Part shown: piece by piece, positions 1-64,000 of the stretch
Layout of the letters: each line of letters begins with the position of its first letter
Numbering within the stretch: position 1 is the stretch's first letter
Source: a virus
Direction: 5' to 3' (one strand)
Virus record (IMG/VR): IMGVR_UViG_3300029796_000300
Length of the DNA stretch: 64,000 nt
The notes under the pieces: generated by a model
What the model was told of the DNA's origin: nothing
The model's input: only the letters and a program-made list of their open reading frames with translations
The model's database searches: none
Translations under genes and position numbers: made by a program

Positions 1-187
1 AGTAGCTGCGTGCAAAATCCCGGTAAGCGTTGATACTCATTTCACAGTCATCGACCAGTCGATTGATGACGGAGATTTCGTCCTCGGCAACACCGGAATC
101 CTGAAGCTGCTTGAGCTTCTCGTTCACTTCCTCTACGGTCTCACAGGTAGTGAACCGGTGAGAATGGAAATCCAAAACATAAAACAT
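1..187 (-). CDS. hypothetical protein, 3' end truncated by window edge (starts MFYVLDFHSHRF...)
   Basis: Open frame to window start; ATG at 185-187 preceded by GGAGAAG RBS. Confidence 0.45.
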   Translation of the reverse strand, partial: MFYVLDFHSHRFTTCETVEEVNEKLKQLQDSGVAEDEISVINRLVDDCEMSINAYRDFARSY

Positions 188-209
188 AGAAATCTTCTCC
201 TTTCGGTTT

Positions 210-440
210 TCAAATGGTTGTGTTGTAATCCTTCGTCTTCACTTGGATGATAATTTGCGTACATTTGACAGTCACGAATGTCACTTTTGCTTCCAGGATA
301 CCTGGCATAGCGACTGCCGGAATCTGGTATAGGCTGCGAAAATGCCCAATCTCCTGCAAGCCGACGCGAACTACGACAGGGATTTCATCGCTGGCGGCAC
401 CGATTTGGCTGCAAAAGTCGAAAACAGTCAGTTTCTTCAT
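210..440 (-). CDS. small hypothetical protein (MKKLTVFDF...)
   Basis: ORF track 210..455; internal Met with GGGGGA RBS; abuts upstream gene stop. Confidence 0.3.
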   Translation of the reverse strand: MKKLTVFDFCSQIGAASDEIPVVVRVGLQEIGHFRSLYQIPAVAMPGILEAKVTFVTVKCTQIIIQVKTKDYNTTI

Positions 441-455
441 AGGGTTATCCCCCAC

Positions 456-1001
456 TCAGTTCCAGCAGAGATTCCTGATTTCGCGGTCAGACAGACCAAT
501 CGTTCCATCCAGCATCTCCGTCAAGAACTCATACTGCTCGTCGCCAGTCATGCGGTCGGCATACTCCAAAACATTGTGGATAATGCGACCCGCCGTGCCG
601 TCGATGTCGAAGTTGTTCAGAAGCCACTCGTAAGTGCCTTCGAGGCCGCAGGCTTCAGTCTCCTCGTCATCTGTGTTGGCGTCGCCATTTTCAAGAGCGT
701 CAGCAAGGTCGTTGAGCATCTCTTGGATGGCGTCAGCGTCTTCCACCAACGTCTTGATGTCTGGCACACCACTCACGCTGCCCTGCGCATCGACCAACAT
801 CTTGACGTGTTCCTCGGTATCGAAGCTGTCCGCGTAAGAACGGACTTCGGCTGCAAGACTCTCGGCGTCAGATGCGTCTTTCGTCAGAACCGTGAAGGAG
901 AAATCTTCCCCCGCCGGACTGCACTGGTTAAATTCGATGCTATCGCTGTCCATATCGACTGCCCATCCGTAGCTTTCTGCAATTTGAATCATTTTTTCCA
1001 T
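456..1001 (-). CDS. highly acidic hypothetical protein (Asp/Glu-rich; possible DNA-mimic / anti-restriction-like, inference only)
   Basis: 181-aa ORF; many D/E runs; preceded by conserved leader copy 1 and AAAGGAG RBS. Confidence 0.6.
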   Translation of the reverse strand: MEKMIQIAESYGWAVDMDSDSIEFNQCSPAGEDFSFTVLTKDASDAESLAAEVRSYADSFDTEEHVKMLVDAQGSVSGVPDIKTLVEDADAIQEMLNDLADALENGDANTDDEETEACGLEGTYEWLLNNFDIDGTAGRIIHNVLEYADRMTGDEQYEFLTEMLDGTIGLSDREIRNLCWN

Positions 1002-1034
1002 TTTTTAATTCTCCTTTTTTGAAATTTTTTTGAT

Positions 1035-1171
1035 ATATAAAAGCCAGCATCCGTATGGACGCTGACTGAATTTTCTTTGTGTTTGTGATACTTCTTTTGT
1101 ATGGTCTCAGCATACCGGCAGGCACGGAAAACTCCGCATTTTGCAAATTGGAACCTAAGAACCGAGGAACC
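1035..1171 (-). promoter_or_regulatory. conserved intergenic leader element (type B) copy 1: GAACC x3 at 8-bp period, conserved core, covarying hairpin + T-tract
   Basis: Shared sequence with 5 other copies (5037, 8218, 10258, 54764, 59167); hairpin GCCAGCATCC-GTAT-GGACGCTGAC. Confidence 0.6.
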
Positions 1172-1194
1172 TCAAATCTGGAGTGTGAAAAGAC

Positions 1195-1229
1195 AAAAAG
1201 AAAAAGCGCCGCCCACAAAGGGGCGGCGC
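1195..1229 (-). terminator. rho-independent terminator (GC hairpin GCGCCGCCCC..GGGCGGCGC + T-tract on minus strand)
   Basis: Inverted GC-rich repeat followed by T-run in gene sense. Confidence 0.6.
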
Positions 1230-1235
1230 TCAGGT

Positions 1236-1448
1236 TTAAGACTTGGGAATGGCCTCCAGAAAGGGTTCGACCTTCCGGAACACCTTCTCAGAGCAGAGAA
1301 CATTATTTCCGTTGCCAAGGTGCAGTTCCACGCGGTCGCCGATTCTGTTCCAGACCTTCTCCCCGTGCAGTGTATAGACGGGTAGGCTGCCGTATCTGCC
1401 GGCTTCCACGGTATGCAGCAGAGACGTCAGGTTCTTGATTTTATACAA
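1236..1448 (-). CDS. small hypothetical protein (TTG start)
   Basis: 70-aa ORF between upstream gene stop and terminator; GAGGTGA RBS. Confidence 0.35.
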   Translation of the reverse strand: MYKIKNLTSLLHTVEAGRYGSLPVYTLHGEKVWNRIGDRVELHLGNGNNVLCSEKVFRKVEPFLEAIPKS

Positions 1449-2202
1449 GGGCCGTCACCTCTGTCATTTCCCCGTCGCAGCGGAGAATCTTGAAGACTGC
1501 CATATCCACATTGGGATATGCCTCGGCAATCTTCTGGGCGACCTCGGCCTTGGAGGCTGCGTATACGTCCATGATGAGCATGGGACCACCGCAGTCCGCC
1601 CAGTTGCCCTCCTGGGATTCATCCATCGGGTCAGCATCCTCGGACAGCTGCTGGGGGAAGTAGCCCTGCGCGTCGCGCACATACGAGCTATTAAGGAACA
1701 CAAGATAGCGGCATTCCGCAACCTTGTCCCTGACTCGCTCAAAGAAGGCGCTGGCATCGAAGAGCTTTACCGCTTCCTCAAAGTGACTCGCACACTCCTG
1801 CGCAGGGACAAACAGGGCAATTTCGTCACCCTCCGGGTCGGTATCCTCGCCGAACAGAACGGTCCCCCACGGCTTGCACTGTCTGGTCAGTTCCGTTGCA
1901 ATGCTGCGGAGCGCTTTCCTCGCCTTCTGTTTGGCGTCCTTGACAGCAGGGACATCCATCCAGTTACTGTTGAACATCGTCGTGAGGAGCATCCCATCCT
2001 CGCCGCTGTAAGTGACCGTATAGAGATTTGCGTCGCAGCCGGGGCTGAACTGATAGTGTTCGTACAGTTCCTTCACCGCAGCGGGAAGCCGCTCAGAGTC
2101 ACCTGTCGAAAACCCAGAACCGGGATAGTTTACCTCGCCCTCGGCGTTACACCAGTAATACATGGAATCGGTCTGATATGCTTTGTTCAAACTTTTAATC
2201 AT
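1441..2202 (-). CDS. hypothetical acidic protein
   Basis: 253-aa ORF, good RBS context, operon with neighbours. Confidence 0.6.
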   Translation of the reverse strand: MIKSLNKAYQTDSMYYWCNAEGEVNYPGSGFSTGDSERLPAAVKELYEHYQFSPGCDANLYTVTYSGEDGMLLTTMFNSNWMDVPAVKDAKQKARKALRSIATELTRQCKPWGTVLFGEDTDPEGDEIALFVPAQECASHFEEAVKLFDASAFFERVRDKVAECRYLVFLNSSYVRDAQGYFPQQLSEDADPMDESQEGNWADCGGPMLIMDVYAASKAEVAQKIAEAYPNVDMAVFKILRCDGEMTEVTALV

Positions 2203-2232
2203 TTTTCATTTCTCCTTTGTTCCGTATTTTTC

Positions 2233-2778
2233 TTATTCATTGCCCGCCCGGATAACCGCAGCGACGGCCTCTGGCGTCGCGCCGATGGCATCCGTATAGT
2301 TGATGAACTCGTCCTCGGCATAGTCGCGTCCGCCCACGATGTAGGCAGAAACTACCATAGTCCAGAGGTGTTTGAAATCCTCAACGGACATATCGGCTGG
2401 CCGCTTAGCCAGCAGCCTTGGATGGGTCTTGGCAACAATGTCCAGCAGGGCATCTTCGTCGATGGTCTTGCTGTACGCATAGGTCTCCTTGTCGTTCAGG
2501 AGTCGTTCGACCTGTGCGGCCAGGATTTCGACGCGCTCATAAGCGGTCAGCTCCCCGGCACCGTCGTCAGGACCGCAGCCGTTGTCCAGCTGGGCCTGGA
2601 ATGCGGCCAAGTCCTCGTCCCAACAGGCGGTGTGTGCCAAGTAATAATAGGCGTTCTCGGCAGCCACATTGACGTCGAACCTGGAGTCATACTCCAGCTC
2701 GTCCAGTGCCCTGTCGATGACCTCCCGAACCCGTTTAAGGGTGAGAGAGGAGGATTCGTAGTCTTTCAGCAATTTCAT
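2233..2778 (-). CDS. hypothetical acidic protein
   Basis: 181-aa ORF. Confidence 0.6.
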   Translation of the reverse strand: MKLLKDYESSSLTLKRVREVIDRALDELEYDSRFDVNVAAENAYYYLAHTACWDEDLAAFQAQLDNGCGPDDGAGELTAYERVEILAAQVERLLNDKETYAYSKTIDEDALLDIVAKTHPRLLAKRPADMSVEDFKHLWTMVVSAYIVGGRDYAEDEFINYTDAIGATPEAVAAVIRAGNE

Positions 2779-2806
2779 GCTTCTGTCTCCTTTCGAGTCA
2801 AGAAAA

Positions 2807-4237
2807 TCAGTTGTTGGGCTTCAGAATATCGGGTATCCAGTTTTCAGCAGATGGCCTGCGGAGACTCTCCGGCACGCAATCATAGAACGCTGAATTTTCC
2901 GCCACAGCCATGTCGATAATCCAGAAATCGTCACCATTCTGCATCACGTCGATGCTCCACTGGCCTTGCAGGTCAAGCGCCGGCAGGAATTCCCGAATGT
3001 GTTCCACCACGGAATCGACATTCTCATGGTAGCGCCGCATCAAGGTCGCTTCGTGACTTTTGAAAATCACATAATCGTGCATCTGATGCGGACTGTTTGC
3101 GTCCGAGCATGAACCAAAGCGATTGAGCATAGTCTTCGGCTCCCAATAGGGAGAGACACCGATGACAGCATCGCTGTCACAGTCAACAAATACGCGATAT
3201 TCCGTATGAAGCGGCAAACCATGATAGATACAGGGATTTCCCTCTTTATCTGGAATGAATTCCCGCACGACCCACTCATTTGTCGTTGAGACCCCATAAA
3301 TGCAGGGAAAGCTAAGGGGACCGGCCATCTGTAACGCCTGATGGTGGATGTAGAGCAAATACTCGCCAAGCTCTCGAACCTCTTTTTCTCCGTGTACCAG
3401 ACAATTCCGGAAGTCGAACTTCGATGAATAGGTGCCGGTTTTCACGAAGTAATCCCGCTCGTCATTCAGGCGAAATACAGCGTGCGCCCAGTTATCGACG
3501 ATTTGGATGGTCGAAGGCGTTAGGCTGTGATAGTCCAGACGAGTCAGCTGTAAGAGCGTCAGGGGGACCTTGGCTATCGTCGTTGCCGGAATCCGGAAGA
3601 ATCCAGAATCCCGGTAGGCACTCACAAGCTCCGGGAACCAATGTCCGATGGAGTTGCGATTCTGCCCGATGATGCGGTAGGCCAGCGCATCAAGGTCAAG
3701 GATGTCCAGTCCCTGCCGAAAGCGGTTATACGCATCCCGACGGTCCTTCGGCGTCTTCCCGTTCTGCATCTTGTCGTAGTAGAACAGGAACACAGCTGAG
3801 GCGGTGATGTCAAGGTCTCGCTTCATCAGTTCCCCACTCAGCTGCGGTCGCAGCGAAGCGGGAATTCGCAGCAGGTCCTGATTGGTGACAGGAGCATTTT
3901 TCTCCGGTGCGTTGGAAAGCGATTTTTCAATTTTGCCTGTTTTCCCATCATAAGTGTAGGTCAGCGTCTGCCAGATAAGCTCCTTCACGATGCGTTCCGT
4001 AAGAGCTTTCAGCTCTTCCGGGCTGTCGTCGCCGAGCCGCTCGTTTTTCGCCGCTGCCTGCCTGGAATTGACCTCGAAAATGCTTTCTGGCTCAGTCTGC
4101 AACGCAGCTTTGGAATAAGCCTTCTCGAAGGCATCCAGTGCATCAGGACTGACGCGCAGGATTTCCGCGATTCGGTCTCTGCTAATGTAGAATTTCTGTG
4201 CGGATGTCTGAGCAAACAGATTGTCTAAACCAAACAT
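2807..4237 (-). CDS. putative ATP-grasp-like enzyme (C-terminal ...YRVFVDCD...WIIDMAVAENSAFY resembles ATP-grasp fold)
   Basis: 476-aa ORF; motif resemblance only, no database check possible. Confidence 0.55.
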   Translation of the reverse strand: MFGLDNLFAQTSAQKFYISRDRIAEILRVSPDALDAFEKAYSKAALQTEPESIFEVNSRQAAAKNERLGDDSPEELKALTERIVKELIWQTLTYTYDGKTGKIEKSLSNAPEKNAPVTNQDLLRIPASLRPQLSGELMKRDLDITASAVFLFYYDKMQNGKTPKDRRDAYNRFRQGLDILDLDALAYRIIGQNRNSIGHWFPELVSAYRDSGFFRIPATTIAKVPLTLLQLTRLDYHSLTPSTIQIVDNWAHAVFRLNDERDYFVKTGTYSSKFDFRNCLVHGEKEVRELGEYLLYIHHQALQMAGPLSFPCIYGVSTTNEWVVREFIPDKEGNPCIYHGLPLHTEYRVFVDCDSDAVIGVSPYWEPKTMLNRFGSCSDANSPHQMHDYVIFKSHEATLMRRYHENVDSVVEHIREFLPALDLQGQWSIDVMQNGDDFWIIDMAVAENSAFYDCVPESLRRPSAENWIPDILKPNN

Positions 4238-4249
4238 CTTCAGCCCTCC

Positions 4250-4998
4250 TTATGAGATTTGAGAATCGGCGTTCTTCACATAGTCTTTCACTTTCTTCTG
4301 AAGCTGGTTGACCTTGCAAATCACGTTCTCCTCGTCGTCGATATCCTCGTAACTGCTGTCACAGCCGTCTACCACATTACCGTTTGCGGCAATGTAGAGC
4401 GTATCGAAGGCAATGCTGTTGTACTCTGTGGAGTAATCCGTTACCAGCTCGTCCATGTCGGTCCTGAGCACCTCCGGTGCTCTTACGCCGATGCCGTTCT
4501 TGTTGGCACGTCCGGTATTTAACAGCCAATTCAAATCGTCATCCTTGACCGAATGCTGTTTACCCTGGCCGAAGAAGGACAAGCCGCTCAGAATTTTCGC
4601 GTTGTCATTGTCGCGGAACGCCTCGTGGAACATATCCACAGAGACATCGACCTCGCACATATCCTGCTCTTCCATCTTAGCATACGATTCCAGCAGCGTC
4701 AGCGCGAGGTCGCGCATCTGCTCCTTCGACGTCGCTCCGTTGGTGGCGACATAGAAAGCAGCCGGCATCGTGTCATAACGCTCCGCAAGCTCAAAGTACC
4801 GCTTGATGGCCGGAACATTCAAAGACGGCTCGCCGCCCGTGAAAATGACGGAAGCAGGGTGGATATGCTTAGCGATGCCCGACAGAACTGCTGTTGAGAT
4901 GTCAAGATTTTGCGCATCTCCGCGCAGGCAGTGGTTGCATTTCATGTTGCAGCGACGAGTGACCTCAATGGCGAGGTAATTTACATAAATCTCCATTT
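4250..4998 (-). CDS. radical SAM domain protein (CNMKCNHC = CxxxCxxC; TGGEP motif), small single-cluster type
   Basis: Cys triad 13 aa from N-terminus; ATG at 4996-4998 downstream of leader copy 2 with AAAGGAGAAATG RBS. Confidence 0.8.
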
Positions 4999-5036
4999 TC
5001 ATTTCTCCTTTTTTGTGATGGTTATGTGATATATAA

Positions 5037-5176
5037 AAGCCAGCACCCACGCGGGCGCTGACTGAACTTTCTCTTTTGTTTGTGATACTTCTTTGGTATG
5101 GTCTCAGCATACCGGCGGAAGTGGAAATTGCCGCATTCACCTTCCAAGAACCTGAGAACTGGAGAACCGGAGAACT
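5037..5176 (-). promoter_or_regulatory. conserved leader element (type B) copy 2; hairpin GCCAGCACCC-ACGC-GGGCGCTGAC (compensatory changes); GAACC/GAACT x4 at 8-bp period
   Basis: Alignment with other copies. Confidence 0.6.
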
Positions 5177-5182
5177 GCAAAG

Positions 5183-5216
5183 AAAAAGCGCCGTCCATTA
5201 CGGGCGGCGCTTTTTC
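5183..5216 (-). terminator. bidirectional-looking intrinsic terminator (GCGCCGTCC...GGGCGGCGC flanked by A/T runs)
   Basis: GC-rich palindrome with flanking T/A tracts. Confidence 0.55.
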
Positions 5217-5217
5217 A

Positions 5218-6135
5218 TCAAATTTTGTGGGTGCAGTACGGGCAGCGCTCGTCTGTCGCGTAGCAGATGCACTCGGTATCATCCTGCCAGGGGTGGCAGG
5301 TATTGATGCGGAACCGTGCGGAAAGCGCGGTTTCCAGATAGTCGGCCACAGGACCAATGGCGGCCATATCCCAGCGAAGCGGAAGCCCGTCGTCGGCATC
5401 CTCCTGTAAGGAGTGTTCGCCGGCGGCTTCCTTCGCCTCGTCCGTAGCGTCAGACAGGAGGCCCTCCGGAAGCGCGTTGACGTGTTCCACGGAAAGCTCA
5501 TTCACAGCTGCGAGAAGAGCCTCTTTCGGCGCTTCCCCGTTTACGCTGTGGCCTGTGACAACCGCGCAGATGAAGTCGAACACTGCGTTGTCGATGCGGT
5601 CGCCGGCCTCGGCGAGGAGGTCGTTGTCCTTGACAGGCTCCCTGCGGATGGTGCCATGCGTCCACGGCCCCGTGTAGGTGCCGATGCTTGGCAGGCGCTC
5701 CAGCAGGGCTGCTTTCATGCCGTCAAGGTACGCCTTGTAGTGCTTCCTCTGGAAACCCTCCGAACAGGGGTTATCCTTCTGAAGCAGTTCCACGGCATAG
5801 GCCCAGTCGCTGTCCTCAATGCCGATGTAAAACAGGCTGCTTTCGAGGATGACGCGCACATTGCGGCCAAGCCACTTGTCCTGCTTGACACGCGCAAAGC
5901 TGGGATACCTGTGCGTGAAGTTCTCCACAAAGCACTCCAGCACATCCTCCAGCTCGTTCGCACTGCCTTCGTCATCGAAGAGCCAGCCGTTGCCGGACAA
6001 ATCCTTGGCGCTGAGGTCTTTCTGGAGGATGGTATCCTCACAGTCATCCTCGCGGCGAAGCACTGTGGTATAGTCGCTGTCGATATAGAACAGGCCCTCA
6101 TACGGACCGCTCACACAAACATTACCTTTTCCCAT
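5218..6135 (-). CDS. hypothetical acidic protein with C-terminal Cys cluster (CHPWQDDTECICYATDERCPYCTH)
   Basis: 305-aa ORF. Confidence 0.6.
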   Translation of the reverse strand: MGKGNVCVSGPYEGLFYIDSDYTTVLRREDDCEDTILQKDLSAKDLSGNGWLFDDEGSANELEDVLECFVENFTHRYPSFARVKQDKWLGRNVRVILESSLFYIGIEDSDWAYAVELLQKDNPCSEGFQRKHYKAYLDGMKAALLERLPSIGTYTGPWTHGTIRREPVKDNDLLAEAGDRIDNAVFDFICAVVTGHSVNGEAPKEALLAAVNELSVEHVNALPEGLLSDATDEAKEAAGEHSLQEDADDGLPLRWDMAAIGPVADYLETALSARFRINTCHPWQDDTECICYATDERCPYCTHKI

Positions 6136-6173
6136 TTTTTCATTTCTCCTTATTGTTAAAAAATCGTAGATTC

Positions 6174-6377
6174 TCAGATGTCGTCATCACCGACATCGAA
6201 CCCCAAATGACAGAATCCAAACTCGTCGGACAGCCAGTTGGAAATCGTGTCGAGCCATTCTTCCCTACTTGCAAAATGGGATTGGTCGAATCTGCTTGGC
6301 AGCTCAACTTCCTTCGGCAGGGAGGCTCTTGCCTCCCTGTCGCCGTCGGTGTCCCAAAGGATATTGCGGATTTTCAT
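6174..6377 (-). CDS. small hypothetical protein (MKIRNILWDTDGD...)
   Basis: Internal Met of ORF 6174..6410 with AAAGGAGAAATAATG RBS. Confidence 0.5.
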   Translation of the reverse strand: MKIRNILWDTDGDREARASLPKEVELPSRFDQSHFASREEWLDTISNWLSDEFGFCHLGFDVGDDDI

Positions 6378-6388
6378 TATTTCTCCTT

Positions 6389-6793
6389 TCAGTCGGCGGA
6401 CACATACCACCAGCCGGTGTATCTGTCTTCTTCGTGATTTCTTTCGTCCTCCTTGTGGTCGTAGTAGCCGGTGTGGAGGTCAAAGGCCTCCCCTCGTTCG
6501 TTGTAAAGCTGCCACAGGAGGTCGCACAGCGCGTTCGCGGCAGATTCTGTCTTGCACAGAATCTGGTCCCCATCGCTCCAGACTTCGCCATCGGAATAGT
6601 CGCGAACCCGCGCACAGATGAACGAAAAGAAATCCTTTTCTGCATAGCTGTCGCAGTTCACGGAGATATCGAGCGTTTTGCTGACATTCTCAATCTCGTC
6701 GTAGTGTCCTTTGACGAGATAGTTGTTCACGATGAACTGCATCCGCTTGGAGCACACGCCCACATGAGTGCAGTTGAGACAAGTCTTCTGCAT
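6389..6793 (-). CDS. hypothetical Cys-containing protein
   Basis: 134-aa ORF in operon. Confidence 0.55.
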   Translation of the reverse strand: MQKTCLNCTHVGVCSKRMQFIVNNYLVKGHYDEIENVSKTLDISVNCDSYAEKDFFSFICARVRDYSDGEVWSDGDQILCKTESAANALCDLLWQLYNERGEAFDLHTGYYDHKEDERNHEEDRYTGWWYVSAD

Positions 6794-6794
6794 A

Positions 6795-7460
6795 TCAGCA
6801 ATCCTCCTTCATCATGAAATCCTTCATAGCGTAGTCCTGGCAGCCGTCATCGCCCAGTCTCGGAGCCTTTCCGGTGACGAAGGGCAGCTTGCAGATGCCG
6901 TGCGGATTGAAGACACAGAACTCCGTGTCGCATTCCGTACACAGCTTCTCCAGTTCGGCGTAGTTATCCCGTTCCTGGTCGGAACTGCACTCAATCTTCG
7001 TCAGATATTTCAGGCTGGCATTCATGGTATTCCCGGTTTTGAGCAGGTAGTTGAACATACCGTTTCCGGTATCGTCCCTCTCCACGCTCAGGAACCTCAC
7101 GGTTGCAGCCTCAGAACGAGGCAGCAGCTCGACGATTTTGACCGTGGCACGGGAAGCATTCTCCGTTCCAAAGCCATAGGTACAGACATCGCCGGCCTTC
7201 AGCTCCTGTGCAGGCTGATTGTGACGGCAGGTATCGGCCTCGGAGTTGTAATCGCAGTTCTCCACGCACTTGTCCTCCGGATGCTGGCAGGCGTCACAGA
7301 GCATCAGCCGCTTGCCGCAATGAGGGCAGAACGCCTTGTAGCCGTCTGCGGCCACATTCCATCGCATCTCAACCTCTGCTTCGCAATGCGGGCAGACCTC
7401 TGTCACGATATACTCGCGGTCTTTGCAGGAACCGGTGGTTTTCTCACTAATATTAGTCAT
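6795..7460 (-). CDS. Cys-rich (multiple CxxC) putative zinc-binding protein
   Basis: CPHCEAE...CPHCGKR...CTECDTEFC motifs; second ATG has better RBS spacing. Confidence 0.6.
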   Translation of the reverse strand: MTNISEKTTGSCKDREYIVTEVCPHCEAEVEMRWNVAADGYKAFCPHCGKRLMLCDACQHPEDKCVENCDYNSEADTCRHNQPAQELKAGDVCTYGFGTENASRATVKIVELLPRSEAATVRFLSVERDDTGNGMFNYLLKTGNTMNASLKYLTKIECSSDQERDNYAELEKLCTECDTEFCVFNPHGICKLPFVTGKAPRLGDDGCQDYAMKDFMMKEDC

Positions 7461-7484
7461 AATTCTCATTCTCCTTCTTTTTTG

Positions 7485-8183
7485 TCAGTCACGCCAGTAT
7501 GCGCCGTCTTTCGCTTCGCCCTTCGGGAAAACGGTATACTCTGTTCCGTGCAGCACGATGTACTCATGGTTCAGAACATTGACAGAATCTCCAACGTCAA
7601 TGGTCTGAATGTTGAATACCTGCTTTGTGTCCAGACAGACGTCTGCCTTTGTCGCCGCAATGCAATTTCCGCCGTCCCAAACGGAGACATAAGGGATGTT
7701 GCGAACGATGGAAGGCTCTTCCTCAGTGCTCTGCTCAGCTTTCTCCAGAGCTGCCCGTACCTCGCCAATCTGCCAAGAAGGCATCAACGGGAATCCGGCT
7801 CTCGTATAGAGACCGCCGCCCGCCTCCGCCTTCTCCAAGGCGGCCTTTGCGGCGTCCTCGGATGCGAAGATGGTGTACTGGCTGACCTCGATACCGGGCA
7901 AGTAGGAAAACGTCTTCGTTTTACCATCAGAGCATTCGACTTCGGTCATTCCCGAATAGGCAACGCCCGTCCAGCCAAACCAACCGGGTTCCACAAATTC
8001 GGAGAAGGTCACAGTAGACACCGTTACTTTTACGACCGCCAACTCTCTCGTGGACGGACGATACAGCCGACCGTATTTGTTGACTTTCTGCTTAAAGGTG
8101 ATTGCGTACACCTCGGAGCCAATGCCGATGGGAACGCCGTCAGCAGTCTTGCACGCTGGTAAGAGATATGCCTTGTTCTTCAT
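7485..8183 (-). CDS. hypothetical protein
   Basis: 232-aa ORF, first gene after leader copy 3. Confidence 0.6.
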   Translation of the reverse strand: MKNKAYLLPACKTADGVPIGIGSEVYAITFKQKVNKYGRLYRPSTRELAVVKVTVSTVTFSEFVEPGWFGWTGVAYSGMTEVECSDGKTKTFSYLPGIEVSQYTIFASEDAAKAALEKAEAGGGLYTRAGFPLMPSWQIGEVRAALEKAEQSTEEEPSIVRNIPYVSVWDGGNCIAATKADVCLDTKQVFNIQTIDVGDSVNVLNHEYIVLHGTEYTVFPKGEAKDGAYWRD

Positions 8184-8217
8184 TTTTTTCGTTTCTCCTT
8201 TTTGTTTATGAAATTTT

Positions 8218-8359
8218 TATATATAAAAGCCAGCATCCGCAACGGACGCTGACTGAACTTTCTTTGTGTTTGAGATACTTCTTTTGTATGATTTCAGCAT
8301 ACCGGCAGAAGAGAAAAAATCACCTATTTCCTGATGGAGAACCTAAGAATATGAGAACT
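8218..8359 (-). promoter_or_regulatory. conserved leader element (type B) copy 3; hairpin GCCAGCATCC-GCAAC-GGACGCTGAC
   Basis: Alignment with other copies; GAACC/GAATA/GAACT at 8-bp period. Confidence 0.6.
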
Positions 8360-8378
8360 CGATTGTGGCAAAACATGG

Positions 8379-8413
8379 AAAAAGCGCCGGCGGATATTTT
8401 CATCCACCGACGC
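8379..8413 (-). terminator. intrinsic terminator downstream of 8422..9417 gene
   Basis: Hairpin GCGCCGGCGGAT..ATCCACCGACGC followed by T-tract in gene sense. Confidence 0.55.
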
Positions 8414-8421
8414 TTCAGTTG

Positions 8422-9417
8422 TTAAGTCGCGTGGAGCTTCCACTCGCTCTTCTCGCGGTCCACCGTATAGATGAATGGCAGCGTGCCAGCCATCTCCCAG
8501 TTGATATACTTGCTGGGTTCCTGCGTTGTGACGACGCGATTGATGACGATGTGGCCTTCCCTGTCGGACTCGACATACTTGCCGTCACCGTCCTCGATAA
8601 AGGAGTTGACGCTGAAATCCTGACCGGAACGGTACTGCTTCAGCTCAATCGCCATCCAGATGACCTCATGGAAGCCAGCCTTAGCGGCCTCAATGGTATC
8701 GGCAGCGAATTTGTACCCGTAGCAGCCATCGCCGTCTTCCAGCATGATGCTGTTCACATATTTCTGCTCTTCCGCATCCCACTCCTTCAGGAGCTTCTTG
8801 TAGTCCATCTTCTCGTAGGTAGGACGGATGATGCGAAGCACTGCTTCCTGCTCGTCCTTTGATAAGGGGCGCACTGCCTCTACACAGACATCACCGAGCC
8901 ACAGAGATACCGTGAGGTATGGCTTTGCGAGCTTGGTGCAGTATTCGTCTACATCCGCATAGATGTTACAGTAGGAATCGTTCTGCTCCGTTTCAAAAAA
9001 GGTTCCGAATAGTCGGTCCACATCGGAAATGCCTTCCAGCATGACGTTCCACGTCTGCGTTTCATCGTCAAATAGGAAAGCCTCGTTATTATAACGGTCA
9101 ACGCAGAAATCAGAGTCGGTGATTTCTGCTCCCATGAGCTTCAGGGAGTCGATTTTTGCCAGTGACTTTCCCTTCTCTTCCTCTGAGCTTTCAACGAGAC
9201 GAAGAGATGACGTAAGGAAATTTGACCGCTTCTCGTCCTGAAACAGCACCTCTACCATCTGGAGGTAAGGCTTGGTCTTCAGAAGGGCCATGATTCTGCC
9301 CGTCTGGTTATGGCGCTTGTTGCCGGAGGTGATGACCTGTACGGCGTCGAACAGGTGAAGGTTGATGCCATTGACATCCTTTACTTCGCTCCACTTCGGC
9401 ATGATTCTATTATTCAT
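8422..9417 (-). CDS. hypothetical protein
   Basis: 331-aa ORF. Confidence 0.6.
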   Translation of the reverse strand: MNNRIMPKWSEVKDVNGINLHLFDAVQVITSGNKRHNQTGRIMALLKTKPYLQMVEVLFQDEKRSNFLTSSLRLVESSEEEKGKSLAKIDSLKLMGAEITDSDFCVDRYNNEAFLFDDETQTWNVMLEGISDVDRLFGTFFETEQNDSYCNIYADVDEYCTKLAKPYLTVSLWLGDVCVEAVRPLSKDEQEAVLRIIRPTYEKMDYKKLLKEWDAEEQKYVNSIMLEDGDGCYGYKFAADTIEAAKAGFHEVIWMAIELKQYRSGQDFSVNSFIEDGDGKYVESDREGHIVINRVVTTQEPSKYINWEMAGTLPFIYTVDREKSEWKLHAT

Positions 9418-9434
9418 GTTTCATTTCTCCTTTT

Positions 9435-9848
9435 TTAAGTCCACATCAAATTTATGCCGCCAACCTGCTCCACACGCTCTGTGATTTTCTGCGCGTCCTT
9501 CATACCGGGAATCGCGAATCTTGCGTTCCAAGCACGAATCAAATCCGACAAGGTTTTATCCTTGACGGGCACGGCAAAATCACAGCAGAAGTTGTATAGG
9601 GGCTGGTCCAGCATTTCCTCGTACACATCTTCGGTTCCTTCCACAATACGAATCCGCTTGGCTGTATCGTGGATGTTGATGCGTCCGAGGTAGAGATGTC
9701 CGTGCAGTTCCTTCAGAGCCTTCAGCTTTTCTCGGTTCAGGTCGTTCAGAACACTGTCGGCCTCCGGCAGATTCAAAATGCCGCCGACGGAACGGATATG
9801 CTCCATCTCGGCTTGCATAAGCTGGTCGATTTTTTCCTGTGCGTTCAT
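9435..9848 (-). CDS. hypothetical protein (MNAQEKIDQLMQ...)
   Basis: Internal Met with GGAGAAAAC RBS. Confidence 0.5.
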   Translation of the reverse strand: MNAQEKIDQLMQAEMEHIRSVGGILNLPEADSVLNDLNREKLKALKELHGHLYLGRINIHDTAKRIRIVEGTEDVYEEMLDQPLYNFCCDFAVPVKDKTLSDLIRAWNARFAIPGMKDAQKITERVEQVGGINLMWT

Positions 9849-9861
9849 GTTTTCTCCTTTC

Positions 9862-10227
9862 TCAAGCTGCCATCTGGTACAGCCATGCTTCAAAGTCTTC
9901 ATAGTCCATCAGCCGTCCATCCACCTCGACGAATCCAGGCTGCGTTGTGCCGCGAACAACGGAAAAGGAATCTCCGCCGCCACAGAAAACGCGAATGTTC
10001 GTTCTGGAGATGCTCTCGCAGCGCAAGAAATACGAGCCGAGGCGTTCCCAAATTCGGGACATCTCCTCGTCGGTCGCTTCCCAACTGCGGTTTTGGCTGG
10101 TACGGACCTTTGTTGCGGATACGGACAACTCAACCTGCTCCGTATCTTCCGGCAGCCCAAGCTCCGCGCAGACCTCTTTCCACTTTGTTTCGTCGCTGAA
10201 ATCCCACTTAAACAGCATTGCTTCCAT
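9862..10227 (-). CDS. hypothetical protein (MEAMLFKWDF...)
   Basis: Internal Met with AAAAAGGAGAAATAAAC RBS; first gene after leader copy 4. Confidence 0.55.
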   Translation of the reverse strand: MEAMLFKWDFSDETKWKEVCAELGLPEDTEQVELSVSATKVRTSQNRSWEATDEEMSRIWERLGSYFLRCESISRTNIRVFCGGGDSFSVVRGTTQPGFVEVDGRLMDYEDFEAWLYQMAA

Positions 10228-10257
10228 GTTTATTTCTCCTTTTTCGTGTTTTTTTGA

Positions 10258-10398
10258 TATATAAAAAGCCAGCGGCATGATAAAACCGCTGACTGAACTT
10301 TCTTTGTGTATGTGATACTTCCTTTGTATGCTCTGAGCATACCGGCAAATATGGAAACACGCCTATTTTAATGTTGGGAACCTGAGAACCGAAGAATA
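10258..10398 (-). promoter_or_regulatory. conserved leader element (type B) copy 4; hairpin stem CAGCGG / CCGCTG with 10-nt loop
   Basis: Alignment; GAACC GAACC GAATA at 8-bp period. Confidence 0.6.
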
Positions 10399-10465
10399 CA
10401 TATCGTCACGCGCAATGTCCGCTTCACGCTGGCGGAACTGCTCGATTGGATTTAAGAAACGGAGA

Positions 10466-10500
10466 ATAGCAAAAAACGCCGCCCATCTGGGCGGCGTTTC
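10466..10500 (-). terminator. intrinsic terminator after sigma factor gene (GCCGCCCAGATGGGCGGC + TTTTTT)
   Basis: Perfect GC hairpin followed by T6. Confidence 0.7.
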
Positions 10501-11622
10501 TCATTCAAGAAAGTCCTGAAGCATCTTCCCTGCCTTTCCGTTGCGTAGCTTATCGAGTGTTTTATCTGTAACCTGACGGACACGCTCTCGCGTTAAGTCC
10601 ATTTCGTCCCCGATTTCTTTGAGGGTATAAGCACAACCATCCTCCAATCCGAATCGTAAGCGAAGCACACAGGCGTCTCGTGCGGGCATATCGTGCAGGA
10701 TTTTGTCCATCGTTTCCCATAGTGCCTTCCCTGACGTTGAAATTTCCGGGTTATCCCACTCGTTATGGCTTGGGATGAATTCCGAAAGCGGTGTGTTGGA
10801 ATCGCTTGCGGCGTCCGAATTGACGGGCGCATCCAACGAGTCCGGCTTCCGGTACTGGAGCGAGTGTTGGATGATGCGCAGTTTTTTCTGCTGCTCCCTT
10901 TTTGAAAGGGAATCCCACGCATCCCCCTCCATGTATTTTGCGATTTCTAAAGGGTCATCACAAGGTAAGCCTTTTTGTTGCATTTGTTCTTTTGCATTAT
11001 TGACGCTCCGCCTGCCCTCCGCAACATAGATGGGCTTGCGAATGGCTGGGTCCGTCGTGGCAAGCGCTCTTGTGATGTTTTGCCTTATCCAGAAGGTTGC
11101 GTAGGTGGAAAACTTCACATTCCTCGAAATGTCAAAAGAGTCGATGGAACGCATGAGGCCAATGTTGCCCTCCTGAATGAGGTCCATGAACACCATAGAA
11201 TCGGCTGAGTTTATATATTTCTTTGCGATGGACACAACAAGCCGAAGATTGCCCTCAACAACCTTATCTTTCGCCCGTCTTCCTGCTTCTATGGCCTTCA
11301 TCAGGTCTTTCTTGATTTCGGGGTCAACTGCATTCCCGCTCTCCTCGGCAATTACCCGCAGCGTTTCGAGCTGTTCGGCAGCGGCATTCCCCTTCTGCAC
11401 TTTTTCAATGCAGCGATTCGCTTCCACCTGCGGCATAATGGGAATGCTGCCAATTTGGCTGAGATACATCGCCACATGGTCGCCGATATTTCCCGGCTGC
11501 TTCGCTTCGGTCTCCTGTTCATTCGAAGCTGTGATTTCTTCTGTTTCAGGCTGCCTTTCAATGGCTTCATAGGCAAGCGCACGGTCAGCGGCTAAATTAC
11601 TGGTATTCGTGATGTCAACCAC
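10501..11622 (-). CDS. RNA polymerase sigma-70 family sigma factor (regions 1.2-4; housekeeping-like paralog carried on element); start codon uncertain (GTG at 11622 or ATG at 11472)
   Basis: Region 2 motif LIQEGNIGLMRSIDSFD...FSTYATFWIRQ; region 4 HTH LKEIGDEMDLTRERVRQV. Confidence 0.8.
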   Translation of the reverse strand: MVDITNTSNLAADRALAYEAIERQPETEEITASNEQETEAKQPGNIGDHVAMYLSQIGSIPIMPQVEANRCIEKVQKGNAAAEQLETLRVIAEESGNAVDPEIKKDLMKAIEAGRRAKDKVVEGNLRLVVSIAKKYINSADSMVFMDLIQEGNIGLMRSIDSFDISRNVKFSTYATFWIRQNITRALATTDPAIRKPIYVAEGRRSVNNAKEQMQQKGLPCDDPLEIAKYMEGDAWDSLSKREQQKKLRIIQHSLQYRKPDSLDAPVNSDAASDSNTPLSEFIPSHNEWDNPEISTSGKALWETMDKILHDMPARDACVLRLRFGLEDGCAYTLKEIGDEMDLTRERVRQVTDKTLDKLRNGKAGKMLQDFLE

Positions 11623-11641
11623 CCCCCTTCACTGAATGCAG

Positions 11642-11670
11642 CAATTATACCACACAATAGCTTACTTGTC
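11642..11670 (-). promoter_or_regulatory. consensus sigma-A type promoter TTGACA-N17-TATAAT with TGTGG extended -10 (type A family)
   Basis: rc reads TTGACAAGTAAGCTATTGTGTGGTATAAT. Confidence 0.6.
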
Positions 11671-11720
11671 AATCAAAAGGCCGCCAGCGATGTGCTGACA
11701 GCCTTCCAGGATGGGAGAGA

Positions 11721-12224
11721 CTATTTTTGCTGTTGTGCGCGGAGTTGCTCCACCTCCGCCCTCCAGCGCGGTGTGGCCGTACTGATTGCCTCAACGGTAC
11801 TTGGCGTGGTGGAGAGAGCCAGAATATCGGCTTTCGTCTTCACTCCTTCCAGACGGCGACACATCTCCTCGTAGGTCGTGCTGTTGTCTGCCGTAATCCA
11901 ACAACCGCAGATGTCGTTTGAGCCGTCATCGTTGTGCCGGCTGGCGGTAGTGGGAATCTCAATGCACCAGAGGGCGAACTCGGAATATTCGGTGCTGCGG
12001 AATACATCCTGCACAAAGGGGTTTGTTTTCTTGAGCTGCTCCACAAGAGGACGCGCGCAGTTTTTTTCCTGTTCATCCCTCCTTTGCGCAAGCCATATAT
12101 TTTGCAATTCGAGAAAATGCGTTTCCTCGCCGCTTAATCTTTTTCCGTCAATTGCCTTCTGAATGAGGTGTTCTCCCCGTTCCAAAAGCTCTTCAATCGT
12201 TGGGAACTTACCGTTTTCAAACAT
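11721..12224 (-). CDS. hypothetical protein
   Basis: 167-aa ORF. Confidence 0.55.
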   Translation of the reverse strand: MFENGKFPTIEELLERGEHLIQKAIDGKRLSGEETHFLELQNIWLAQRRDEQEKNCARPLVEQLKKTNPFVQDVFRSTEYSEFALWCIEIPTTASRHNDDGSNDICGCWITADNSTTYEEMCRRLEGVKTKADILALSTTPSTVEAISTATPRWRAEVEQLRAQQQK

Positions 12225-12229
12225 TGATA

Positions 12230-12757
12230 TTACACCTCCGAAATTTCGATTCCGTACTTTTCCAACATGAGTTTGCGTTTCATAAGATACTTTTCGGTTC
12301 GTTTTCCCTTCGCGTCTTCCACGATGCGTTTACCGTTGCGAAGGTATACGAAATCTGCCTTATAGACCATTGGGCGAACCCGCTTGCCATTTGGCCGTGT
12401 ATAGCCCTCGACCAGCGTGAAGTCCTGCTGGAGCCGCAGGTCCTGGATTGCACCGCCCTTGTACTGCAAATACAGTTCATCGAAGCGCCGTGCCTCCCGC
12501 TTGCTGGGGAATTTCACGGTTTCTCCATCCACCACGCGAATGACCTTTACATTGCGATATTTGGATGGCTCAGCAGCGTCCGCTTCTTTCGGCTGTTTTT
12601 GCCTTTTCTGTGCTTCCGGCTGTTTTTTTGCTTGCTGCTGTTTCTGTTCGCGCTTCTGCTCGTCGAGCTTTGCACGCACCTGAATCTGTGCGGAAAGCGG
12701 CAGGCTATTGATGTCAATACCCACCTTCAGTTCCTCCGCCTGTTTGTGGCGCGGCAT
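12230..12757 (-). CDS. DUF1064-like phage protein (KYRNVKV...YKADFVY...IVEDAKG motifs), basic/Q-rich N-terminus
   Basis: Motif resemblance to DUF1064 family. Confidence 0.6.
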   Translation of the reverse strand: MPRHKQAEELKVGIDINSLPLSAQIQVRAKLDEQKREQKQQQAKKQPEAQKRQKQPKEADAAEPSKYRNVKVIRVVDGETVKFPSKREARRFDELYLQYKGGAIQDLRLQQDFTLVEGYTRPNGKRVRPMVYKADFVYLRNGKRIVEDAKGKRTEKYLMKRKLMLEKYGIEISEV

Positions 12758-13116
12758 TTTGGCTGCTTCCTTCTCGCAGCAGAATCAAATTCATGACCTT
12801 CCATACCGTCCAGATACACAGATGGCGAACTATGCTTCTGCTGGTGCCGTGCAGGTCGGCGATTTGCGAAAACGTCATTCTGTCACGAAAATACTTTTGG
12901 ACGATATCGCGGTTTCGCTCAGGAAGTGTGTCCAGCGCTTCATCGAACATCTCGTTAAAGCCCGGTGTAAATGAAATTTGATTCTTACCCCAGGCTGAAA
13001 TTTGATTCTTACACCAGGCAAAGGATGTATCGTACATAATGGCCGCCTTCCGCCACTCCTCCGGGGCAAACTCAGGCTGGTTAATCTTGTCTGTCGTTTG
13101 TTTCTTTGTCATTTTT
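12714..13116 (-). CDS. small sigma region-4-like HTH DNA-binding protein; contains in-frame tandem repeat (AWCKNQIS AWGKNQIS)
   Basis: RNRDIVQKYFRDRMTFSQIADLHGTSRSIV resembles sigma-70 region 4. Confidence 0.5.
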
Positions 13117-13357
13117 GTTTTTCCTTTCTCCGTCGCTGCAAAAACTATTTGGAAATGTCCGATGCTGCGGCATGAGAGATGTACCACCGCAAACCCAACC
13201 GTCTGATTGCGAAAATACACAGCCCTCACATCGCACCACCGGCACGGCATCCACAGTGGGGGCTTTTTCGAGCAAGCCAAGTAAGCCGTTCCAACCAGCA
13301 CAATACGCCGCAGGGAGAACATCTTTGCTGCACCGCCCCACGCCCAATTTATCAATA

Positions 13358-14614
13358 TCAACCAGATTCATGGTCAGCACCTCCGTCCATCTTGGCCCCG
13401 CAATCCTCGCAGTATTTTTTGGTAGGCTTGTCCCAACTGCCCTCAGTGGTAATGACAAAGCCGCACGCAGGGCAACACCACTCGTCCCCGCCAAGATGCG
13501 CCCAGCTGGTGTGCATTACCGGGGCCACGTCAGTGGTGAGAAAATCTCTTCGTGAGCTGCGCCACAGCATGAGCAGCATCTCGCTGACCGGTCTGGTTCG
13601 GTCCTTCCTCACGGCTTTCCTCACGCATCGCAGATGCCCGCCGTCCGGGCAAAGCACACCGACGCCGTATGGCACAGTATCCTTCACCGCTTCGAAGACG
13701 TCTGCGGGCATAACGTAGTAGTTGTAGTCCGCGATGAAGTTGTGCCCGTTAGGAGATTTGAAATCCTCCACAGAGGACTTGACCTCGTAGGCGTAGAAGT
13801 CCCCCTTCTCAATGCCGGAGGTCGAATTGTTGAGCGGCTGAAAGCGCATATAGTCCACGCGGATTTTGTGGTTCGTAGAGTAGTCGAATGTGACCTCTCT
13901 CGCCCAGTAGATGCGTGGGTCGTTGCGCGGGTCGATGTATCGCTCCAGCATGGCAGAGAGCTGGCGAGTGTGTTCCTTCCGGGTGAAGGCATCACTCGTT
14001 TCCGGACAGAATTGAGCTGGCTTTCCAAGGATGAAATGGAACGGCAGAGCCTTTTCCAGTACGTCGATAATATTCTGAAGGGTCCCCTGCCCGCATTGGC
14101 GCAGATTCTTCAGTTTGCCGCTCTCTATCAGTCGAACAACATCGCCGATACTTTGGGCACCACTGAACATAAGGCAGTTCTTGGTGCGAGTCGAGAAATT
14201 GAGGCACTGAAACGGAACAGAATCGCACAACTCCTCGATTTTTTTCCAGTTGCCATTCTCAATGGCCTCCTTCAAAGTAGAGGCGAGAGGGCTGCCTGCA
14301 AACCGGCGCATTTCTTTCAGGATACCCCCCGCATATTTGGGGTGACGCAGCCTCCTTATGGCGAGGTCGAAGCAAGAGTAGAACTTGCCGATGTCAATTT
14401 CCAGTGCGTTTGCGCATTGTGTTGGTGTAAGACCGTCGCGGTAGCGTTTTAAGATAGCTTCCCGCTCCAACTCAGGGAATGTGGCGATGGCAGCGTCTAC
14501 AGCTGCGTCGAAAGAGTCAGAGAACTCAGCACACGGCATACACAAGCAATCCTGCATCAAATTCTTTCGCCATTCTACTGACGAGCGAAGCAGGAAACGC
14601 TCCTCAGTGTTCAT
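13358..14614 (-). CDS. multidomain protein: N-terminal sigma region-4-like HTH, RpoA alpha-CTD-like HhH segment, C-terminal PD-(D/E)xK-like nuclease motif, C-terminal Cys4 ribbon
   Basis: EREAILKRYRDGLTPTQCANALEI; LNFSTRTKNCLMFSGAQSIGDVVRL; GDFYAYEVKSS; CPACG...CEDCG. Confidence 0.6.
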   Translation of the reverse strand: MNTEERFLLRSSVEWRKNLMQDCLCMPCAEFSDSFDAAVDAAIATFPELEREAILKRYRDGLTPTQCANALEIDIGKFYSCFDLAIRRLRHPKYAGGILKEMRRFAGSPLASTLKEAIENGNWKKIEELCDSVPFQCLNFSTRTKNCLMFSGAQSIGDVVRLIESGKLKNLRQCGQGTLQNIIDVLEKALPFHFILGKPAQFCPETSDAFTRKEHTRQLSAMLERYIDPRNDPRIYWAREVTFDYSTNHKIRVDYMRFQPLNNSTSGIEKGDFYAYEVKSSVEDFKSPNGHNFIADYNYYVMPADVFEAVKDTVPYGVGVLCPDGGHLRCVRKAVRKDRTRPVSEMLLMLWRSSRRDFLTTDVAPVMHTSWAHLGGDEWCCPACGFVITTEGSWDKPTKKYCEDCGAKMDGGADHESG

Positions 14615-14826
14615 TCCGCTCCAACCTCCTCGTCATACTCTTCCGGGGTGATGATTTCTATGTATTCCGCACTGTAGCCCAGTGCGTCAAGACGCAGAAG
14701 TTCCGCGACCTTCTCTTTGTTGATGGATGCAGCAATTTCCTCGTATGAGATATCCCTCTCTGCCGCCTCAAAGCTCAGCTGTACCACAAATGTGGGCAGC
14801 CGAAAACAAACTCTGTAATTTGCCAT
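14611..14826 (-). CDS. small hypothetical protein
   Basis: 71-aa ORF with AAGGAGGGA RBS. Confidence 0.45.
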   Translation of the reverse strand: MANYRVCFRLPTFVVQLSFEAAERDISYEEIAASINKEKVAELLRLDALGYSAEYIEIITPEEYDEEVGAE

Positions 14827-14841
14827 TTTTTGAATCCCTCC

Positions 14842-15339
14842 TTAAAAATCGTGGACGTACTGCCAACTCTGCGGTGCTCTCGCAAGTGCGAAGCAGTCGA
14901 GGCTCTTGGGCCGGTCATAGGTCTGCACATCAGAGATGTGCCATCCGTATCCCACGCGGCCACAGAGGTAGTCCTCTGCTTGCTTCACGGTGAGGCAGGC
15001 GTCCTCATACAGTTTCCCCGCTGGGGTGTAGTTTCCAGGTTGTGCGTTGACACAGTATTGAAGCGGCGCGTTGCTGCCCATATAGCCCACGCGCACCACA
15101 CGGTCAATTTCGGTACAGGTAAACTCCCCTACCACAAGACCGTTTGCCTTGTAGATTTTGCCGCCGCTATGGATTTCAAGAATTTCACCGGGCTTCTTTG
15201 TACCCTTGCAGGAGCAGTAGAGAAATACCATGAAGGGCGGCGTAAGGTTCGGTCTGGACAGGCGCAGCTCCACGGTCTTCTGGCCCGACAGGATTTTCTG
15301 GAGCCACTCAGGTCGGATGCTGAGCATGATGTTTTTCAT
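14842..15339 (-). CDS. ASCH (PUA-like) domain protein
   Basis: N-terminal MLSIRPEWLQKILSGQKTVELR typical of ASCH; GAAAGGAG RBS. Confidence 0.6.
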   Translation of the reverse strand: MKNIMLSIRPEWLQKILSGQKTVELRLSRPNLTPPFMVFLYCSCKGTKKPGEILEIHSGGKIYKANGLVVGEFTCTEIDRVVRVGYMGSNAPLQYCVNAQPGNYTPAGKLYEDACLTVKQAEDYLCGRVGYGWHISDVQTYDRPKSLDCFALARAPQSWQYVHDF

Positions 15340-15380
15340 AGGAAAACTCCTTTCCGACGGCAAAAGCCGCCTTGTCTTGC

Positions 15381-15408
15381 TTGACAAAGCGGCTTGCTGG
15401 TGTATAAT
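15381..15408 (+). promoter_or_regulatory. plus-strand sigma-A-like promoter TTGACA-N16-TATAAT driving a short antisense RNA
   Basis: cTTGACAaagcggcttgctggtgTATAAT. Confidence 0.45.
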
Positions 15409-15415
15409 AAAAGCA

Positions 15416-15505
15416 GAAAGGCGATACCGATAAGCGGTCAGCCTAAGAGAATAGAGTCAAACGAAATGACCGTCTTCCTTTGGCGAGGGGCGGTCATTTT
15501 CGTTT
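15416..15505 (+). ncRNA. candidate ~90-nt antisense sRNA ending at a palindromic terminator shared with the convergent peptide gene
   Basis: Promoter at 15381-15408; hairpin ATGACCG..CGGTCAT + TTTCGTTTG at 15466-15505. Confidence 0.35.
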
Positions 15506-15586
15506 GCAAATCTGAACTATCAGACCCACAAGGCCGATGATAACAAGAGAATACGCAAAAAGCGATTCGTAAGTAACCATTGGCAT
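15494..15586 (-). CDS. 30-aa hydrophobic peptide MPMVTYESLFAYSLVIIGLVGLIVQICKRK (Fst/Ldr-like type I toxin candidate)
   Basis: Strong GGAGGGAGG RBS; minus-strand TTGACA-N17-TAAGAT promoter at ~15664-15698; single TM helix + KRK tail. Confidence 0.5.
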   Translation of the reverse strand: MPMVTYESLFAYSLVIIGLVGLIVQICKRK

Positions 15587-15722
15587 CACCTCCCTCCACA
15601 GGGAAGTGCCGACCGCCTACCGTATATGGTAACGCCTTTCTGGCTCCTTTTGGAGCATTGTTATCTTACCAAAAAGGCCCCGCTTTGTCAATTTCCACCG
15701 CCCACGGTTTATCCGCAGGTGG

Positions 15723-17117
15723 TTATTTTTTTGCCTCGGCTGCTGCATGGGGAAGCCGCACCCAGCCGCCCTTATGACGAACAAGCTGGATTTTCTTCAT
15801 GCTGACCATAAGCGGCTTTCCATCCGTGAGTAGGCTTAATGCCCTGCCATAGCTGGAGCAGCCCTTGGAAACGTATTTGCGATTGCCGTAGACCACGATA
15901 TCTCCCGGCTGCATGGCATATCTCTGCTTTCTGGTCGAGGTTCGGCCCTTTGACTTCTTACAGCCACGGAACCGGCGCAGATTTTCGCCGTCAAGGTTAT
16001 GATTGCGGTTCGTCCTGCCGGAGGACAGCTCGTTGCCAGAACGGATAACTCCCTTTTCCCGTGTGTCGTAATATTTGGCGTCATAGAATTTGGATAGGAC
16101 TCTGTTGTTTCGCCTGTATTTCTGGAAGACCTCTGTTTCGCATCTGGCTTCCGGACGCAGCTCGCCCATGCAGTAGGCATCCGTAGCGCAGGAATACGGG
16201 AGGCCGAGGTTGGTGCGGACGCGCTTGGAGATGACGCCATAGGTCATGTGTACTTCCGCAACACCCTGGAAGCGAGCCATCGCACGCTGATAGAGAATCC
16301 AGCGCACGCTATTCATAAACGCTTCGCCGGTATATTTCCGCAGAGGCTTATCGAAGCCCCACAGCTTCCCGCCCTCCTTGTGATTGGCAGGTGTGTTGCA
16401 CTTCTCGCAGCAGGTCGCAAGCTCCCTCATGCTGTTCCCATGCAGACCTTTCCAGTAGTAGGCGTGATGGACATGAAGGATAGCGCCGTCTTTCAGGCCT
16501 CTCTTGCAATACACACAGGTATAGTGGTCCCGTTCAAAGACCGCTTCCCGCAGCGTATCGTAGCCGTACTGCGGTCCATGCTGATAGTCCTTGCCCTGCG
16601 GGACAGGTTCCCCTGCCTCCAGCGCCGCAAGGAGCTGTGTATCGTATGTCGCGGCCTTGATAAAGACATCCGTGACAGGCATGACAGACAGATAACGGGA
16701 GATAATATCCAGGTGCCGCTCCACCTTGTTGTCCAGAGACGGAGCAATCCAACCGGGCTTTTTGCCTGATACACGGTTATTGAACCGTGCAGCCCGATAC
16801 CGCAGGCGGTTTCTGCGCGTCCGGCGGTACGCTCGGCAGTCGTCATGGCGAGAGCGCTCGTTCGTGAGCATATCATATTGCTGCGATACGACCTCTTTTG
16901 CCTTTGTCTTAATGCTGACGCCGATATGCTCATATCCGGTGCCGACGCACATTTCGATGGGCTGGGTATAGGTACTGGTATCGTAGGTCAGCTGGATGGT
17001 GAACGGGTTCCGCTTCGCAATCACAGCGCGGCCATCCTTCAACAGATGGCGCACTTTGCCGTAATTTTCGGTCGGCATCAGCCGTTCACCGTTTGCACTT
17101 AAAACACATACTGGCAT
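15723..17117 (-). CDS. IscB-family protein (PLMP, bridge helix, HNH zinc finger present) with RuvC catalytic residues substituted (RuvC-I D->T, RuvC-II E->K, RuvC-III H->C) relative to the canonical copy at 29896..31188
   Basis: Pairwise alignment by eye: ILGVDAGSKTIG vs EMCVGTGYEHIG; VVVETAEFD vs VFIKAATYD; HTNDALAIA vs SCATDAYCM; HNH HVHH kept, N->E. Confidence 0.8.
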   Translation of the reverse strand: MPVCVLSANGERLMPTENYGKVRHLLKDGRAVIAKRNPFTIQLTYDTSTYTQPIEMCVGTGYEHIGVSIKTKAKEVVSQQYDMLTNERSRHDDCRAYRRTRRNRLRYRAARFNNRVSGKKPGWIAPSLDNKVERHLDIISRYLSVMPVTDVFIKAATYDTQLLAALEAGEPVPQGKDYQHGPQYGYDTLREAVFERDHYTCVYCKRGLKDGAILHVHHAYYWKGLHGNSMRELATCCEKCNTPANHKEGGKLWGFDKPLRKYTGEAFMNSVRWILYQRAMARFQGVAEVHMTYGVISKRVRTNLGLPYSCATDAYCMGELRPEARCETEVFQKYRRNNRVLSKFYDAKYYDTREKGVIRSGNELSSGRTNRNHNLDGENLRRFRGCKKSKGRTSTRKQRYAMQPGDIVVYGNRKYVSKGCSSYGRALSLLTDGKPLMVSMKKIQLVRHKGGWVRLPHAAAEAKK

Positions 17118-17640
17118 CTTATTTTTTCCTTTCACGCTGCGGGTGCAGTTTCCTGTCATTCGATGGGGGACGTCAACTGCGTGATGCTCCGTTTGCGGGG
17201 GGCTGCGGTATAGCTACCTGTCATTTGGTGGGGGACGTCAACCTGTCAATCCGGATTGCAATTTAATCGTACGGTATAGCTCCCTGTCATTTGGTGGGGG
17301 ACGTCAACTGAAGTTGAGTTTGCCGAGTATATTCCAAACGACAAACCAAAAAGGTAAATCAGCACTTACCGCTCACGCGGCGTTACTGTGGTCCACATCG
17401 CCAAGGATATACCGGGTTTGATGGTACGCACACTTCTCCTTCCCCTCAGAGATGTTTAATACGCACCCGCAGAGCGGCGGACTTGTGGAGTATCCGCCGG
17501 TGCCTATGTATTCCGGCATATCGTAGTCTTGCGGCTGAGGCTTATTGACGAGGCTTACTCTCCTTGCGGGTCATAAGCCACACCAAATGACAGGAGGCTG
17601 AGCCGGAGTTTCCGGCGCACCCGCCCGCCATTCGGCGGGG
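17118..17640 (-). ncRNA. putative IscB omega-RNA region upstream of iscB-like gene (shares conserved core with region 31189-31470)
   Basis: Structured, non-coding, homologous motif ...ctcagag.tgtttaa...ccgcagag...ccgccggtgcctat... shared with second IscB locus. Confidence 0.45.
17139..17313. repeat. three direct copies of 26-bp unit CCTGTCATTTGGTGGGGGACGTCAAC at ~70-bp period; unit is complementary to CACCAAATGACAGG at 17586-17599
   Basis: Direct reading of sequence. Confidence 0.75.
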
Positions 17641-17645
17641 TAAAG

Positions 17646-17984
17646 CTAAAGAGCAGCGTCCTGATTGACAGGACATTCGAGACTCATGTTTTTTCTCTTC
17701 TCACAGGACTCTGCCTGCGACCACAAGCTGTTTGGCAGATTGAGCACCGTTACGAGGACATCCCCGGCAAACAGATAGACGTGCCGGTGATATACTCGAA
17801 TATTGTTGATGGTTTTGTTTTTGAAGCGGATGGATGTAAGGTATCCATTCAGGTGGCCTCTGGTCTCCGAGTGCTTCACGCCAAAGTCAAAGGCTTTCTG
17901 TGCATTGCGCACGGCTGCTCTTTTGCCGAGACCAGCACGCTGTTTTGTACGCTTCCTCGCGTGTTTACTTACCTGCGCTGACAT
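17646..17984 (-). CDS. basic hypothetical protein (MSAQVSKHARKRTKQ...)
   Basis: Internal Met of ORF 17646..18128; weak RBS. Confidence 0.3.
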   Translation of the reverse strand: MSAQVSKHARKRTKQRAGLGKRAAVRNAQKAFDFGVKHSETRGHLNGYLTSIRFKNKTINNIRVYHRHVYLFAGDVLVTVLNLPNSLWSQAESCEKRKNMSLECPVNQDAAL

Positions 17985-18567
17985 GGTTCGTATCATTCTG
18001 ATGGACAGACACCGCGTTGCGATTGGCCTGCCGAATGAGCGACAGGATATCGTCCAGCCTGTTTCCGCCAAAGTACACAAGTAATGGCTGATACAGCGCC
18101 AATACCGCCACAACAAAGCAGACGGCATCAGCAGTACCCGCAGGGAAATCCGCCCGTGCCATAACTACAGAATACAGGCTTGCCAGCAGTACAATCGCCG
18201 CTGTGAGGGAAAGAACGGTATGGAAGAATAAAGCGAGCGCCTTACTCACAGCACCGCAGTTGGCGAACTTCTTCTCCACGAAATACTTCGCAGCCGGCAA
18301 GCCCACCAGGACTGCCAGCAGCACAAGCTGGATACCAAGAGAGACTTTGGGAATCTGGAACTCCCGGCTCTGGAAGAACAGCGTCACGCGGCTGCCGACG
18401 TTCAGGGTTTCAATGAGTAGGAATAGCCACAGAACCGCAAGCACCAGCGGTCTCGGCGCATTGAGCTTGCCCACGGCGAAATCGCACAACACCCATAGCA
18501 CAATGAGTACCGCAAGCTGCGGCATCATGAGCCGCCCTAATTCCAGAGCAAAACTAACAAAAGTCAT
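17965..18567 (-). CDS. polytopic membrane protein (several hydrophobic helices)
   Basis: 200-aa ORF, strongly hydrophobic. Confidence 0.55.
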   Translation of the reverse strand: MTFVSFALELGRLMMPQLAVLIVLWVLCDFAVGKLNAPRPLVLAVLWLFLLIETLNVGSRVTLFFQSREFQIPKVSLGIQLVLLAVLVGLPAAKYFVEKKFANCGAVSKALALFFHTVLSLTAAIVLLASLYSVVMARADFPAGTADAVCFVVAVLALYQPLLVYFGGNRLDDILSLIRQANRNAVSVHQNDTNHVSAGK

Positions 18568-18598
18568 TGTTCATTCCTCCTGAAAAATTTACCGATTC

Positions 18599-18674
18599 CT
18601 GTCATTTGGTGGGGGACGTCAATCCTGCGGGCCAGATGATACTCCCTGTCATTTGCTGTGGCACATCAACGATT
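18599..18674. repeat. two further copies (one degenerate) of the 26-bp CCTGTCATTTGGTGGGGGACGTCAA unit
   Basis: Direct reading. Confidence 0.65.
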
Positions 18675-18699
18675 AAAAAGACGAGAATTCCCCTACTTG

Positions 18700-19010
18700 A
18701 GAAAACCAAAGATTTGGTAAATCAGCACTTACCGCTCACGCGGCGTTACTGTGGTCCACATCGCCAAGGATATACCGGGTTTGATGGTACGCACACTTCT
18801 CCTTCCCCTCAGAGATGTTTAATACGCACCCGCAGAGCAGCGGACTTGTGGAGCATCCACCGGTGCCTATGGATTCCGGCATATCGTAGCCTTGCGGCTG
18901 AGGCTTATTGACGAGGCTTACTCCCCTTGCGGGTCATAAGCCACACCAAATGACAGGAGGCTGGGTCGGAGTTTCCGGCGCACCCGCCCGCCATTCGGCG
19001 GGAGTGCAGA
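18700..19010 (-). ncRNA. orphan near-identical duplicate (~300 bp, a few SNPs) of the omega-RNA-like segment 17341-17640, not adjacent to any iscB
   Basis: Near-identity over ~300 bp incl. CACCAAATGACAGGAGGCTG at 18946. Confidence 0.45.
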
Positions 19011-19382
19011 CTAATTGTTGTAGGAATTGAAGGGGCAAAGCATACACTTTTGCAGGTCCTCGCCGCAGAACTGGCAGAAATCCACCTCGCTTTCCCGCAT
19101 CTTCTCAAAGATGGCGGCGAAGTTCGGCCAGTGGAAGCCCAGCGCCTTTCCGAGACTGTCGAGAAGCACATCCTGTGATAGGGCGGAAAACAATTCCGCG
19201 TCGCACAGCGGTTCGTCTGTCTCCGAATTGATGGGACAGACGATAACAGAGCCGCCGGTGATGTCTTCCCGCCATTGCGGCGGTGTTTCCCGGATGGTGT
19301 TGCCCTCCGTGTCCACAGTTTTTCTGGCCACCGTGTAGACGCCGCGCTGCACTACGACCGTGCTGCTCTTTGCATCCGGCAT
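19011..19382 (-). CDS. hypothetical Cys-containing protein
   Basis: 123-aa ORF directly downstream of helicase. Confidence 0.5.
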   Translation of the reverse strand: MPDAKSSTVVVQRGVYTVARKTVDTEGNTIRETPPQWREDITGGSVIVCPINSETDEPLCDAELFSALSQDVLLDSLGKALGFHWPNFAAIFEKMRESEVDFCQFCGEDLQKCMLCPFNSYNN

Positions 19383-19384
19383 TT

Positions 19385-21385
19385 TCAGTCTCCTTTCCCC
19401 GCCGCCAGCAGGCGCGGCACAAACTCAGATACTTCCAGTTTTTCTTGGTACATCTTCCGGCAGGTGATGATTTCCAGCTCATGCCGTGCCCGCGTCGCTC
19501 CGACGTAGAACGCTCGCGCATCCTCTTCGTCATCCTCCGCGTCGCGGTCATCGCTGTCACCGGGAATGATGCCAGATACCATGTCGATTAAGATGACCTT
19601 ATCGAACTCCAGACCTTTACTGGAATGGATGGTGGTAACGGTCACATTGGAATCCTCGCAGCCCTTATATTCCGTGATGTTTTTGAGTGCGGCAAGAAAG
19701 TCCGGAATGGTCGAATACTTCTCCGCTACCATCTTCAAAATGCTGATACGCAGGCGGATAAACTGCTCGGAAGCACCGGCGTCAATTTTCTTCGTCAGCC
19801 AGTTGCTCCAATAGTCGAGCATGAACAGAATGTAGTCGATAGCCTCAGCAGGCTTCTTCTTCGCAAGGTCGGAAAAGTCCCTCGGCAGGCATTCTATTTT
19901 CCATGCGTATCCCTTGCCGCCTGCAAATTTCATCGCGGCGCTGAATACGTTCCGGCACTCCCCTTCTTCAACCGCCTCGATAATGCGCTTGGCGGTGACG
20001 CCCTTCATGTAAAGGCCCATTTTGTAGTACAGATGCCCAAAAGCGGTGGTGTCAGCAGGGTTCAGGGCCAGAAGCATAAAGTCGAGCAGGTCCCGAATGA
20101 CGTAGTTCGTCATGAAGGTCCCCGTCGCATCTCTGGTTTGAACCTGAATGCCGTTCATCTGGAGCAGATTGATAAGAGGGATGGCAGAGTCGTTATTCCG
20201 ATACAGAATTGCCAGGGATTCATCCGGCTTCTGATTCCGGATGCGCTCCAGCAGAAGCTCCGCCTGCTGTTCCATGCGGTCGATGCAGGTCACGACGATG
20301 GCTCCGTCCTTTTGGGACTGGGCACGCATATTCTTGTCGAGTCGTCTCGTATTCAGTTTGATGAACTGATTGGCCGCTGAGACGATGTTCCTGTCGCTGC
20401 GGTAATTGGTCTCCATACGCAGGATACAGGGTTCGTTATAGTTGCTCTGGAAGTCCAGCAGTGCGGCAGGATACGCGCCTCGGAAGCCGTAGATGCTCTG
20501 GTCTTCGTCTCCGACCATGAAGATATTGCCATTCCGCCCAACCAGCTTCTGGACGATAAGGTGCTGGACATACGAGGTGTCCTGCGCCTCGTCCACACTC
20601 ACATAGCGGAACTTCTCATGCGCCCGCTGTAAGATGTCCTGGTATTCATCCAGCAAATCATTTGCCATGAGAAGCTGGTCATCAAAATCCATTAAATCAT
20701 GCTCGCTCATGTAGAGCTTGTACGCCTGGTAAAAAGCAGAAAAATCAAGGCTGTTTTCTTCGATGGCCTCAATTTCCTGAAAGGTCATGAGCTTGTTTTT
20801 TACTTTGCACACCTTCTGCGCGAGAGACCGCACCTGTGAATCACTGGGATACTCCGGAAGCATCTTAGCCGCAATAGCACGGACGATGCTCTCGTTGTTC
20901 GGCACCAGCTTTGGTACATGAATGTACTTCTCTTTCGCACAGGTATTGATGACGGACAGGCAGAAGCTGTTGATAGTGGAGAATACCGGTATCCGTTCCG
21001 GGGCAAACTTCTTTATGAAACGCTCCTTCATTTCCTTTGCCGCAGCGCGGGTATAAGTGATGGTCAGGATATTCTCCGGCTTTACGCCTGCGACATACAT
21101 GAGATAGCCGGTTCTCGCTACGATGACCGTAGTTTTTCCGCTTCCCGGCACAGCAAGGAGCAGCGTTGCTCCATTCACGCGCCGGACAGCGGCTTCCTGC
21201 TGTTCGTTGAGTCCGCAAATATTGAATTTTTGGCAAAAAGTGTGGTAATCCAATGCAGCGCACCCCCGAACTTTTATATTTACATTATACCACACATTAG
21301 CTTGATTGTCAATTCGTTTCAGAAAAGCTAAGCGCCCCAAGACAAGGAGCGCTTGGCTTGCTGGCTGACGTCTACTGCTTCTCAA
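19385..21385 (-). CDS. UvrD/PcrA/Rep-family SF1 DNA helicase (N-terminal extent uncertain)
   Basis: Motif I AVPGSGKTTV, motif II FRYVSVDEAQDTSY, motif III MVGDEDQSIYGFRGA, motif V/VI TVTTIHSSKGLEFD. Confidence 0.8.
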   Translation of the reverse strand: MRSSRRQPASQALLVLGRLAFLKRIDNQANVWYNVNIKVRGCAALDYHTFCQKFNICGLNEQQEAAVRRVNGATLLLAVPGSGKTTVIVARTGYLMYVAGVKPENILTITYTRAAAKEMKERFIKKFAPERIPVFSTINSFCLSVINTCAKEKYIHVPKLVPNNESIVRAIAAKMLPEYPSDSQVRSLAQKVCKVKNKLMTFQEIEAIEENSLDFSAFYQAYKLYMSEHDLMDFDDQLLMANDLLDEYQDILQRAHEKFRYVSVDEAQDTSYVQHLIVQKLVGRNGNIFMVGDEDQSIYGFRGAYPAALLDFQSNYNEPCILRMETNYRSDRNIVSAANQFIKLNTRRLDKNMRAQSQKDGAIVVTCIDRMEQQAELLLERIRNQKPDESLAILYRNNDSAIPLINLLQMNGIQVQTRDATGTFMTNYVIRDLLDFMLLALNPADTTAFGHLYYKMGLYMKGVTAKRIIEAVEEGECRNVFSAAMKFAGGKGYAWKIECLPRDFSDLAKKKPAEAIDYILFMLDYWSNWLTKKIDAGASEQFIRLRISILKMVAEKYSTIPDFLAALKNITEYKGCEDSNVTVTTIHSSKGLEFDKVILIDMVSGIIPGDSDDRDAEDDEEDARAFYVGATRARHELEIITCRKMYQEKLEVSEFVPRLLAAGKGD
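21283..21311 (-). promoter_or_regulatory. consensus promoter TTGACA-N17-TATAAT with TGTGG extended -10 (type A)
   Basis: rc: TTGACAATCAAGCTAATGTGTGGTATAAT. Confidence 0.6.
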
Positions 21386-21488
21386 TATAGCCGCTGACAG
21401 GCTCTGCGTACATATTGTCGTCTGTGACAGGCTGGTAGCTTTGGGTTTTCAAACACAGTATATCACATAGAATTTTGTGTGCAAATAG

Positions 21489-21686
21489 TTACCGCTGCGA
21501 ATGATGATGCCGCTTGCGTCGTGCAATTTGGTATTCGTCGAATGCTTTAAGCGGTTTCTGAGCCTCGTCAATCATATTCTTTTCCGCCGTCAGCGCCTTC
21601 TGAAACTCCGCCCATGCAGAACAAGCCTCCGGCTTATGGCATCCGGGAGTGCGGTCTGGGCAGTCGAGACAAGGAGAATTAACCAT
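21489..21686 (-). CDS. small Cys-rich protein (MVNSPCLDCPDRTPGCHKPEACSAW...)
   Basis: Internal Met; overlaps stop of upstream gene. Confidence 0.4.
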   Translation of the reverse strand: MVNSPCLDCPDRTPGCHKPEACSAWAEFQKALTAEKNMIDEAQKPLKAFDEYQIARRKRHHHSQR

Positions 21687-23898
21687 GGGCCTGCGCCTCC
21701 TTTCCAAGCGCCGTCGCGAAGCGTTTGGCCTGGTATTCCGTAATGGTTCGGACACCGGCGCGTAACTTCCACTCGGACAGCTTTACCGGCCATTCCGCGT
21801 CCTGGCAGATACTGGTGTCCACGGCGTCCAGAAGCATTTTTTCCTTCGCCTCCCTTTTTCGGATGAAATCCAATGCTGTCTTGAGATAGCGGATGGCGTA
21901 GGCATAGTCCACGGCAATGCCGCCGATGCGCCAGTTACCGAGAGATTTGTTTGTGACCACATATTCCAGCCAGACCGAATTGAGGTAAGTCAGGTTGATG
22001 TACTCGCCATCGTATAGCTCGAAATTCGCACGGGCATTTGCGGCGCTTGTACGGTTCCAATTCCATTCGCCGCTCTTTTCAGCGGACACGAACACATGGC
22101 GCTCCGGCTCTGTCTGATAGTGCCGGAGAATGATTTCGCCCTCTTGCGGCTTGAAGTATTTCGCTTTTGCCGTACCTTTGAACATCGCATTTGGGCGTTC
22201 AAATTCCACCATCTCAACCGGCGGGTCATATTCGACCAGATTCGCTTTATATAGCGCACAATCATCCACAGCACAGTCATGTGTGCGATTACGCTCGCCG
22301 CGTCCACGCACATTCTCCCATGCTCGCGGATAGATAGTGGGGCTGTCCGTTTCAGGAACAAGATGCTGTGTCGTAAGCAGCATATCTCCCTGTTGGACTT
22401 TCTGATTGCATCGAGCGATGATATCCGTAAAGGAGCCGTACTTATTGTCTGAAATCCACTTATCCGCAACGGAGAAGATGACATACTCCGACTGTTTGGC
22501 AAGCGTAACGCCCTTCGGCAGCGGGAGCAGTGCGGAGTGGTCCACGACGCCTTGCAGGATGTTGTAGACGAAGGTGCGGGATACAAGGCCGTCCAGAATT
22601 CGCTTGCGCTGTTCTCTCTGCTCTTTCACATACCGTTTACGCTCTGACTCAAAGATGAATTCCTTCGGCTCCTCCGGCACGGTCTCTGTAACGACCTGCG
22701 CTCTGGTGAGAATCAGGTCGTCACTGATATGGACGCGGTTTTCATCCGTCCAGCCAAGGTAGAGATTTTCACCGTTTCGGATGATGATGCCAACGGTCTT
22801 GCCGTGGTAGTAGTCGTAGCGGTCGAGCATATTGTGGTACGGTCTGCCCTCATTGTCCATCGCGCGTCCGATGGATTTTCCGGTGCGGCTGAGGCGCACG
22901 AGCATGATGCAGCGTTCGTTCGGTGCGAAGGTGTCCAGCGCGTATGGAGAGTGCTTGAGGAAGCTCTCAAACATATCCAGCTCATTCCACTGAATTTCAT
23001 ACAGGGACGCAAGACGGCCAAGGTCTTCGTCCAGGAAACGGAGCTTCTGATGTACGACGATAGGCTCTGTATCCGGTGCGTTTTTCCCTGAGCGGATGCG
23101 GGTGAAATTCACGACTTCTCCGGCATAACAGCGGATGGCATAGATTTGGGAGTCCAGGAGGTAGATTTGTCCCTCCAACTGTTCCTTCTTCTCTTCCAGC
23201 TCCTCCATTTTGCGGCTCAGCTCCGCCATGCGCTTGTTCTTCTTCTGCCAAAGTTCCTGCTTGAGGGTCTCAATTTGCGCTGTCAGTTCCGCAAGTTCGC
23301 CGGTCTTTGCGCCTTCGACATCTTTCATCTCGCTTTTCAGCTTCTCAATTTCGGTCTGGTGAGCACTTAGCTGTTCCTTGACTGTTTTCTGAGACATTGC
23401 GGTTCCTGCTCCAGCCGGAATGATGCTCATATCGCAGACGGCCGCCGAGCCAAGCTCCGCCATCGCCTGTGCAGGCGTCAGGTCGGAGTAGTCCCTGTCC
23501 GGCGTATAGGTCATGTACTTCTCAGGCTCCATGACAATGATGCCCTTCTGCGGATTGCCGATGTATAAAAACGCTGCTTCCTTCGACCAGAGAGCTGCGC
23601 GGATAGGCTGTTCAAACTCCTCCGCGAAGTGGAAGAACTGAAGCATTTTTTCGGAAACCGATGCTCTCTGCTTCTCCCAATTCTCTTCCGTCTGATGGCC
23701 GAAAAAGCTGAAGGTGTTGCGGCCAATATCGTAGAGGTCAACGCCCGCGTTCTTTGCCGCCTCTTTTGTCAGTCTTGAACAGACGTCGGAAATCTCTTTT
23801 GCGTCAGCCATGGAGAGAGTGCGATACCACGCCAAATAGGCGCTCACGCCCTCCTTCGCCACCTTTACGGTGCCGTTGTTGTAAATAGGTTCCTGCAT
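21679..23898 (-). CDS. large hypothetical protein with central coiled-coil segment (739 aa)
   Basis: Long ORF; heptad-like KLKSEMKDVEG...LEEKKEQLEG region; no recognisable catalytic motif. Confidence 0.6.
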   Translation of the reverse strand: MQEPIYNNGTVKVAKEGVSAYLAWYRTLSMADAKEISDVCSRLTKEAAKNAGVDLYDIGRNTFSFFGHQTEENWEKQRASVSEKMLQFFHFAEEFEQPIRAALWSKEAAFLYIGNPQKGIIVMEPEKYMTYTPDRDYSDLTPAQAMAELGSAAVCDMSIIPAGAGTAMSQKTVKEQLSAHQTEIEKLKSEMKDVEGAKTGELAELTAQIETLKQELWQKKNKRMAELSRKMEELEEKKEQLEGQIYLLDSQIYAIRCYAGEVVNFTRIRSGKNAPDTEPIVVHQKLRFLDEDLGRLASLYEIQWNELDMFESFLKHSPYALDTFAPNERCIMLVRLSRTGKSIGRAMDNEGRPYHNMLDRYDYYHGKTVGIIIRNGENLYLGWTDENRVHISDDLILTRAQVVTETVPEEPKEFIFESERKRYVKEQREQRKRILDGLVSRTFVYNILQGVVDHSALLPLPKGVTLAKQSEYVIFSVADKWISDNKYGSFTDIIARCNQKVQQGDMLLTTQHLVPETDSPTIYPRAWENVRGRGERNRTHDCAVDDCALYKANLVEYDPPVEMVEFERPNAMFKGTAKAKYFKPQEGEIILRHYQTEPERHVFVSAEKSGEWNWNRTSAANARANFELYDGEYINLTYLNSVWLEYVVTNKSLGNWRIGGIAVDYAYAIRYLKTALDFIRKREAKEKMLLDAVDTSICQDAEWPVKLSEWKLRAGVRTITEYQAKRFATALGKEAQAHG

Positions 23899-23918
23899 GG
23901 TCGGTCCCTCCCTGTGCT

Positions 23919-24131
23919 TCAGAAAATCAGACTACCCAAGGCGTCGTAGTCTGTGCTGCTTTTGAGTTTGGCGTAGCCGCCGTCCTCGCTAACGCTCCAG
24001 AGCGTGAAGGTTGGTGTATGGCCATCGTCACGCCTCTGTGTGATGGCATAGTGTGCTCCGTCCCGTGCGGTGATGGACACACCAGGGTATCGTGTCTCCT
24101 CCGGAGGAAGACTATTCTGCGCTTTTGCCAT
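23919..24131 (-). CDS. small hypothetical protein
   Basis: Internal Met of ORF 23919..24524. Confidence 0.3.
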   Translation of the reverse strand: MAKAQNSLPPEETRYPGVSITARDGAHYAITQRRDDGHTPTFTLWSVSEDGGYAKLKSSTDYDALGSLIF

Positions 24132-24555
24132 CAGGCTTTCCCTCCTCCGTACTGGTTTTGATAGCACCGCACTCAACCAGAATGCGGTATATCTCATGGA
24201 CAGCCGCATCCGAGACAGTGTATGTTCGCCAGCAACTGAATGGGTCGTATCCGTAAAAATCAGCATCAACGATTTTCTTGATGGCAGAGCGCTCGTCTGC
24301 GGTGCGAACCGCTTCCTCATAGGCTGCCATATCCGGATAGAGCACATAGCCGCCATTGCATTCATTCCGGTCGATGTATTCACCAGTCTTGCGGCTGAAG
24401 GCGTCGTTGCCGATGTAGAAATACTTCTTGCCGACTTTTGTAACGGTTCTTGTGATTGGCGTTCTGCCGCCAGCGGTCCTTGCAAAATTGCCATACGGTA
24501 TGAGCACGAGTTCGCGCCCGACACTAATGGTAGAGAGCCAGAGCTTGTCCTGCAT
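24112..24555 (-). CDS. hypothetical protein
   Basis: 147-aa ORF with protein-like composition. Confidence 0.5.
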   Translation of the reverse strand: MQDKLWLSTISVGRELVLIPYGNFARTAGGRTPITRTVTKVGKKYFYIGNDAFSRKTGEYIDRNECNGGYVLYPDMAAYEEAVRTADERSAIKKIVDADFYGYDPFSCWRTYTVSDAAVHEIYRILVECGAIKTSTEEGKPDGKSAE

Positions 24556-24599
24556 AGTATCGTCCTCCTCTTCGTGGAAAGTTAATCAGCCACTTTTCT

Positions 24600-24795
24600 T
24601 ATGATGATTTCTCCGTCTGAGCACTCAATGACGGAATAGGCTCCCTCACTCGAAATATTGACACTCCCCACGGCTAAAGCCGGGGGATTCCTGGTTCAAC
24701 GACCGCAGCCTGCACGAGCGAGGTCTTACATGGTCTCCCCAGGCGTATCGGTTCGGGCGTGTCCCGCCCTACCATGAGCAAAAAGTCTATCAGGC
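24600..24795 (-). ncRNA. putative TnpB omega-RNA (reRNA) at 3' end of tnpB / right end of IS
   Basis: Structured GC-rich hairpins immediately 3' of tnpB (CCCACGGCTAAAGCCGGGGG etc.). Confidence 0.4.
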
Positions 24796-25911
24796 TGCGG
24801 ACGACCGCTTGCGAAGCCCCTCTTCCAGGATGTTCTGCGCCGCGTTGATGTCGCGGTCATGGAACGCGCCGCACTGCGGACAGGTCCAAAACCGGATACC
24901 GAGGTCTTTGACCTCTTTGTTTTGATATCCGCAACAGCCGCAAGTCTGGCTGGATGGGAAGAACCTGCCGATGATGACGAGTTCCTTGCCATACCAGTCA
25001 GCCTTGTAGGCAAGCTGCCTGCGGATTTCGCCCCATGCGGCGTCCGCAACATGGAGCGCGAGCTTGTGGTTCTTCATCATGTTTTTGGAGGACAAGTCCT
25101 CTATGCAGATGATGTCATTGCTCCGCACAAGCTGCGTCGTCATCTTATGGATGGCGTCATTCCGTTGGTTAGCAATATGCTCATGTAACCGCGCAATTTT
25201 AACGCGAGCTTTCTCACGGTTGCAGCTCCCCTTTGATTTTCGGGAGAGCTGCCGTTGGAGGCGGGCCAGCTTCTTGAGATTGCGGCGGTAGCTATGGAGG
25301 TTGTCGTACTTCACGCCATCCGATGTGATAGCCAAGTCCTTGATGCCGAGGTCTATGCCGACAGCGGCTCCGGTCTTTGGCAGCGACTTGATGTCCACGT
25401 CGGTACAGCAAAGGGAAACATAGTATTTGCCGCTGGCTTCCTGTGACACAGTAGCAGAGAGCACTCGGCCCTCCACCTTGCGGCTGACGCGGCACTTGAC
25501 ATTGCCGAGCTTCGGGAGCTGCATCGCACCGTCCAGCACCTTGATATTGGTGCCGACGCATTTGCTTTTATAGCTGCGGCGGTGCTGGCGCTTGCTCTTG
25601 AAGCATGGAAATCCCGGCTTCTCACCGTGCTTCACACGGCGGAAGAAGTTCTGGTAGGCGGTATCCAAGTCACGCAGGGACGATTGCAGCGCAGTAGAAT
25701 CCACCTCGCCGAGCCACGGACGTTGTTTCTTCAAGGCGGTCATATCGGCGGAGCAGGCCTTATAGCCAAGTGTCGTCTTGTCTGTCTTGTAAGCGTCAAT
25801 ACGCTTGGCGAGATAGTAGTTATAGACGAAGCGGCAGCATCCAAAGGTTCGTTGTATCTGAATCGTTTGCTCTTTCGTAGGGTAGATACGAAATCTGTAA
25901 CTATGCTCCAT
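24790..25911 (-). CDS. tnpB: TnpB (IS200/IS605 family OrfB; RuvC-like nuclease, intact catalytic motifs)
   Basis: [10 protein letters not shown]; [10 protein letters not shown] (D); ICIEDL (E); CGCCG...[18 protein letters not shown]. Confidence 0.85.
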
Positions 25912-25957
25912 GAAATCACCGCCTTTCATACTTGATTATACCATATTTTCGTGGTTT

Positions 25958-26266
25958 TCAACAAAAATTGCACTTTCGGTGCAATTTGGAGTGCCTTATA
26001 TCCCCATGCCTAAAGGCAGGGGTTTTACGGCGAACCCCGATAATATACGCCGCAAGAAGTGCCATAGAATCATTCAGAAAAAAGTGAAAGTCTGAAAGTA
26101 AATCCCACGCGAAGGCCGATGCAACGCACAAAATCGTGGCCGCGACAATACAGCAAAGCGCAAATGCAGCTGATTCGAGTGCGCTGGCGTTTGTCATGTC
26201 CGTATCTGTATCGTCATCAAGCCCCTGCCGCATAAGCCAAAGGGACATGATAATCGGAAAGTTCAA
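25958..26266 (-). pseudogene. small membrane protein gene whose 3' end runs into the IS left end (likely disrupted/fused by insertion)
   Basis: Hydrophobic ORF reading through IS terminal hairpins. Confidence 0.3.
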
Positions 26267-26286
26267 AATGATATCCTCCTGTCCGG

Positions 26287-26967
26287 CTATGGAAGCTCCC
26301 AGTGAATTGGTGTGCTTCCCATCTGTTCCAACAATCTGTTAGTTTGAGAAAAAGGTCTGCTGCCGATGAATGCTTTTACTACATCGTTTCCTTTTCGTGC
26401 TCCAAGGGGGCTTGGATGACTTGAAAATACCACACCCTTATTAGGCAGTTGTGAAATTGGAATTCCGGCAAGAAAAGCTCTCGCCTGTCCGCCCCATGTG
26501 ATGAACACAATCGGCTGCGGCAGCTTCGCACACGCCGCGAATACCGCCTGCGTGAAGTTCTGCCACCCCCAGTTTTTATGGCTGTTTGCGGTCCCATCCT
26601 GTACTGTAAGTACGGTATTGAGCATGAGCACGCCTTGTTCCGCCCAGTGAGTCAGGTCTCCACTTTTCGGATACGGACAACCAATGTCACTGACCAGTTC
26701 CTTGAAGACGTTTTTGAGCGACGGTGGAAAAAGCACACCACGGTTTACTGAAAAGCACAGCCCGTTCGCCTGCCCCGCCTCGTGATATGGGTCTTGCCCG
26801 ACAAGGCATACCTTCACCTTCTCCGGCGTGGTAAGCTCCAACGCACGGAATATCTGCTCCTGCGGCGGGTATATTGTGCGACCCGCTTCGCGCTCACAGG
26901 CAGCCCGCTTGGCAAGCTCAGCTCCAAGCGCCTGTACATCCTGTGGGATTACATCGCTCCACATCAC
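26287..26967 (-). CDS. ung: uracil-DNA glycosylase (family 1 UNG)
   Basis: GQDPYHEAGQANGLCFSV and HPSPLGARKG motifs. Confidence 0.85.
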   Translation of the reverse strand: MMWSDVIPQDVQALGAELAKRAACEREAGRTIYPPQEQIFRALELTTPEKVKVCLVGQDPYHEAGQANGLCFSVNRGVLFPPSLKNVFKELVSDIGCPYPKSGDLTHWAEQGVLMLNTVLTVQDGTANSHKNWGWQNFTQAVFAACAKLPQPIVFITWGGQARAFLAGIPISQLPNKGVVFSSHPSPLGARKGNDVVKAFIGSRPFSQTNRLLEQMGSTPIHWELP

Positions 26968-27002
26968 TGGAAAATCACATCCTCCGTTTACTTTATGCTT
27001 AT

Positions 27003-27031
27003 ATTATACCACACATTAGCTTAAAAGTCAA
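27003..27031 (-). promoter_or_regulatory. type A promoter TTGACT-N17-TATAAT with TGTGG extended -10
   Basis: rc: TTGACTTTTAAGCTAATGTGTGGTATAAT. Confidence 0.6.
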
Positions 27032-27064
27032 TTTAATGCGTAGGGAAAACGGCCTTCGCGTGAT

Positions 27065-27604
27065 TCACGCGAAGTACCACTCCCCATTGCTGAATTCAAC
27101 GAACTCTTCCTCGGCGGCGAAATGCACCTCCAAAAAAAGCTCTCCTTCGCCATTATCTACGACCACCACATCGTAGTCGTCGTCTCCATAGTAGGAGATG
27201 ATATCGTGATGCTTATTCGCTTTCTCGTCGATGATGCACATATCGCGCGGCACCTTGTAGAGCAACGCTCCATCCTTCCGCCGCGTACAGCACGCGGCAT
27301 CGTAGAAAAGGAAAGTCTCTCTGTTGTCTTCGTCGGCGTTTTTGAATTCCCTAATACCGTTCTTTTCTTTCTCCGCAAGTTCGTTAAGCAAAGCTACGAC
27401 CTTCAGCGTTTTTACATTCAACATAGAGTTCCTCCTCAGTAATTCGTACAGCATCCCATAGAGATACTCCGGCGGGCTGCATTTCTCCTGCTCCCAGTTT
27501 CGGACTGTTCCCAGAGGAATTCCGGTGGTAAGGGCAAATTCACGCTGGGACAGCTTAAAATCCTGACGCTGCTTTCGGATGCGGTTCTGCTCGTGTTCAA
27601 TCAT
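27065..27604 (-). CDS. XRE-family HTH transcriptional regulator with C-terminal domain of unknown function
   Basis: LSQREFALTTGIPLGTVRNWEQEK HTH; AAGGGTGG RBS before second Met. Confidence 0.6.
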   Translation of the reverse strand: MIEHEQNRIRKQRQDFKLSQREFALTTGIPLGTVRNWEQEKCSPPEYLYGMLYELLRRNSMLNVKTLKVVALLNELAEKEKNGIREFKNADEDNRETFLFYDAACCTRRKDGALLYKVPRDMCIIDEKANKHHDIISYYGDDDYDVVVVDNGEGELFLEVHFAAEEEFVEFSNGEWYFA

Positions 27605-27777
27605 ACTTATTTCAACCACCCTTAATAATTCGTAGTGCGCAATCTAAGTATTTTTCAATATAGCACCGGCATTCTGGCTTGTCAAGCGCAATATCCAAAA
27701 TGTGTAAAAAATCACTCCCCCGTTGTCGAGGGAGTGATGTGTTCTGTTTGGAAGGGTCTGCCGCAGTCAGCTATGTA

Positions 27778-29271
27778 TTATTCAGCCTTGCCGTCCGCGT
27801 CATTCTTGGCAGGCGGTTCCTGCGGCTGTGTGGGAGCTGCCGTATTGTCCGGCTTGTCCATGACGATGACAGGAGAGGTCTGCTGGGCCGTGAGCTTGCC
27901 GCCGATGGCTCCGGCAATAAGAGACTTAATATCCAACCCCATTCCGGAAGAAAGGCCCTCTGTGACCTGTGTGGTGCCGTTGATGATGTCACCCAGCAGC
28001 TTCGCGCTGTTGCCTTCGCCGTACATCGTGATTTTATCCACCTTGCTGAGAGGTTCAGCGACATTCTTGGCGATTTCCGGCAAAGCGTTCATAATCATCT
28101 CAACGATGGCCGCGTCGCCGTATTTCTTCATAGCTTCTGCCTTCTTGTCGATACCTTCTGCTTCAGCAACGGCCTTGGCACGAATGACATTGGCTTCCGC
28201 CTCACCGACGGCAGCAATACCAGCAGCTTCCTGCTCGCGGGCGTACTTTACGGCGTCGGCTTCCGCTCTCTTTGCATCCGCCTCACGTTGGCGCTCGAAA
28301 AGCTGCGCCTCCGCGTCCTTCTGACGTCGGTAGAGGTCGGCATCCGCCTGTGCGCGGACCTCCGCATCCAGAGACTGCTTCTTAACTTCGACCTCTTTGT
28401 TTTTCAGCTCCGCTTCGCGTTCCGCCTTGGCGATTTGCGCATTGACGGTAGCCGTCTCAATGGAGCGCTGCTGTTCCTGCTGCTGGATGGTATACGCGGC
28501 ATCGGCCTCGGCCTTCTTCGTATCCTCCTGAACCTTGAGTTCAGCTTTGCGGATGGAGAGGTCATTCAGCTTCTGAGCGATTTGCATTTCGGACTCGACT
28601 TTGGCATCGTTAGACGCCTTGGCCGCCTGCGCCTGAGCGATAGCCACGTCACGCTCCGCCTCAGCTTTGGCGATGGCAGCATCCTTCTGGATTTTGCTCA
28701 TATTGTCCTGACCGAGGGAGTTGATTAAGCTGTTTTCGTCCGTGACACGCTGGATATTGCAGGAGATGATTTCGATACCGAGCGCACTCATATCTGTCTG
28801 TGCTTTTGACTGTACCTCGTCACCGAATTTCTTTCGGTCATTGCAGATTTCCTTGAGAGAGATGGTGCCGATGATTTCGCGCATATTGCCCTGGAGAGAA
28901 TCCGCGATGGCGCAGCTGAAATCCGCTTCTCGCATATTCAGAAAGTTCTTCATGGCGAGCTGGATGCCTTCCGGGTCCGTCTTGACTCTGACCTTGGCAA
29001 CCGCGTCCACATCGACGCCGATGAAGTCGTTGGTCGGGATATAGCCTTCCGACTTGATGTCGATGGAGATTTGCCGGACAATGAGCTTATCTACACGCTC
29101 CAGAAACGGAATTCGGATACCCGCTCGCCCAATCAGAACGCGGGGCCTTTTTCGTATACCGGAAATGATGTAGGCCACATCGGGCGGAGCCTTTACATAG
29201 CCAAGAAGAAAGATAATCACCACAAGGGCCACTACTGCAATTACAGGCAGCAGCTTCACGAGATTTTCCAT
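27778..29271 (-). CDS. flotillin / SPFH (band 7) family membrane protein (FloT/YqiK-like) with Ala/Glu/Lys-rich coiled region
   Basis: N-terminal TM, SPFH core, long AEAERDVAIAQAQA... repeats. Confidence 0.8.
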   Translation of the reverse strand: MENLVKLLPVIAVVALVVIIFLLGYVKAPPDVAYIISGIRKRPRVLIGRAGIRIPFLERVDKLIVRQISIDIKSEGYIPTNDFIGVDVDAVAKVRVKTDPEGIQLAMKNFLNMREADFSCAIADSLQGNMREIIGTISLKEICNDRKKFGDEVQSKAQTDMSALGIEIISCNIQRVTDENSLINSLGQDNMSKIQKDAAIAKAEAERDVAIAQAQAAKASNDAKVESEMQIAQKLNDLSIRKAELKVQEDTKKAEADAAYTIQQQEQQRSIETATVNAQIAKAEREAELKNKEVEVKKQSLDAEVRAQADADLYRRQKDAEAQLFERQREADAKRAEADAVKYAREQEAAGIAAVGEAEANVIRAKAVAEAEGIDKKAEAMKKYGDAAIVEMIMNALPEIAKNVAEPLSKVDKITMYGEGNSAKLLGDIINGTTQVTEGLSSGMGLDIKSLIAGAIGGKLTAQQTSPVIVMDKPDNTAAPTQPQEPPAKNDADGKAE

Positions 29272-29304
29272 TATTTATTACCTCCAGTTTTATTTTGTAA
29301 ATAT

Positions 29305-29333
29305 ATTATACCACATAACACCTCACGAGTCAA
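29305..29333 (-). promoter_or_regulatory. type A promoter TTGACT-N17-TATAAT with TGTGG
   Basis: rc: TTGACTCGTGAGGTGTTATGTGGTATAAT. Confidence 0.55.
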
Positions 29334-29426
29334 TTTAGCGTAGAGGCAGACAGGTGAGACGCTGAACACGTCCCACCTGTCTGCCCAAACTATATAACTT
29401 CAATCATGTGCGGCCTTTTGCACGTC

Positions 29427-29831
29427 TCACTCAATAGAGTCTTCCGGCTCTAAGGCTGCTCCGCAATGCACACAACGGTTCGACATGGTAGCGCAGTATC
29501 CACAGAGGACATCAGCCGGAGTATCAGCGCAGGTGATATGCCTGCCGCAGACCTGACAAAAGCCGTCTGAGAAAGCGTGGAGAACGATGCGGTTTTTACA
29601 CTTGCGGCATTCCTGCGGACCGGCAAAGCGCTGGACCCGTCCGACTTGCCCATCCTCCAGCATGACCTTAATACCGCGTGGATGTGTTGGACTGTTGGTG
29701 AGAATCCGCTTCACGACGCCGCGTGTGAGTTTACCTGTCGGCTGGTCTGCTTTGAGTACGATATCTACTGGCATACCTGGGTGAATGGACGCCCGTTTGG
29801 TACAGGTTGGTTCAGGGATTTTATTTGTCAT
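29427..29831 (-). CDS. YwbE-like (DUF2196) domain fused to C-terminal Cys-rich zinc-ribbon
   Basis: PGMPVDIVLKADQPTGKLTRGVVKRILTNSPTHPRGIKVMLEDGQVGRVQ matches B. subtilis YwbE pattern; then CRKC...CQVCG...CGYC...CVHCG. Confidence 0.5.
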   Translation of the reverse strand: MTNKIPEPTCTKRASIHPGMPVDIVLKADQPTGKLTRGVVKRILTNSPTHPRGIKVMLEDGQVGRVQRFAGPQECRKCKNRIVLHAFSDGFCQVCGRHITCADTPADVLCGYCATMSNRCVHCGAALEPEDSIE

Positions 29832-29895
29832 CGAATTGTCGCTGCGGATACCCCTTGCTTTAGCTATGGGGAGGAGCAGCGTCCCTCCTCTCGTA

Positions 29896-31188
29896 CTATG
29901 CAACCAAATAACTTTGGCTGCGTTCCAATAGTTTTAAGTGTTTGTAGCTCACGCCGTCTTTGACCTTTTCTCCGTTGAGCTGCCGCAGCAGGAAGGAGCC
30001 GCTGGTGCGTCTCCCCCAGACAAAGCACTCGATACCGTTGTAGAGCACCTTGTCGTAGAGGCGGAAGCCGCAGATGTACTTCTCTGCCTGATTGGCCTTC
30101 CGCACACCGCCCTTCAGGATGGTCGCCTTGTGCAGCTGACGGTTGTGATGTCTCACAGGGCAGATGGTGTAAAGTTGGTCCGCCTGACGGATATTTGGCA
30201 GGTATTCTGCGCGAAAGCCCTGCGGGCCGTGCGCGATTGCCAGCGCGTCGTTGGTATGGCTCTTCGGCAGCACCAGCAGATTCTCCCGCGTAGCCTTGGT
30301 GATGTAGCCCCTGGTCTCCACAACGGGGACAGGAAGCTGCTCCCGCAGCCTCCGCAGCAGCGTCATGCGCATGATGCCCATGAAGGTTGCGTCGCGGGTG
30401 GAGCGGCGCTTGCGCTTCTTGATGTCCGCTGCCATGATAATGCCCTTGTGGAGCTTATCGTGACAGGCGGTACAGAGCGTTACCAGATTGTCCGGAGCGT
30501 CACCGCCTACCCTGCGGCTCTCAAGATGATGCACATGGAGCGGGACGCCCTTCCTGACGGAGCCATGCACCCCGCAGATGCGGCAGGTATAGCTGTCGCG
30601 CCACAGGACGTACTGGCGCACGTTGTAGTGGCCGTACATCTCGCCCTTCTGGTAGTCCTCGCCCTGCGGAACAGGCTTCCCTTCCGCAACGGCCTTGAGG
30701 AGCTGCAAGTCGAACTCGGCGGTCTCTACAACCACCTTGCTGACAGGCAGGATGGCGCAGGCACGCCGGATGGCGGTCATGTGCTCCTGAATCTTGACCT
30801 CCACGGAGGGCGCAAGCCAGCCTTTGTGCTTGCTCCGCACGCGATTGTCGAAGCGTGGCTTGCGATACCGGGTGGTACGATTGCGCCGCGCACGGCGGAA
30901 TTGCCTGCGTGCGGACATCAGCTCGACTACATCGTTGCGCGGCTTGACCTCTGCGGAGAACAGTTCCTCCGTTTCGGTGGCAGCTGAAAGACCAATGGTT
31001 TTGCTGCCGGCGTCCACACCGAGGATGACCTCCTGCGTATAGCCGGTACTGCCGTAGAGCAGCTGAATGGTAAATGGTGTTCTGTGTCTCACTTTTGCCT
31101 TGCCCGCATCCAGAAGATGACGGGCCTTCGCCGGTGTGCAGGGCATCAGCGGACGCCCGTGCCGATTGAGAACATAGACCTTTGGCAT
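29896..31188 (-). CDS. iscB: IscB (OMEGA RNA-guided nuclease; PLMP, RuvC-I/II/III, bridge helix, HNH all intact)
   Basis: RPLMPCTP; ILGVDAGSKTIG; RRARRNRTTRYRKPRFDNR; VVVETAEFD; CRICG...HVHH...DNLVTLCTACHDKLH; HTNDALAIA. Confidence 0.85.
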   Translation of the reverse strand: MPKVYVLNRHGRPLMPCTPAKARHLLDAGKAKVRHRTPFTIQLLYGSTGYTQEVILGVDAGSKTIGLSAATETEELFSAEVKPRNDVVELMSARRQFRRARRNRTTRYRKPRFDNRVRSKHKGWLAPSVEVKIQEHMTAIRRACAILPVSKVVVETAEFDLQLLKAVAEGKPVPQGEDYQKGEMYGHYNVRQYVLWRDSYTCRICGVHGSVRKGVPLHVHHLESRRVGGDAPDNLVTLCTACHDKLHKGIIMAADIKKRKRRSTRDATFMGIMRMTLLRRLREQLPVPVVETRGYITKATRENLLVLPKSHTNDALAIAHGPQGFRAEYLPNIRQADQLYTICPVRHHNRQLHKATILKGGVRKANQAEKYICGFRLYDKVLYNGIECFVWGRRTSGSFLLRQLNGEKVKDGVSYKHLKLLERSQSYLVA

Positions 31189-31470
31189 ACGTTGATGCCT
31201 CCTTTCTTTGGGTGCGGCTAAAAATTAAGCCGCTCAGCCTTTCGGCTGTCAGGTATCCGTACCCAATGTTATCCCAGGGTTTTGTGTATGCAGCACTGCT
31301 CCTTACCCTCAGAGCTGTTTAACCACACACCGCAGAGTGGCAGATTCGGATTCACGTCCGCCGGTGCCTATCTATTCCTGGGTAACGTAGTGTTCGAAAC
31401 ACTTAGGGTAGTCAATCAGGCTCGTGGTTCGCACCACAAGCCCCCGGCTTTAGCCGTGGGGTTACATTGA
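31189..31470 (-). ncRNA. putative IscB omega-RNA immediately upstream of iscB
   Basis: Non-coding structured region homologous to 17400-17560 core; terminal hairpin CCCCCGGCTTTAGCCGTGGGG. Confidence 0.5.
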
Positions 31471-33200
31471 CTTTGAGGGACCCCTCTCACTTTGGCCTTT
31501 TCGATTTTTCCAATCACTTCTGTTACCTTCTGTGCAGTCAGAGGGCTGGCGGTGGATTTATCCAGTGCGTCCAGCAGTTCCGGCAGCTCGCCGAGTTTTA
31601 CGACCGGGATTTCGCTGTTGTCCGCATCCTGCAATTTTACATTTGGGTTGGCAAGGCAGATGATGCCGCATACCGGAACATCCTCACCAACGATTTTCGA
31701 CAGTAAGGCAGCGTGACGCTTAACTTGGAAAGCTGGGCTTTCCGTTGTGGTGAAATGCCCTGCATTTCGCATATCCCGGTCCCAATAGTTCGTGTCATCG
31801 ACGCGGATGGTTCCAACGTAGTTTTTTGTCTCAATATGAATGACGCCGGCAGGTCCTACGAGGAGGTGGTCGATTTCCTGTGGCTCTTTCATATAGTCCC
31901 ACGCGGCGATACGGATACATCCTCCGCTGTACTTGCTCACGCAGTCTGCCGCGATGCTGCGGTATGCGCTGTGCTCTGCAAGCCACCACTTGAGTTTGTA
32001 ATTCACTTCCCTCTCACCGGCTTCGCCCAGTTCTCGTGCTTTGCGCTCCCGCTCCTCCTGCTCTTGCTCCACACGAGCGGCTTCCGCCGCCGCGCTGGCG
32101 ATTTGATTGCGGTAGTTCGAGCACACGCTTTCCGCGAGACCAGTCACGCCTTCCAGTATCAGATTAAGCTGACTATTGAGTTGAAAATGTTTGGCCGCTA
32201 TTTCGCTGCGCAAGTGCAAGATGTTTTTCGATTTTTCGAGAAGCACACACTCACCGAGCGTAAGGTCGGAGTAAGCGTCGCAGAAGGCATCTGGGATATT
32301 GAGCCTGCACTTCTCCATTATCCAGCTTTTTACTTCCGCTCTCTTCTGTGCTCTGACACAGCAATACTCCGGATGCGTCCGCTCCAACGTGTCGATGTAC
32401 TGTCGCGCATGGGCGATGATGCCGCTTCGCTCCGCAGCAATCGCTGCTTCCTCGGCCTGCTTCGCCTCCGCTTCCCGGCATCTGGCCTCTTCCTGCCTGC
32501 GTTGCCGCTCCTCACGGATATGCTGCGCGGTCTTCCCGCTTACGCCAGGTTTGAACTCGTACATCTTTCCGGTCGCAAACAGGGCTTTCAGCAGGACGGA
32601 GACATAATAGGCGCTGTACGGAATCAGCAGGACAATGCCAAGGTAGCAGAACACATAGGATACGACGCCGAGAGCCTTCCACAACGAGACGACCAGGACG
32701 AAGGCCGCAACGTAGGCGGCCAGATAGATAAGGCATTTTGTCCTCTGATTTTTGTCGCGAGTCATGGTCAAGAATTTGCTCTGCTCCACATAATCCGCAT
32801 ACTGTTCATCCGATACGACTTTCTGCCACTCGTCCGCCATGCTGCGGTTTGCAAAGAAGAAGGTTCGGAGCATTAACAACAAACCGATAACCGCCAGCAA
32901 AATGAAGGCCACAATGCAGACACAAAGGAGTGCGAGCACAGCGCTAATCACCTTGAGGATACCGTGACCGAGCAGTTCGGCGAGCCATCCGCACAGCTGG
33001 GTCGCCAGAATTCCGCCCATGCCGATGCAGAAGGTCTTAGTGAGCAGTGCAGCTTCCTTTTTCAGTGTTGCCTTGACTGTACTGTAGTATGTTTCCGCAG
33101 ACCTTATCCCCTCGTTGTTCTCCACAATTTCCCGTGCGGCATCCATGTACTTATGAAGCCGGTCAACAAACCAATCTTTGATGGAATCCAACATAAGCAA
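31416..33200 (-). CDS. membrane-anchored NERD (nuclease-related) domain protein
   Basis: N-terminal TM helices; C-terminal ...NYKLKWWL...DHLLVGPAGVIHIETKNYVG NERD pattern; 3' end overlaps omega-RNA region. Confidence 0.65.
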   Translation of the reverse strand: MLMLDSIKDWFVDRLHKYMDAAREIVENNEGIRSAETYYSTVKATLKKEAALLTKTFCIGMGGILATQLCGWLAELLGHGILKVISAVLALLCVCIVAFILLAVIGLLLMLRTFFFANRSMADEWQKVVSDEQYADYVEQSKFLTMTRDKNQRTKCLIYLAAYVAAFVLVVSLWKALGVVSYVFCYLGIVLLIPYSAYYVSVLLKALFATGKMYEFKPGVSGKTAQHIREERQRRQEEARCREAEAKQAEEAAIAAERSGIIAHARQYIDTLERTHPEYCCVRAQKRAEVKSWIMEKCRLNIPDAFCDAYSDLTLGECVLLEKSKNILHLRSEIAAKHFQLNSQLNLILEGVTGLAESVCSNYRNQIASAAAEAARVEQEQEERERKARELGEAGEREVNYKLKWWLAEHSAYRSIAADCVSKYSGGCIRIAAWDYMKEPQEIDHLLVGPAGVIHIETKNYVGTIRVDDTNYWDRDMRNAGHFTTTESPAFQVKRHAALLSKIVGEDVPVCGIICLANPNVKLQDADNSEIPVVKLGELPELLDALDKSTASPLTAQKVTEVIGKIEKAKVRGVPQSQCNPTAKAGGLWCEPRA

Positions 33201-33204
33201 TCAC

Positions 33205-33240
33205 CCCCCAAAAAGCTATGTCTTCATTCTACCGTATATC
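33205..33240 (-). promoter_or_regulatory. sigma-A-like promoter TTGTCA-N17-TAGAAT upstream of NERD gene
   Basis: rc: TTGTCAGAAACCGAGATATACGGTAGAAT. Confidence 0.4.
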
Positions 33241-33287
33241 TCGGTTTCTGACAAGCTGACTTTTTGGCTTCGCAGCTTCGCATTCGC

Positions 33288-33773
33288 TCAGCAGAATTCG
33301 GGAACGAGGACACGGACATCTTCCAGATTTTTATTGAACATTTTTGCGACCATTTCACCTTGGCCGCTGAACAGCACCTTGGAAATTGCGTACTTTGCGT
33401 ATTTGCCACCCCATGCGTGGGAGAACGGATAGGTATAGCAGATTTCAGATTTTCCTTCGTCTTCCTCAAAACCGTCCCACACCACATTCGTTTCCAGCAT
33501 AACAACGGGCAGGTTCGTTTCGACTTCTTTGATGACCTCCGGGATACTACCCCACAGAACAATCCACTTATAGAGCATATTGGAGTTCATAGGGCTGTCA
33601 TCGTTCTCATAGATGTGTGCATCCATTACTTCCCCATGTCCACTATTCGGGTTTGCCTTCAGGTAGCGGAGTGATTTCAGTCTTACGCTCGTACACACTC
33701 CGTTCTCGCCGGTCACATCGAACTCGGCTTCCCTGACATCGCTTTTGATTCGTACTAAATATTTCTGTTCCAT
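33288..33773 (-). CDS. hypothetical protein
   Basis: 161-aa ORF. Confidence 0.55.
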   Translation of the reverse strand: MEQKYLVRIKSDVREAEFDVTGENGVCTSVRLKSLRYLKANPNSGHGEVMDAHIYENDDSPMNSNMLYKWIVLWGSIPEVIKEVETNLPVVMLETNVVWDGFEEDEGKSEICYTYPFSHAWGGKYAKYAISKVLFSGQGEMVAKMFNKNLEDVRVLVPEFC

Positions 33774-33793
33774 GCTGTATCCTCCTCATGCAG

Positions 33794-35182
33794 TTAAGAG
33801 ACTGTCATGTATTTGACATCCTGCTCCATTGCTTCATAGTACGGTATCTGCCATTCTTCGCACAGAATTCCATACTCTACCTGCGTCTTTTCCGAGACTG
33901 CTTTCAATGTATCGACTCGCCGGATATCCATAATGGTTCCCACGGATATCAACAAGCCGTCTTTGGTCTTGAGCGGAAATAGCTTCGCACTCACATCGGT
34001 GTTCTTCGTATAGATGCCGCTCTCGACCGCCGCCTCTATAATGTCCATTTCCTCCGCATCGACGTCAGTCTCTGCCAGCGTCCGCATCTGTGCAACGCCC
34101 TTTCTATCCAGCGTCAGCACATAAAGGTGGTCTAAGCCCTTTCCGAGATACTCTTTCCGCTTTCGCCTTTTCAACTTATCGCTGTAAATGTCGGCCAGGT
34201 CTTTTGCGTTCTTTACAATGAGTATTCCGTTGTTTTGCTGAGAGATGGTTCCGGCTCTGTTCGCGTTTCTGGAAAAGCCGTTTTTCAGTGTGATTTCCTT
34301 GGATACAATGTGCTCGTGCCAATCCATGCCGTTCGCGTTTGCGAGATAGACAATGTAGCTATGAAAACAGCCGATTAAAAGACCGCTGAGCCTGCACATC
34401 ATAAGCCCGCGTGCTGCCTGCTTCTTCCGCTCCTCGGACAGCGTTGACAGCTCGACCCGTTTAACTTCATCGGACGAATAGAATATGGGGCCATCTTTCT
34501 TTTCCCCTCTGTTCCGAATCGTTATATTTCCGTTAGTTGCTTCCATTATCATCTTCATCAATGGCGTTCCGTCATCTGCTGCGCAGGTCACGACTTCGTA
34601 CTCGGCTTCGCATTCATCCTCCTCGTAATCGTCCTCGTCGTTGTCCGCACCATCTTCCCCAAGAATGCTCTCAATGTCGTCGAGCCACCAGCGGTCGGAT
34701 TGCTCGTCGGTGTTCATCTTCTGTTTGGAGGCTAAAACACTCTTCTCCATTTCCTCCTCGCTCCTGACTATAAACATCATCTTTCCGCTGATGCCAGCTT
34801 CCACCGCCATCTGCATTGATACTGTTGACCGAAGGAACCGTTCCGCGTAATTCGTTGAAAAGCGCGTGCCTTTGATTTGCACTCTTTCGGAGTCCTCGAC
34901 GCTGAGATTGGAAAGCCATTGGATTTTATGTGAGCATTTCTGCTTGAGGTATTCAATGCCGATTGATGTTATAGTGAGATACGTCAGTTGATGTTTGCGA
35001 GATACGCCTTTGATGTTGTATGTCATTCGCCCATCACTGATGGTTCGTTCTTCCAACCCGCGTTCAACAGCACGATAGATGGCATCTTTTGAAAAGTTGA
35101 GCAAGAGAAGGGATTTCTTGGTCGCATAATTGAACACAAGCAGTTGGTATAGGATGCTTTCATAGCAGGTCAATCGCTCCAT
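33794..35182 (-). CDS. hypothetical protein (462 aa) at upstream edge of conjugation block
   Basis: Long ORF; acidic central stretch; no recognised motif. Confidence 0.6.
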   Translation of the reverse strand: MERLTCYESILYQLLVFNYATKKSLLLLNFSKDAIYRAVERGLEERTISDGRMTYNIKGVSRKHQLTYLTITSIGIEYLKQKCSHKIQWLSNLSVEDSERVQIKGTRFSTNYAERFLRSTVSMQMAVEAGISGKMMFIVRSEEEMEKSVLASKQKMNTDEQSDRWWLDDIESILGEDGADNDEDDYEEDECEAEYEVVTCAADDGTPLMKMIMEATNGNITIRNRGEKKDGPIFYSSDEVKRVELSTLSEERKKQAARGLMMCRLSGLLIGCFHSYIVYLANANGMDWHEHIVSKEITLKNGFSRNANRAGTISQQNNGILIVKNAKDLADIYSDKLKRRKRKEYLGKGLDHLYVLTLDRKGVAQMRTLAETDVDAEEMDIIEAAVESGIYTKNTDVSAKLFPLKTKDGLLISVGTIMDIRRVDTLKAVSEKTQVEYGILCEEWQIPYYEAMEQDVKYMTVS

Positions 35183-35473
35183 CTTTGAGACCTCCTCTCT
35201 TTCATTCTTTTACAGGCTCTTTTACCGAGCCGCTCAGCGGCTGTTATCGACCTCTGCCTATGCGGAAATAAGCGCCTGATTTCTCTGACAGTTACCAAGA
35301 TGGCAGCAGATGGCTTAAAAGTCCAAAAAATGATTGCTTTCTCCGCTGACTCCTGAGCATGACGGAAAATTCCGCTGACCGTGCTTTGGAGCCTTTGCAA
35401 AATCACGGTTTTTACGGCTTTTTTGTATACAAATAAACCGTTTTTGCGAATGTCGATTTTTTTGTATGCTTTT

Positions 35474-36292
35474 TCAGCCTTTTTTCGCCGGTGAATCAGC
35501 AAAATTCTGATGGAAAATTTGAATGATTTCGTGCGGATTTGCGGACGAAAATTTGTCCGGACAGACGCAAATGTAGGTTCCTCGTGGAACATCATCGGAG
35601 CGAAAACCCGTCATGTGAAAGCTGGTTTTTTCTGCGGAGTCATCGCAAAAAGTATGCAGGCAAATGGTGTCTGTGATTGCTTTTGTGTCGAAATTATCGC
35701 AGTCAACAACGATATTTTCCGAGCAAGGAAACACAAAAATATAGTTGATGCTTTGACTTGGGAACGGGGGAATTTCGTTGTCAAGAAGCATCAGGCTCTC
35801 GTGCAAAGACTGCGTAAAAAAGGAGAAGAACCGCTTCAAAGCAGAGGCCTTTTCGATATGTGTAAGTGCGTAACTTCGGCTCCAAATGACAGGCAACATC
35901 GGCAACTTTATTAGCAGCTTTCCCTCCGAGAGGAAAGTGCGGATTCCCTCGATTTCAGCGCCAAATGCAAGATAGTTTTCCCTCTGAACAGCTGCTTGCG
36001 AAAGAAGTCCGCCTGCGGTATTCGGTGCGATGATTGCTTGATACAGCGAGTGTGTGTGGACGAGTCCTGAAACGTAGAAGGACTTCACAATTTTCTGTGC
36101 GTCGATTTGATTTGCTTCGCGTTCAAGAAAGCCGTGGTCGTGCTCCACTTTTTCAGACAGCTTCAACACACTTCCTGCAAGGTTATTCAGCGCATTTGCT
36201 TCCCCTGCAACTTCCTCTGCCACGGACTTTGCCTCGTCGATTTGCATGAGCGTCAACACGAATTCTTCATCCGGCAAAGTTGAATTCACCAT
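35474..36292 (-). CDS. hypothetical protein
   Basis: 272-aa ORF. Confidence 0.55.
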   Translation of the reverse strand: MVNSTLPDEEFVLTLMQIDEAKSVAEEVAGEANALNNLAGSVLKLSEKVEHDHGFLEREANQIDAQKIVKSFYVSGLVHTHSLYQAIIAPNTAGGLLSQAAVQRENYLAFGAEIEGIRTFLSEGKLLIKLPMLPVIWSRSYALTHIEKASALKRFFSFFTQSLHESLMLLDNEIPPFPSQSINYIFVFPCSENIVVDCDNFDTKAITDTICLHTFCDDSAEKTSFHMTGFRSDDVPRGTYICVCPDKFSSANPHEIIQIFHQNFADSPAKKG

Positions 36293-36906
36293 GAGACATA
36301 CCTCGGAATATTGTTATTATCCAGCGTACAGAAACAGTCAAACCCACGGTAAAGGCGGCTATTTTCGTCCAGGCATTCTTTCATAATTGCCTCGCCGGTT
36401 TCCTTATTATTTACCAGTGCGATGTGCGTAGCTTCCTCCTCAATGGCGCTCCGTTCGCATTTGCTTCGCTTGTAAACAACAGCCTTTGCGATGTCAACGG
36501 TGTTGCAGACGGCAATATCATACGGAATATACCGCTCCTCACCGTTCTCGTCCAACGTGTTCGCGATGAAGGAGAACTGCATCGGATGGTCCAGCGAGGT
36601 TACATCCAGAATAGCGTCGCATCCGACACGAGCAATCACCCAAAACGCACGGATTTTCGCCTTCACATATTCAGGTCTCAGCCTCGATGTTTTCAGGCCC
36701 ATCCGGTGAAACCAAATCAGCTCGTAGTCCTGTTCGTCGATGTCAAGGACTCGTTGGCTTGCCAGCGCATTGATAAGAAAATCAACCTGCGCTTGCGTAA
36801 GCTGCGAAGAGAAAAAGCGATACAACCCGCTTCGACTCAGCACAGTACATGACCTCATGAGACATTTCAAATTGTCAACAGGAGCTTCATATAACATAGT
36901 CAGCAC
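36286..36906 (-). CDS. hypothetical protein
   Basis: 206-aa ORF immediately upstream of VirB4-like gene. Confidence 0.55.
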   Translation of the reverse strand: MLTMLYEAPVDNLKCLMRSCTVLSRSGLYRFFSSQLTQAQVDFLINALASQRVLDIDEQDYELIWFHRMGLKTSRLRPEYVKAKIRAFWVIARVGCDAILDVTSLDHPMQFSFIANTLDENGEERYIPYDIAVCNTVDIAKAVVYKRSKCERSAIEEEATHIALVNNKETGEAIMKECLDENSRLYRGFDCFCTLDNNNIPRYVSW

Positions 36907-36936
36907 CTCTCTTGTAAATAGTTTTTTCCATTGAAA

Positions 36937-39429
36937 TCAGCGCCTGAAGGCAGCGCAAGTACGCTTCTGCTCAATTCGGCGCTTCGCAGCGGCTCTTGCT
37001 TTTGGGTCAGTCGTTATCAGGTATTCTTCCGTATCCGTCGCCTTAACATTGATGAAAATGTGGTTCTCATTTGCGGTCAGGAGACAGGTTCCACGGTCCA
37101 TGGTTTTTACACGCTTGAGTTCCTCGTCGGTCAGACCAATCGCATCCGCAATCGCGTTTGCTTCCTCTTTTTCACTGCGCAAAATCATTTTGATTTTGGC
37201 GTTTCCGATGATGGCGGTGCCAATTCCCGCAGAGAAGAAGTCTGCGATATTCTGCGTGGCAGCGACGGCGCTTCCACCGAAGCCTCGGATAGTACGGAAG
37301 ATTTCGACCACGAAATTGGCGGCTTCGATAGGTGCATCGGAGCAGACCAAGCGCCAAGTCTCGTCAATGAAAACACACTTGTTGACGTTCCGATTTTCTT
37401 TGCATTTATCCCAAACATAATCCAATGCAAGGAACATAGCAACAGGAAGAAAGTCTTTCTGCGCATCGGAAACATCCAGCACTACGAACTTGTTGTTAAG
37501 GTTCACATTGGTTTGCGCGTTGAACGAAGATGCAGAACCTGTGGTGTATCGCGTCAGCAAACGGCACAAACGATTTGCTGGTGCGCCCATCTTTTCCAGT
37601 TCAGAATATACATCCGAAAGGATAGGCATTTTACGGTATTTCTTCTTGTCGTTGGGGTCCAACAGGCTCTTGTTCTTATGGGTAATTCCGAAATTGCCGT
37701 AAGTTTTCAGCAGCGCGTCATCCACATACTGCACCTCTTCTGGCGTCATGTCCGGGATAATCAGCTTAAAGAAAATGAGAAGCTGCTGGATTTTCTGTGC
37801 CAAAATCGAGCCGGAAGTGACCAACGCACCATCGTCATCGTAGACGTTGCCCTCTTCCTTCTTGCGTATCTCCATGATATTGATATTCTGTCCGGAGCCA
37901 GGTTTGATTTCAATGAAACTGCCCCCGACCTTCTCACAAAGCGGCAGGAACTCCTTGCCTTTCAGCGGCGCGATAATGAAGGTTTGAACCCCCTTCTCCC
38001 GCATTCTCAATGCCAGAACCTGTGTGGTGAAGGTCTTACCGGAGCCAGAGGAGCCGACAATATTGATGTTGGCATTGATGTATTGCTGGCGGTCGAAGAA
38101 GTTGACCAGAACCGGTGATTTGAACACATCATCCACGCCCAGCATCACGCCGTCCTTATCGCACAGCTCCGAAGATGTGAACATATAGGTGGACGCAAAA
38201 TCGGAACACAGAATATTTCTGCGGCTCTTACGGAATAGGTTTTTGTCATACTCACATACGGGAATGGTGGAGCGAAACGCTTCTGCTTGCTGGAAAGTAC
38301 AAGGCTTGAGAGTCAATTCTCTCTCAATGAAAATGCGCCGGATTTCCTTGAATTTGTAGTCAATTTCTCGCTCGCTTTCGCCTGTAATAGTGAGCATTGT
38401 AGACATATAGGCAAATTCGTCGCCGGCCGAGAGAGAGCTTTTCAGATAGTATCCTGCGTCCACCGCAGCCTTCACATCATCGTAGTCACTACTGGTGGTT
38501 TCTGTGTTGCGGAAGCGCATTGCATTGAACCGCAGGCCATGATGCAGTGCCGTTTGAATTTTCTCCGGTGAAATCTTCTGAAGCCAAACATCCACATCAA
38601 TCCCCTCTCCCAGCCCTGCCAGCAGCTGCATCCAGCCGCCAAGAACGCGCACAGGATAGGCATTGCTCGGAAGATAGCAGCACATATAGTAGATGCCATC
38701 CACGATGATATATCGGGGACTTGACTCCGTATCAATACAGTACGGAGCAAGCACATCATTGACAGGAAGATGCGCCGCGCTATCTCGCGTGAAGTCGATG
38801 TTTGCCGCCGTATATCGGGCAACAACATCCGCCATTCTCTCGTCAAACGGGTGGTTCGCGCTCTGTGCTCTGGACATGATATCGTAAAGCGTGGAAAGCA
38901 CATAGACGTCATCGTGAGGCCTTGAAATCATAATGTTGCCGCAGGCCCGAAGGTTGCTTCTGATGGCGTCCTCCTGTCTCGTAATGGTGCTTCTGATTTC
39001 ATTCCATGATGGTGAACGATGTGCGAATCCCTCTTCTTCCTCATACTGGAATGCGAGAAAGAAGCGACGGGATACGCCTTGCGACGCGCCAAATTCTGAC
39101 ATCATGTTGATTTGCTCCCGCATCAGTTCACGGGTTCCTTCATTCTTTTCATGGCGCACGCTTTCCACCATGCCGGAAATATAGTGTTCGACATTTGCGC
39201 GATTGGACAGAACTTTGATTTGGACAACGCTTGGAAACGAGCGGATTGCAGCCGCATATTGTGCCGTAATCATGTTCTTATCCTCGTTTGACCGTAAGCC
39301 GTAGTTGATAGGAGAGAACTCCATCAACTTCACAAATTTCCCGTCTTTCGTGACGATGATGCCGTCACGGACATCACTTATGGGCGAGAAAGATTGGCAG
39401 CTTATTACTTGTTTCAGTTTTCTGGACAT
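36937..39429 (-). CDS. VirB4/TraE/TcpF-like type IV secretion ATPase
   Basis: Walker A GSSGSGKTF, Walker B VFIDETWRL, size ~830 aa. Confidence 0.85.
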   Translation of the reverse strand: MSRKLKQVISCQSFSPISDVRDGIIVTKDGKFVKLMEFSPINYGLRSNEDKNMITAQYAAAIRSFPSVVQIKVLSNRANVEHYISGMVESVRHEKNEGTRELMREQINMMSEFGASQGVSRRFFLAFQYEEEEGFAHRSPSWNEIRSTITRQEDAIRSNLRACGNIMISRPHDDVYVLSTLYDIMSRAQSANHPFDERMADVVARYTAANIDFTRDSAAHLPVNDVLAPYCIDTESSPRYIIVDGIYYMCCYLPSNAYPVRVLGGWMQLLAGLGEGIDVDVWLQKISPEKIQTALHHGLRFNAMRFRNTETTSSDYDDVKAAVDAGYYLKSSLSAGDEFAYMSTMLTITGESEREIDYKFKEIRRIFIERELTLKPCTFQQAEAFRSTIPVCEYDKNLFRKSRRNILCSDFASTYMFTSSELCDKDGVMLGVDDVFKSPVLVNFFDRQQYINANINIVGSSGSGKTFTTQVLALRMREKGVQTFIIAPLKGKEFLPLCEKVGGSFIEIKPGSGQNINIMEIRKKEEGNVYDDDGALVTSGSILAQKIQQLLIFFKLIIPDMTPEEVQYVDDALLKTYGNFGITHKNKSLLDPNDKKKYRKMPILSDVYSELEKMGAPANRLCRLLTRYTTGSASSFNAQTNVNLNNKFVVLDVSDAQKDFLPVAMFLALDYVWDKCKENRNVNKCVFIDETWRLVCSDAPIEAANFVVEIFRTIRGFGGSAVAATQNIADFFSAGIGTAIIGNAKIKMILRSEKEEANAIADAIGLTDEELKRVKTMDRGTCLLTANENHIFINVKATDTEEYLITTDPKARAAAKRRIEQKRTCAAFRR

Positions 39430-40301
39430 TAAAACAAATCCTCCTCGTCAAGTTCTTCATCTTCCCCATCCGCGTCGCCTTCGGCGTCAGAATTATCCTC
39501 TGCCGCAGGCTCCAGTTGCGTTTCACACGCGGGGGGATTATCGTCAGATTCCTCGGCGTCAGGCATCTCGTTAGCGTCATCGTTGCTCAATTCCACATCG
39601 TCGGCCCCGCCCAAATCCGGCAACGGCAGGCCAGATTCCTCAACGGTGCTGCTGTCGATATCCTCCGTAAATCCGTCCAGTTCCAACGAGGTATCGTCAT
39701 CCTCTTCCAGGACTTCCACTTCAACGAAGGATTGGTTGTGCTTTGATTTATGGCGATTGCCGGCGGTGCCGCTCGGCGTTCCATCGCCATCGTCATCTTC
39801 ATCAATGTAGTTGCCCTCAAGTGAACTGTCAGGTGCAAACTCGAATGTTTTGCCTTCAACCATCTCCTGACTCGCCCGTTCGGCGGCCTTCTTTTCCTTT
39901 CTGGTATCCAGAAAATCCCTGAGTTTGTCGCCCATGCCATCTTCCGACATCATGAGCTTAATGGGGGCTTCCTTCAACGCTCGTGCTTCGTTGTTGAACA
40001 GCATCAGCCCCCGTTTTCTTCGCCATGAAAAGAAAATCTTGATAAAGGTGGACAGCGGGTCGCCGTTCACTCCAAACAAGCCAAGCAGGCCAAGTGGTGC
40101 GGAAAGGAATATGACCAGGGATATTTTTGTAGTGATAGGAACTGAAATGACATTCCAAAAGAAAATTGCCAATACCCCCGAAATCAATCCTCCTTCCACT
40201 ACATTGCGTGTCTTTAACTGCCCTTGAAATAGTCTGGATTCTCCCATAAAATTTTCTGGAATAATGAACTGTTTCAAGTCCTCGTTACGCTTATCGCTCA
40301 C
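39429..40301 (-). CDS. VirB3/TcpE-like small membrane protein with long acidic C-terminal tail
   Basis: Two TM segments N-terminal; position directly upstream of VirB4. Confidence 0.45.
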   Translation of the reverse strand: MSDKRNEDLKQFIIPENFMGESRLFQGQLKTRNVVEGGLISGVLAIFFWNVISVPITTKISLVIFLSAPLGLLGLFGVNGDPLSTFIKIFFSWRRKRGLMLFNNEARALKEAPIKLMMSEDGMGDKLRDFLDTRKEKKAAERASQEMVEGKTFEFAPDSSLEGNYIDEDDDGDGTPSGTAGNRHKSKHNQSFVEVEVLEEDDDTSLELDGFTEDIDSSTVEESGLPLPDLGGADDVELSNDDANEMPDAEESDDNPPACETQLEPAAEDNSDAEGDADGEDEELDEEDLF

Positions 40302-40389
40302 GAGAATGCAAGCCTCCTTTCAAAAAAGCCGTTTCAAAGAAAAGCGCGGCTCCGACTCCGGGTGGAGGGGAGCCGCACCGAAACGGTCG

Positions 40390-41643
40390 TCAGGCGTTGG
40401 GGAAATTCATGGGGCCTTGGGTGCCGATGCACCGGCACAGAATCATCCCGTTGTCCAAATAATTAAGAACCTTCAGCCGGACGGTCGAACCACGCGGAGG
40501 CTCGCTCCCAAGGAATTTCGCAGGCATATTGTTCACGAGTACGGGTAAATCGTACATCTTGATATACGCCAACACATTGATATTCCCAGGCTGCTTCTTA
40601 CTCGCTGCCACGGAAGATACGATGCCAAACACGATGGAGCCGATTGGAAGAGCACTGCGCATTTGCTTCGCACGCTCCAACTCAGGCTGCTTACAGTTCA
40701 CCTCGACGATGTGGTGGCCATCTTTCTCTTTGATGATTTGCTCTACCTGAACCATAATTTCCTGCCCCACCTTGTATTTGGTTCTCGCGTCAACAAGGTA
40801 CTCGAAAGTCAGGGCGTGGAGCGACACCCGCGTATCGACTCCGCCAACCACAACGGCAATGCTGTCGCGTGCCACAGAGGTAATCTGAGCACGAACAAAA
40901 TCGCCTTCCTGAATGCGCGGGCCATCACCGTTAGGTCGGTCTCCGTAATTTGCCTCCTCAATAATGTCGAGCGCAGCCTTACGGGACGCGACAATGACAT
41001 AAGCCGGAACTCCGGCTTCAGCATCGGTGCTTTCATCGACCTGGATAGTCGTAATCACCATCGGCACATTCAGGGAATACAACTTTGCCGCCATCGTAGC
41101 GCAGCGGTTGACGTACTCTTCACGACCGGCCTTAGTTTCCATATTTACCGTCGCCATATCAATGGGATTCTTCTGATAGAACTCGTCAAAGGGAATGGAA
41201 ACCTTGTAGCGGCCCTCTACGAGCGCGATAATCATGACACAGGGAACTTCCGAATCCACATCGTTTCGCTGCTCAATATGAGAGACGAGACCGTTTACGA
41301 TGCTGTGGTTTTTGGCTGCGACCGTCAACGAAGAAAGCCCGATAAGAAACTCCTGATAAGCACGGACAGACTCACTTCTTTCCGCTCTCCGCCGTCTTGC
41401 CTCCCTCAGTACATCAGCACGGGTAGGCTTCCCTTTGGGAGCGGTTTCCTCCGCGCCGGACTGCTCAGGTTCGTTTCCATCAAGCCCTTCAAAGAGTGCC
41501 TGCATCTCTGCGTCCTCCTCATTGGGGGCCTGCGTTTCAACGCTCTCTGCGGTGGAGGATTGGACGTTGCTCTGTTCCTCAGCGGGAGCCTGCACTTCAG
41601 CGTTTTCCTCGATTGAAGCAGCTGCTCCATCTTTTTTGACCAT
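40390..41643 (-). CDS. hypothetical protein with acidic N-terminus and S1/OB-like segment
   Basis: GDFVRAQITSVARDSIAVVVGGVDTRVSL resembles S1 domain; inference. Confidence 0.5.
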   Translation of the reverse strand: MVKKDGAAASIEENAEVQAPAEEQSNVQSSTAESVETQAPNEEDAEMQALFEGLDGNEPEQSGAEETAPKGKPTRADVLREARRRRAERSESVRAYQEFLIGLSSLTVAAKNHSIVNGLVSHIEQRNDVDSEVPCVMIIALVEGRYKVSIPFDEFYQKNPIDMATVNMETKAGREEYVNRCATMAAKLYSLNVPMVITTIQVDESTDAEAGVPAYVIVASRKAALDIIEEANYGDRPNGDGPRIQEGDFVRAQITSVARDSIAVVVGGVDTRVSLHALTFEYLVDARTKYKVGQEIMVQVEQIIKEKDGHHIVEVNCKQPELERAKQMRSALPIGSIVFGIVSSVAASKKQPGNINVLAYIKMYDLPVLVNNMPAKFLGSEPPRGSTVRLKVLNYLDNGMILCRCIGTQGPMNFPNA

Positions 41644-41719
41644 TGCTATTGCCTCCTTTGCGTTATTTTGGGCATCTTAATGCCCTACGCTTTTATTATT
41701 ACAACCTTTCATTCAAAAG

Positions 41720-42331
41720 TCAATTTTTTCGCGGATTTTCAAAAGTAAAAGACCTATGAACGGAATCCCGCTCATAGGCCTTCTTCTTGTTTTTCAATGA
41801 TAACCCGATGATAGTGAGTACATAGGACGACTCGATGTCCGTTCTCGGAATCAATCCGACAATGGAGCTGCGGCTGTCAAGGCTGTTGTTTCGATTATCC
41901 CCCAGCACAAAGTAATAGTCCTCCTCCACGGTGAGAGGAAACGATATGCCATCGTCATATTCGATGTTGGTCGGGGTATTCGTGTACGGTTCACTCAGCG
42001 CGATTCCGTTGCGATAGACCACCCCCTGTTCGAAATCAATGTCGATGGTATCACCGGGGCAACCAATAATACGCTTAACGATATTTTCATCCAGACCGCT
42101 CGAATTGCAAACAACAATGCTCTCAAACTCCAGATTCGGCTTAATGTGATTTGTCAGAATCACACTATTGTCCGCAAGCGTCGGCACCATAGAAGGGCCG
42201 GACACCACAACAACATTGAACAGGATTCGGAACAAAAGAAGAGCGATAATAAGCCCCTCCATGGAACCCTTGAGCACTTCACGGCTCCATACAGTGCGGT
42301 TGGTGAGATTTTGTTCTTTCATTGGAATCAC
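41720..42331 (-). CDS. lepB: signal peptidase I (S26 family)
   Basis: SGPSMVPTL (Ser box) and GDNRNNSLDSR motifs. Confidence 0.8.
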   Translation of the reverse strand: MIPMKEQNLTNRTVWSREVLKGSMEGLIIALLLFRILFNVVVVSGPSMVPTLADNSVILTNHIKPNLEFESIVVCNSSGLDENIVKRIIGCPGDTIDIDFEQGVVYRNGIALSEPYTNTPTNIEYDDGISFPLTVEEDYYFVLGDNRNNSLDSRSSIVGLIPRTDIESSYVLTIIGLSLKNKKKAYERDSVHRSFTFENPRKN

Positions 42332-42348
42332 CTCTTCTTTACGCTTAT

Positions 42349-42377
42349 ATTATACCACACTTTATCTTATTTGTAAA
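42349..42377 (-). promoter_or_regulatory. type A promoter TTTACA-N17-TATAAT with TGTGG
   Basis: rc: TTTACAAATAAGATAAAGTGTGGTATAAT. Confidence 0.55.
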
Positions 42378-42464
42378 GTATCGAATGAAGTGACCTTACA
42401 TACAACGGCGCAAGCAAAAAGGCACGTCAACGAAATGTTGGCGTGCCTGTGGCCTGTGCTGATA

Positions 42465-44741
42465 TTACCGCATCCCCGGCAGCTTCCCCGACATTCTCGG
42501 TTTCCCTGTAGTCGGCGTAGAACTGAAGCTGCGCTTCGGCGGTGCTGGGCGCTTCCCACCCTGCGCTACATCTTTTGCTTCGGCAGGCGTGGGGGCTTCC
42601 TTCGGTTTGCTTATGTCTTCCTGCTGCGGTTCTGTTTCGTCCTCGGCGCTTTCCAAGTCGATATCTGCGTTCGGCTTTGCGTCAACGGACAGTACCGGCT
42701 CCTGCTGTGCAGGTGGTGCTGAAGGTTCGACCGCCTGCTCCTCGTCTGTCTCGTCTACCTCGATGTATTCATCACCGCAGTCCTCGACCTCTATCACATC
42801 GTCATCGGAGCCTTTCTTATTTATCTCCTTGACGTATGCAATAACGGCATCCTTGCTCTCTTCCCAAATGCTTTGTACTGGTATCGAGTTGCACATCCCC
42901 GTGTACGAACGGTCTACCTCGTTGATGTGCGGATGCGTGATATTGAAAGTGTCCAGAATATTTTGCTGACGCTGATAAAACAGCTCTCGCCCCTCTTTGT
43001 CGGTGATGGGTGGGATTTCACGGAAGTCAAAATTGCTGAGTTTCTTGGCGTCCGTATGAAGCGTGTGGGGGTATTTTTTCGCAAGTATAGGGTTATGCCC
43101 CTGAAAGATAATGATGCTGTCGTTCTTCCCCATCTTAAATGCTTCATCCAGCCCCACCAGCGCACGCTTACCTTCGCCAGATGACCAGTTGTGAAGGAAC
43201 TCGTTGTTTTTCAGCAGCGTTTCCATCGCCTTATGCTGGTTGGTCCGGACGTTTACGGTCGTATCACCGATACGAGAGGACACCATTTTCGCGGTAAATT
43301 CGTCGTTGATACCAAGGCTCACTAATGTCGAGCAGTTACTCAGGAGGGTTGCCCAGGTTGTCTGGTAGTTGTTCTGAAGCTGGGTGATGTCCTGAAATAT
43401 CATGCAGACATTCATGGCACGCTTTCGAATCGTCGCCATTTTTCGGTCAAAATCCGGAATCGTGCCGATGGACGGAAACTCGTCCAGCAGGAAATCAACA
43501 GGGACATCGAGCTTACGGTCCTTGCCGTTATTATCCGCGTCGTTGATAAGGGTAATGAACAGCATGGAGAAGAACAGGGATACGATGAATTTGTAGGTGT
43601 CATGGCTATCAGGGAAAATGCAGAAATAAGCGCAAGGCTGCTTTCCGGGCAGAGACATATCAATGCAGGGGGTGGAGAGCAGCGTCCGCACTTTTGCGTC
43701 ATCCATAACCCCGATATCTGCCGCAAGGTTCACAATGAGGTTGCCGCGAAGATTCGGTGAGGACTGCTTGAAGGTCATGTACGGTCCGACGCAGGGTTGT
43801 TCCTCCGGCGTAAGACTGTCCGGGTCAAACATCATATCCAGATATGTCTCTCCCCCTGGGTTCTTGAGCATCTGATGGACAGAGTTGATATTTTTCTTCT
43901 CAGGCGGGTAGTCATGTCCAAGCGCAACGCGCAGAAGGAGCGCCTTCAGAAGAGATTTCGGCCCGCTCTCGTAAATGCCAGCACTCCCTCCGGCGTTGGA
44001 AATAATAACATTTGCAAAAATCTCTGCATTTTCGCCAATACGTTCCGGGTCTGCCAAAAGTGAGTCCATACAGTTCCAGCCGTCGCTCTTGCTGATATTG
44101 TGCAGGTCGAAGCGTCGCACGACATATCCGTTGTCCATGAAGTACCTTGCCATATCTGCGTAAAGACCGCCGTCCGGGTCTGTGAATATCAGGGATTCCC
44201 GGCGTTTTACCGCCTGGAAAGCGTAGTTCTTTGTAAAGGTATAGGTCTTGCCGCAGCCTGACGCGCCGATGACGGCGATGTGCCGGTTCGCACGGTTCAT
44301 TTTATCCTCTCGGAATACAATGGGGTAGCGGCCTGTCTCGTCCAGCTGTCCGAGGATAGTGCCAACTGCCTGCGGCTCATGCTGGATGATGGCGACATCC
44401 TCGTATTCTTTCGGGTCCTCAAAGTGCGCTTCTCCGTATGTCTTGCGGCCAATCGCCATGGAAAACAAGCGACCCATCTTATCGACGCCCGCTTCCTCGG
44501 AAGCGGAGTATGCCATCAGGATGGAAATGCCAATACCGATGAAAAGAAAACAGCCGAGGAACATCTTCCACGGAAAGCCGTACTCACCGAAGAGGCGAAT
44601 TAAACGGAACGGGTTGAGCGTGGACTTCACTACGGAAATGCTGAGAACAATCCCCGTCATGTAAATAGACAATATGAGGACTACCAGCAATGCGATTTTC
44701 AGTCTGCGAATCAGATTCTGCTGTTGTTGAGTCATGGTCAC
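42465..44741 (-). CDS. VirD4/TraG/TcpA-like type IV coupling protein
   Basis: N-terminal TM helices; Walker A GASGCGKT; Walker B-like FLLDEFPSIG; size 758 aa. Confidence 0.75.
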   Translation of the reverse strand: MTMTQQQQNLIRRLKIALLVVLILSIYMTGIVLSISVVKSTLNPFRLIRLFGEYGFPWKMFLGCFLFIGIGISILMAYSASEEAGVDKMGRLFSMAIGRKTYGEAHFEDPKEYEDVAIIQHEPQAVGTILGQLDETGRYPIVFREDKMNRANRHIAVIGASGCGKTYTFTKNYAFQAVKRRESLIFTDPDGGLYADMARYFMDNGYVVRRFDLHNISKSDGWNCMDSLLADPERIGENAEIFANVIISNAGGSAGIYESGPKSLLKALLLRVALGHDYPPEKKNINSVHQMLKNPGGETYLDMMFDPDSLTPEEQPCVGPYMTFKQSSPNLRGNLIVNLAADIGVMDDAKVRTLLSTPCIDMSLPGKQPCAYFCIFPDSHDTYKFIVSLFFSMLFITLINDADNNGKDRKLDVPVDFLLDEFPSIGTIPDFDRKMATIRKRAMNVCMIFQDITQLQNNYQTTWATLLSNCSTLVSLGINDEFTAKMVSSRIGDTTVNVRTNQHKAMETLLKNNEFLHNWSSGEGKRALVGLDEAFKMGKNDSIIIFQGHNPILAKKYPHTLHTDAKKLSNFDFREIPPITDKEGRELFYQRQQNILDTFNITHPHINEVDRSYTGMCNSIPVQSIWEESKDAVIAYVKEINKKGSDDDVIEVEDCGDEYIEVDETDEEQAVEPSAPPAQQEPVLSVDAKPNADIDLESAEDETEPQQEDISKPKEAPTPAEAKDVAQGGKRPAPPKRSFSSTPTTGKPRMSGKLPGMR

Positions 44742-44749
44742 TTACCTCC

Positions 44750-46075
44750 TCACCGTCCGCCGTAAGCGGGCCAGTATGTATTTTGCGCGAGATTGCCTCG
44801 CTCCACAGAATCTCCGACGCCATCACGCGGACGCTCAAATTTCAGGCACCACAGGAGTCCGGCCTCATACGCGCCATCTGATGTATTAGGCAGGTCCTTG
44901 ATGGCGTTCCACGCTGTACGCTCCGAAGATTCGATTTCGGTCTTGAAAAACCAGAGCTGTCCTTCTATAGAGTCTTCAGCAAAACCGTTTTCCTGCAAAA
45001 AGCTCAGTAGTGCTGTCTTTCTGCTATAGGACCACTGGCATAAACCATAACCTTCTCCCAGTCCATCTCCGTATGCGTTTTTATCCTCATGTCTTGCCGG
45101 GTTAAAACCAGATTCATTTTGGATATTTGCCATAACCCCGCAGGCGGCAGCATTGTTCAGGCCAAGTTCTTCTGTCAGGAAGGAGAACACCTTCTCCTTG
45201 TTGGTGCCGCCCTGGATTTCCGAAAATGCTGTTTCAGGATATTCTACATGAACGATATAGCCGTTTTTCGCGGCTTTGTATGTGGTCGATGCTGTATAGT
45301 GGTTTTTTGCAACACCGCCGCCTGGGATTTGACCGCCGCCAGTTGTGTTGCCCTCGACCGTGTACCATCCAGTTTCATCCACCTCAACAATGATACCGAT
45401 GTGATTAAAAGGCTTAGCCAGCCTTAGATTACCAGTCTCTGAAAAAAACATAAGGTCGCCCGGAACTGGTGTATAAGAACCACCGAACGGGGTTGTGCTT
45501 CGAACGGGATAGTATGCGTAGCCGTATCTTCCCGTGAGTTTCTTGAACATACTTGAGCAACTGGCATCCTTTGGAATTGTATTTTCCAAAAGGTCACATT
45601 CATTTGCGCACCAAGAGACAAACGCCGCGCACCACTGTCCGGAACGGTGGCTGCCATAGTACCAGTCGTTGTATTTGACATAATTCGAGTTCGGCGGGAT
45701 TTCAATGGAATCATCCAAGCCGAGTTGGCTGAGCGCGACTTCAACGATATTGCTGCCATTTCCGCCTTCTCCAGTCGAAACACCAAGGTATTGCTTTGTG
45801 GTCAGAATGTTATTCCGATACCACTCTTCCTGATACCCTGCTTGCCGCTCATATTCGTTTCCGGTGTCGTCATCCGTCCAGTCCTTCTCAAGATACTTAT
45901 TATAGTCCCAGCCGAAGGAGGTTTCATACGATTCCTGGACTTCATCCCAATGCTCACCAAATGCGCCGCTTACGCTCTTGCCGTCAATGGCAAATACGGT
46001 AGCTGTCATGCAGGATACCGAGAGAATACCGCACAGCAGTGAGGAAAGCATCTTTTTCCAGATATGGGTAGTCAT
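44750..46075 (-). CDS. secreted bifunctional peptidoglycan hydrolase: CHAP domain + lysozyme-like domain (CwlT/TcpG-like)
   Basis: Signal peptide; GQWCAAFVSWCANE (CHAP Cys); CGVMANIQNESGFNP...GYGLCQW lysozyme-like. Confidence 0.7.
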   Translation of the reverse strand: MTTHIWKKMLSSLLCGILSVSCMTATVFAIDGKSVSGAFGEHWDEVQESYETSFGWDYNKYLEKDWTDDDTGNEYERQAGYQEEWYRNNILTTKQYLGVSTGEGGNGSNIVEVALSQLGLDDSIEIPPNSNYVKYNDWYYGSHRSGQWCAAFVSWCANECDLLENTIPKDASCSSMFKKLTGRYGYAYYPVRSTTPFGGSYTPVPGDLMFFSETGNLRLAKPFNHIGIIVEVDETGWYTVEGNTTGGGQIPGGGVAKNHYTASTTYKAAKNGYIVHVEYPETAFSEIQGGTNKEKVFSFLTEELGLNNAAACGVMANIQNESGFNPARHEDKNAYGDGLGEGYGLCQWSYSRKTALLSFLQENGFAEDSIEGQLWFFKTEIESSERTAWNAIKDLPNTSDGAYEAGLLWCLKFERPRDGVGDSVERGNLAQNTYWPAYGGR

Positions 46076-46096
46076 GCAGAGCCTCCTTTCCTCGCG

Positions 46097-47422
46097 TTAT
46101 GCTGCGGGTTCTTCTTCAAGTTCATCTTCGGGTTCTTGAGCAGTATCGTCTTCCGACTGCGAAACTCCAATGCCACTCAAATCTCCACTCCAGAAGCCCA
46201 TGATATCTGTTGCCAATTCATCTATGGAACGCATGGAGATAGATACTGAAAAATAAGCAGAATAATGTGTAATACCATCATCATCAACATACGATGTTAA
46301 ATTGATGGCGGAAGAGTCAGAAAAATCAGGGGACGTTACAACAAACAGCAGGTCTGCTGCCGGAGCCATGTGGTTCTCATATTCCTCACGAATATCTCTT
46401 GCATAGTCTTCATTGCTGCTCAGAGTCCCCGCCTGTGCAAGCTCCAGGCTCTTTGCCGTAATATCCTGTTTCATCTGTTCCTCCAGATACTGCGGCATAA
46501 AAGTGCCGCACCACGTCTTTGCGTAGCCATTGACGCCGCTTGCGCCTCCAATATTGAAGGAAACGCCGTTTCCGGCAAAGGTCTTATAGTAGCCAAGCCA
46601 TTTCATGAAATCTGACAACTTCTGATTATCCAGGGAGCCGGCTTTCATGACGGTGTAGGCGGAGAGCAGCTTAATGGCATCGCTCTTGGTGGTCGGCGAT
46701 TTCACTACGCAGACAGTTGCCCCGTCCCAAACACCGCTTCCGGCATACATCTGAGCGAGCTTTGTGTTGATGCTTAGCTCTGCATTGTGTATCGCCGTCT
46801 CAATTTGGTCGGCCCGTTTGTCCAGCTTTTTCTGCGCAGCAGAAACCTTTTCATCAAGAGTTGTTTTTTCGTTTGCTTCGTTCATTGTGACGTACAATTC
46901 ATATCCATCTTCAGTCAGAATGTCTGATTCATCGTCAACGGCATCATCTTTTGTGAACCAAGATTGTAAGCCATTCCAGATACTGCGGAACCAACCGGAA
47001 ACAGCGTCCCCAATACGGGACAGCCCTTCTCCAGACAATCTTACGCCTGCCTTCAGCGTTGCCTCGACTCCGGCCACAAAGGTGCTTTTGTCAGAGCCGT
47101 AGACGTCAGATTCCCACTGCTCTTCGATATCCGCAAAATAAGTCGATACACCCTCGTAAATGGAGATAGGCAACGCATACAGGAACATGGTCGTAATCAG
47201 CACGAAAGATATGACAGGTATCAACAAGATAAGGAGAATTTTTTTGAGCGTTTCCGGGTCCTTTACTACTTCTGCTGCCGCTCCTGCCACATCGCCAGCC
47301 GCAGCGTGTGCAGCGGCTTTACCTAATGTTTTGGCGGTTCTCGCGGCATCCGCACCCATTTTTACCGCTCCTTGTATATCCCGTTCTACGGAATCGGAGA
47401 CTTTTTCGTTTCTGTCATCCAT
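46097..47422 (-). CDS. membrane protein of conjugation block (single TM after Ala-rich N-terminus)
   Basis: 441-aa ORF with hydrophobic segment LILLIPVISFVLITTMFLYALPI. Confidence 0.6.
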   Translation of the reverse strand: MDDRNEKVSDSVERDIQGAVKMGADAARTAKTLGKAAAHAAAGDVAGAAAEVVKDPETLKKILLILLIPVISFVLITTMFLYALPISIYEGVSTYFADIEEQWESDVYGSDKSTFVAGVEATLKAGVRLSGEGLSRIGDAVSGWFRSIWNGLQSWFTKDDAVDDESDILTEDGYELYVTMNEANEKTTLDEKVSAAQKKLDKRADQIETAIHNAELSINTKLAQMYAGSGVWDGATVCVVKSPTTKSDAIKLLSAYTVMKAGSLDNQKLSDFMKWLGYYKTFAGNGVSFNIGGASGVNGYAKTWCGTFMPQYLEEQMKQDITAKSLELAQAGTLSSNEDYARDIREEYENHMAPAADLLFVVTSPDFSDSSAINLTSYVDDDGITHYSAYFSVSISMRSIDELATDIMGFWSGDLSGIGVSQSEDDTAQEPEDELEEEPAA

Positions 47423-47522
47423 AAAATCACTCCTTTCCGTGTTGTAATGAGCCTCATGATTGTGTCCTATACCGCCACCCGCCGCCCGGTGAAAATGCTG
47501 GACGGCGGGTGGGTTTGTGGTG

Positions 47523-50168
47523 TTACTTTCGCTTATCGCGCAAGGGACCTACGCGAGGAGGCTTCTTGCCCTTGCTCTGTTCCTCCGGCTTGGGGCCTCC
47601 TCCGCCATTGCGGGAGCCGTCATCCCGCTGCCTGCCTTCGCTGCGCGGGGCAGATTCCGGAGAAGAAGGTGTCTGCGGCGTACCGGAAGCCGGCGTACCG
47701 GACGACTGGTCGTTGATAACCTCGATACGCTGTGCAGGCGTATAGCTGGGGGGCTGATTGATGATGGTGTTTTGTGTGACCGTCCGAGGTTCACCGCCGC
47801 TTCCGCCCGAAGCAGCACCCGCATCTCTGGCGGAAGGTTCGTAAGAGTGGGCTTCTCCACCGCCGGAGGGAGTCTCGTAAGTATGACGCTCACCGCCTGC
47901 GGCACCACCTGCGTCTTCGGAACGACGCTCATAAGTGCGCGTCTCTCCGCCGCTGGAAGGAGTCTCGTGAGTACGGGAACTTTCTGTTCCTCTGCCGGTA
48001 TTCGGCAGAGAATCGTCCGTACGAGGCTCATACCGCGTACTTGCAGCAATATTCTGTGCGACAGGTCTGCCCTGCTCAAATCTGGGGTTCTCGATATCCT
48101 GAAGTCCGCCGCCTTCCTGAACAGCGCGAGACCAATCTTCGACGCTACCCTGAGTCTGGTCCACATCCATTGCTCTCGCATAGAAAATCTCCCCGTTCTT
48201 CGAGGGAATCTGCTGCATCTGAGCCTGCTGGATAGAGGACATCTGCTTATAGGCAGTCTCGTCCATGATTTCCAGACGCTTGAACTTCGGGACTTCCGTT
48301 CCGTCCTCATAGGTGCGGCCGGAACTGCCGGGAACGGCGCAGAGACCGCTGACCACTCGGCCGCCGCCCCACTGATTCCCTGCTTCATCAGTGTATAGGG
48401 GCTGTGTCTCTGCACGGATATTGCTGAGGCGACTGGCCGCCGCCGTGCCGGACTGGTCGCCTACGCGGAGATTTTCTCCGAAAGTATTGGAGAGTGCTGC
48501 CTGCGCAAGCGTATCGTTGCCAGAAATATTCTTTCTGTCGTTGAAGAGGACTTCCTGCGCGACAACAGGCGAGCCATGCGCGAGCGTATTCGCAAGCGTG
48601 CTCTGATACGCATTGGTCGAGTCTTCCTGCTGCGCCTTCATATTTTCCAGATTTTCCGGAGATAGGCTGGCGGGATTGACGTCATGGAACTCCGTGTCCG
48701 GAGCAAAATCAGTCAATTCGGTCTTATCAAAGTTATCCTGAATATGCGCGGCCACAGCGCTGTCCGGGCCAACCAGCATTCCGTCCTTGTCATCCCCAAA
48801 CGGGAACGAGGTCATCAGGCCGGCATTTTTGGCTTCCGGAGACAGTTCGAAATTGGCTTTGTTGTCGCCGTCGGGTCCAATCAAGGCACAACCTGCACCG
48901 TTTGTCTCCAAATTCATGCGGGCAAACTGCTGTGCAGACATACCCATCTTCTTGGCATTGTCCTGGAAATCCTGTTGACCTGTACGGCCTCCGCCGTTCT
49001 CTCCGACGGGTCCGCTCTGCCGCTGGACCTTCTCCTGCCATGCGGCGGCACTTTCCTGAGAGCGTTTTGCCGTTGCCACAGCGTTTGCATTGCGGGGGGT
49101 GAACTGGTTCATGCCCCAGTCTCCAGCAGGAGTTTTCGCGTAATCCCTGGCCGCCTTTCTCGCGGCACGGCTGTCCGCCGGACTATTCCCCTGAGCGAAT
49201 GCGTCATTGTACGCTCGCTTCCCACGAAAGAGATTGCCGAACGTGCTGTTGTTGCCGGAAAGAGCGTCTCCTTTGGATGCCTTCTGAGCTGCACCGCCAA
49301 ATGCGTGCTTGAGTGCATAGCCGACTGCCATAGCGTTTCCAAGAATGCCTTCTCCGGTCGTCGGAACACCGATGCCGAGTTGCTGCATATAGGAATCCAC
49401 CCGCTGTGCGATTTTGCACATGGTCAGGCACATAATCAGCTTTGCAATAACGGAGTTTCCTCCGCTCGTTGAACTGAGTGCGGAAATAGATAGTTTGGTA
49501 AAGAGTACGGAGAGCGACATCAGGGCGCATTCACCGCAGAACATTCCTACCCATCGTTGAAATACAGTAGCCGTCGCGGCAGAGGACAGGAACGGGTAAA
49601 TGAGAGGCGATGTATAAACAAGAACGCCGACCATCAGGTATCGCTCAACACACTCCAGCAACAGCTTGATAAGGTTCCATGCAATCGCAATGATTAGAAC
49701 GAGTGAGACAAGCAGCCCAGCAGCTCCGACACCTACGGCAGCGGACAAGTCTGTTAAGAGGCTGTCAGGTATGCCAAAATGATGGGTGATAGCGTCAGAC
49801 CCAACAAAGATGTCGTATGGGACTTTCGCGATGCCCACAACTGCGGAAAGAAGATAGCCGCCGAGATAAATGAGAACCGTGGCGAGTGCGGCTCGAACAA
49901 GGATTTGCGTGGGAGTATCCTGCGCTTTGGACAGGCTGCCGAGGAATACTTTGAACAAATTGACAGCCGCAATGGCAAGGACCAATCCCAGACCGCAGGC
50001 TTGTAGAATTGCATAGGCTGTGCCGAAATATGGAAAATTCTGATAAAGGTCTCCCAGGGTAAAGTTCAGGAGACCCCCATCGTTTCCATTGCCGAAGAAG
50101 AAATTGACAAACAACTGCAATCCTTCTCCGACCGCACTGAGCAGCCAGGAAAATATAGTTTCGAGCAT
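47523..50168 (-). CDS. large polytopic membrane protein, TrbL/VirB6-like (TcpH-like) with Gly/Ser/Pro-rich C-terminal tail
   Basis: Multiple TM helices in first ~300 aa; low-complexity C-terminus. Confidence 0.6.
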   Translation of the reverse strand: MLETIFSWLLSAVGEGLQLFVNFFFGNGNDGGLLNFTLGDLYQNFPYFGTAYAILQACGLGLVLAIAAVNLFKVFLGSLSKAQDTPTQILVRAALATVLIYLGGYLLSAVVGIAKVPYDIFVGSDAITHHFGIPDSLLTDLSAAVGVGAAGLLVSLVLIIAIAWNLIKLLLECVERYLMVGVLVYTSPLIYPFLSSAATATVFQRWVGMFCGECALMSLSVLFTKLSISALSSTSGGNSVIAKLIMCLTMCKIAQRVDSYMQQLGIGVPTTGEGILGNAMAVGYALKHAFGGAAQKASKGDALSGNNSTFGNLFRGKRAYNDAFAQGNSPADSRAARKAARDYAKTPAGDWGMNQFTPRNANAVATAKRSQESAAAWQEKVQRQSGPVGENGGGRTGQQDFQDNAKKMGMSAQQFARMNLETNGAGCALIGPDGDNKANFELSPEAKNAGLMTSFPFGDDKDGMLVGPDSAVAAHIQDNFDKTELTDFAPDTEFHDVNPASLSPENLENMKAQQEDSTNAYQSTLANTLAHGSPVVAQEVLFNDRKNISGNDTLAQAALSNTFGENLRVGDQSGTAAASRLSNIRAETQPLYTDEAGNQWGGGRVVSGLCAVPGSSGRTYEDGTEVPKFKRLEIMDETAYKQMSSIQQAQMQQIPSKNGEIFYARAMDVDQTQGSVEDWSRAVQEGGGLQDIENPRFEQGRPVAQNIAASTRYEPRTDDSLPNTGRGTESSRTHETPSSGGETRTYERRSEDAGGAAGGERHTYETPSGGGEAHSYEPSARDAGAASGGSGGEPRTVTQNTIINQPPSYTPAQRIEVINDQSSGTPASGTPQTPSSPESAPRSEGRQRDDGSRNGGGGPKPEEQSKGKKPPRVGPLRDKRK

Positions 50169-50197
50169 GAGCTATTTCACCTCCACTTCCGCTGCCG

Positions 50198-50608
50198 TCA
50201 CCAGGTAAAATCTGGATGTGCGGGGTCCCATTTGACCCCGTTCAACGAGTTGTATGCTGCTGAAATGACCAGCGGCAATAAGTACAACGCCATGAGCGCA
50301 ATCAGGGACATCTTTATCATGGAGAAGCCCCTTTCCGCATCTTTCTCAGACCCCAAAAAAGCAATAAGGCCCCCGACAGTAATCGTGACAAGTGCGAATG
50401 GGGCTGCCATGCTGAGAATAAACTTGTAGGTTGCGCTGATGCGGTCCCGATACTCCCGCATAGACGAGTCGGATACATTCGTACCAAACTCTACATCCGG
50501 GGACCACGGGTCTGCCGCAAACACAGGCGCAGAAAGCGTCAGGCTGACCGACACGATGCAGAGAGCTACTAAAATGGGAATCAAAAATCTATGAATTCGT
50601 TCATCCAT
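50198..50608 (-). CDS. small secreted/membrane protein (signal peptide + hydrophobic segments)
   Basis: 136-aa ORF. Confidence 0.5.
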   Translation of the reverse strand: MDERIHRFLIPILVALCIVSVSLTLSAPVFAADPWSPDVEFGTNVSDSSMREYRDRISATYKFILSMAAPFALVTITVGGLIAFLGSEKDAERGFSMIKMSLIALMALYLLPLVISAAYNSLNGVKWDPAHPDFTW

Positions 50609-50794
50609 AAAAAACAGGGCAAGGATACCCCCGCCCTACAAAGCCGGCGGAAGAACTGCCCGTCCTCCTTTCCGAAAATAGAAAATAAAAGAGGGCTTGC
50701 GGAATCCGGTGTGGGCCGGACTCCTGACAAGCTCTCTGTATATTGACACCCACAAAACAAGAGCGATGGATGACTGGCTCAGAAGCCTGAGCCA

Positions 50795-51205
50795 TCAGCC
50801 AAAGATTTGGTTTGTGGAGTTGTCAGCGATATTGCCAATCGCGCCGGTAACGGTCGTAACGAACAGCGGAGCAAGGAAGATAACACCGACAACAAAAAGA
50901 ATCTTAACGATGTTGTCCTTGCACTTCTCCATGCCTTTCTCCGTACCAATCAGAGCCTTGACGACATTGAAGCCGATACCAACCAGCGCCAGAGGCGCGG
51001 TAATCGCTTGCAGCATATCCCAGAGGCCCTTCAGAATACTCTTACCGGCCGTCGTGATTTGCTGGAAGCCCTGCGCGGTGTCCGTATTCGCCGCAAAAGC
51101 GGTGACGGTAAACATAGCAGCCGTCAGGCACACGACCGTTGCTAAAGAAACGATGCGGGCGCGGACGCGCTGTCTCTCTTGAATTTGTTCGAGATTGCTA
51201 TTCAT
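50795..51205 (-). CDS. small hydrophobic protein with signal peptide, possibly VirB2/pilin-like
   Basis: MNSNLEQIQ start with AGGAG RBS; signal peptide ...VTAFAAN; two hydrophobic helices. Confidence 0.4.
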   Translation of the reverse strand: MNSNLEQIQERQRVRARIVSLATVVCLTAAMFTVTAFAANTDTAQGFQQITTAGKSILKGLWDMLQAITAPLALVGIGFNVVKALIGTEKGMEKCKDNIVKILFVVGVIFLAPLFVTTVTGAIGNIADNSTNQIFG

Positions 51206-51412
51206 TATAGAAAAATCGCTCCTGTCTCGCGCCCAGAATATTTTTCGCTCAAAGTCAAATCCCTCACCCACATGGGGAATCCAGCTCCGGGCCAGAGGTG
51301 CTTGACGCGGCGCTCCTCTTAGTCTAACTTTCCCACCCTTTCTCAAAAAGTCAAAATTCAGGCCCCTCCTTATACCACACATGGGCAACACTTTAAGAAG
51401 GCCGTGAGCGCA

Positions 51413-51441
51413 AAAAAAGAGCCTCTGCGTTAAGCAGAGGC
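51413..51441 (-). terminator. intrinsic terminator after primase gene (GCCTCTGC..GCAGAGGC + T7)
   Basis: Hairpin + TTTTTTT in gene sense. Confidence 0.6.
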
Positions 51442-52914
51442 CCCTTCACCGCCTGTGGCGGTTCTGATAGACAACAGATAGTCGTCAATTCCCTTGGTCT
51501 TATCAGACCAGTAGTGTTTCTCTTCCAGCCCATCTGCGTTCTTGACGCGGCTGTGCCGGATATTTCGCTTTGCAAGCTCCTGAGAAACATTTGCAAGGTC
51601 TGTGAACACGTTGAAGGTGGTCGGAACGAAAATGCCATGCTCACAACAGATTGCATTCAGTTCGCTGAGTTTCTGTTGTGCATATTCCGCATCCCAGCAT
51701 TTCTCTGCGAGTTTGATGCCGCATCCTGCGGCGATAGCTCGAACACGCTTTCCCGCCTTTGCGACATTGACATTTGTGACCTTATCCATGTCAAATACAT
51801 TGAATACCGTTTCAACACCTTTGCCTTTCAGCCATGCGAAAATTGCTGGCAAGGTTTTGGTATTGGACGTTCCGTGCAGCGCAATGAAAAACATCTTTCG
51901 ATTGCCCTTTAATTCAACTGCCGCATCCGCCTTGAGAGGGCCTTCCGTAATGCAGACAGCGGTTTCCGGGTCATCCAGGCTATCGTTCCCAAGTGGGAAA
52001 TGCGCCTGACTGATATCCGTGGTAACGCCGTCTGGCAGGCCCTTCGCGGAGATGGTCATGTACCGAAGAAACTCCTTGTTCTGACCGGTACGTTTGCAGT
52101 AATCGTTCCAGTCGGACGGTTTATCCCGCCGTACTTGCAGGGCAACGATTTGACCTACCGCATTTCGTGTTGGAATCAGCATCCCCGGTTCAAGGTTGAA
52201 GCACCACACGCCGTCTATCCGGAAAAAACCGGGTACGCCTCGCAGCTCGCATCCGCATTTGGCAAGGATGGAGGCCGCAATGAGACCTGCGATAAGCCGT
52301 TCTGGGGTACGGCGCTTGAGGATATTGTCCTTGCGAATAGACGGAATCAGCTTCTGATACTGCTCCTTCGCTTTCCGGTAACGGTTGACCCACGGAAAAT
52401 CGGCCGAAATGCTTCGATACCCGTTTCGCTCAATCGTTTCATCGGAAAAGCCGCGCCTGTGCAGGTTCTCACGGTGCAGGTCAGAAAGCTGAAAGAACTT
52501 GATGTCCAAGAGCTTCCGATACGCCTTATCCACCACCTCGTCGCTGGCGCGGTGGATTTCCACGACCTCCGGGAGTTGTGCTTTCTGTACGCGGCTGCGA
52601 ACTGGGGCTTCGATGTGCAGGTCGTCGCAGAGCTTTCGGTACATTTCCCTGCTGTTCTGTCCCTTGACACAGCGAACGCCATGTGCAACGCGGGCATACA
52701 GGTCCAACGCTCCTTGCCCCTTCTCACCTCCGGAGCACTTCACACACGAATACGCATTCTTGACGGTATTGATATTCATGTGATATTTGGTGTCATTGCA
52801 AAACGGACAACGAACGTTGAAAGACGTCCCATTAAAATCCGATTGCGGAGACACCTTTAAGCCAAGCAGTTTGACAACCTCTCGGATGTCAATGCTGAAT
52901 TTATCGTAGCCCAT
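51430..52914 (-). CDS. DNA primase-like protein (CHC2 zinc finger N-terminal + TOPRIM-like region)
   Basis: CPFCNDTKYHMNINTVKNAYSCVKCSGG zinc finger. Confidence 0.65.
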   Translation of the reverse strand: MGYDKFSIDIREVVKLLGLKVSPQSDFNGTSFNVRCPFCNDTKYHMNINTVKNAYSCVKCSGGEKGQGALDLYARVAHGVRCVKGQNSREMYRKLCDDLHIEAPVRSRVQKAQLPEVVEIHRASDEVVDKAYRKLLDIKFFQLSDLHRENLHRRGFSDETIERNGYRSISADFPWVNRYRKAKEQYQKLIPSIRKDNILKRRTPERLIAGLIAASILAKCGCELRGVPGFFRIDGVWCFNLEPGMLIPTRNAVGQIVALQVRRDKPSDWNDYCKRTGQNKEFLRYMTISAKGLPDGVTTDISQAHFPLGNDSLDDPETAVCITEGPLKADAAVELKGNRKMFFIALHGTSNTKTLPAIFAWLKGKGVETVFNVFDMDKVTNVNVAKAGKRVRAIAAGCGIKLAEKCWDAEYAQQKLSELNAICCEHGIFVPTTFNVFTDLANVSQELAKRNIRHSRVKNADGLEEKHYWSDKTKGIDDYLLSIRTATGGEGASA

Positions 52915-52984
52915 CCGAGCAGGCTCCTTTCTTCATTTTTGCGCGGCGGGGGTAGAAACCCCCGCCGTTGTGTGTTTGATACGC

Positions 52985-53773
52985 TCAACCGGCTTTGCTC
53001 TGCGTAATGACCTGTGCAGCCTCATGCAGCTGCGGGTAAGTATCCCTGCGGGAGAAGCGGTCGCTTGCGTAGAACTCCACCAGACTGCGGTCAATCGTCA
53101 TCAGCTCACCAAGCGTCTTCTTGGCGTAGTTGCCGAACGGAACGATGACCTGTCTCGCTGCGTCAAGAGACATCTGCATATTCGCAGCCGCCTTTGCCGG
53201 AGCCTGTGTGGGCTGGGTGACAGGGGTGCTGGCCGCCGGACTGGTCGCCGGAATCATGGGGTTATTCTTGGAGGACGGAATCAGGGGATTCGTCTCCACG
53301 AAAGCAACGCCTTCATCGGGAGACGGAATGGAATCCGGGTCATTGGCTATGCCGGTGCTGATTTTGTACGTCTTCATCAAAGCGTACTTATCGGCGTAGG
53401 TCATAGCCTTACCGGGAGCCTTATCTCCGGAATCCATACCCGTGCCGAAGCTGACGGTCTCCAGACAGTCTGTCGGCTCGTCAACGTTGACAAAACGGTA
53501 GACCTCAGTTACCGTCGCCATAACCAAGCGGACCAAACGCTGCTCACCGTTCCACATATACGGCTTCTCGACGATTTTCTGGTCGAGGGTGCGGCTGACC
53601 GCGTAAGAAAAGACGCCGTGCTTCTCTTCCAGCGGCTTGACTGCCGCAAGAATCGTAGCCTCGGAGGTTGCGCTGTACGCCTTATCCCCCTCACCAACGG
53701 TCAGGTCCTTGGCAATAGCGCCCAGTTCTGCGGTGATTGCCGCCACACGCTGAAAAATATTCTTATTGCTCAT
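52985..53773 (-). CDS. ERF-family single-strand annealing protein
   Basis: IFQRVAAI...GKAMTYADKYALMKTY pattern; Pro/Ala-rich linker. Confidence 0.6.
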   Translation of the reverse strand: MSNKNIFQRVAAITAELGAIAKDLTVGEGDKAYSATSEATILAAVKPLEEKHGVFSYAVSRTLDQKIVEKPYMWNGEQRLVRLVMATVTEVYRFVNVDEPTDCLETVSFGTGMDSGDKAPGKAMTYADKYALMKTYKISTGIANDPDSIPSPDEGVAFVETNPLIPSSKNNPMIPATSPAASTPVTQPTQAPAKAAANMQMSLDAARQVIVPFGNYAKKTLGELMTIDRSLVEFYASDRFSRRDTYPQLHEAAQVITQSKAG

Positions 53774-53779
53774 ATTCGA

Positions 53780-54727
53780 TTAAACTCCTTCCTTCTGCCG
53801 TGCCAGATACTCCTGACGTTCGGCCTCCTTTTTGTTCTCTCCTTCGATGATGACGGGGATGCACATGGCATTCTCCCACGTTTCGATGAAGCGTGTTACG
53901 CGATACATCATGCGGTACATATCGCGGTCAGAAACCTGGATAAATACCTCCACCTTGTTTCGCATGGATTTTCCGTCGAATGTCGTGGCCCCGGTCGCCT
54001 GCTCAATCACCTTGGCATCGCCGTTGGTGATTTTCAGGACCCAAGGATACATTGCAAGGTCTCCGTCCTGACGAACGCTGTCATGCGTGACTGTCAGCAT
54101 AGACACCGGCGCAAATCCGTCCGTGCCTTTCTTGTAGGTATTGACCTTGGACATGGCATACTGGTAGTCCATTCGGTGCGGAAATTTGAGCGCAGTCCCA
54201 ATGTCCGCATCCGCGATAGCAGTGCGGGCTTCTTTCAGAACTGTGCCGGCTGCCATGAGGATATCCTTCTTTTCTGCTCCCTTAACGGCCTTGGCCACAA
54301 TGCTTACGCTCTTGCTCAGAAGACTGCCATAAGCCTTCGCAACGCTGGCAGTGCGATGAATCGACTTCATCAGACCATTGACAGCATTGGGGGCCAAAAC
54401 AGTCTCCCATGGCTTCTGCGCATCCTTCGCGACACGTCCAATCAGCGGAACAGCCATCGTACCGACATTGCAGCGGCAAACGGTGAGCCATTCGTCGAAC
54501 ATGGTCGGGTCAATATTCACGGAACAGGTGACACTTTTATCGCCCGTTCCCTTCGTGAAATCACAGATGACCATTTCGATGACAGAGGGAAAGGTCTTTC
54601 CTCCATTTTTCTTGCCGCCAGACTGGTGCATCATCGCATACTCGTCAGGCAGCGACCGGCTCAGCTTGTCGCGAAAGTCAACGACTTTATCCTTGCCGTT
54701 ACACTTGGTAATCACATTTGTTACCAT
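53780..54727 (-). CDS. hypothetical protein cotranscribed with ERF
   Basis: 315-aa ORF after leader copy 5. Confidence 0.6.
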   Translation of the reverse strand: MVTNVITKCNGKDKVVDFRDKLSRSLPDEYAMMHQSGGKKNGGKTFPSVIEMVICDFTKGTGDKSVTCSVNIDPTMFDEWLTVCRCNVGTMAVPLIGRVAKDAQKPWETVLAPNAVNGLMKSIHRTASVAKAYGSLLSKSVSIVAKAVKGAEKKDILMAAGTVLKEARTAIADADIGTALKFPHRMDYQYAMSKVNTYKKGTDGFAPVSMLTVTHDSVRQDGDLAMYPWVLKITNGDAKVIEQATGATTFDGKSMRNKVEVFIQVSDRDMYRMMYRVTRFIETWENAMCIPVIIEGENKKEAERQEYLARQKEGV

Positions 54728-54763
54728 TTTTTCTGATTCTCCTTACTTGTTATTTTTTTGATT

Positions 54764-54917
54764 TATATAAAAGCCTGCGCCCGTTGGGTGCAGACTGAAC
54801 TTTCATTATGTTTGTGATACTTCCTTTGTATGGTCTCAGCATACCGACTTTTTTCTCGCTTACAGAATTGCGCTGTGCAGGAATATAGGTTCTTAGGAAT
54901 AGAAGTACCCAAGAACC
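54764..54917 (-). promoter_or_regulatory. conserved leader element (type B) copy 5; hairpin CTGCGCCC-GTT-GGGTGCAG
   Basis: Alignment with other copies. Confidence 0.6.
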
Positions 54918-54922
54918 AAAGA

Positions 54923-54960
54923 AGGGCAAAAAGAAATCCGGGCCAGAAGGCCCGGATTAT
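54923..54960 (-). terminator. intrinsic terminator after zincin-vWA gene (ATCCGGGCC..GGCCCGGAT + T-tract)
   Basis: Perfect 9-bp GC stem + TTCTTTTT. Confidence 0.65.
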
Positions 54961-54961
54961 C

Positions 54962-57103
54962 TCAAATATTGCGCAGAATCCTCTTCTTCACCATCCCTGT
55001 GAGCATCTTCGGAAATTTGCTCAGGTCGGTGATGTCGAGAAAGCCGTCACCGTAAATTGCCTGGATGTGCTCCTTGTCGTTGCCAATAGCTGCCGCAAAA
55101 ACCTCGATACCGTTCCGTCGTGCGGATTTCACGATATTCTGGATATCTGCTCTGGCACTACTGCCGGAATAGTTTCCGTCATTAGGCTGTCCATCGCTGA
55201 TGACAAACATCAGCTTGACCTCCTCCGGCCTCTTTGCAAGAAGGCCAACGGAGGCTGCGATGGCAGCGCCATCACGGTTACAGCCCCCTGTGCTCAGTTT
55301 GGCAAGCCGGAAGGCATCCTGCTTCCCGATGGCATCAAAGCGGGAGAACACATAGTATTCGGCACATCCCCTTGTCTGGGTATTGTGGCCGGCAACCATG
55401 ACTGGAATGCCCAGTCCCGTCGCAAAGTCATAGAGCAGCATGGCCGCCCGCATTGCGGAGTTCATCCGTGCGCCCTGCATGGAGCCGGACATATCAACCA
55501 AAACGCTGACCGCCATAGACGGATAGTCCTGCGGCAGCTTCTTGCTGGCATAGAACTTCTGGTCCGGACGATAGGCATTCTTGATTTCAAGACGGTTGCC
55601 AATGATGCGGTGATGAAGGATAGAACCCTGCTGGATATCAGCCAGAGCTTCCCGAATGAGTTTCTGAAGCCTGCGGGAATATCCCTTCAGGTCAGCCATC
55701 TGCCGCTCATACAGCTTTTTGTCCTGCTCTGTAACGCCTAAGATGCGATGGGGCCTGATATGGCCTCGATGCGTGGGGCCAAGCTCCAACTGGGGGATTT
55801 CTGCCATCAGGTCGGACGTAATGTCCGCCTCCAGCTTTTCCTCCGCCTTCTGGTCGCTGATGCCCCGTGCGATAGCTTCCAAGGCCTCTTTGATTTGCTT
55901 GTCCGTCCCATTCGTATTCGCCGAAGCCTTCGTTTGGGGGGAAGTTTTCTGTCCGCCTTGCGCCTGCTGACCCTTTTGGGCCTGCTTGCGATTTGCGGAA
56001 GCAACTTTGGACGTAGACTGGTTCTGCGGGGCGGCGTTCGCACCGGTATTCGATGCGGTCTGAGCAAGGCCGTTTACAACAGCCTGAATAGCAGCGGCAG
56101 AATGATTCATCGACTGAGTGTTGCCGGAGCTGTTCGGATTCCCGCTTCCAGGATTTCCGTTCGAGCCGGTCTGCCCATCGCTGGAATCGCCGTTGCTGTT
56201 GCTCTGGGGATTTCCCGCTCCCGTCTGATTCTGTTGCTGTTCCGCTTCATCCAGGGCCTCTTTGATGATGGGCCACATGATAAGAAAGATTTCGTTGATT
56301 TGCGTAAAACGATATGCAACGTCATCTGTCCATCTGGCCTGACTCAAGGGCTTTGCCATGTCAATGACCATCTTCATGATGTCGTTGTCACGCACGCACT
56401 GTTCAAGGTCTCTTGCGAAGACATCCTCGAATCGGGCAAACTCAAGCATCAGGGCATAGAGCTTTTGCAGCTTGGTTGCCTTATCATTTGCGAGGATGTT
56501 TTCCGCATAATCGAAACTGCGGAACAGAGCCTCACGCGATGTTGCGATTCCCTTTTCCACTATGCCGCCGAACTCGTCGATGATTTTGCCTTCATCGTGC
56601 GGGTCATCAATGGTGTTGGTCACATCGTTGAAAATCTGCTGAAACAGCGGCCGGTACGCACTGTTCTGAAGCGCGTCCTTCATTTCAGTCAATGCGTCAA
56701 CCTCTGCCTGAGTCTTCGGCACCGGCAGTTCTCCGTAGAACTCTCCGGCCTTGATTTTATCAATGGCCTTCTGCTCCTCCGCAAAATCGCAATAGATGAT
56801 ATGTGCAATTTCGTGGAAATGGATACCCAGCAGAGCCGTAAACTTGGCATAGATGTCATTGTACGCCTCCGTGATGGTATTTTCAGGTACGAGATACTCC
56901 TTCTTTCCGTCCGTCCAACCTGGTGCAATGCCTGTCGGCAGAATTGTCAGGGACAGTCGCTTAGTGATGCCGCAATGCCGCAACAGCGTCTCCCCCATCT
57001 TTTGCAGATAGCTGGAAAACTCAGCGGAGTGGAAGAGTTCTTCGGACCTCAAGTTCTTGCGCTCTTCAGAACTCAGCTTCCTGAGCTGGTGTTCGTATTT
57101 CAT
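54962..57103 (-). CDS. von Willebrand factor A (vWA) domain protein with N-terminal HExxH zincin-like segment and Gly/Ser/Asn-rich linker
   Basis: FHEIAHII; VLVDMSGSM (MIDAS-like DxSxS), ISDGQPND. Confidence 0.75.
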   Translation of the reverse strand: MKYEHQLRKLSSEERKNLRSEELFHSAEFSSYLQKMGETLLRHCGITKRLSLTILPTGIAPGWTDGKKEYLVPENTITEAYNDIYAKFTALLGIHFHEIAHIIYCDFAEEQKAIDKIKAGEFYGELPVPKTQAEVDALTEMKDALQNSAYRPLFQQIFNDVTNTIDDPHDEGKIIDEFGGIVEKGIATSREALFRSFDYAENILANDKATKLQKLYALMLEFARFEDVFARDLEQCVRDNDIMKMVIDMAKPLSQARWTDDVAYRFTQINEIFLIMWPIIKEALDEAEQQQNQTGAGNPQSNSNGDSSDGQTGSNGNPGSGNPNSSGNTQSMNHSAAAIQAVVNGLAQTASNTGANAAPQNQSTSKVASANRKQAQKGQQAQGGQKTSPQTKASANTNGTDKQIKEALEAIARGISDQKAEEKLEADITSDLMAEIPQLELGPTHRGHIRPHRILGVTEQDKKLYERQMADLKGYSRRLQKLIREALADIQQGSILHHRIIGNRLEIKNAYRPDQKFYASKKLPQDYPSMAVSVLVDMSGSMQGARMNSAMRAAMLLYDFATGLGIPVMVAGHNTQTRGCAEYYVFSRFDAIGKQDAFRLAKLSTGGCNRDGAAIAASVGLLAKRPEEVKLMFVISDGQPNDGNYSGSSARADIQNIVKSARRNGIEVFAAAIGNDKEHIQAIYGDGFLDITDLSKFPKMLTGMVKKRILRNI

Positions 57104-57169
57104 ATTCTTTCTCCTTTTTCAGAGAATGGGGACCATGCGGCCCCCATTCTCAGTGTGTTGTGTGGAAAA

Positions 57170-58921
57170 TCAGAGATACAGGTCCACAACGGAACCCATA
57201 ATCTCCTCCTGCTCCTCTACGACAGAAGTTGCCTTCGACACGACGCAGCAGCGGCAGTTCTCACGGACATTACTCATGCCATCGACCTGTACCGTCTGTG
57301 CCCACATCTCAAGCTCCGTCGCAGAGATAGAGCCTTCCGTAATATCGTTCTCCTTGCAGTGCTTGGAAATTGCCAGCCAGACCGTATACATCTTCTCCAG
57401 CAAATCCTTGTCAGGGAAACCGGTGTTATACCGAACACGGGCCAACAGCGTCTCCTTCGTCAGCTCATAAGAGTCAATGACGAAAGCACAGCGACGGATT
57501 ACAGACGGGTCAACCGGACGACAGGAAGCATAGCCGACGTTATCGGTATAAACAACCATCGCATCCGGATGACGGCGCACGAAGCGCCCATCAACCAGCG
57601 GAATCATCGCCCCTGCGCGGTCGTATTCGTTCAGACCGACGAGCACGCCAGCGTCGCGGATACGGGAAATCTCCTGTACCTCAACGATGTAGCCGTGTTC
57701 CAGCGCCTTGACATAGTTCGACTCAACGAACTTGTAGCGCGCCACAGAGCCGTTACTCGCCGCCGCCTTGCCATACGCCTCAAGGGCCATCTGGCAGGTC
57801 GCGTCTTCGTCCTCCACGCCGGTGAGCTTGAAGTAAGCACTGGCGGGGTCCGCCGCGATTTCCGCGAAGTCAGGCAGTTCCGCTGTGTGCGCCCCATCCG
57901 TATCGGGAATGATATCGGAGAGGAAGTTCTGCGTCTCCATCGTGGAATTGCACGGCATACGCAGCAGCGGGATATTCAGGAACCCAGCCATCAGTTCAAC
58001 ACCCGTGGACTTACCATAGGAGGTAATGCCGCGCCACATGAAGTTATTCATGGGACGCTTATCCTTTCTGGTATTCACGAACTTTTTGGCAATGTCGATT
58101 GCCTCCGGCGCGACGGGATAATCGTCTGGGAACTGAGGAATGAGCGCCCGCTCCGCCGCTGACCAGCTGTGACTGGCTGCGAACGCGGAAAACAGCTTCT
58201 TTGCGCTTGCGAATGTGTGCGCCTTTGTTGCTGTTACGCGGATACTGCCGCACAGGACACACGCCTTGCCGCACAGCTCCGTGCCGGACAGAGAACCGCT
58301 TTTGACGCTGGTTCCCGTGAGGATATCAATATTCCCACCGGGAACCTTGACCTCGACCTCGTTGTTGTTCAGCATCACCACCAGCGTGTCGCAGATGCGG
58401 CGGAAACAGCCCTCGTCAAAAGGCGTTCCCGCGTTATACTGCTGCGTGATAGCGTTGAGGTCCGTACCAACACCGTTCCAAATGGAAGTGGCGATAGGCA
58501 ACAGGCACAGATAGATAGGTGCGAGGTTGACCTCGCAGCTTCGGTCAATCGTGGGGAGCGACGTAAAGGTATAGTCCGCAGTTCCCACAACCGGCTTCGC
58601 AATGGCCGCACGAAGGCGGACCGTCTTGCCGTTCGGGTCCGGACGGTTCACCGTCGCAATCAGGACCGTACCATCCGCCTGCGGAAGCTCCGCTGCGTAG
58701 GTAGAGCCGCCGACATCGACCAGCGCCATATCAGCGTGTTCGCCCTTCATCCATGCCACAACCGCCTGTGCGGCGTATGCGTTCAACGCGACATTGCCGC
58801 CACCGTTTCGGAGTGCCGAGAACATAGCTGGCTCCTTTACTGTCGGAGCATAGTTCTGAACCTCTTTCGGGAATCTGGCAACTGACCAACTGGCAGACGG
58901 CGTATTCAAAGTGTGATTCAT
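57170..58921 (-). CDS. MoxR/CbbQ-like AAA+ (AAA_5) ATPase with ~280-aa N-terminal extension
   Basis: Walker A RGITSYGKST; Walker B-like GYIVEVQE; partner of vWA gene. Confidence 0.7.
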   Translation of the reverse strand: MNHTLNTPSASWSVARFPKEVQNYAPTVKEPAMFSALRNGGGNVALNAYAAQAVVAWMKGEHADMALVDVGGSTYAAELPQADGTVLIATVNRPDPNGKTVRLRAAIAKPVVGTADYTFTSLPTIDRSCEVNLAPIYLCLLPIATSIWNGVGTDLNAITQQYNAGTPFDEGCFRRICDTLVVMLNNNEVEVKVPGGNIDILTGTSVKSGSLSGTELCGKACVLCGSIRVTATKAHTFASAKKLFSAFAASHSWSAAERALIPQFPDDYPVAPEAIDIAKKFVNTRKDKRPMNNFMWRGITSYGKSTGVELMAGFLNIPLLRMPCNSTMETQNFLSDIIPDTDGAHTAELPDFAEIAADPASAYFKLTGVEDEDATCQMALEAYGKAAASNGSVARYKFVESNYVKALEHGYIVEVQEISRIRDAGVLVGLNEYDRAGAMIPLVDGRFVRRHPDAMVVYTDNVGYASCRPVDPSVIRRCAFVIDSYELTKETLLARVRYNTGFPDKDLLEKMYTVWLAISKHCKENDITEGSISATELEMWAQTVQVDGMSNVRENCRCCVVSKATSVVEEQEEIMGSVVDLYL

Positions 58922-58943
58922 AGTTTCTTTCTCCTTTCACTCA

Positions 58944-59129
58944 TTAACGGGCGTTTGCAGCAGACAGATTCCGCCACACGCGAAACAGATGCGCGAGATA
59001 ACTCTCCGCTTCCTGTCTCTCCATGAAACCGGAACCCGTCAGGTACTTCATTGCACTTTCCTTGCTGCCACGGGATTCGCCGTCGATGACATAACCCATT
59101 GCTTTCGTAAAGTAGTCGTTTGTAAACAT
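58944..59129 (-). CDS. small hypothetical protein (MFTNDYFTKAMGYVIDG...) first gene after leader copy 6
   Basis: AAAGGAGAA RBS 11 nt upstream. Confidence 0.45.
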   Translation of the reverse strand: MFTNDYFTKAMGYVIDGESRGSKESAMKYLTGSGFMERQEAESYLAHLFRVWRNLSAANAR

Positions 59130-59166
59130 TTTTTCATTTCTCCTTTTTGTTTTGTGTGATTTGGGA

Positions 59167-59310
59167 TATATAAAAAGCCAGTATCCGTAAAGGATGCTGA
59201 CTGAACTTTCTTTATGTTTGCGATACTTCTTTTGTATGGTCACAGCATACCGGCCTTTTTGCCATTTGCAGAATTGTGATAAACAGGAATACAGGTTCCT
59301 GAGTTCCGAG
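59167..59310 (-). promoter_or_regulatory. conserved leader element (type B) copy 6; hairpin GCCAGTATCC-GTAAA-GGATGCTGAC
   Basis: Alignment with other copies. Confidence 0.6.
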
Positions 59311-59379
59311 GTGCCTGAGTGTTTCGGCAAAAAACAGCAGCACCCATCCGGTATGGATAGATGCCGCTGGAAGATGTAC

Positions 59380-59943
59380 TCACATCTGCAAATAGGCATA
59401 TAACAGATGCGGTGTTTTTTCGTTGATGTAGACGAGATATGGGCAATTCGGATAAAACGTCACCTTGCGGGGAAGTGTAAAGGTGAAATAAGACGGAACA
59501 TCATCGTCTGTCCGGAAACACACTTTCGTGGAGCCTTTCAATCCGTTGGAAATTGCGTTTGTCTGTACGCTGTAGCAAATCATCGGCAGTTCCCTAATAG
59601 TGCCGTCCTTAAAATCCAACCGCAGAGAAACCGCACAGTATAGAAGATAGACGGGGAAAAGAAGAAACATGAGCAGCCGCACGGATAGAAGCGTGATGGA
59701 CAACACGATGACTGTCAGCGTCATCAGTACCGCGACCGTACAGAGCATGACTTCCTTGGACTGCAAGGCGGTCGGCAGCTCGATGTCCCGCAGCTCCTGC
59801 CAGATAGATTTCTTCTCCCCCTCCGGTTCCGGTGCCGAGTCCGAAGCCTGTTTCCCTGCGGCATTTTCGGCCCGATTGGCGTCATCCTGCTCCAGCAGGG
59901 CACGGAGATGCGGGAATTCAATAATTTTTGACTTCTTCGGCAT
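59380..59943 (-). CDS. membrane protein (two TM helices)
   Basis: MPKKSKIIEF start; hydrophobic core. Confidence 0.5.
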   Translation of the reverse strand: MPKKSKIIEFPHLRALLEQDDANRAENAAGKQASDSAPEPEGEKKSIWQELRDIELPTALQSKEVMLCTVAVLMTLTVIVLSITLLSVRLLMFLLFPVYLLYCAVSLRLDFKDGTIRELPMICYSVQTNAISNGLKGSTKVCFRTDDDVPSYFTFTLPRKVTFYPNCPYLVYINEKTPHLLYAYLQM

Positions 59944-61024
59944 GACTACCTCCCAAAAGCGGTTCACCGTTTATCGTGAGTGAGTGGAAATATTCGTATG
60001 TTTTGGGCGTGCTTTTTTTCAGAAGCTGCATGGACTTGCTGCCATCCGAATGTGTCAGCAGATAAGCGAAATAATCTGCAAAATATTCGTTGCTGCTTGT
60101 TTTGGCATAGCTGCGGAAGGGTGCATCTTTTGCTTCTGCGTTGAAGAGTTCCTGACTTCTGGCAGGAAAGCTGAGCAGTTCCCCTTCTATAAAATGCCCG
60201 AACTCATGCAGGACTGCCCCCGCTTCCGAAACATAAATGGTTCGCTCCTGATAGCTGGTGACGCCGGTGCAGGACACATTATACAGCTTGCCCATTTTCG
60301 CCGTATACGCATGGTCGATAACGAGCTTCCATCCGTGCTCATTGAACGCATTGAGGACGGTATCCGGAAGATAGCGCAGTTCCATAAGATAATCGTTGAG
60401 ATTCGCGTCAGAGCGATTTTCGCACACGACCGGAGATTTAGGCGCTTCGACCACAAATTGATGTGTCAATGTCTCATATAGATAGACAGCCGCCTCTCCC
60501 CTCGTTACTCTTTCACCTACGGTCGAGGACGCAGAACATAAGCCCAGCTCTTGTCCAACACGCAGGACATTTTCCTCACGGCTAAGTGCCTTCCCTCCAT
60601 AGAGTACATTGTCGTAGACCGGTATCTGTGCGGCATCGAACGCACTTTCCAGAACCGCACTCCGGCAGAGTTGTGTTTCTGGTGAGACGACAGCAGTCTC
60701 ACTCAGCCAACCGTTGCCGTAAGCAGCATCCACGCCGCTCTGACTCTGCTCCATCCATCCATTGCCTTTCATTTGGACACCATAGGCTCGGCAGAGCATG
60801 ACCGCCCATTGCCGAACGGTAATGGGGGCGTCCGGGGAGAACTGGCCGACGCCAGTCCCTGTGACGATTTGCCGTTCTGAGAGATAGACAACGCTATCAT
60901 GATACGGTGCCGTTTCTGGCACATCGGAAAAGCCGGCGTCAGTGGCAGACGCTGTAACGGGAAAAGTCAGTATCAGCGCCAGAGTAAGAATTGCCAGCGC
61001 TGTCCTTCGCAGACCTCGAAACAT
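59918..61024 (-). CDS. secreted zinc metalloprotease, anthrax-lethal-factor-like (ATLF/M34-like) catalytic region with N-terminal SLH-like module
   Basis: Signal peptide; FSDVP...WAV (SLH-like); HEFGHFIEGE + NEYFADYFAYLL...KTYEYF resembles LF HEFGHAV...NEAEFFAEAF...KTFQFI. Confidence 0.6.
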   Translation of the reverse strand: MFRGLRRTALAILTLALILTFPVTASATDAGFSDVPETAPYHDSVVYLSERQIVTGTGVGQFSPDAPITVRQWAVMLCRAYGVQMKGNGWMEQSQSGVDAAYGNGWLSETAVVSPETQLCRSAVLESAFDAAQIPVYDNVLYGGKALSREENVLRVGQELGLCSASSTVGERVTRGEAAVYLYETLTHQFVVEAPKSPVVCENRSDANLNDYLMELRYLPDTVLNAFNEHGWKLVIDHAYTAKMGKLYNVSCTGVTSYQERTIYVSEAGAVLHEFGHFIEGELLSFPARSQELFNAEAKDAPFRSYAKTSSNEYFADYFAYLLTHSDGSKSMQLLKKSTPKTYEYFHSLTINGEPLLGGSHAEEVKNY

Positions 61025-62388
61025 CAGTCACCGCCTCCTTCCGCAGCCGTCTCAGCGTTTGCGTGGATGGCATCCCGAATCGTCTCCGCCAGCGCCCTTG
61101 CCTGCGCTGCGTATTCGCGCTTTGCGTCGGTCGTCGTGTCAATGTCGGAATTGTCGTGGAGCTTATATTTGATGGAAATGGACTTATCGGACAAGTCGCC
61201 GATTGCGTCCGATTGGTCGATGCCGATTTTGATACGAATATAGGCGGGCGTCAAGGTATCTGCCAGCGTTTCATCTTCCAAAAGCGCCGCACGGAGGTAA
61301 TTGAGCTGTTCACCAGCAGGAATCTCCATCAGCTTGGTATATTCGTCGTAGATGCTGACCTGCTCCGCGTTCAGGATATCGCACACAATGACATTCTGCA
61401 TTTCGTAGGTGTCAATGGAAACACTTTGATAGATGGTCGTCTGATGCGTCATTCCGGGAATGTCCGGAGAATCATCCGGGGCTTCCGTCTGCCGGACAGT
61501 CTCCTTTTTAATCGTCATATCAACTTTCGCGCCAAAATTGAGGAGAACGCTGGTCGCGGTTTCATCGTCCAGAGGGGCAGTCACATAGACCTTCCCCTGT
61601 TGCTCATTCACCCACGGATTCTTCGGCGGCGTGTATGCACTCGCCACATTGTTGTATGCGAGATACTGGCCGGTCGGGATATATGCGGTAGCATACTTGC
61701 CGATAAGGCTGGAAGCACGGTTATACTGGTAGATATTCGTTCCGCCCAGAGTAATTTGATTGTAGCTCTCTGCGCTGATGGTGGCGCTCTGAATGACGTC
61801 TTCCGTGATAACATCTCCCGGAATCAGGTCCTGCTTGACCTGAATGACCTGTATCGTGTTCAAGGACGGGTCTGGTTCATCCACGGGTTCCTGATTTTCA
61901 ATCGGCGTAGGGTTGGACGGTGTATCATTGCCGCCGAAAAGCACACTGCTCGCAATGGAGCCGATGATGAACAACACCATCATCCCGCCGATGATGACAA
62001 GCAGCTTCTTCCTGGTCAGCGGAATTTTCTCAAATAGCGGCTGCTCCAAAGATTCCTTCAAGGCGTCCAACCTGCTCCTACCGTCCTCAGATTCATCCTC
62101 AACATCGGATTTGGCCTTCCTGCGCAGCCACCTCCTTTTCCCACTTTCCTCTTCCTCACCGTTCTCTTCTGCCGGAGCCTCCTCTTCCTGGGGCTTTTCC
62201 GGTTCTCTCTTCTTGACCCGCGCACGCTTAACCATCCAGTTTCCTTCCGAATCGAGATAGTAAATTTTCTCGTTGACTTTATCAAAAAAACCGGTCTGCG
62301 GCGTGCCGCCGAGCATGAACTGGCAGGATGGCAGTTTCTTGATTTCCTCTAACTCCTGCGCAGTAATTTTCACAGGTTCATTTGGCAT
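61024..62388 (-). CDS. single-pass membrane protein with large extracytoplasmic domain
   Basis: GAAGGAGGG RBS; TM LLVIIGGMMVLFIIGSIASSVLF. Confidence 0.55.
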   Translation of the reverse strand: MPNEPVKITAQELEEIKKLPSCQFMLGGTPQTGFFDKVNEKIYYLDSEGNWMVKRARVKKREPEKPQEEEAPAEENGEEEESGKRRWLRRKAKSDVEDESEDGRSRLDALKESLEQPLFEKIPLTRKKLLVIIGGMMVLFIIGSIASSVLFGGNDTPSNPTPIENQEPVDEPDPSLNTIQVIQVKQDLIPGDVITEDVIQSATISAESYNQITLGGTNIYQYNRASSLIGKYATAYIPTGQYLAYNNVASAYTPPKNPWVNEQQGKVYVTAPLDDETATSVLLNFGAKVDMTIKKETVRQTEAPDDSPDIPGMTHQTTIYQSVSIDTYEMQNVIVCDILNAEQVSIYDEYTKLMEIPAGEQLNYLRAALLEDETLADTLTPAYIRIKIGIDQSDAIGDLSDKSISIKYKLHDNSDIDTTTDAKREYAAQARALAETIRDAIHANAETAAEGGGD

Positions 62389-62415
62389 CTGAATCCCTCC
62401 TTCTGTGCGCATTTT

Positions 62416-62444
62416 ATTATACCACTCAAATGTTTAATAGTCAA
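62416..62444 (-). promoter_or_regulatory. type A promoter TTGACT-N17-TATAAT
   Basis: rc: TTGACTATTAAACATTTGAGTGGTATAAT. Confidence 0.55.
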
Positions 62445-62525
62445 TTTTTACACAGCAGGTAAATTCATGCTTGTATTGCAAGCAGAAGCCAAATCCGTTA
62501 CTCAAGCAATATTTATTCATAGCAG

Positions 62526-62555
62526 TTGATTTTTCTCGACAATGTGTGGTATAAT
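62526..62555 (+). promoter_or_regulatory. plus-strand promoter TTGATT-N18-TATAAT with CAATGTGTGG extended -10, divergent from 62416 promoter
   Basis: ttgatttttctcgacaatgtgtggtataat. Confidence 0.55.
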
Positions 62556-62581
62556 GTCCCGGCATGAAAGGAGGGAGTTTT

Positions 62582-63457
62582 TTGAACGAAGAAGAGAAGT
62601 TGAAAAACAAAGAGGTCTGCGATAAACTGACTGAGCTTTTTTCGAGAGACGTCCGGTCTATGACCAGACTCGGCGAGGCTTTTTTCAAGAAAGGGCGTAA
62701 ACACAGCGGCCTTGGGAAATACTCCGACCTGTATGGCAAAAGCTATCCCCTTGCCGCAGATACCGAGACGAATTTCCGCTGTTCGCTGGACCGATTCTCA
62801 GAGGATGACAGCAATCGAATTTTTAACTTCCTTGCTGTCAGATACGGATTCAACTCTGACAGCCTGCGTCGAAAGCGCATTGTGTGGGCCAAAGGTGAGA
62901 TTGAAGGATTGCTTCAAATTACCGGTCTGTCTTATCAGGAGTTCTTCCGGGATGTTCTGGGTATCTCCATTCCAATGCCGTCCTCCCAGGAGCATCAGTT
63001 GATAGACCGGATGGACAACATAGGCGATGCGTCCCTTGCAAAGCTGAAAGCTATCGTGGAAGACCTCGACCCGCATCTGGAGCGTGCGGAGGATGGCAGC
63101 GTTTACTCCATCCCCTCCGCCAGAATCAAATCTCTCGTGCGGTATAGGAAGGCTGCAACGGAAACCAACCGAGAGTTCATTCGGAAGCTGCACGGCGACA
63201 CGGAGGGCACGATGCAGACCCTCTCTGTCCGCAGAACCGCCTTTAATATTCAGCAAGTCGTTGAGGCTGCGGAACTTATGGATGCGCCCCTGTTTTGGGT
63301 GCTGTGCTGTGAGAACTTCCCGCTGTATGCGAAGCGCATCGAAACCGACTATGTGTTTGCACTTTACAAATTTCTTTCTCTGAATAACCGTAAGCTGTTT
63401 CAGACAGCAGTGGAGTGTATTTCCGCCGCTGAAAGTGAGGTGACATCCAATGTCTGA
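62582..63457 (+). CDS. hypothetical protein (TTG start after AAAGGAGGGAG RBS)
   Basis: ORF 62564..63457; RBS spacing favours TTG at 62582. Confidence 0.5.
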   Translation: MNEEEKLKNKEVCDKLTELFSRDVRSMTRLGEAFFKKGRKHSGLGKYSDLYGKSYPLAADTETNFRCSLDRFSEDDSNRIFNFLAVRYGFNSDSLRRKRIVWAKGEIEGLLQITGLSYQEFFRDVLGISIPMPSSQEHQLIDRMDNIGDASLAKLKAIVEDLDPHLERAEDGSVYSIPSARIKSLVRYRKAATETNREFIRKLHGDTEGTMQTLSVRRTAFNIQQVVEAAELMDAPLFWVLCCENFPLYAKRIETDYVFALYKFLSLNNRKLFQTAVECISAAESEVTSNV

Positions 63458-64000
63458 AGAAAAGGCCCTTTCGTCAGAAAAAAAAACCGCAGAGCGCCCC
63501 GCTCCCTTCGCTGCCATGAAAAATGAGGTCGAATTCACAAGCGGAATGGAGTCTGCCTCCGAACAGGAGCAGAAAAAAGTCAAATCTATTCTATTGGAAA
63601 TTGAATCCGAGCTAAACGCCTACGACCGGGCAACCGGCTTAAAAAAAATAGCCTTCAGCAGAAACTTTCATATCCGTCCCGACCTTCTCGAAAAAATCCG
63701 CAGCATCAGCGATATCCGCATCCAGCGGGGCATCATCAATTATTACATTGATTCTGCGGTTCATATCAAGACCTCATATATCGCCAATATGATGGACGTC
63801 AAGAAGCGCGAGAACGGTCTGACGGCGAAGGAAATCGCGAGGACGTGCAGCATCACAGCATCCCTGCTGTCACGGGGCATTAAAGACGGAGCGATTCTGC
63901 TGCCGCCCGCTTCGATTGCCGCCTTCTGCGATATCGTAACCGGGCAGTCTGTGGCGGAAACCTTTTTCGGGATGCCGCCGAAAATCATGCTCCCCCTCAA
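63450..64000 (+). CDS. HTH (XRE-like) regulator, 3' end beyond window
   Basis: Open frame from ATG 63450 to window end; LTAKEIARTCSITASLLSRGIKDG HTH-like. Confidence 0.5.
   Translation, partial: MSEEKALSSEKKTAERPAPFAAMKNEVEFTSGMESASEQEQKKVKSILLEIESELNAYDRATGLKKIAFSRNFHIRPDLLEKIRSISDIRIQRGIINYYIDSAVHIKTSYIANMMDVKKRENGLTAKEIARTCSITASLLSRGIKDGAILLPPASIAAFCDIVTGQSVAETFFGMPPKIMLPL

Follow-up and report, generated by a model that had tools for sequence, protein, structure and literature searches.

The locus raises the question of why a set of near-identical promoters should be conserved beyond the two hexamers that define a promoter. For the stretch of DNA analysed here (64,000 nucleotides; hereafter the window), the original prediction, made from the sequence alone, held that conservation beyond -35 and -10 calls for either an operator overlapping the spacer or a preference by a sigma factor that the element itself encodes.

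The promoters had been predicted to sit on a mobile element, and the gene content agrees. Nearly all genes of the window lie on the minus strand, and the Pfam assignments include, besides the transfer proteins listed in Table 1, a CHAP/lysozyme hydrolase, a signal peptidase, a UvrD-like helicase, a uracil-DNA glycosylase, a flotillin, and an ERF recombinase. The coupling protein, the type IV secretion system (T4SS) ATPase and the pilins, among others, identify the window as a conjugative element; it also harbors three IscB ωRNAs (Rfam HEARO) and a TnpB insertion sequence. Thousands of human-gut assemblies contain the element's sigma at about 99% identity, and the contigs that carry it measure 65-447 kb. 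Among GTDB species representatives there is one carrier, Oscillospiraceae bacterium CM18GR_63, in a 571-kb contig; the other GTDB matches proved to be ordinary rpoD genes of unrelated phyla and were set aside. A megablast of 21 kb against PLSDB returned nothing but a 34-bp match, and tblastn of the sigma against PLSDB and INPHARED gave no match above 40% identity, with mostly chromosomal rpoD below it. A full-text literature search covering part of the journals found no description of the element and nothing relevant on a primary sigma encoded by a conjugative element of gut Clostridia. Overall, the element is a T4SS conjugative element of human-gut Oscillospiraceae and a very common one, and its promoters are an ordinary kind of feature (strong Gram-positive housekeeping promoters) in a setting for which no description was found.

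The promoter family, which we call type A to separate it from a second class of leaders described below, is real and far beyond chance. The exact pattern TTGACW-N17-TATAAT occurs five times in the window, always on the minus strand, against 0.01 expected from shuffled sequence. Allowing at most two mismatches to ATGTGTGGTATAAT yields eight sites against a shuffled expectation of 0.15, the gain over the exact pattern being 42349(-), 51369(-), and 62542(+). The general layout is an A-rich stretch, TTGAC(A/T), a 17-bp spacer ending in T-17 G-16 T-15 G-14 G-13, and TATAAT. Near-TTGACA and near-TATAAT hexamers are paired across the family at 17 +/- 1 bp, with site 51369 having a poor -35 and TATAAG. 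Family members account for 8 of the 14 TATAAT hexamers in the window, and all eight instances of TGnTATAAT read TGGTATAAT. Near-consensus sites number 16 per 64 kb, compared with 1 per 21 kb in a single, small host control, a several-fold excess that speaks against the primary-sigma reading proposed below; counts of looser patterns, such as TGN-TANNNT, were swamped by noise and unusable.

Placement tells the same story as the statistics. Every type A site is intergenic, lies on the strand of the downstream gene, points at that gene, and is followed within 15-45 nt by a Shine-Dalgarno sequence and start codon (8/8 in each case); a strong GC hairpin precedes six of the eight. Statistics, intergenic position, and gene-directed placement thus bear out the prediction that the sites are promoters, including one on the sigma gene; the predicted weaker variant at 41695 is also present. 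Other parts of that prediction need adjusting. The family of "about ten" exists, but it consists of eight sites plus the weak variant. TTGAC(A/T)-N17-TATAAT, attributed to all members, is exact in five of the eight and not in 42349, 51369, or the plus-strand site at 62526. The near-invariance of the 3' half of the spacer is correct for GTGG (8/8) and TGTGG (7/8), but ATGTGTGG is exact in only four sites. Likewise, AAGCTAATGTGTGG, described as shared by three copies, is exact at 21284 and 27003, but the sigma-gene promoter reads AAGCTATTGTGTGG, one mismatch off.

Table 1. Predicted promoters and selected protein-coding genes of the window
Feature	Position	Strand	Sequence or basis
Primary-like sigma-70 family protein, 373 aa	10501..11622	-	Pfam Sigma70_r2, Sigma70_r4
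Type A promoter, sigma gene	11644..11672	-	TTGACA-AGTAAGCTATTGTGTGG-TATAAT
Type A promoter, UvrD-like helicase gene (TTG start 21253)	21284..21312	-	TTGACA-ATCAAGCTAATGTGTGG-TATAAT
Promoter of TnpB gene, IS200/IS605-type insertion	25935..25964	-	poor -35, ATATGG-TATAAT (TRTGG + -10)
Type A promoter, uracil-DNA-glycosylase-family gene (26287-26967)	27003..27031	-	TTGACT-TTTAAGCTAATGTGTGG-TATAAT
HTH_3 protein	27065-27619		
Type A promoter, flotillin/SPFH gene (27778-29271)	29305..29333	-	TTGACT-CGTGAGGTGTTATGTGG-TATAAT
VirB4/TraG-like ATPase	36937-39429		Pfam
Weak variant within T4SS operon	41695..41723	-	TTGACT-N17-AATAAT, without TRTGG
Type A promoter, signal peptidase gene and T4SS operon	42349..42377	-	TTTACA-AATAAGATAAAGTGTGG-TATAAT
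VirD4-type coupling protein	42465-44741		Pfam
TrbC/VirB2-like and T4SS pilins	50198-51340		Pfam
Degenerate type A promoter, upstream of TrbC/VirB2-like pilin operon	51369..51397	-	CTTAAA-N17 (ending ATGTGTGG)-TATAAG
Type A promoter, 462-aa gene without assigned function (61024-62412)	62416..62444	-	TTGACT-ATTAAACATTTGAGTGG-TATAAT
Divergent type A promoter, 297-aa gene (62564-63457)	62526..62555	+	TTGATT-N18 (ending ATGTGTGG)-TATAAT

Several sites show individual traits. At the sigma gene, the -10 ends 22 nt ahead of the GTG start at 11622; the promoter has a -29 kcal/mol hairpin just upstream and is preserved with little or no change in 11 further copies of the element. The T4SS operon behind the 42349 promoter includes an S1-domain protein and the VirB4-like ATPase. 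Site 51369, preceded by a terminator-like hairpin and T-run, probably works as an extended -10 promoter with a poor -35, and at 62416 an A replaces T at -17.

Counted back from TATAAT (-12 to -7), the conserved bases of the spacer are G-13, G-14, T-15, G-16, and T-17. T-15 G-14 is the extended -10. In Gram-positive promoters the extended -10 consensus is -17TRTG-14 (PMC2613000), a form that this article credits to Helmann 1995 and Voskuil and Chambliss 1998, 2002; the abstract of PMC6212719 likewise names T-17G-16T-15G-14 the extended -10 motif. The type A sites carry T-17 R-16 T-15 G-14 directly abutting the -10, at the frequencies of TGTGG and GTGG given above. Because the conserved block matches the published motif, most of the apparent extra conservation is a known RNA polymerase contact; this contact, the -16 or extended -10 element, is read by sigma regions 2.4 and 3.0. 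Judged by its bases and their register, the TGTGG block looks like an ordinary Gram-positive TRTGn extended -10 and not like a regulator site. One base goes further than the textbook TRTGn requires, namely the invariant G at -13 (8/8 in the window; 16/17 TGnTATAAT across element loci), a point that speaks against this reading.

The same block occurs in four independent settings: a TnpB insertion sequence, the chromosome of a metagenome-assembled genome (MAG), phages, and related elements. The TnpB-gene promoter is not a backbone promoter and can be used as an internal control; it had been reported not to share the spacer block, yet TRTGG plus the -10 is present there as ATATGG-TATAAT. The chromosomal dnaG-rpoD neighbourhood of an Oscillospiraceae MAG (L032) contains TTGCAT-N17(..CTGTGG)-TAGAAT, as well as TTGCAT-N17(..CTGTGC)-TATCAT and TTGACA-N18(..CATGG)-TATTCT. 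This is the remaining one of three host controls, the other two (L033, L034) being uninformative at 29% GC and from other Firmicutes. In phages, exact TTGACW-N12-TGTGGTATAAT was found at no fewer than 143 sites (at least 143 in at least 120 stretches), with five such sites in each of two contigs (L056, L082) within 12-14 kb, and tblastn found no sigma homologue in the phage stretches that were fetched. The premise that conservation beyond -35 and -10 demands an operator or own-sigma preference is not supported for a block that is the published extended -10 and that recurs in these settings.

We conclude that the eight sites are probably strong, Gram-positive-type promoters belonging to the primary-sigma (SigA/sigma-70) class. 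They head the genes for the element's own sigma, the UvrD-like helicase, the uracil-DNA glycosylase, and flotillin, two T4SS/pilin operons, and two genes without assigned function, and most of these units appear to be insulated from the preceding unit by a hairpin. Transcription start sites, promoter strength, and sigma dependence are predicted from these sequence features. On our best reading, neither an operator nor a private sigma specificity is needed for the type A promoters.

The element's sigma itself resembles the factor that would read such promoters. Its residues 45-83 (region 1.2) and 112-373 align to Clostridioides difficile SigA, and residues 24-373 to actinobacterial SigA (phmmer, E ~1e-50 each); the best solved relatives are primary SigA proteins, e.g., C. 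difficile 7l7b at 2e-50. Regions 1.2, 2, 3, and 4 are present and alignable to solved SigA/RpoD, while the Pfam models for regions 3 and 1.2 score below threshold. The predicted "full regions 1.2-4" thus hold as an alignment to SigA from region 1.2 to the C-terminus, but Pfam reports regions 2 and 4 only. Just 45 residues precede region 1.2, so the protein has no region 1.1. The possibility that it is the housekeeping (group 1) sigma of the host was rejected because it lacks region 1.1 and is not in a dnaG-rpoD operon: the gene sits among element genes behind its own promoter, whereas in true RpoD loci (L032-L034) dnaG is directly upstream. In a 50% representative library of 1.8 billion proteins the sigma clade is isolated, with one sister cluster at 49% and a few at 38-39%, beyond which lies generic RpoD. 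A region-3 insertion (G..W..L..K/R-rich) is common to the element sigmas and, among the true RpoDs compared, is found only in the Oscillospiraceae MAG RpoD of L032, which suggests that a primary sigma of the host lineage was captured.

The DNA-reading residues of the sigma give a mixed picture. We use E. coli numbering (W433, Q437, T440, R441, H455, E458, R584, E585, R588). The residues that read the -10 (Q437, T440, R441, in WIRQNITR) and the -35 (in TRERVRQ) are retained, as is an acidic residue at 458 (YVAE). Substitutions are W433F and H455Y, and TTDP stands where DQAR is otherwise invariant. Divergence is unusually strong where regions 2.4 and 3.0 meet: the sequence there is FWIRQNITRALATTDPAIRKPIYVAEGRRS, true primary sigmas have an invariant sequence, and the diverged segment is exactly the one that faces the DNA from -18 to -12. 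According to PMC2613000, residues 455 and 458 make contact with base pair -14. Housekeeping sigmas have an acidic residue at 458; RpoS has Lys at this position and uses it to read C-13 (PMC6719511). From these residues, the element sigma should read the same promoter class as host SigA with a remodelled extended -10 reading head, and an altered or stricter extended -10 preference is possible.

A remodelled head of this kind opens an alternative: the element's own sigma may be the factor to which the promoters are tuned. The diverged 2.4/3.0 head would demand the full GTGTGG-TATAAT, and the element would run a semi-private, positively autoregulated regulon for which host SigA supplies the first spark only. 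Consistent with this, the divergence falls precisely where the conserved spacer block would be read, GTGG is invariant with G always at -13, and the sigma gene lies behind such a promoter in four deep lineages (L027, L028, L030, L031). These lineages are large one-directional elements with a UvrD-like helicase (and an alpha-CTD-like gene in L027) whose sigmas are 34-38% identical to ours. In all four, the sigma gene begins about 30 nt behind TTGACT-N17-(A/G)TGG-TATAAT, and each related 21-kb stretch has three to five more TTGACT-N17-TGG-TAnAAT promoters. The closest sister contig (L024) also speaks for tuning. Its sigma, 49% identical, is changed at the T440/R441 equivalents in the helix that reads -12, and no type A promoter was found in its available 9.8 kb, a stretch too short to weigh heavily; this pattern would be expected if sigma and promoters co-evolve, and it counts against the main explanation. 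However, the related sigmas have His/Asp at 455/458 where the element sigma has Tyr/Glu, and their elements use the same TRTGG. The promoters therefore stay alike when the sigma reading head changes, which implicates an invariant reader, host SigA, and the predicted own-sigma preference finds no footing here. Moreover, the motif is found in a host chromosome, in an unrelated insertion sequence, and in phage stretches in which no sigma was found, the -10- and -35-reading residues match those of primary sigmas, and a promoter perfect for SigA cannot escape host SigA. A private regulon of the SigN type was considered as well and dropped, since it requires a distinct consensus and the family consensus is that of SigA. 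We therefore regard promoters tuned to the element sigma as unlikely. Autoregulation of the sigma gene, taken by itself, is possible.

The upstream half of the spacer bears on the other proposal, that an element-encoded repressor (e.g., the HTH_3 protein at 27065-27619) binds AAGCTAATG and/or a ATAAGCRTAAAG repeat around the -10. Very strong promoters would then be silenced until transfer is induced, as KorA/KorB do on IncP-1 plasmids. Near-perfect promoters of conjugative elements are usually repressed (RK2, pLS20, ICEBs1), and this element has HTH genes. AAGCTA (-26 to -21) is common to three copies, and at 27003 and 42349 the -10 is flanked on either side by TAAG(C/A)nTAA(A/T)G. A further hint comes from near-identical copies of the element (L014-L023), which show almost no variation except for one diverged uvrD allele. 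In its intergenic region, this allele keeps the -35, AAG at -26 to -24, GTGTGG, the -10, and the stem of the upstream hairpin, and the flanking bases are changed. Such a pattern reads as a sign of purifying selection on the promoter core, and retention of AAG makes some constraint on the upstream half possible. Still, the operator had been deduced from conservation, and no dyad or inverted repeat common to the eight aligned sites was found. AAGCTA is missing at 29305, 51369, 62416, and 62526, is polymorphic in L001 (GAGCTA), and is absent from the four related lineages; spacers there are AT-rich, which marks the AAGCTA half as lineage-specific. Polymerase contacts fully account for the invariant part, and AAGCTA together with ATAAGCRTAAAG after the -10, common to a few copies, would most simply mean that these promoter cassettes share descent. 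An operator in the spacer consequently seems quite unlikely. A different suspicion is that the sites are no promoters at all: they could have clustered by chance or be repeats of some short element (MITE, recombination site, or transposon end). Copies are alike over up to ~45 nt, and the element hosts several IscB and TnpB insertion sequences; yet the likeness ends at the promoter core, neither terminal repeats nor target duplications can be seen, conservation falls exactly on polymerase contact positions, every copy has the gene-directed placement described above, and chance is excluded by the shuffle counts. This last account is exceedingly improbable.

Alongside the type A promoters, the element encodes a second class of leaders. 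These leaders, the type B modules, number six, all of them minus-strand, with GAAGTAT at 1095, 5092, 8282, 10322, 54824, and 59230. They share ~150 nt: AGGTTC, ~36 nt, GCCGGTATGCT, ~12 nt, (A/G)GAAGTATC, and ~35 nt, after which come a hairpin with a U-run and AUAUAU and then a ribosome-binding site. Covariation supports the hairpin, with compensatory changes in 7 of the 10 pairs (12 sequences, four lineages), and Rfam returned no match for the leader even at E = 1. In distant relatives, the same leader follows TTGACT-N17-TGGTAnnAT promoters. The two-class architecture is real; of the two-tier transcription programme predicted earlier, the second class of six leaders stands, but a sigma-based split between the tiers is not shown by these data.

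How the type A promoters might operate follows from the conjugative lifestyle. Upon entry into a new cell no element protein is present, so host SigA holoenzyme would have to fire the type A promoters, including that of the sigma gene. Being descended from a primary sigma, with the residues for reading -10 and -35 retained, the element sigma most likely reads the same promoters. Once made, it would add to or substitute for host SigA in a positive feed-forward, with no private regulon. Tentatively, a broader reading extends this scheme to a superfamily of gut Oscillospiraceae conjugative elements (~65-230 kb contigs) that captured a primary sigma, invariably have it behind a perfect SigA-type promoter, and use it to amplify GTGG-TATAAT promoters in a semi-autonomous programme; we consider it possible, though doubtful. 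Here host SigA would fire first, and the sigma, in this lineage without region 1.1 and with a remodelled extended -10 head, would then amplify; it may also open a second tier, the type B leader-terminator modules. If true, a semi-autonomous transcription programme would travel with the element between hosts.

Comparison with known systems places the primary-sigma reading in context. Gram-positive SigA promoters of the TRTGn type share the TTGACA-like -35, 17-bp spacer, TRTGn, TATAAT, and the A-rich stretch upstream of the -35. The present family differs from them in packing eight copies into 64 kb, of which five are perfect or one mismatch away in both hexamers, in its invariant G at -13, and in that every copy lies on one mobile element that encodes a SigA-like protein. 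Strong early promoters of phages that use the host sigma (L056, L082) resemble it in clustering several exact TTGACA-N12-TGTGGTATAAT copies within 12-14 kb, but those families are viral and no sigma was found in the fetched stretches, whereas here a T4SS element carries its own. In the Kor regulon of IncP-1 plasmids (RK2), near-consensus backbone promoters of a conjugative plasmid are coordinately repressed. Both systems place many strong housekeeping-class promoters at the head of backbone operons; RK2 promoters have palindromic KorA/KorB operators and RK2 is not known to encode a sigma, whereas here no shared operator was detected, a sigma is encoded, and the host is Gram-positive.

Two sigma systems offer further parallels. 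SigN, an alternative sigma, recognizes a promoter consensus of its own. Encoded on the plasmid-like element pBS32 of Bacillus subtilis, a large element on which it also acts, it controls its own gene (PMC10601692). The location on a plasmid-like element is shared, but the sigma described here is primary-like and its promoters follow the SigA consensus. With group 2 sigmas, which are primary-like and non-essential, it shares many of the conserved DNA-reading residues in regions 2.4 and 4.2, and overlap with primary-sigma specificity is expected of both; it differs in residing on a conjugative element, in lacking region 1.1, and in its diverged 2.4/3.0 junction.

Finally, the eight sites could serve directly as strong promoters in Oscillospiraceae, for which genetic tools are few, although their practical value is modest. 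The larger puzzle is that the element carries a look-alike of the host primary sigma even though its promoters already match the host consensus. If the sigma adds nothing to transcription, the family is a textbook set of strong promoters; if it adds host-independent or amplified transcription, the element would offer a clear example of a housekeeping-type specificity factor that a mobile element brings with it.

A region 3 insertion (G..W..L..K/R-rich, ~15 aa) is common to the element sigmas in our comparison (P0127, P0128, P0314, P0318, P0123, and the window sigma), and among the true RpoDs examined it occurs only in that of one Oscillospiraceae metagenome-assembled genome (P0320, locus L032). 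This distribution hints at a capture of the element sigma clade from the host lineage of that Oscillospiraceae genome. Just upstream of the window sigma gene are two further transcription-related genes, encoding a small sigma region-4-like protein and a 418-aa protein that has a region-4-like HTH and a domain resembling the RNA polymerase alpha-CTD, together with a zinc ribbon and what may be a nuclease core (see table). Other copies of the element carry unrelated short genes in place of the latter.

Features of the window bearing on transcription and insertion
Feature	Position	Strand	Remarks
Small sigma region-4-like protein gene	12714-13361	minus	
418-aa protein gene	13358-14614	minus	
IscB-like gene	15723-17159		RRXRR/HNH ORF
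IscB-like gene	29896-31188		RRXRR/HNH ORF
HEARO (IscB ωRNA) match	17386-17549	minus	
HEARO (IscB ωRNA) match	18749-18968	minus	
HEARO (IscB ωRNA) match	31248-31471	minus	
Promoter-like site	15381-15408	plus	TTGACA-N16-TATAAT, perfect
Promoter-like site	15663-15691	minus	TTGACA-N17-TAAGAT; near IscB insertion end
Promoter-like site	27657-27685	minus	TTGACA-N17-TATATT, TG without GG; precedes HTH_3 gene 27065-27619
Promoter-like site	33226-33254	minus	TTGTCA-N17-TAGAAT (..TACGG); precedes NERD-domain gene
Type B module	~960-1160	minus	
Type B module	~4960-5160	minus	
Type B module	~8150-8350	minus	
Type B module	~10190-10390	minus	
Type B module	~54690-54890	minus	
Type B module	~59095-59295	minus	

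The sigma locus also differs among copies in its insertions. An IscB element lies just 3' of the sigma gene in other copies and is absent at that spot in the window; the IscB elements are thus actively polymorphic within the conjugative element.

The repeated type B leader is conserved over ~150 nt in its six copies, each with AGGTTC, GCCGGTATGCT, and (A/G)GAAGTATC, followed by a hairpin that has a U-run and AUAUAU, and then by the ribosome-binding site. Compensatory changes are found in 7/10 pairs of the hairpin, and the module has no match in Rfam. In related elements the leader sits behind TTGACT-N17-TGGTAnnAT promoters, and it may act as a leader terminator requiring antitermination. The 9.8-kb sister contig L024 carries three type B modules and no type A consensus promoter (the TTGACW-N17-TATAAT family with the TGTGG block). 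Its sigma, P0123, is 49% identical to that of the window and is altered at the equivalents of T440/R441 (E. coli numbering), with region 4.2 also changed (TRECIRR).

Further promoter-like sites occur in the window. Those preceding the HTH_3 and NERD-domain genes are good promoters and not members of the type A family. The perfect N16 site is on the strand opposing that of nearly all genes, and the site near the IscB insertion end overlaps 34 bp that are identical to part of a Nostoc plasmid.

Finally, two IMG/VR phage contigs recovered by the promoter-pattern scan, L056 and L082 (34% and 41% GC, respectively), each carry five exact TTGACA-N12-TGTGGTATAAT promoters inside 12-14 kb. These two contigs show "super-consensus" promoter families to be recurrent among mobile genomes.

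Follow-up and report, generated by a model that had tools for sequence, protein, structure and literature searches.

What kind of element lies between the ASCH-domain gene and the IscB gene in the window, the whole 64,000-nt stretch of viral DNA analysed here (IMG/VR record IMGVR_UViG_3300029796_000300), and how are its RNAs organized? A sequence-only reading had proposed a type I toxin-antitoxin-like locus. This proposal is supported by a conserved peptide family, a convergent promoter that keeps its position across the family and exceeds the sense promoter in strength, the predicted sequestration of the Shine-Dalgarno (SD) sequence, a covarying mRNA and a match to the bsrG/SR4 system. We therefore read the cassette, with a probability of roughly 80%, as a type I toxin-antitoxin module that follows bsrG/SR4 (TxpA/BsrG-type) in design and resides in a phage or prophage of Oscillospiraceae. 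Its features are collected in Table 1.

Table 1. Features of the cassette and its flank, with positions counted from the first nucleotide of the window.
Feature	Position	Strand	Remarks
Predicted toxin-mRNA terminator	15358..15395	-	13-bp stem 15364-15395, -19.1 kcal/mol, then UUUU
Predicted full-length toxin mRNA, ~300 nt, closed by a 5'-3' helix	15358..15657	-	ends predicted
Antisense (antitoxin) promoter, TTGACA-16-TATAAT	15381..15408	+	12/12 match
P1 3' half, GGCUGACCGCUUAUCGGUAUCGCCUUUCUG	15414..15443	-	complement of the 5' part of the antisense RNA; duplex energy, covariation
Predicted antisense RNA, ~90-95 nt	15415..15508	+	-36.5 kcal/mol, z = -4.2; ends predicted
Central hairpin with stop codon and KRK codons	15458..15506	both	palindrome 15458-72/15491-15506; covaries (helices 6-7)
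Toxin ORF, 28 aa + stop, MVTYESLFAYSLVIIGLVGLIVQICKRK	15494..15580	-	conserved start, codon signature
Hairpin inside ORF, GGGUCUG-AUAGUU-CAGAUUU, SL2-like	15508..15527	-	moderate covariation
SD-sequestering hairpin, CACUUCCCU-GUGG-AGGGAGGUG	15587..15608	-	predicted fold
P1 5' half, CAGAAAGGCGUUACC...GGUAGGCGGUCGGC	15609..15642	-	duplex energy, covariation
5'-end stem-loop of toxin mRNA, GCUCC-AAAA-GGAGC, GCTCCAAAAGGAGC	15643..15656	-	SD not included
Toxin promoter, TTGACA-17-TAAGAT, TG extension	15663..15691	-	10/12 consensus match
Hairpin, then T7 tract	15694..15732	+	-13.4 kcal/mol; beyond toxin -35 box, abuts IscB stop codon

The window is phage-like, with genes for a helicase, a large terminase and a primase. 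Its sequence matches IMG/VR contigs of up to 136 kb and is collinear with part of a 570-kb contig from an Oscillospiraceae isolate. Oscillospiraceae bacterium CM18GR_63 is a carrier with such a collinear region. It holds a single copy of the cassette, whose surroundings consist of DNA-binding and DNA-metabolism genes, with no lysis gene located nearby. Both of the neighbours named in the sequence-only reading are confirmed, the ASCH-domain gene by a weak Pfam match and the IscB gene by RRXRR and HNH domains; a HEARO/omega RNA precedes the IscB gene. An IscB gene lies near the cassette in 9 of the 171 listed loci, all of them from one phage lineage, that of the window; the adjacency is therefore incidental, and we rejected a linkage between the two. 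Nor is the cassette linked to the ASCH gene, since it is absent from all of the distant ASCH-gene neighbourhoods compared (L009-L064). At 98-100% identity over the locus, the eight close relatives (L001-L008) are uninformative for comparison. On the IscB side, the plus-strand hairpin with its T7 tract would stop read-through in the antisense direction. A hairpin at this position shows no strand bias across the family (37 versus 40 of 83 cassettes), and its membership in the module is uncertain.

With its earlier starts, the minus-strand ORF spans 15494-15586 or 15494-15589 and its product is (M)MPMVTYESLFAYSLVIIGLVGLIVQICKRK. The start conserved across the family is the third codon, the ATG at 15580 (MVTY...), which has GGAGG 8 nt upstream, and the in-frame alternatives at 15586 (ATG) and 15589 (GTG) are not conserved. 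The peptide therefore has 28 residues rather than 30, so that of the 30-codon ORF behind a strong ribosome-binding site described earlier, the ORF and the binding site are retained and the start is moved. Residues 7-25 have a mean Kyte-Doolittle value of 2.45 and are followed by the C-terminal tail KRK. The codon-position entropy across the family decreases from the third to the first to the second position, and four of the five alternative frames contain stops in most cassettes. At the level of sequence, the peptide thus has the features that are generic for type I toxins, namely a length below ~60 residues, a transmembrane (TM) helix, a charged terminus and purifying selection. A chance ORF was rejected on the basis of the conserved family of 26-32-residue peptides, the coding signature and the position-conserved antisense promoter. 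The hairpin inside the ORF is paired in 70.8% of the cells, with 64 double-change cells versus 15-22 in slid controls, values that are confounded by coding position.

The peptide belongs to a sizeable family. Among 1.84 billion representative proteins, 22 significant matches were found, all of which have MVTY[ESD]xLF[AQ]Y[ST]LVIIG...K[RK]K at the C-terminal end; their N-terminal extensions are mutually unrelated and resemble gene-caller overruns. A degenerate DNA pattern for the 13 N-terminal residues MVTYxxLFxYxLV, which was used as the locus search, matched 51 viral contigs and at least 120 genome contigs, giving at least 170 loci altogether. Nearly all of the 175 listed pattern matches have an open ORF of 26-32 codons with a Lys/Arg tail, and ~110 distinct peptide sequences occur among the matches listed. 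The family is found in Oscillospiraceae, Lachnospiraceae and Anaerovoracaceae and in phages of these, and the named hosts comprise Oscillibacter, Flintibacter, Colidextribacter, Pseudoflavonifractor, Butyricicoccus, Pseudobutyrivibrio, Aminipila, Anaerotignum and relatives. Multiple copies occur in several genomes, among them two in Flintibacter muris DSM 110149, and some copies are in tandem; many lie on long bacterial contigs of 90-570 kb.

Existing resources have passed this family over. There was no match by blastn and tblastn in the annotated phage collection, no PHROGs family for the window peptide, no match in a PDB profile search and nothing above threshold in the region in Rfam. NCBIfam gave weak, scattered TM-like matches only, PepG1 among them, and across the family all matches in Pfam and NCBIfam are sub-threshold. 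No cluster member looked up carries a name. The peptide strings, including MVTY, were not found in the full texts searched; these did not extend to the supplement of Fozo et al. (2010) with the TxpA-like sequences reported in that paper for Clostridiales. T1TAdb is limited to genomes already reported in the literature (PMC8594479). We regard the MVTY cassettes as a clade that is new and unannotated, within a kind of system that is already known.

The second component of the cassette is the convergent antisense RNA. The plus-strand TTGACA-16-TATAAT promoter had been recognized before and is a perfect match to consensus. A convergent promoter of at least 10/12 is found in 119 of 137 distinct listed cassettes (at least 11/12 in 106), compared with 11 of 137 when the same scan is applied to the sense strand of the same region. 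Its position is also conserved, with the -10 box ending 70-99 nt past the stop codon in 121 of 135 listed cassettes. The predicted transcript agrees with the ~90-nt RNA expected from the first reading, which was to end at a palindromic terminator overlapping the 3' end of the peptide gene. This palindrome, our central hairpin, indeed overlaps the stop codon, and in 82 of 83 cassettes its antisense strand passes as a terminator. It is assigned as the terminator of the antisense RNA because the U-tract is found on the antisense strand only, and the U-rich tail of this terminator is the complement of the toxin Lys/Arg codons. The same DNA therefore has two roles: read from the plus strand, it is the intrinsic antisense terminator, and read from the minus strand, it forms a stem-loop within the toxin mRNA. 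The antisense RNA is fully complementary to a stretch of the toxin mRNA that comprises the last ~4 codons with the stop codon, the central hairpin, the spacer and the 3' half of the long helix P1 described below. In silico, the locus thus has what defines a type I antitoxin, a cis-encoded antisense RNA that has its own promoter and terminator and is complementary to the toxin mRNA.

On the minus strand, the TTGACA-17-TAAGAT promoter reported earlier is present (15691-15663) with a TG extension, and transcription is predicted to start at ~15656-15659. A sense promoter of at least 10/12 occurs in 50 of 137 distinct listed cassettes, mostly 80-119 nt upstream of the ATG, and the toxin promoter is weaker than the antisense promoter throughout the family. 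The leader contains two small hairpins. The one previously proposed to occlude the SD, GCTCCAAAAGGAGC, does not contain it and sits instead at the 5' end of the toxin mRNA. At the equivalent position, relatives have stem-loops of differing sequence, as read by eye. The SD itself (GGAGGGAGG, 15589-15597) is enclosed by CACUUCCCU/AGGGAGGUG, and it is this second hairpin that is predicted to occlude it. The SD core is paired with a probability above 0.8 in 82% of 106 cassettes, compared with 17% when the upstream sequence is shuffled. For the mRNA bound by the antisense RNA, a family-wide SD pairing of 0.90 is predicted, compared with 0.81 without it, and the window's own sequence shows no change; this small increase is a weak in-silico hint that the antitoxin tightens the SD fold.

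The central element of the architecture is a long-range helix, P1. A repeat finder returned two inverted-repeat pairs, 15381-92/15680-91 (a perfect 12 bp) and 15414-28/15628-42 (15 bp). The inverted duplication of the two leaders noted earlier is hence present; its meaning is different. In every subfamily, one sequence module is found both in the toxin 5'UTR and in the antisense RNA, where it makes up the 5' part, so that on the toxin strand the 5'UTR can pair with the sequence that follows the central hairpin. Cognate P1 pairs have a duplex energy of -47.9 kcal/mol, compared with -36.5 kcal/mol for non-cognate pairs from the family and -27.4 kcal/mol for shuffles. RNAalifold, applied to 89 cassettes, predicted the long-range P1 pairs and no others. 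In the named structure, whose helices were picked from the consensus of the same MAFFT alignment in which they were tested, 84.2% of the cells pair (35-54% in slid controls) and 256 cells are double changes (60-86 in slid controls), values that are reached by none of 500 shuffles. For example, the pair 135-458 occurs as GC 26, AU 21, GU 13, UA 4 and CG 3 times. Differences from copy to copy are G.U-compatible 172 times on the toxin strand and 51 times on the opposite strand, and the two repeat copies differ by a constant indel of 6-16 nt. Concerted evolution of the repeat copies is not fully excluded by the covariation control, although the G.U asymmetry points to selection acting on the RNA. 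The inverted duplication is a covarying long-range RNA helix of the toxin strand, not merely a duplication.

This helix also sets the length of the toxin mRNA. Since the 5'UTR covaries with the region beyond the central hairpin, the toxin mRNA must read through this hairpin, and since the 5'UTR pairs downstream of the ORF, the mRNA should be ~300 nt in length and end at the outer terminator (15364-15395). The predicted 3' end thus lies beyond the central hairpin. The ~300-nt RNA folds at -136.7 kcal/mol (z = -10.0). An outer terminator on the toxin strand is found in 49 of 83 cassettes (59%), whereas the opposite strand gives 7 of 83 and shuffled sequences give 10 of 83. In the window, the loop of this terminator holds the -35 box of the antisense promoter.

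The point at which the toxin mRNA ends, and with it the meaning of the repeats, separates this architecture from two others. A shorter toxin transcript would stop, like the antisense RNA, at one bidirectional terminator in the center, the two RNAs would overlap by ~50 nt and the leaders would be a promoter-leader duplication that does not pair. The central hairpin is flanked by an A-tract and, on its other side, by T-rich sequence, it passes on the toxin strand under a loose criterion in 49 of 83 cassettes, and the short toxin RNA ending there is well folded (z = -4.9), all of which agree with such a model. However, the toxin strand of the window hairpin does not qualify as a terminator as it lacks an adequate U-tract, and across the family the T content beside the hairpin is 4.9 of 12 nt on the toxin strand versus 7.5 of 12 nt on the antisense strand. 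Moreover, the strand-specific, G.U-tolerant covariation of the 5'UTR with the region beyond the hairpin would be unexplained unless this region is transcribed on the toxin strand, a toxin-strand terminator follows further on, and bsrG has the same build. We consider the shorter transcript improbable. The repeats might instead be DNA signals, either of an invertible promoter/ORF switch or as the ends of a small mobile element, as could be suspected from the perfect 12-bp and the 15-bp inverted repeats that flank the ORF and from the adjacent IscB element. Yet the 172:51 bias by which G.U-compatible changes favour one strand is typical of RNA rather than DNA, the copies are offset by their constant indel, and no recombinase is associated. 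Nearly all of the 137 listed cassettes have their strong promoter on the antisense side, so no flipped forms are seen, and IscB is confined to the few listed loci of the window's own phage lineage. A DNA-level role for the repeats is extremely improbable.

A further question concerns the peptide rather than the RNAs. It could be a phage membrane protein with another job, such as holin- or antiholin-like lysis timing, superinfection exclusion or abortive infection, with the antisense RNA timing its production. The cassette does reside in a phage genome, its nearest Pfam family bears the name 'holin-like toxin', and the roles of type I toxins are generally uncertain (PMC2887945). Against this, many copies are on the large bacterial contigs mentioned above (prophage or not), several per genome and some in tandem, a distribution that fits selfish toxin-antitoxin modules better, and the genes around the window cassette serve DNA binding and DNA metabolism with no lysis gene located near. 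We give this assignment a small chance. The RNA mechanism is identical whether the peptide is an addiction toxin or a phage membrane protein.

The reading as a toxin-antitoxin module is based in silico on the ORF family, the conserved promoters and terminators, the covariation of P1 and the hairpins, and the predicted occlusion of the SD; from these we infer the transcripts with their ends, the toxicity, the antitoxin action, the RNase III step and the biological role. In the proposed mechanism, the weak promoter would produce the ~300-nt toxin mRNA, whose 5'UTR would pair with its own 3'UTR in P1. This helix would enclose the SD-sequestering hairpin, the 28-codon ORF for a single TM segment with the KRK tail, and the stem-loop with the stop codon. 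The strong convergent promoter, located between P1 and the toxin terminator, would produce the ~95-nt antisense RNA, which would end at the stop-codon stem-loop. By analogy with SR4, the antisense RNA probably first touches the toxin mRNA loop-to-loop via its terminator loop; it would then invade P1, and the resulting long duplex would be cleaved by RNase III and the toxin mRNA degraded. Displacement of the 5'UTR may also tighten the SD occlusion. If the antisense RNA were lost, the stable closed toxin mRNA would be translated and the peptide would damage the membrane, and damage of this kind upon antitoxin loss would favour retention of the prophage. YhzE-2 and some similar small proteins were non-toxic when tested (PMC2887945).

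The shared module of the two RNAs also admits a more tentative view, which we think possible though rather doubtful. Here the antitoxin would be a mimic of the toxin 5'UTR, corresponding to the module of the P1 5' half, and would compete for the P1 3' half. Binding would be a three-strand exchange that frees the 5'UTR and lets the leader adopt a tighter, non-translatable fold, and the cassette would define an RNA and peptide family of its own, widespread in gut Clostridia and their large phages. If this were true, subfamilies with two anti-SD copies could be an ON/OFF riboswitch-like toggle, and the family would be one that is absent from Rfam, Pfam, NCBIfam and PHROGs.

As a type I module of the bsrG/SR4 design, the cassette is an ordinary kind of element and reveals no new principle. 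Our analysis provides a name and a working model for a cassette that is frequent among gut Oscillospiraceae and Lachnospiraceae and in the phages of these families (at least 170 loci), with a peptide family that four family libraries missed. The covarying alignment could seed an Rfam family and a toxin HMM, and so improve the annotation of small genes in gut metagenomes.

We compared the cassette with the known type I systems. The par locus (fst/RNAII) of pAD1 is similar in having convergent transcripts, a shared terminator and short repeats near both 5' ends. The par repeats are direct in the DNA, so that its two RNAs are complementary at their 5' ends, whereas the repeats in the window are inverted, and its RNAs therefore carry identical leaders, not complementary ones. 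None of the 109 peptides matches an Fst-type family in Pfam at E values up to 1, and no peptide matches an Fst- or Ldr-type family in Pfam or NCBIfam. An Fst-like mechanism was rejected on these two grounds, the orientation of the repeats and the missing family match. The earlier assignment to Fst/Ldr/TxpA-type toxins is thus narrowed to TxpA, with the single TM segment and the KRK tail retained and with the TxpA family Hol_Tox as the best, though sub-threshold, Pfam match. In hok/Sok (by fbi-tac pairing) and in aapA1/IsoA1, long-distance pairing of the 5' and 3' regions keeps the full-length toxin mRNA closed, as proposed here. Both are Gram-negative systems, with antisense RNAs that target the 5' region or act across the ORF and with activation by 3' trimming, and we know of no homology between them and the window cassette.

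Closer in host, the prophage modules of C. difficile (CD0956.2/RCd10 and others) also reside in prophages of Clostridia and encode toxins with Lys-rich tails (PMC6563280). These toxins have 34-59 residues, with prophage stabilization as the proposed role (PMC6563280), and probably form a separate family; the MVTY motif occurs in none of the papers searched. The txpA/RatA system of the B. subtilis skin element and sprG/SprF of S. aureus share with the cassette a small hydrophobic toxin, a location in a prophage or genomic island and an antisense RNA that overlaps the 3' end of the toxin mRNA and the ORF (PMC8594479, PMC6563280). TxpA (59 residues) and the sprG toxins (31 and 44 residues) are longer than the window peptide, and the sequence similarity is marginal, with a weak match of the window peptide to PepG1 in NCBIfam. 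To our knowledge, no conserved 5'-3' closing helix has been reported for txpA/RatA or sprG/SprF.

The closest correspondence is with bsrG/SR4 of the SPbeta prophage. At the level of family models, Hol_Tox (PF16935) is the top Pfam match of the window peptide, aligned from residue 1 with 17.3 bits (E = 0.0045), below the gathering threshold of 23.3 bits; the members BsrG and TxpA score 34.5 and 31.3 bits, respectively. Hol_Tox is also the commonest match across the family (18 of 109 peptides), with a best E value of 5.9e-5 that we estimate to be close to its cut-off. A profile of the MVTY family was not significant against BsrG, and the Rfam BsrG RNA (RF01412) gave 13.6 bits (E = 0.59) over 15537-15609, where the cut-off is 55. 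With all three scores below threshold, homology to TxpA/BsrG is suggested but falls short of being established, and convergence could account for the shared architecture. The systems also differ in several details. The window peptide has 28 residues and BsrG 38, and the antisense RNA is predicted at ~95 nt, compared with ~180 nt for SR4. The antisense RNA starts at ~15415, upstream of the toxin terminator, where SR4 starts beyond it; it therefore does not cover the toxin terminator as the ~180-nt SR4 does with its SL2. Its promoter also has the -35 box inside the toxin terminator loop. Finally, the hosts are Clostridia and not Bacilli.

In its overall build, the cassette nevertheless follows bsrG/SR4 closely. 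The bsrG mRNA is 296 nt in length and has been probed; its P1 is formed by nucleotides 1-35 with 232-262, the SD is in SL1, the stop codon is in the 5' part of SL3 and the terminator follows directly after P1 (Jahn & Brantl 2013, PMC3834814). SR4 pairs to SL3 and the P1 3' half, making first contact via its terminator loop, and leads to RNase III-dependent bsrG decay and to an extended SD helix; its promoter was measured to be stronger than that of bsrG (PMC3834814). In the cassette, we likewise find a predicted ~300-nt toxin mRNA, a long 5'-3' closing helix whose 3' half is targeted by the antitoxin, and an SD in a hairpin. The stem-loop that carries the stop codon in its 5' part is the complement of the antitoxin terminator, so that the central hairpin corresponds to SL3 of bsrG. 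The toxin Lys codons supply the U-tract of the antitoxin terminator, as the BsrG Lys codons do for SR4 in the SPbeta sequence. The antitoxin is convergent, overlaps at the 3' ends, pairs to the P1 3' half and has the stronger promoter, here by prediction. Both peptides start with M-[TV]-[VT]-Y-E-S-L and have one TM segment and a basic tail, and both systems are linked to prophages, SPbeta of Bacillus subtilis and the phage or prophage of the window. In summary, the locus probably works like bsrG/SR4 and is probably a divergent relative of it that falls below the formal membership thresholds. The bsrG/SR4 design, with a closed toxin mRNA and an antitoxin terminator made from the toxin Lys codons, would thus extend well beyond Bacilli.

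Phages of the window's lineage would infect Oscillospiraceae and exist there as prophages. Both points are suggested by the 570-kb contig JAWQDX010000001.1 (locus L128, 1-8000), from the isolate genome of Oscillospiraceae bacterium CM18GR_63, which is collinear with 10905-16895 of the window (86-96% identity). The collinear stretch includes the IscB gene and the predicted toxin-antitoxin cassette. The plus-strand hairpin and T7 tract adjoining the IscB stop codon (see the table) would be a predicted stop for transcripts from the antisense promoter; just as well, it could belong to the IscB element, at its right end.

Features in the window and in comparison loci
Feature	Position	Strand	Remark
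Hairpin followed by T7 tract	15694-15732	+	Adjoins IscB stop codon; orientation opposed to IscB
In-ORF hairpin of toxin	15508-15527 (columns 315-332 of cassette alignment A1)	-	Covers codons of conserved G-L...Q-I residues
Tandem cassette pair	L114 1883-2509		Different peptide variants
Tandem cassette pair	L124 1855-2270		Different peptide variants
Tandem cassette pair	L138 3582-3985		Different peptide variants
418-aa protein with sigma-70 region-4-like and RNA polymerase alpha C-terminal-domain-like segments	13358-14614	-	Domain matches
HEARO/omega-RNA	17386-17549	-	Match
HEARO/omega-RNA	18749-18968	-	Match
HEARO/omega-RNA	31248-31471	-	Match

Within the toxin ORF, the hairpin shows compensatory changes in the cassette alignment at two pairs (CG 35 and UA 22; GC 44 and CG 19), and the apparent amino-acid conservation at G-L...Q-I may be partly an effect of RNA structure. 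In the larger subfamily (for example, loci L077, L079 and L118), the 5'UTRs carry two copies of an anti-Shine-Dalgarno sequence (GCCCUCU) and a pseudo-Shine-Dalgarno (GGGGGC), located between the 5' half of the long-range helix P1 and the true Shine-Dalgarno. Because of these elements, the leaders leave room for alternative ON and OFF folds; the window's own leader is shorter, without room for such folds. The members of each tandem pair are spaced 370-590 nt apart. In two clusters built at 90% identity (those of homologues P0009 and P0031), the short peptide is grouped with proteins of 402 and 416 aa, which are probably gene calls running through the cassette.

All three HEARO/omega-RNA matches in the window lie on the minus strand, and two of them precede, one each, the IscB-like ORFs 15723-17159 and 29896-31188, whose products share just 35% identity. 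On the 3' side of the remaining copy, a 200-aa hydrophobic ORF (17965-18567) takes the place of an IscB gene, and this omega RNA may be stand-alone or orphaned. The 418-aa protein is a putative transcription factor, and the joining of its two kinds of segment in one phage transcription factor is an unusual combination.

Follow-up and report, generated by a model that had tools for sequence, protein, structure and literature searches.

CRISPR arrays have become associated with IscB repeatedly and independently, according to PMC10691335 and the DelIscB report (PMC12660989), and both cite the CRISPR-associated IscB of Altae-Tran et al. 2021, which is regarded as bridging OMEGA and type II CRISPR systems. 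The locus described here lies in a stretch of 64,000 nucleotides (the window; IMG/VR virus record IMGVR_UViG_3300029796_000300) and encodes an IscB that we call copy A. DelIscB and copy A are alike in having a small effector (~450-500 aa) and in carrying repeats, spacers and an anti-repeat in the non-coding RNA 5' of the ORF. However, DelIscB is an active double-strand nuclease from an aquatic sample, whereas copy A has an inactivated RuvC and is carried by a gut Firmicute on an element that we treat as conjugative; moreover, the array of copy A immediately precedes the start codon, 3' of a tracr-like scaffold that is present twice. With canonical OMEGA IscB (OgeuIscB, PDB 7utn, 7xht and 8csz) copy A shares the family, the fold, the domain order and the core of the HEARO RNA (RF02033), but it is devoid of the RuvC triad, its omegaRNA lacks a strand of the guide-proximal helix and the 5' half of hairpin 1, its guides come from an array, and no TnpA was noticed among the genes neighbouring the locus.

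An OMEGA-IscB with an inactivated RuvC and an active HNH has been noted once (Altae-Tran et al. 2023, PMC10910872), its immediate neighbours being an HTH protein and a Cas12 that is itself inactive. This IscB and the RuvC-dead phage Cas9 of the same paper resemble copy A in the natural loss of RuvC, the apparent retention of HNH and the nickase activity proposed for them, and the phage Cas9 is likewise found on a mobile element. However, the array of that IscB system belongs to its Cas12 and the phage Cas9 is without one, whereas copy A has no adjacent Cas12 and its own omegaRNA is predicted to pair with the array repeat. The TldRs (PMC10705468) are also domesticated OMEGA effectors with a dead RuvC, selected together with a guide RNA, but they descend from TnpB and not from IscB, and they use a single fixed guide to a known promoter, whereas copy A has a variable array and a second nuclease domain that has been retained. 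IsrB (PDB 8dmb) is a natural OMEGA nickase, an omegaRNA-guided single-strand cutter of the kind proposed here. It has no HNH, and its RuvC nicks the non-target strand; copy A would be its mirror image, with a dead RuvC and an HNH nicking the target strand. Array-guided binding or silencing without double-strand cleavage is the mode of the nuclease-deficient type IV-A, Cas12c and Cas12m systems, many of which are carried by plasmids and many of which are devoid of adaptation genes. These are class 1 or TnpB-derived, unrelated or distantly related to copy A, and none is of the IscB/Cas9 lineage (Cas12c/m are named in PMC13565253).

The copy A gene (15723..17117, minus strand) encodes a protein of 464 aa that begins with MPVCVL; mechanically, the ORF extends to 17159, and an RBS (GAAAGGA) is located 8 nt 5' of the ATG at 17117. 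Its product scored 243.8 bits (cut-off 175) with the guided_IscB equivalog of NCBIfam and presented the N-terminal PLMP/RRXRR region and the overall IscB sequence profile. A second IscB on the same strand, copy B (430 aa, 29896-31188), aligns with it, as a sequence-only reading of the window had noticed (35% identity, E 2e-51), and Pfam RRXRR (PF14239) was found in both (E 5.8e-41 for copy A). Together with its omegaRNA, copy B occupies 29896..31471 (HEARO at 31248-31471, 118.6 bits). Its D/E/H/D set is intact, its HNH standard and its omegaRNA complete and canonical, which bears out the earlier view that it is catalytically complete. By its sequence, copy B is an ordinary OMEGA element of another IscB clade, and the term paralog, previously applied to the pair, is misleading at 35% identity.

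Losses in copy A were judged against copy B, 114 clade relatives and the solved OgeuIscB. Of the D, E, H and D that make up the catalytic set of RuvC, three are gone: D59G in RuvC-I (CVGTG vs GVDAG/GIDPG), E154K in RuvC-II (VFIKAAT vs VVLELNR) and H310C in RuvC-III (YSCATDAY vs KDHYLDAY), with D313 retained. An alignment, which the sequence-only reading had proposed as a test, thus found the catalytic residues truly replaced; its E->K and H->C were real, whereas the D->T that it gave for RuvC-I was out of register by one and is D->G. These three substitutions, and a fourth to Asn in HNH, are identical (G/K/C/N) across all ~27 independent metagenome and genome copies and are not, therefore, due to chance. 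The nearest intact relatives share 57-59% of their residues with copy A and belong to ordinary OMEGA elements located elsewhere, and a search of 5.8 billion proteins disclosed no nuclease-active homologue above 59% identity. Structure prediction gave an IscB fold (AlphaFold2, pLDDT 82.5, pTM 0.74) with a split RuvC, bridge helix, HNH insert and C-terminal TID, whose best Foldseek matches were IscB-omegaRNA-DNA complexes (E 2.5e-24 to 8csz).

Copy A deviated at 13 of the 139 clade columns conserved at 90% or more, and ten of these 13 were in RuvC I/II/III, as compared with one among the 24 such columns of HNH and none among the 23 of the C-terminal region. The losses are clustered in RuvC, and copy A still has its PLMP, bridge helix, HNH and TAM-interacting C-terminus, in agreement with the earlier statement that PLMP, the bridge helix and the HNH histidines had survived. 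Among the most diverged pairs, pN/pS was 0.07-0.15 at pS 0.05-0.08, indicating purifying selection. Of 24 complete copies, 20 had an uninterrupted reading frame; the other four had premature stops, and three of these came from contigs with coverage below 4. The protein clusters to which copy A belongs hold ~2,100 member sequences. The omegaRNA diverged by 0.3-2%, against 5-6% at synonymous sites, and changes 3-10 times more slowly than these. Judging from these substitution patterns, copy A is kept by selection and is not a decaying transposon gene, and the pN/pS of ~0.1, the focus of the losses on RuvC, the fold and the slow omegaRNA together support the notion, already put forward from the letters, of a functional RNA-guided IscB devoid of RuvC cleavage.

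The HNH domain of copy A retains the HVHH motif and four Cys. The Glu found in place of Asn, formerly taken for a lesion, is normal in the clade, where 117 of 118 homologues carry it. One real change exists in this domain, H241N, by which the His following CxxC (His in 112 of 114 relatives) became Asn; it had been overlooked. This position corresponds to Asn863 of SpCas9, a metal-ligand site, and Asn is the usual residue there in Cas9. Within the clade, Asn241 is confined to two RuvC-compromised lineages and one protein with a damaged zinc finger. The Pfam HNH score of copy A was 15.8 bits against 21.4. Since HNH doubles as a conformational gate (PMC12991159), its conservation is no proof of catalysis, and on these sequence grounds the catalytic activity of the copy A HNH is uncertain.

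Upstream of copy A, Rfam HEARO (RF02033) matched at 17386-17549 on the minus strand with 86.6 bits (gathering score 83), within a tracrRNA-like omegaRNA (copy 2, 17353..17597, minus strand, with a putative 5' end). From 5' to 3' this RNA comprises an anti-repeat, CCTGTCATTTGGTGTGG (17578-17594), a hairpin 2 (17552-17579), the GTCAAT that represents the 3' strand of helix P1 (17544-17549) and, at its end, a terminator-like hairpin, GGTAAGTGCTGATTTACC, with a T run (17353-17370). It belongs to a 287-nt direct repeat (17353-17639 and 18716-19002; 97% identity, 8 differences), whose other unit corresponds to omegaRNA copy 1 (18716..19002, minus strand; HEARO at 18749-18968, 93.7 bits). The claim that the upstream omegaRNA-like region is conserved stood in part: the core, including the pseudoknot region, scores above the Rfam threshold, but the RNA is truncated at its 5' end, duplicated and followed by an array. 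The first ~50 positions of the HEARO model were missing or misaligned in the matches, and neither the 5' strand of the first helix nor the 5' arm of hairpin 1 is present. Moreover, there is no complete omegaRNA in cis directly 5' of the copy A ORF, the array intervening between the RNA and the ORF. A promoter and terminator scan of 15600-19450 yielded counts at the level of shuffled sequence.

The array of repeats and spacers, the main feature of the locus, had escaped the sequence-only reading. Its repeat has a consensus of 36 nt, GTTGACGTCCCCCACCAAATGACAGGTAGCTATACC. Array 2 (17142..17308, minus strand) lies between omegaRNA copy 2 and the start codon of copy A and is composed of repeat 1 (17273-17308), spacer 1 (17243-17272, 30 nt), repeat 2 (17207-17242), spacer 2 (17178-17206, 29 nt) and a terminal, degenerate repeat 3 (17142-17177). 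The leader, from the terminator-like hairpin of the omegaRNA to the first repeat (17309..17352, minus strand), was of four types among strains. Array 1 (18588..18670, minus strand) is a remnant with a degenerate repeat (18635-18670) and a second repeat (18588-18623) 11 nt apart; it was constant in most strains, with two extra spacers gained at locus L018. The 25-nt core of the repeat occurred four times at up to 3 mismatches, when 0.00 were expected, so that the repeat is not a product of chance, and no repeat was found elsewhere in the window. The three repeats of array 2 compare with one to nine per strain elsewhere, and ~25 distinct spacers, unique and 29-31 nt long, were counted across ~27 gut-metagenome loci. 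Spacers were shared in part: the gene-proximal end was conserved, with spacers common to many strains (e.g. GCAGCCCCCCCGCAAACGGAGCATCACGCA and GTCAAGCGCC...), and the omegaRNA-proximal end was variable, some arrays (e.g. that of L015) sharing no spacer with others. Thus, repeats and spacers of constant length, and spacers that vary among strains while one end is conserved, were both observed, as in CRISPR arrays. In the 19 metagenome loci with the repeat, the IscB was dead in every copy with readable catalytic positions.

In the closest intact relative, helix P1 (GUCAAU...AUUGAC) and hairpin 1 are both formed in cis. In the omegaRNA of copy A the 3' halves alone remain; its P1 strand has the flipped form GUCAAU, whose sole partner is the (G/A)UUGAC at the start of the array repeat. 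When repeat and omegaRNA were cofolded in silico, the minimum-energy structure was a three-way junction, with a binding energy of -27.1 kcal/mol vs -7.1 +/- 2.7 for shuffled repeats. Repeat variants differed mainly at the unpaired positions 7-9 and 12, and pairing was maintained by 21 of 25 transitions at paired positions, a bias weakly above that given by the C/A-rich composition (84% observed, 68% expected). As the anti-repeat is invariant among copies, the changes in this pairing are one-sided only. The array repeat is hence predicted by this modelling to complete a 5'-truncated, tracrRNA-like omegaRNA.

A 571-kb Oscillospiraceae contig contains the element in integrated form, and the other loci with the array were found in human-gut metagenomes. 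A phage origin was considered because the contigs are in IMG/VR and was rejected: PHROGs gave almost nothing, and Pfam disclosed VirB4-like and VirD4/TraG proteins on the element. The carrier is treated here as a conjugative element with a type IV secretion system from a human-gut Oscillospiraceae bacterium. Between the omegaRNA copies there is a small ORF (17646..17912, minus strand; 88 aa when read from an internal start, 160 aa for the mechanical ORF) and the gene of a predicted multi-pass membrane protein of 200 aa (17965..18567, minus strand), the RBS of which is directly 3' of the last array 1 repeat. Neither these two products nor a 123-aa ORF found a match in Pfam or NCBIfam. Immediately upstream of the locus is a UvrD/PcrA-family (GajB-like) helicase gene (19385..21385, minus strand), whose functional link to the IscB locus is speculative. 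A system of the Cas12, IscB and HTH kind (Altae-Tran 2023) was also dismissed, as the sole TnpB/Cas12-like gene, 8 kb from copy A (24790-25929), encodes a canonical, catalytically intact IS200/IS605 TnpB; a 739-aa neighbour gave no Cas12 signal. The PADLOC matches in the window include "Csx1 (found elsewhere)" and MzaA, neither of them among the ten window proteins tested individually.

Protospacers were sought with all leader-proximal guides and up to 22 spacers, allowing up to 3-5 mismatches, and none was found in the window or in the comparison loci and their flanks. BLAST against GenBank phages gave one chance match of 27 nt (E 0.6) and against PLSDB plasmids none, and six spacers searched in IMG/VR as exact 20-mers retrieved the arrays themselves only. 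The expectation of guide-matching targets near promoters was therefore not realized, no target being found at promoters or elsewhere in the window, flanks, GenBank phages or PLSDB. Pfam and NCBIfam scans of neighbouring genes detected no cas1 or cas2, and neither was in the best 25 of the 76 PADLOC families matched by 55 window proteins. Adaptation genes are likewise missing from many of the known compact loci of type II-D and of IscB (PMC9755519), and the locus raises the question of how an array turns over without adaptation genes nearby.

In our opinion the locus is probably (at roughly 0.62) a minimal CRISPR module of Cas9-like type, derived from an ordinary OMEGA IscB element and working as a target-strand nickase or binder. 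The comparisons suggest that copy A is a CRISPR-associated IscB of independent origin; a separation from DelIscB, which was compared by description only, is suggested by the fact that the nearest relatives of copy A are ordinary OMEGA elements. The effector has lost RuvC catalysis through D59G, E154K and H310C plus seven nearby invariant residues. The omegaRNA, deprived of the 5' strands of P1 and hairpin 1, would act as the tracrRNA of a dual-RNA guide, and the array, once transcribed and processed, would provide a guide derived from a spacer, with the repeat GUUGAC-GU-CCCCCACCAAAUGACAGG on its 3' side. P1 would be rebuilt by pairing of the GUUGAC in this repeat with the GUCAAU of the omegaRNA, and hairpin 1 by pairing of CCACCAAAUGACAGG with the 5' anti-repeat, which would put the guide at the exact position that it has in a canonical omegaRNA. 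The ribonucleoprotein could then locate DNA that matches the spacer and is flanked by a putative TAM, where HNH may nick the target strand only, or the complex may bind and block. Likely targets would be competing mobile elements, or genes for silencing. If this is true, copy A would be the first IscB on record to combine a dead RuvC with a polymorphic CRISPR array of its own, and the locus a natural, recent snapshot of the splitting of an omegaRNA into tracrRNA and crRNA. Since the nearest relatives (57-59% identity) retain a single-piece RNA, the step from transposon nuclease to CRISPR would be directly testable. It would also extend to the Cas9 lineage the theme of nuclease-deficient, array-guided effectors on mobile elements (type IV, Cas12c/m, TldR) and, in practical terms, offer a candidate natural nickase or binder of 464 aa with a dual-RNA guide from a common human-gut bacterium.

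Among the other explanations, a TldR-like regulator, in which the dead IscB represses promoters of the host or the element and the array is a set of several fixed guides, is unlikely, though less so than the rest. It has a precedent in the TnpB-derived TldRs (PMC10705468) and would account for a dead RuvC in a protein under selection, for the spacers common to many strains at the gene-proximal end and for the lack of adaptation genes nearby (in the Pfam/NCBIfam neighbours and the best 25 of 76 PADLOC families). Also, a RuvC-compromised member of the clade (P0067, locus L037) has three or more complete omegaRNAs in tandem that differ in their guides, which resembles fixed multiplexing. However, fixed guides do not agree with ~25 spacers among proteins that are 98-100% identical, with one to nine repeats and some arrays without a shared spacer; no guide matched the 64-kb window or the examined flanks, and HNH is far better preserved than RuvC. 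The analogy with TldR drawn in the sequence-only reading, as far as it implies a single omegaRNA and a fixed guide, is not supported in view of the strain-variable array and the tracrRNA-like omegaRNA; because the guides come from a variable array that would pair with a truncated omegaRNA, CRISPR-associated IscB is the closer analogue.

Rather less likely, and doubtful as a whole, is a bolder version of the CRISPR module, according to which the locus is a young, independent CRISPR system whose omegaRNA has just split and whose newly gained array acquires spacers with no cas1/cas2 of its own. Copy A would be an HNH-only target-strand nickase, the nick would load the upstream UvrD/PcrA-family helicase for a Cas3-like attack by nicking and unwinding on rival plasmids or ICEs, and the membrane protein, encoded behind the other tracr and array copy, would be a further effector.

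It is very improbable that the locus is a decoy in which the impaired IscB and the tracr-like RNA sequester crRNAs of a related, active CRISPR-IscB or Cas9 of the host and thereby shield the element, even though a RuvC-inactive, HNH-active Cas9 of phages was interpreted as biomimicry (PMC10910872) and the locus is on a mobile element. Polymorphic arrays are present on the element itself and absent in the case of the phage Cas9, no nuclease-active homologue above 59% identity was found in 5.8 billion proteins, and the 19 metagenome loci with the repeat carry a dead IscB wherever catalytic positions can be read. Slightly less probable still is autoregulation through DNA operators, with the 5' part of the omegaRNA as the guide and the repeats before iscB and the membrane gene as targets. 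The 5' segment is indeed complementary to the repeats, and these are just 5' of two start codons, but this leaves unexplained the second complementarity, of GUUGAC with the GUCAAU beyond hairpin 2, as well as the unique spacers of a constant 29-31 nt and their turnover from strain to strain, and the supposed guide is mismatched 3 nt from the TAM-proximal end in most copies. That the locus is a functionless, decaying transposon remnant is hardly credible and already largely refuted, because the loss of three catalytic residues, the premature stops in a few copies (P0003 and P0007 among them) and the lack of an evident transposase or intact IS end are outweighed by a pN/pS of ~0.1, losses concentrated in RuvC (10/13), an omegaRNA conserved beyond the synonymous rate, a frame intact in 20/24 complete copies and ~2,100 clustered sequences.

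A minor observation, read from the sequence, concerns the start of the 287-nt duplicated unit, where a hairpin, CCCGCCGAATGGCGGG, is found at 17624..17639 (minus strand). It reads as a degenerate copy of the repeat with A->G changes, which could pair with the anti-repeat via G-U, and it is probably a vestige of the original hairpin 1 that was formed in cis.

Two IscB genes lie on the minus strand of the window, copy A (15723-17117), which encodes 464 aa from MPVCVL with a GAAAGGA ribosome-binding site before it (the mechanical ORF extends to 17159), and copy B (29896-31188), an ORF of 430 aa. Both match Pfam RRXRR and share 35% identity over 385 aligned columns (E 2e-51), and copy A scores 243.8 bits against NCBIfam guided_IscB (cut-off 175). 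We compared the residues of copy A with those of copy B, 118 database homologues and solved IscB structures, and all three comparisons showed the RuvC-I Asp replaced by Gly59, the RuvC-II Glu by Lys154 and the RuvC-III His by Cys310, with Asp313 of RuvC retained. This agreement shows that the central observation of the sequence-only reading, the replacement of the RuvC catalytic residues, was right, although the D->T proposed for RuvC-I was out of register by one residue (the actual residue being Gly59). The HNH Asn->Glu replacement that had been taken for a lesion is none, because 117 of 118 homologues of the clade carry Glu at that position. As judged from the alignment, the sole true HNH change, overlooked in that reading, is H241N: the His after the second CxxC is Asn in copy A and His in 112 of 114 relatives.

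Copy A is not a dying gene. Its clade is large (50-59% identity to copy A) and D/E/H/D is the rule, G/K/C being carried only by copy A's own cluster (≥96% identity), whose two representative proteins cover 195 and 1,925 sequences. Searches of IMG/VR, human-gut metagenomes and one Oscillospiraceae genome located 27 copies, of which 24 could be read to the stop codon and three run off contig ends. The frame was full-length in 20 of the 24, and three of the four copies with premature stops come from contigs with coverage <4. The substitutions were identical in every copy with readable positions, and pN/pS against the window copy was 0.07-0.15 (pairs with pS 0.05-0.08). The clade has 139 alignment columns with conservation of 90% or more, and copy A deviates at 13 of them, with ten deviations in RuvC-I/II/III (D59G, E154K, G156A, F158Y, A265E, I275L, T297S, K308Y, H310C and N312T), one of 24 columns in HNH, one of 19 in PLMP and none of 23 in the C-terminal region. 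Foldseek matched the AlphaFold2 model of copy A (pLDDT 82.5) to structures of IscB-omegaRNA-DNA complexes at E 2.5e-24. Taken together, the selection, conserved-column and fold evidence shows that decay is specific to the RuvC active site.

A search with the Rfam HEARO (omegaRNA) model yielded three matches in the window: a complete one before copy B (31248-31471; copy B plus its full omegaRNA, 29896-31471, minus strand) and two at the copy A locus (17386-17549 and 18749-18968). The latter are contained in a 287-nt direct repeat, 97% identical, that forms omegaRNA-2 (17353-17639), nearer the IscB gene, and omegaRNA-1 (18716-19002), and both matches lack, or align poorly to, the first ~50 positions of the model. 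Among strains the omegaRNA diverges by 0.3-2%, against 5-6% at synonymous sites. At the end of each copy stand a terminator-like hairpin and a T run, beyond which lie copies of a short repeat, GTTGACGTCCCCCACCAAATGACAGG(T/G/C)AGCTATACC as read on the minus strand. Array 2, of three repeat copies spaced at 65-66 nt, separates omegaRNA-2 from the IscB start codon, and array 1, of two copies, sits just 5' of the coding sequence for a 200-aa membrane protein; the window holds none besides those at this locus.

In the closest intact relative, P0006 (57% identity to copy A), an ordinary omegaRNA precedes the ATG by 77 nt, and the repeats are missing. The 5' order of that omegaRNA is guide, GUCAAU, hairpin 1, hairpin 2, AUUGAC, whereas the copy A omegaRNA keeps only the 3' strand of hairpin 1 (CCUGUCAUUUGGUGUGG), hairpin 2 and the 3' strand of P1, which here reads GUCAAU instead of AUUGAC. 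Both missing partners were located in the repeat: its (G/A)UUGAC is complementary to the omegaRNA GUCAAU, and its part CCACCAAAUGACAGG to the omegaRNA 5' segment. The RNAcofold minimum-energy structure is a predicted three-way junction of repeat and omegaRNA, with a binding energy of -27.1 kcal/mol versus -7.1 +/- 2.7 for shuffled repeats. The predicted pairing would set the guide directly 5' of the repeat, as in a canonical omegaRNA, to which the repeat:omegaRNA pair stands as crRNA:tracrRNA stands to a single-guide RNA. Changes in 25 repeat variants cluster at the unpaired positions 7-9 and at position 12, the one mismatched position, where C->A makes a pair; transitions at paired positions kept pairing in 21 of 25, a bias modestly above that expected from the C/A-rich composition. 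Upstream of each anti-repeat lies CCCGCCGAATGGCGGG, which can be read as a copy of the repeat in which A->G changes would still allow G-U pairs, and which we infer to be a vestige of the original cis hairpin.

Across the 27 loci, one to nine repeats precede the IscB gene, with unique spacers of 29-31 nt (about 25 different ones in total) that are partly common to strains and re-assorted among them. Conserved spacers are gene-proximal and variable ones omegaRNA-proximal, and one array (L015) has no spacer in common with the others. Array 1, a remnant, is constant in most strains, with two additional spacers in L018. Operator sites would be ill-fitted by the constant repeat and spacer lengths, the polarity and the turnover, and because of these same features the repeats fit a real CRISPR-like array. 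No protospacer was found in the window or the fetched loci (up to 3-5 mismatches allowed), in GenBank phages or PLSDB plasmids (BLAST), or in IMG/VR, where six spacers were searched as exact 20-mers. Two recombinant forms, L018 with four repeats in the upstream array and only one in the IscB-proximal array, and L030 with the array 2 leader and one repeat fused directly to the membrane-protein gene, show that the two arrays exchange material. Four IMG/VR assemblies (L003, L005, L008 and L009) break on the upstream side of the array, ~100-170 nt from its first repeat and 280-400 bp from the IscB start codon. Assemblers probably fail to resolve the duplicated 287-nt omegaRNA unit, so that automated surveys may overlook how the locus is built.

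Most likely, the tracr-like omegaRNA and the array crRNAs would assemble with the RuvC-dead IscB, and the complex would be steered to TAM-flanked DNA; we propose that the locus works like a minimal type II system. The evidence on HNH activity points both ways. In its favour, HNH keeps its catalytic His pair and zinc finger and is far better retained than RuvC, and in Cas9 Asn is the usual metal ligand at the His241-equivalent position. Against it, Asn occurs there in the clade only in two RuvC-compromised lineages and one broken-zinc-finger protein, and HNH also acts as a conformational gate (PMC12991159), so that its retention need not mean activity. A target-strand nickase is slightly ahead of a pure binder. 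The polymorphism of the spacers and the mobility of the carrier suggest a role in conflict with other mobile elements more than fixed regulation of genes, although the searches above gave no protospacer.

The carrier, although classed as viral in IMG/VR, looks like an integrative conjugative element, because the window encodes a VirB4-like ATPase (36937-39429), a VirD4/TraG coupling protein (42465-44741) and a cell-wall hydrolase (lysozyme/peptidase, 44750-46075), all on the minus strand, and a copy with 99% identity is embedded in a 571-kb contig from Oscillospiraceae bacterium CM18GR_63; the remaining loci are all from human-gut samples. From ~24.5 to 10.5 kb all genes are on one strand, and omegaRNA-1 is preceded by a small zinc-ribbon ORF and, directly upstream on the same strand, a UvrD/PcrA-family, GajB-like helicase (19385-21385, minus). 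Helicases often partner nuclease-poor CRISPR effectors, and a functional link at this locus would be speculative. Neither cas1 nor cas2 was seen among the neighbours (Pfam, NCBIfam) or the best 25 of 76 PADLOC families for 55 window proteins. PADLOC did return "Csx1 (found elsewhere)" (E 4e-47) and MzaA (E 9e-38), whose sources were not among ten window proteins tested. A canonical IS200/IS605 TnpB (24790-25929, minus; 379 aa; NCBIfam IS200_TnpB 514 bits; D/E/D motifs present) brings the OMEGA-type effectors, with copies A and B, to three. The first ~55 nt of the copy B omegaRNA overlap the 3' end of an upstream NERD/MADS6-like ORF (31416-33200, minus), a layout that would fit insertion of the element into the terminal part of that gene, or replacement of that part.

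Association of CRISPR arrays with IscB has arisen repeatedly, and the active nuclease DelIscB uses a guide RNA with repeats and an anti-repeat (PMC10691335, PMC12660989). PMC10910872 mentions an OMEGA-IscB with inactive RuvC and active HNH that adjoins a dead Cas12, as well as an array-less, RuvC-dead Cas9 from a phage, and the nuclease-dead derivatives named in a September 2026 OMEGA review (PMC13565253) are limited to TldR and Cas12c/m. Our literature search found no published IscB in which RuvC loss occurs together with an array of its own and an omegaRNA that is both split and duplicated. Copy A belongs to the IscB family by sequence and fold, and its system falls outside the catalytic and single-omegaRNA definition of IscB.

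In the same clade, P0067 (L037, gene 957-2312) has a compromised RuvC (D->S and E->G) and shares the CxxC-His->Asn change with copy A. Before its gene (L037:1-960) lie at least three complete omegaRNA units in tandem (303-570, 642-908 and one seen in part at 1-150), with scaffolds about 90% identical and differing 5' guide segments, a different route to several guides. Another relative, P0051, has an intact RuvC and CAPDN in place of CxxCH at the second HNH zinc-finger pair, and may be undergoing the reverse decay, with loss of HNH.
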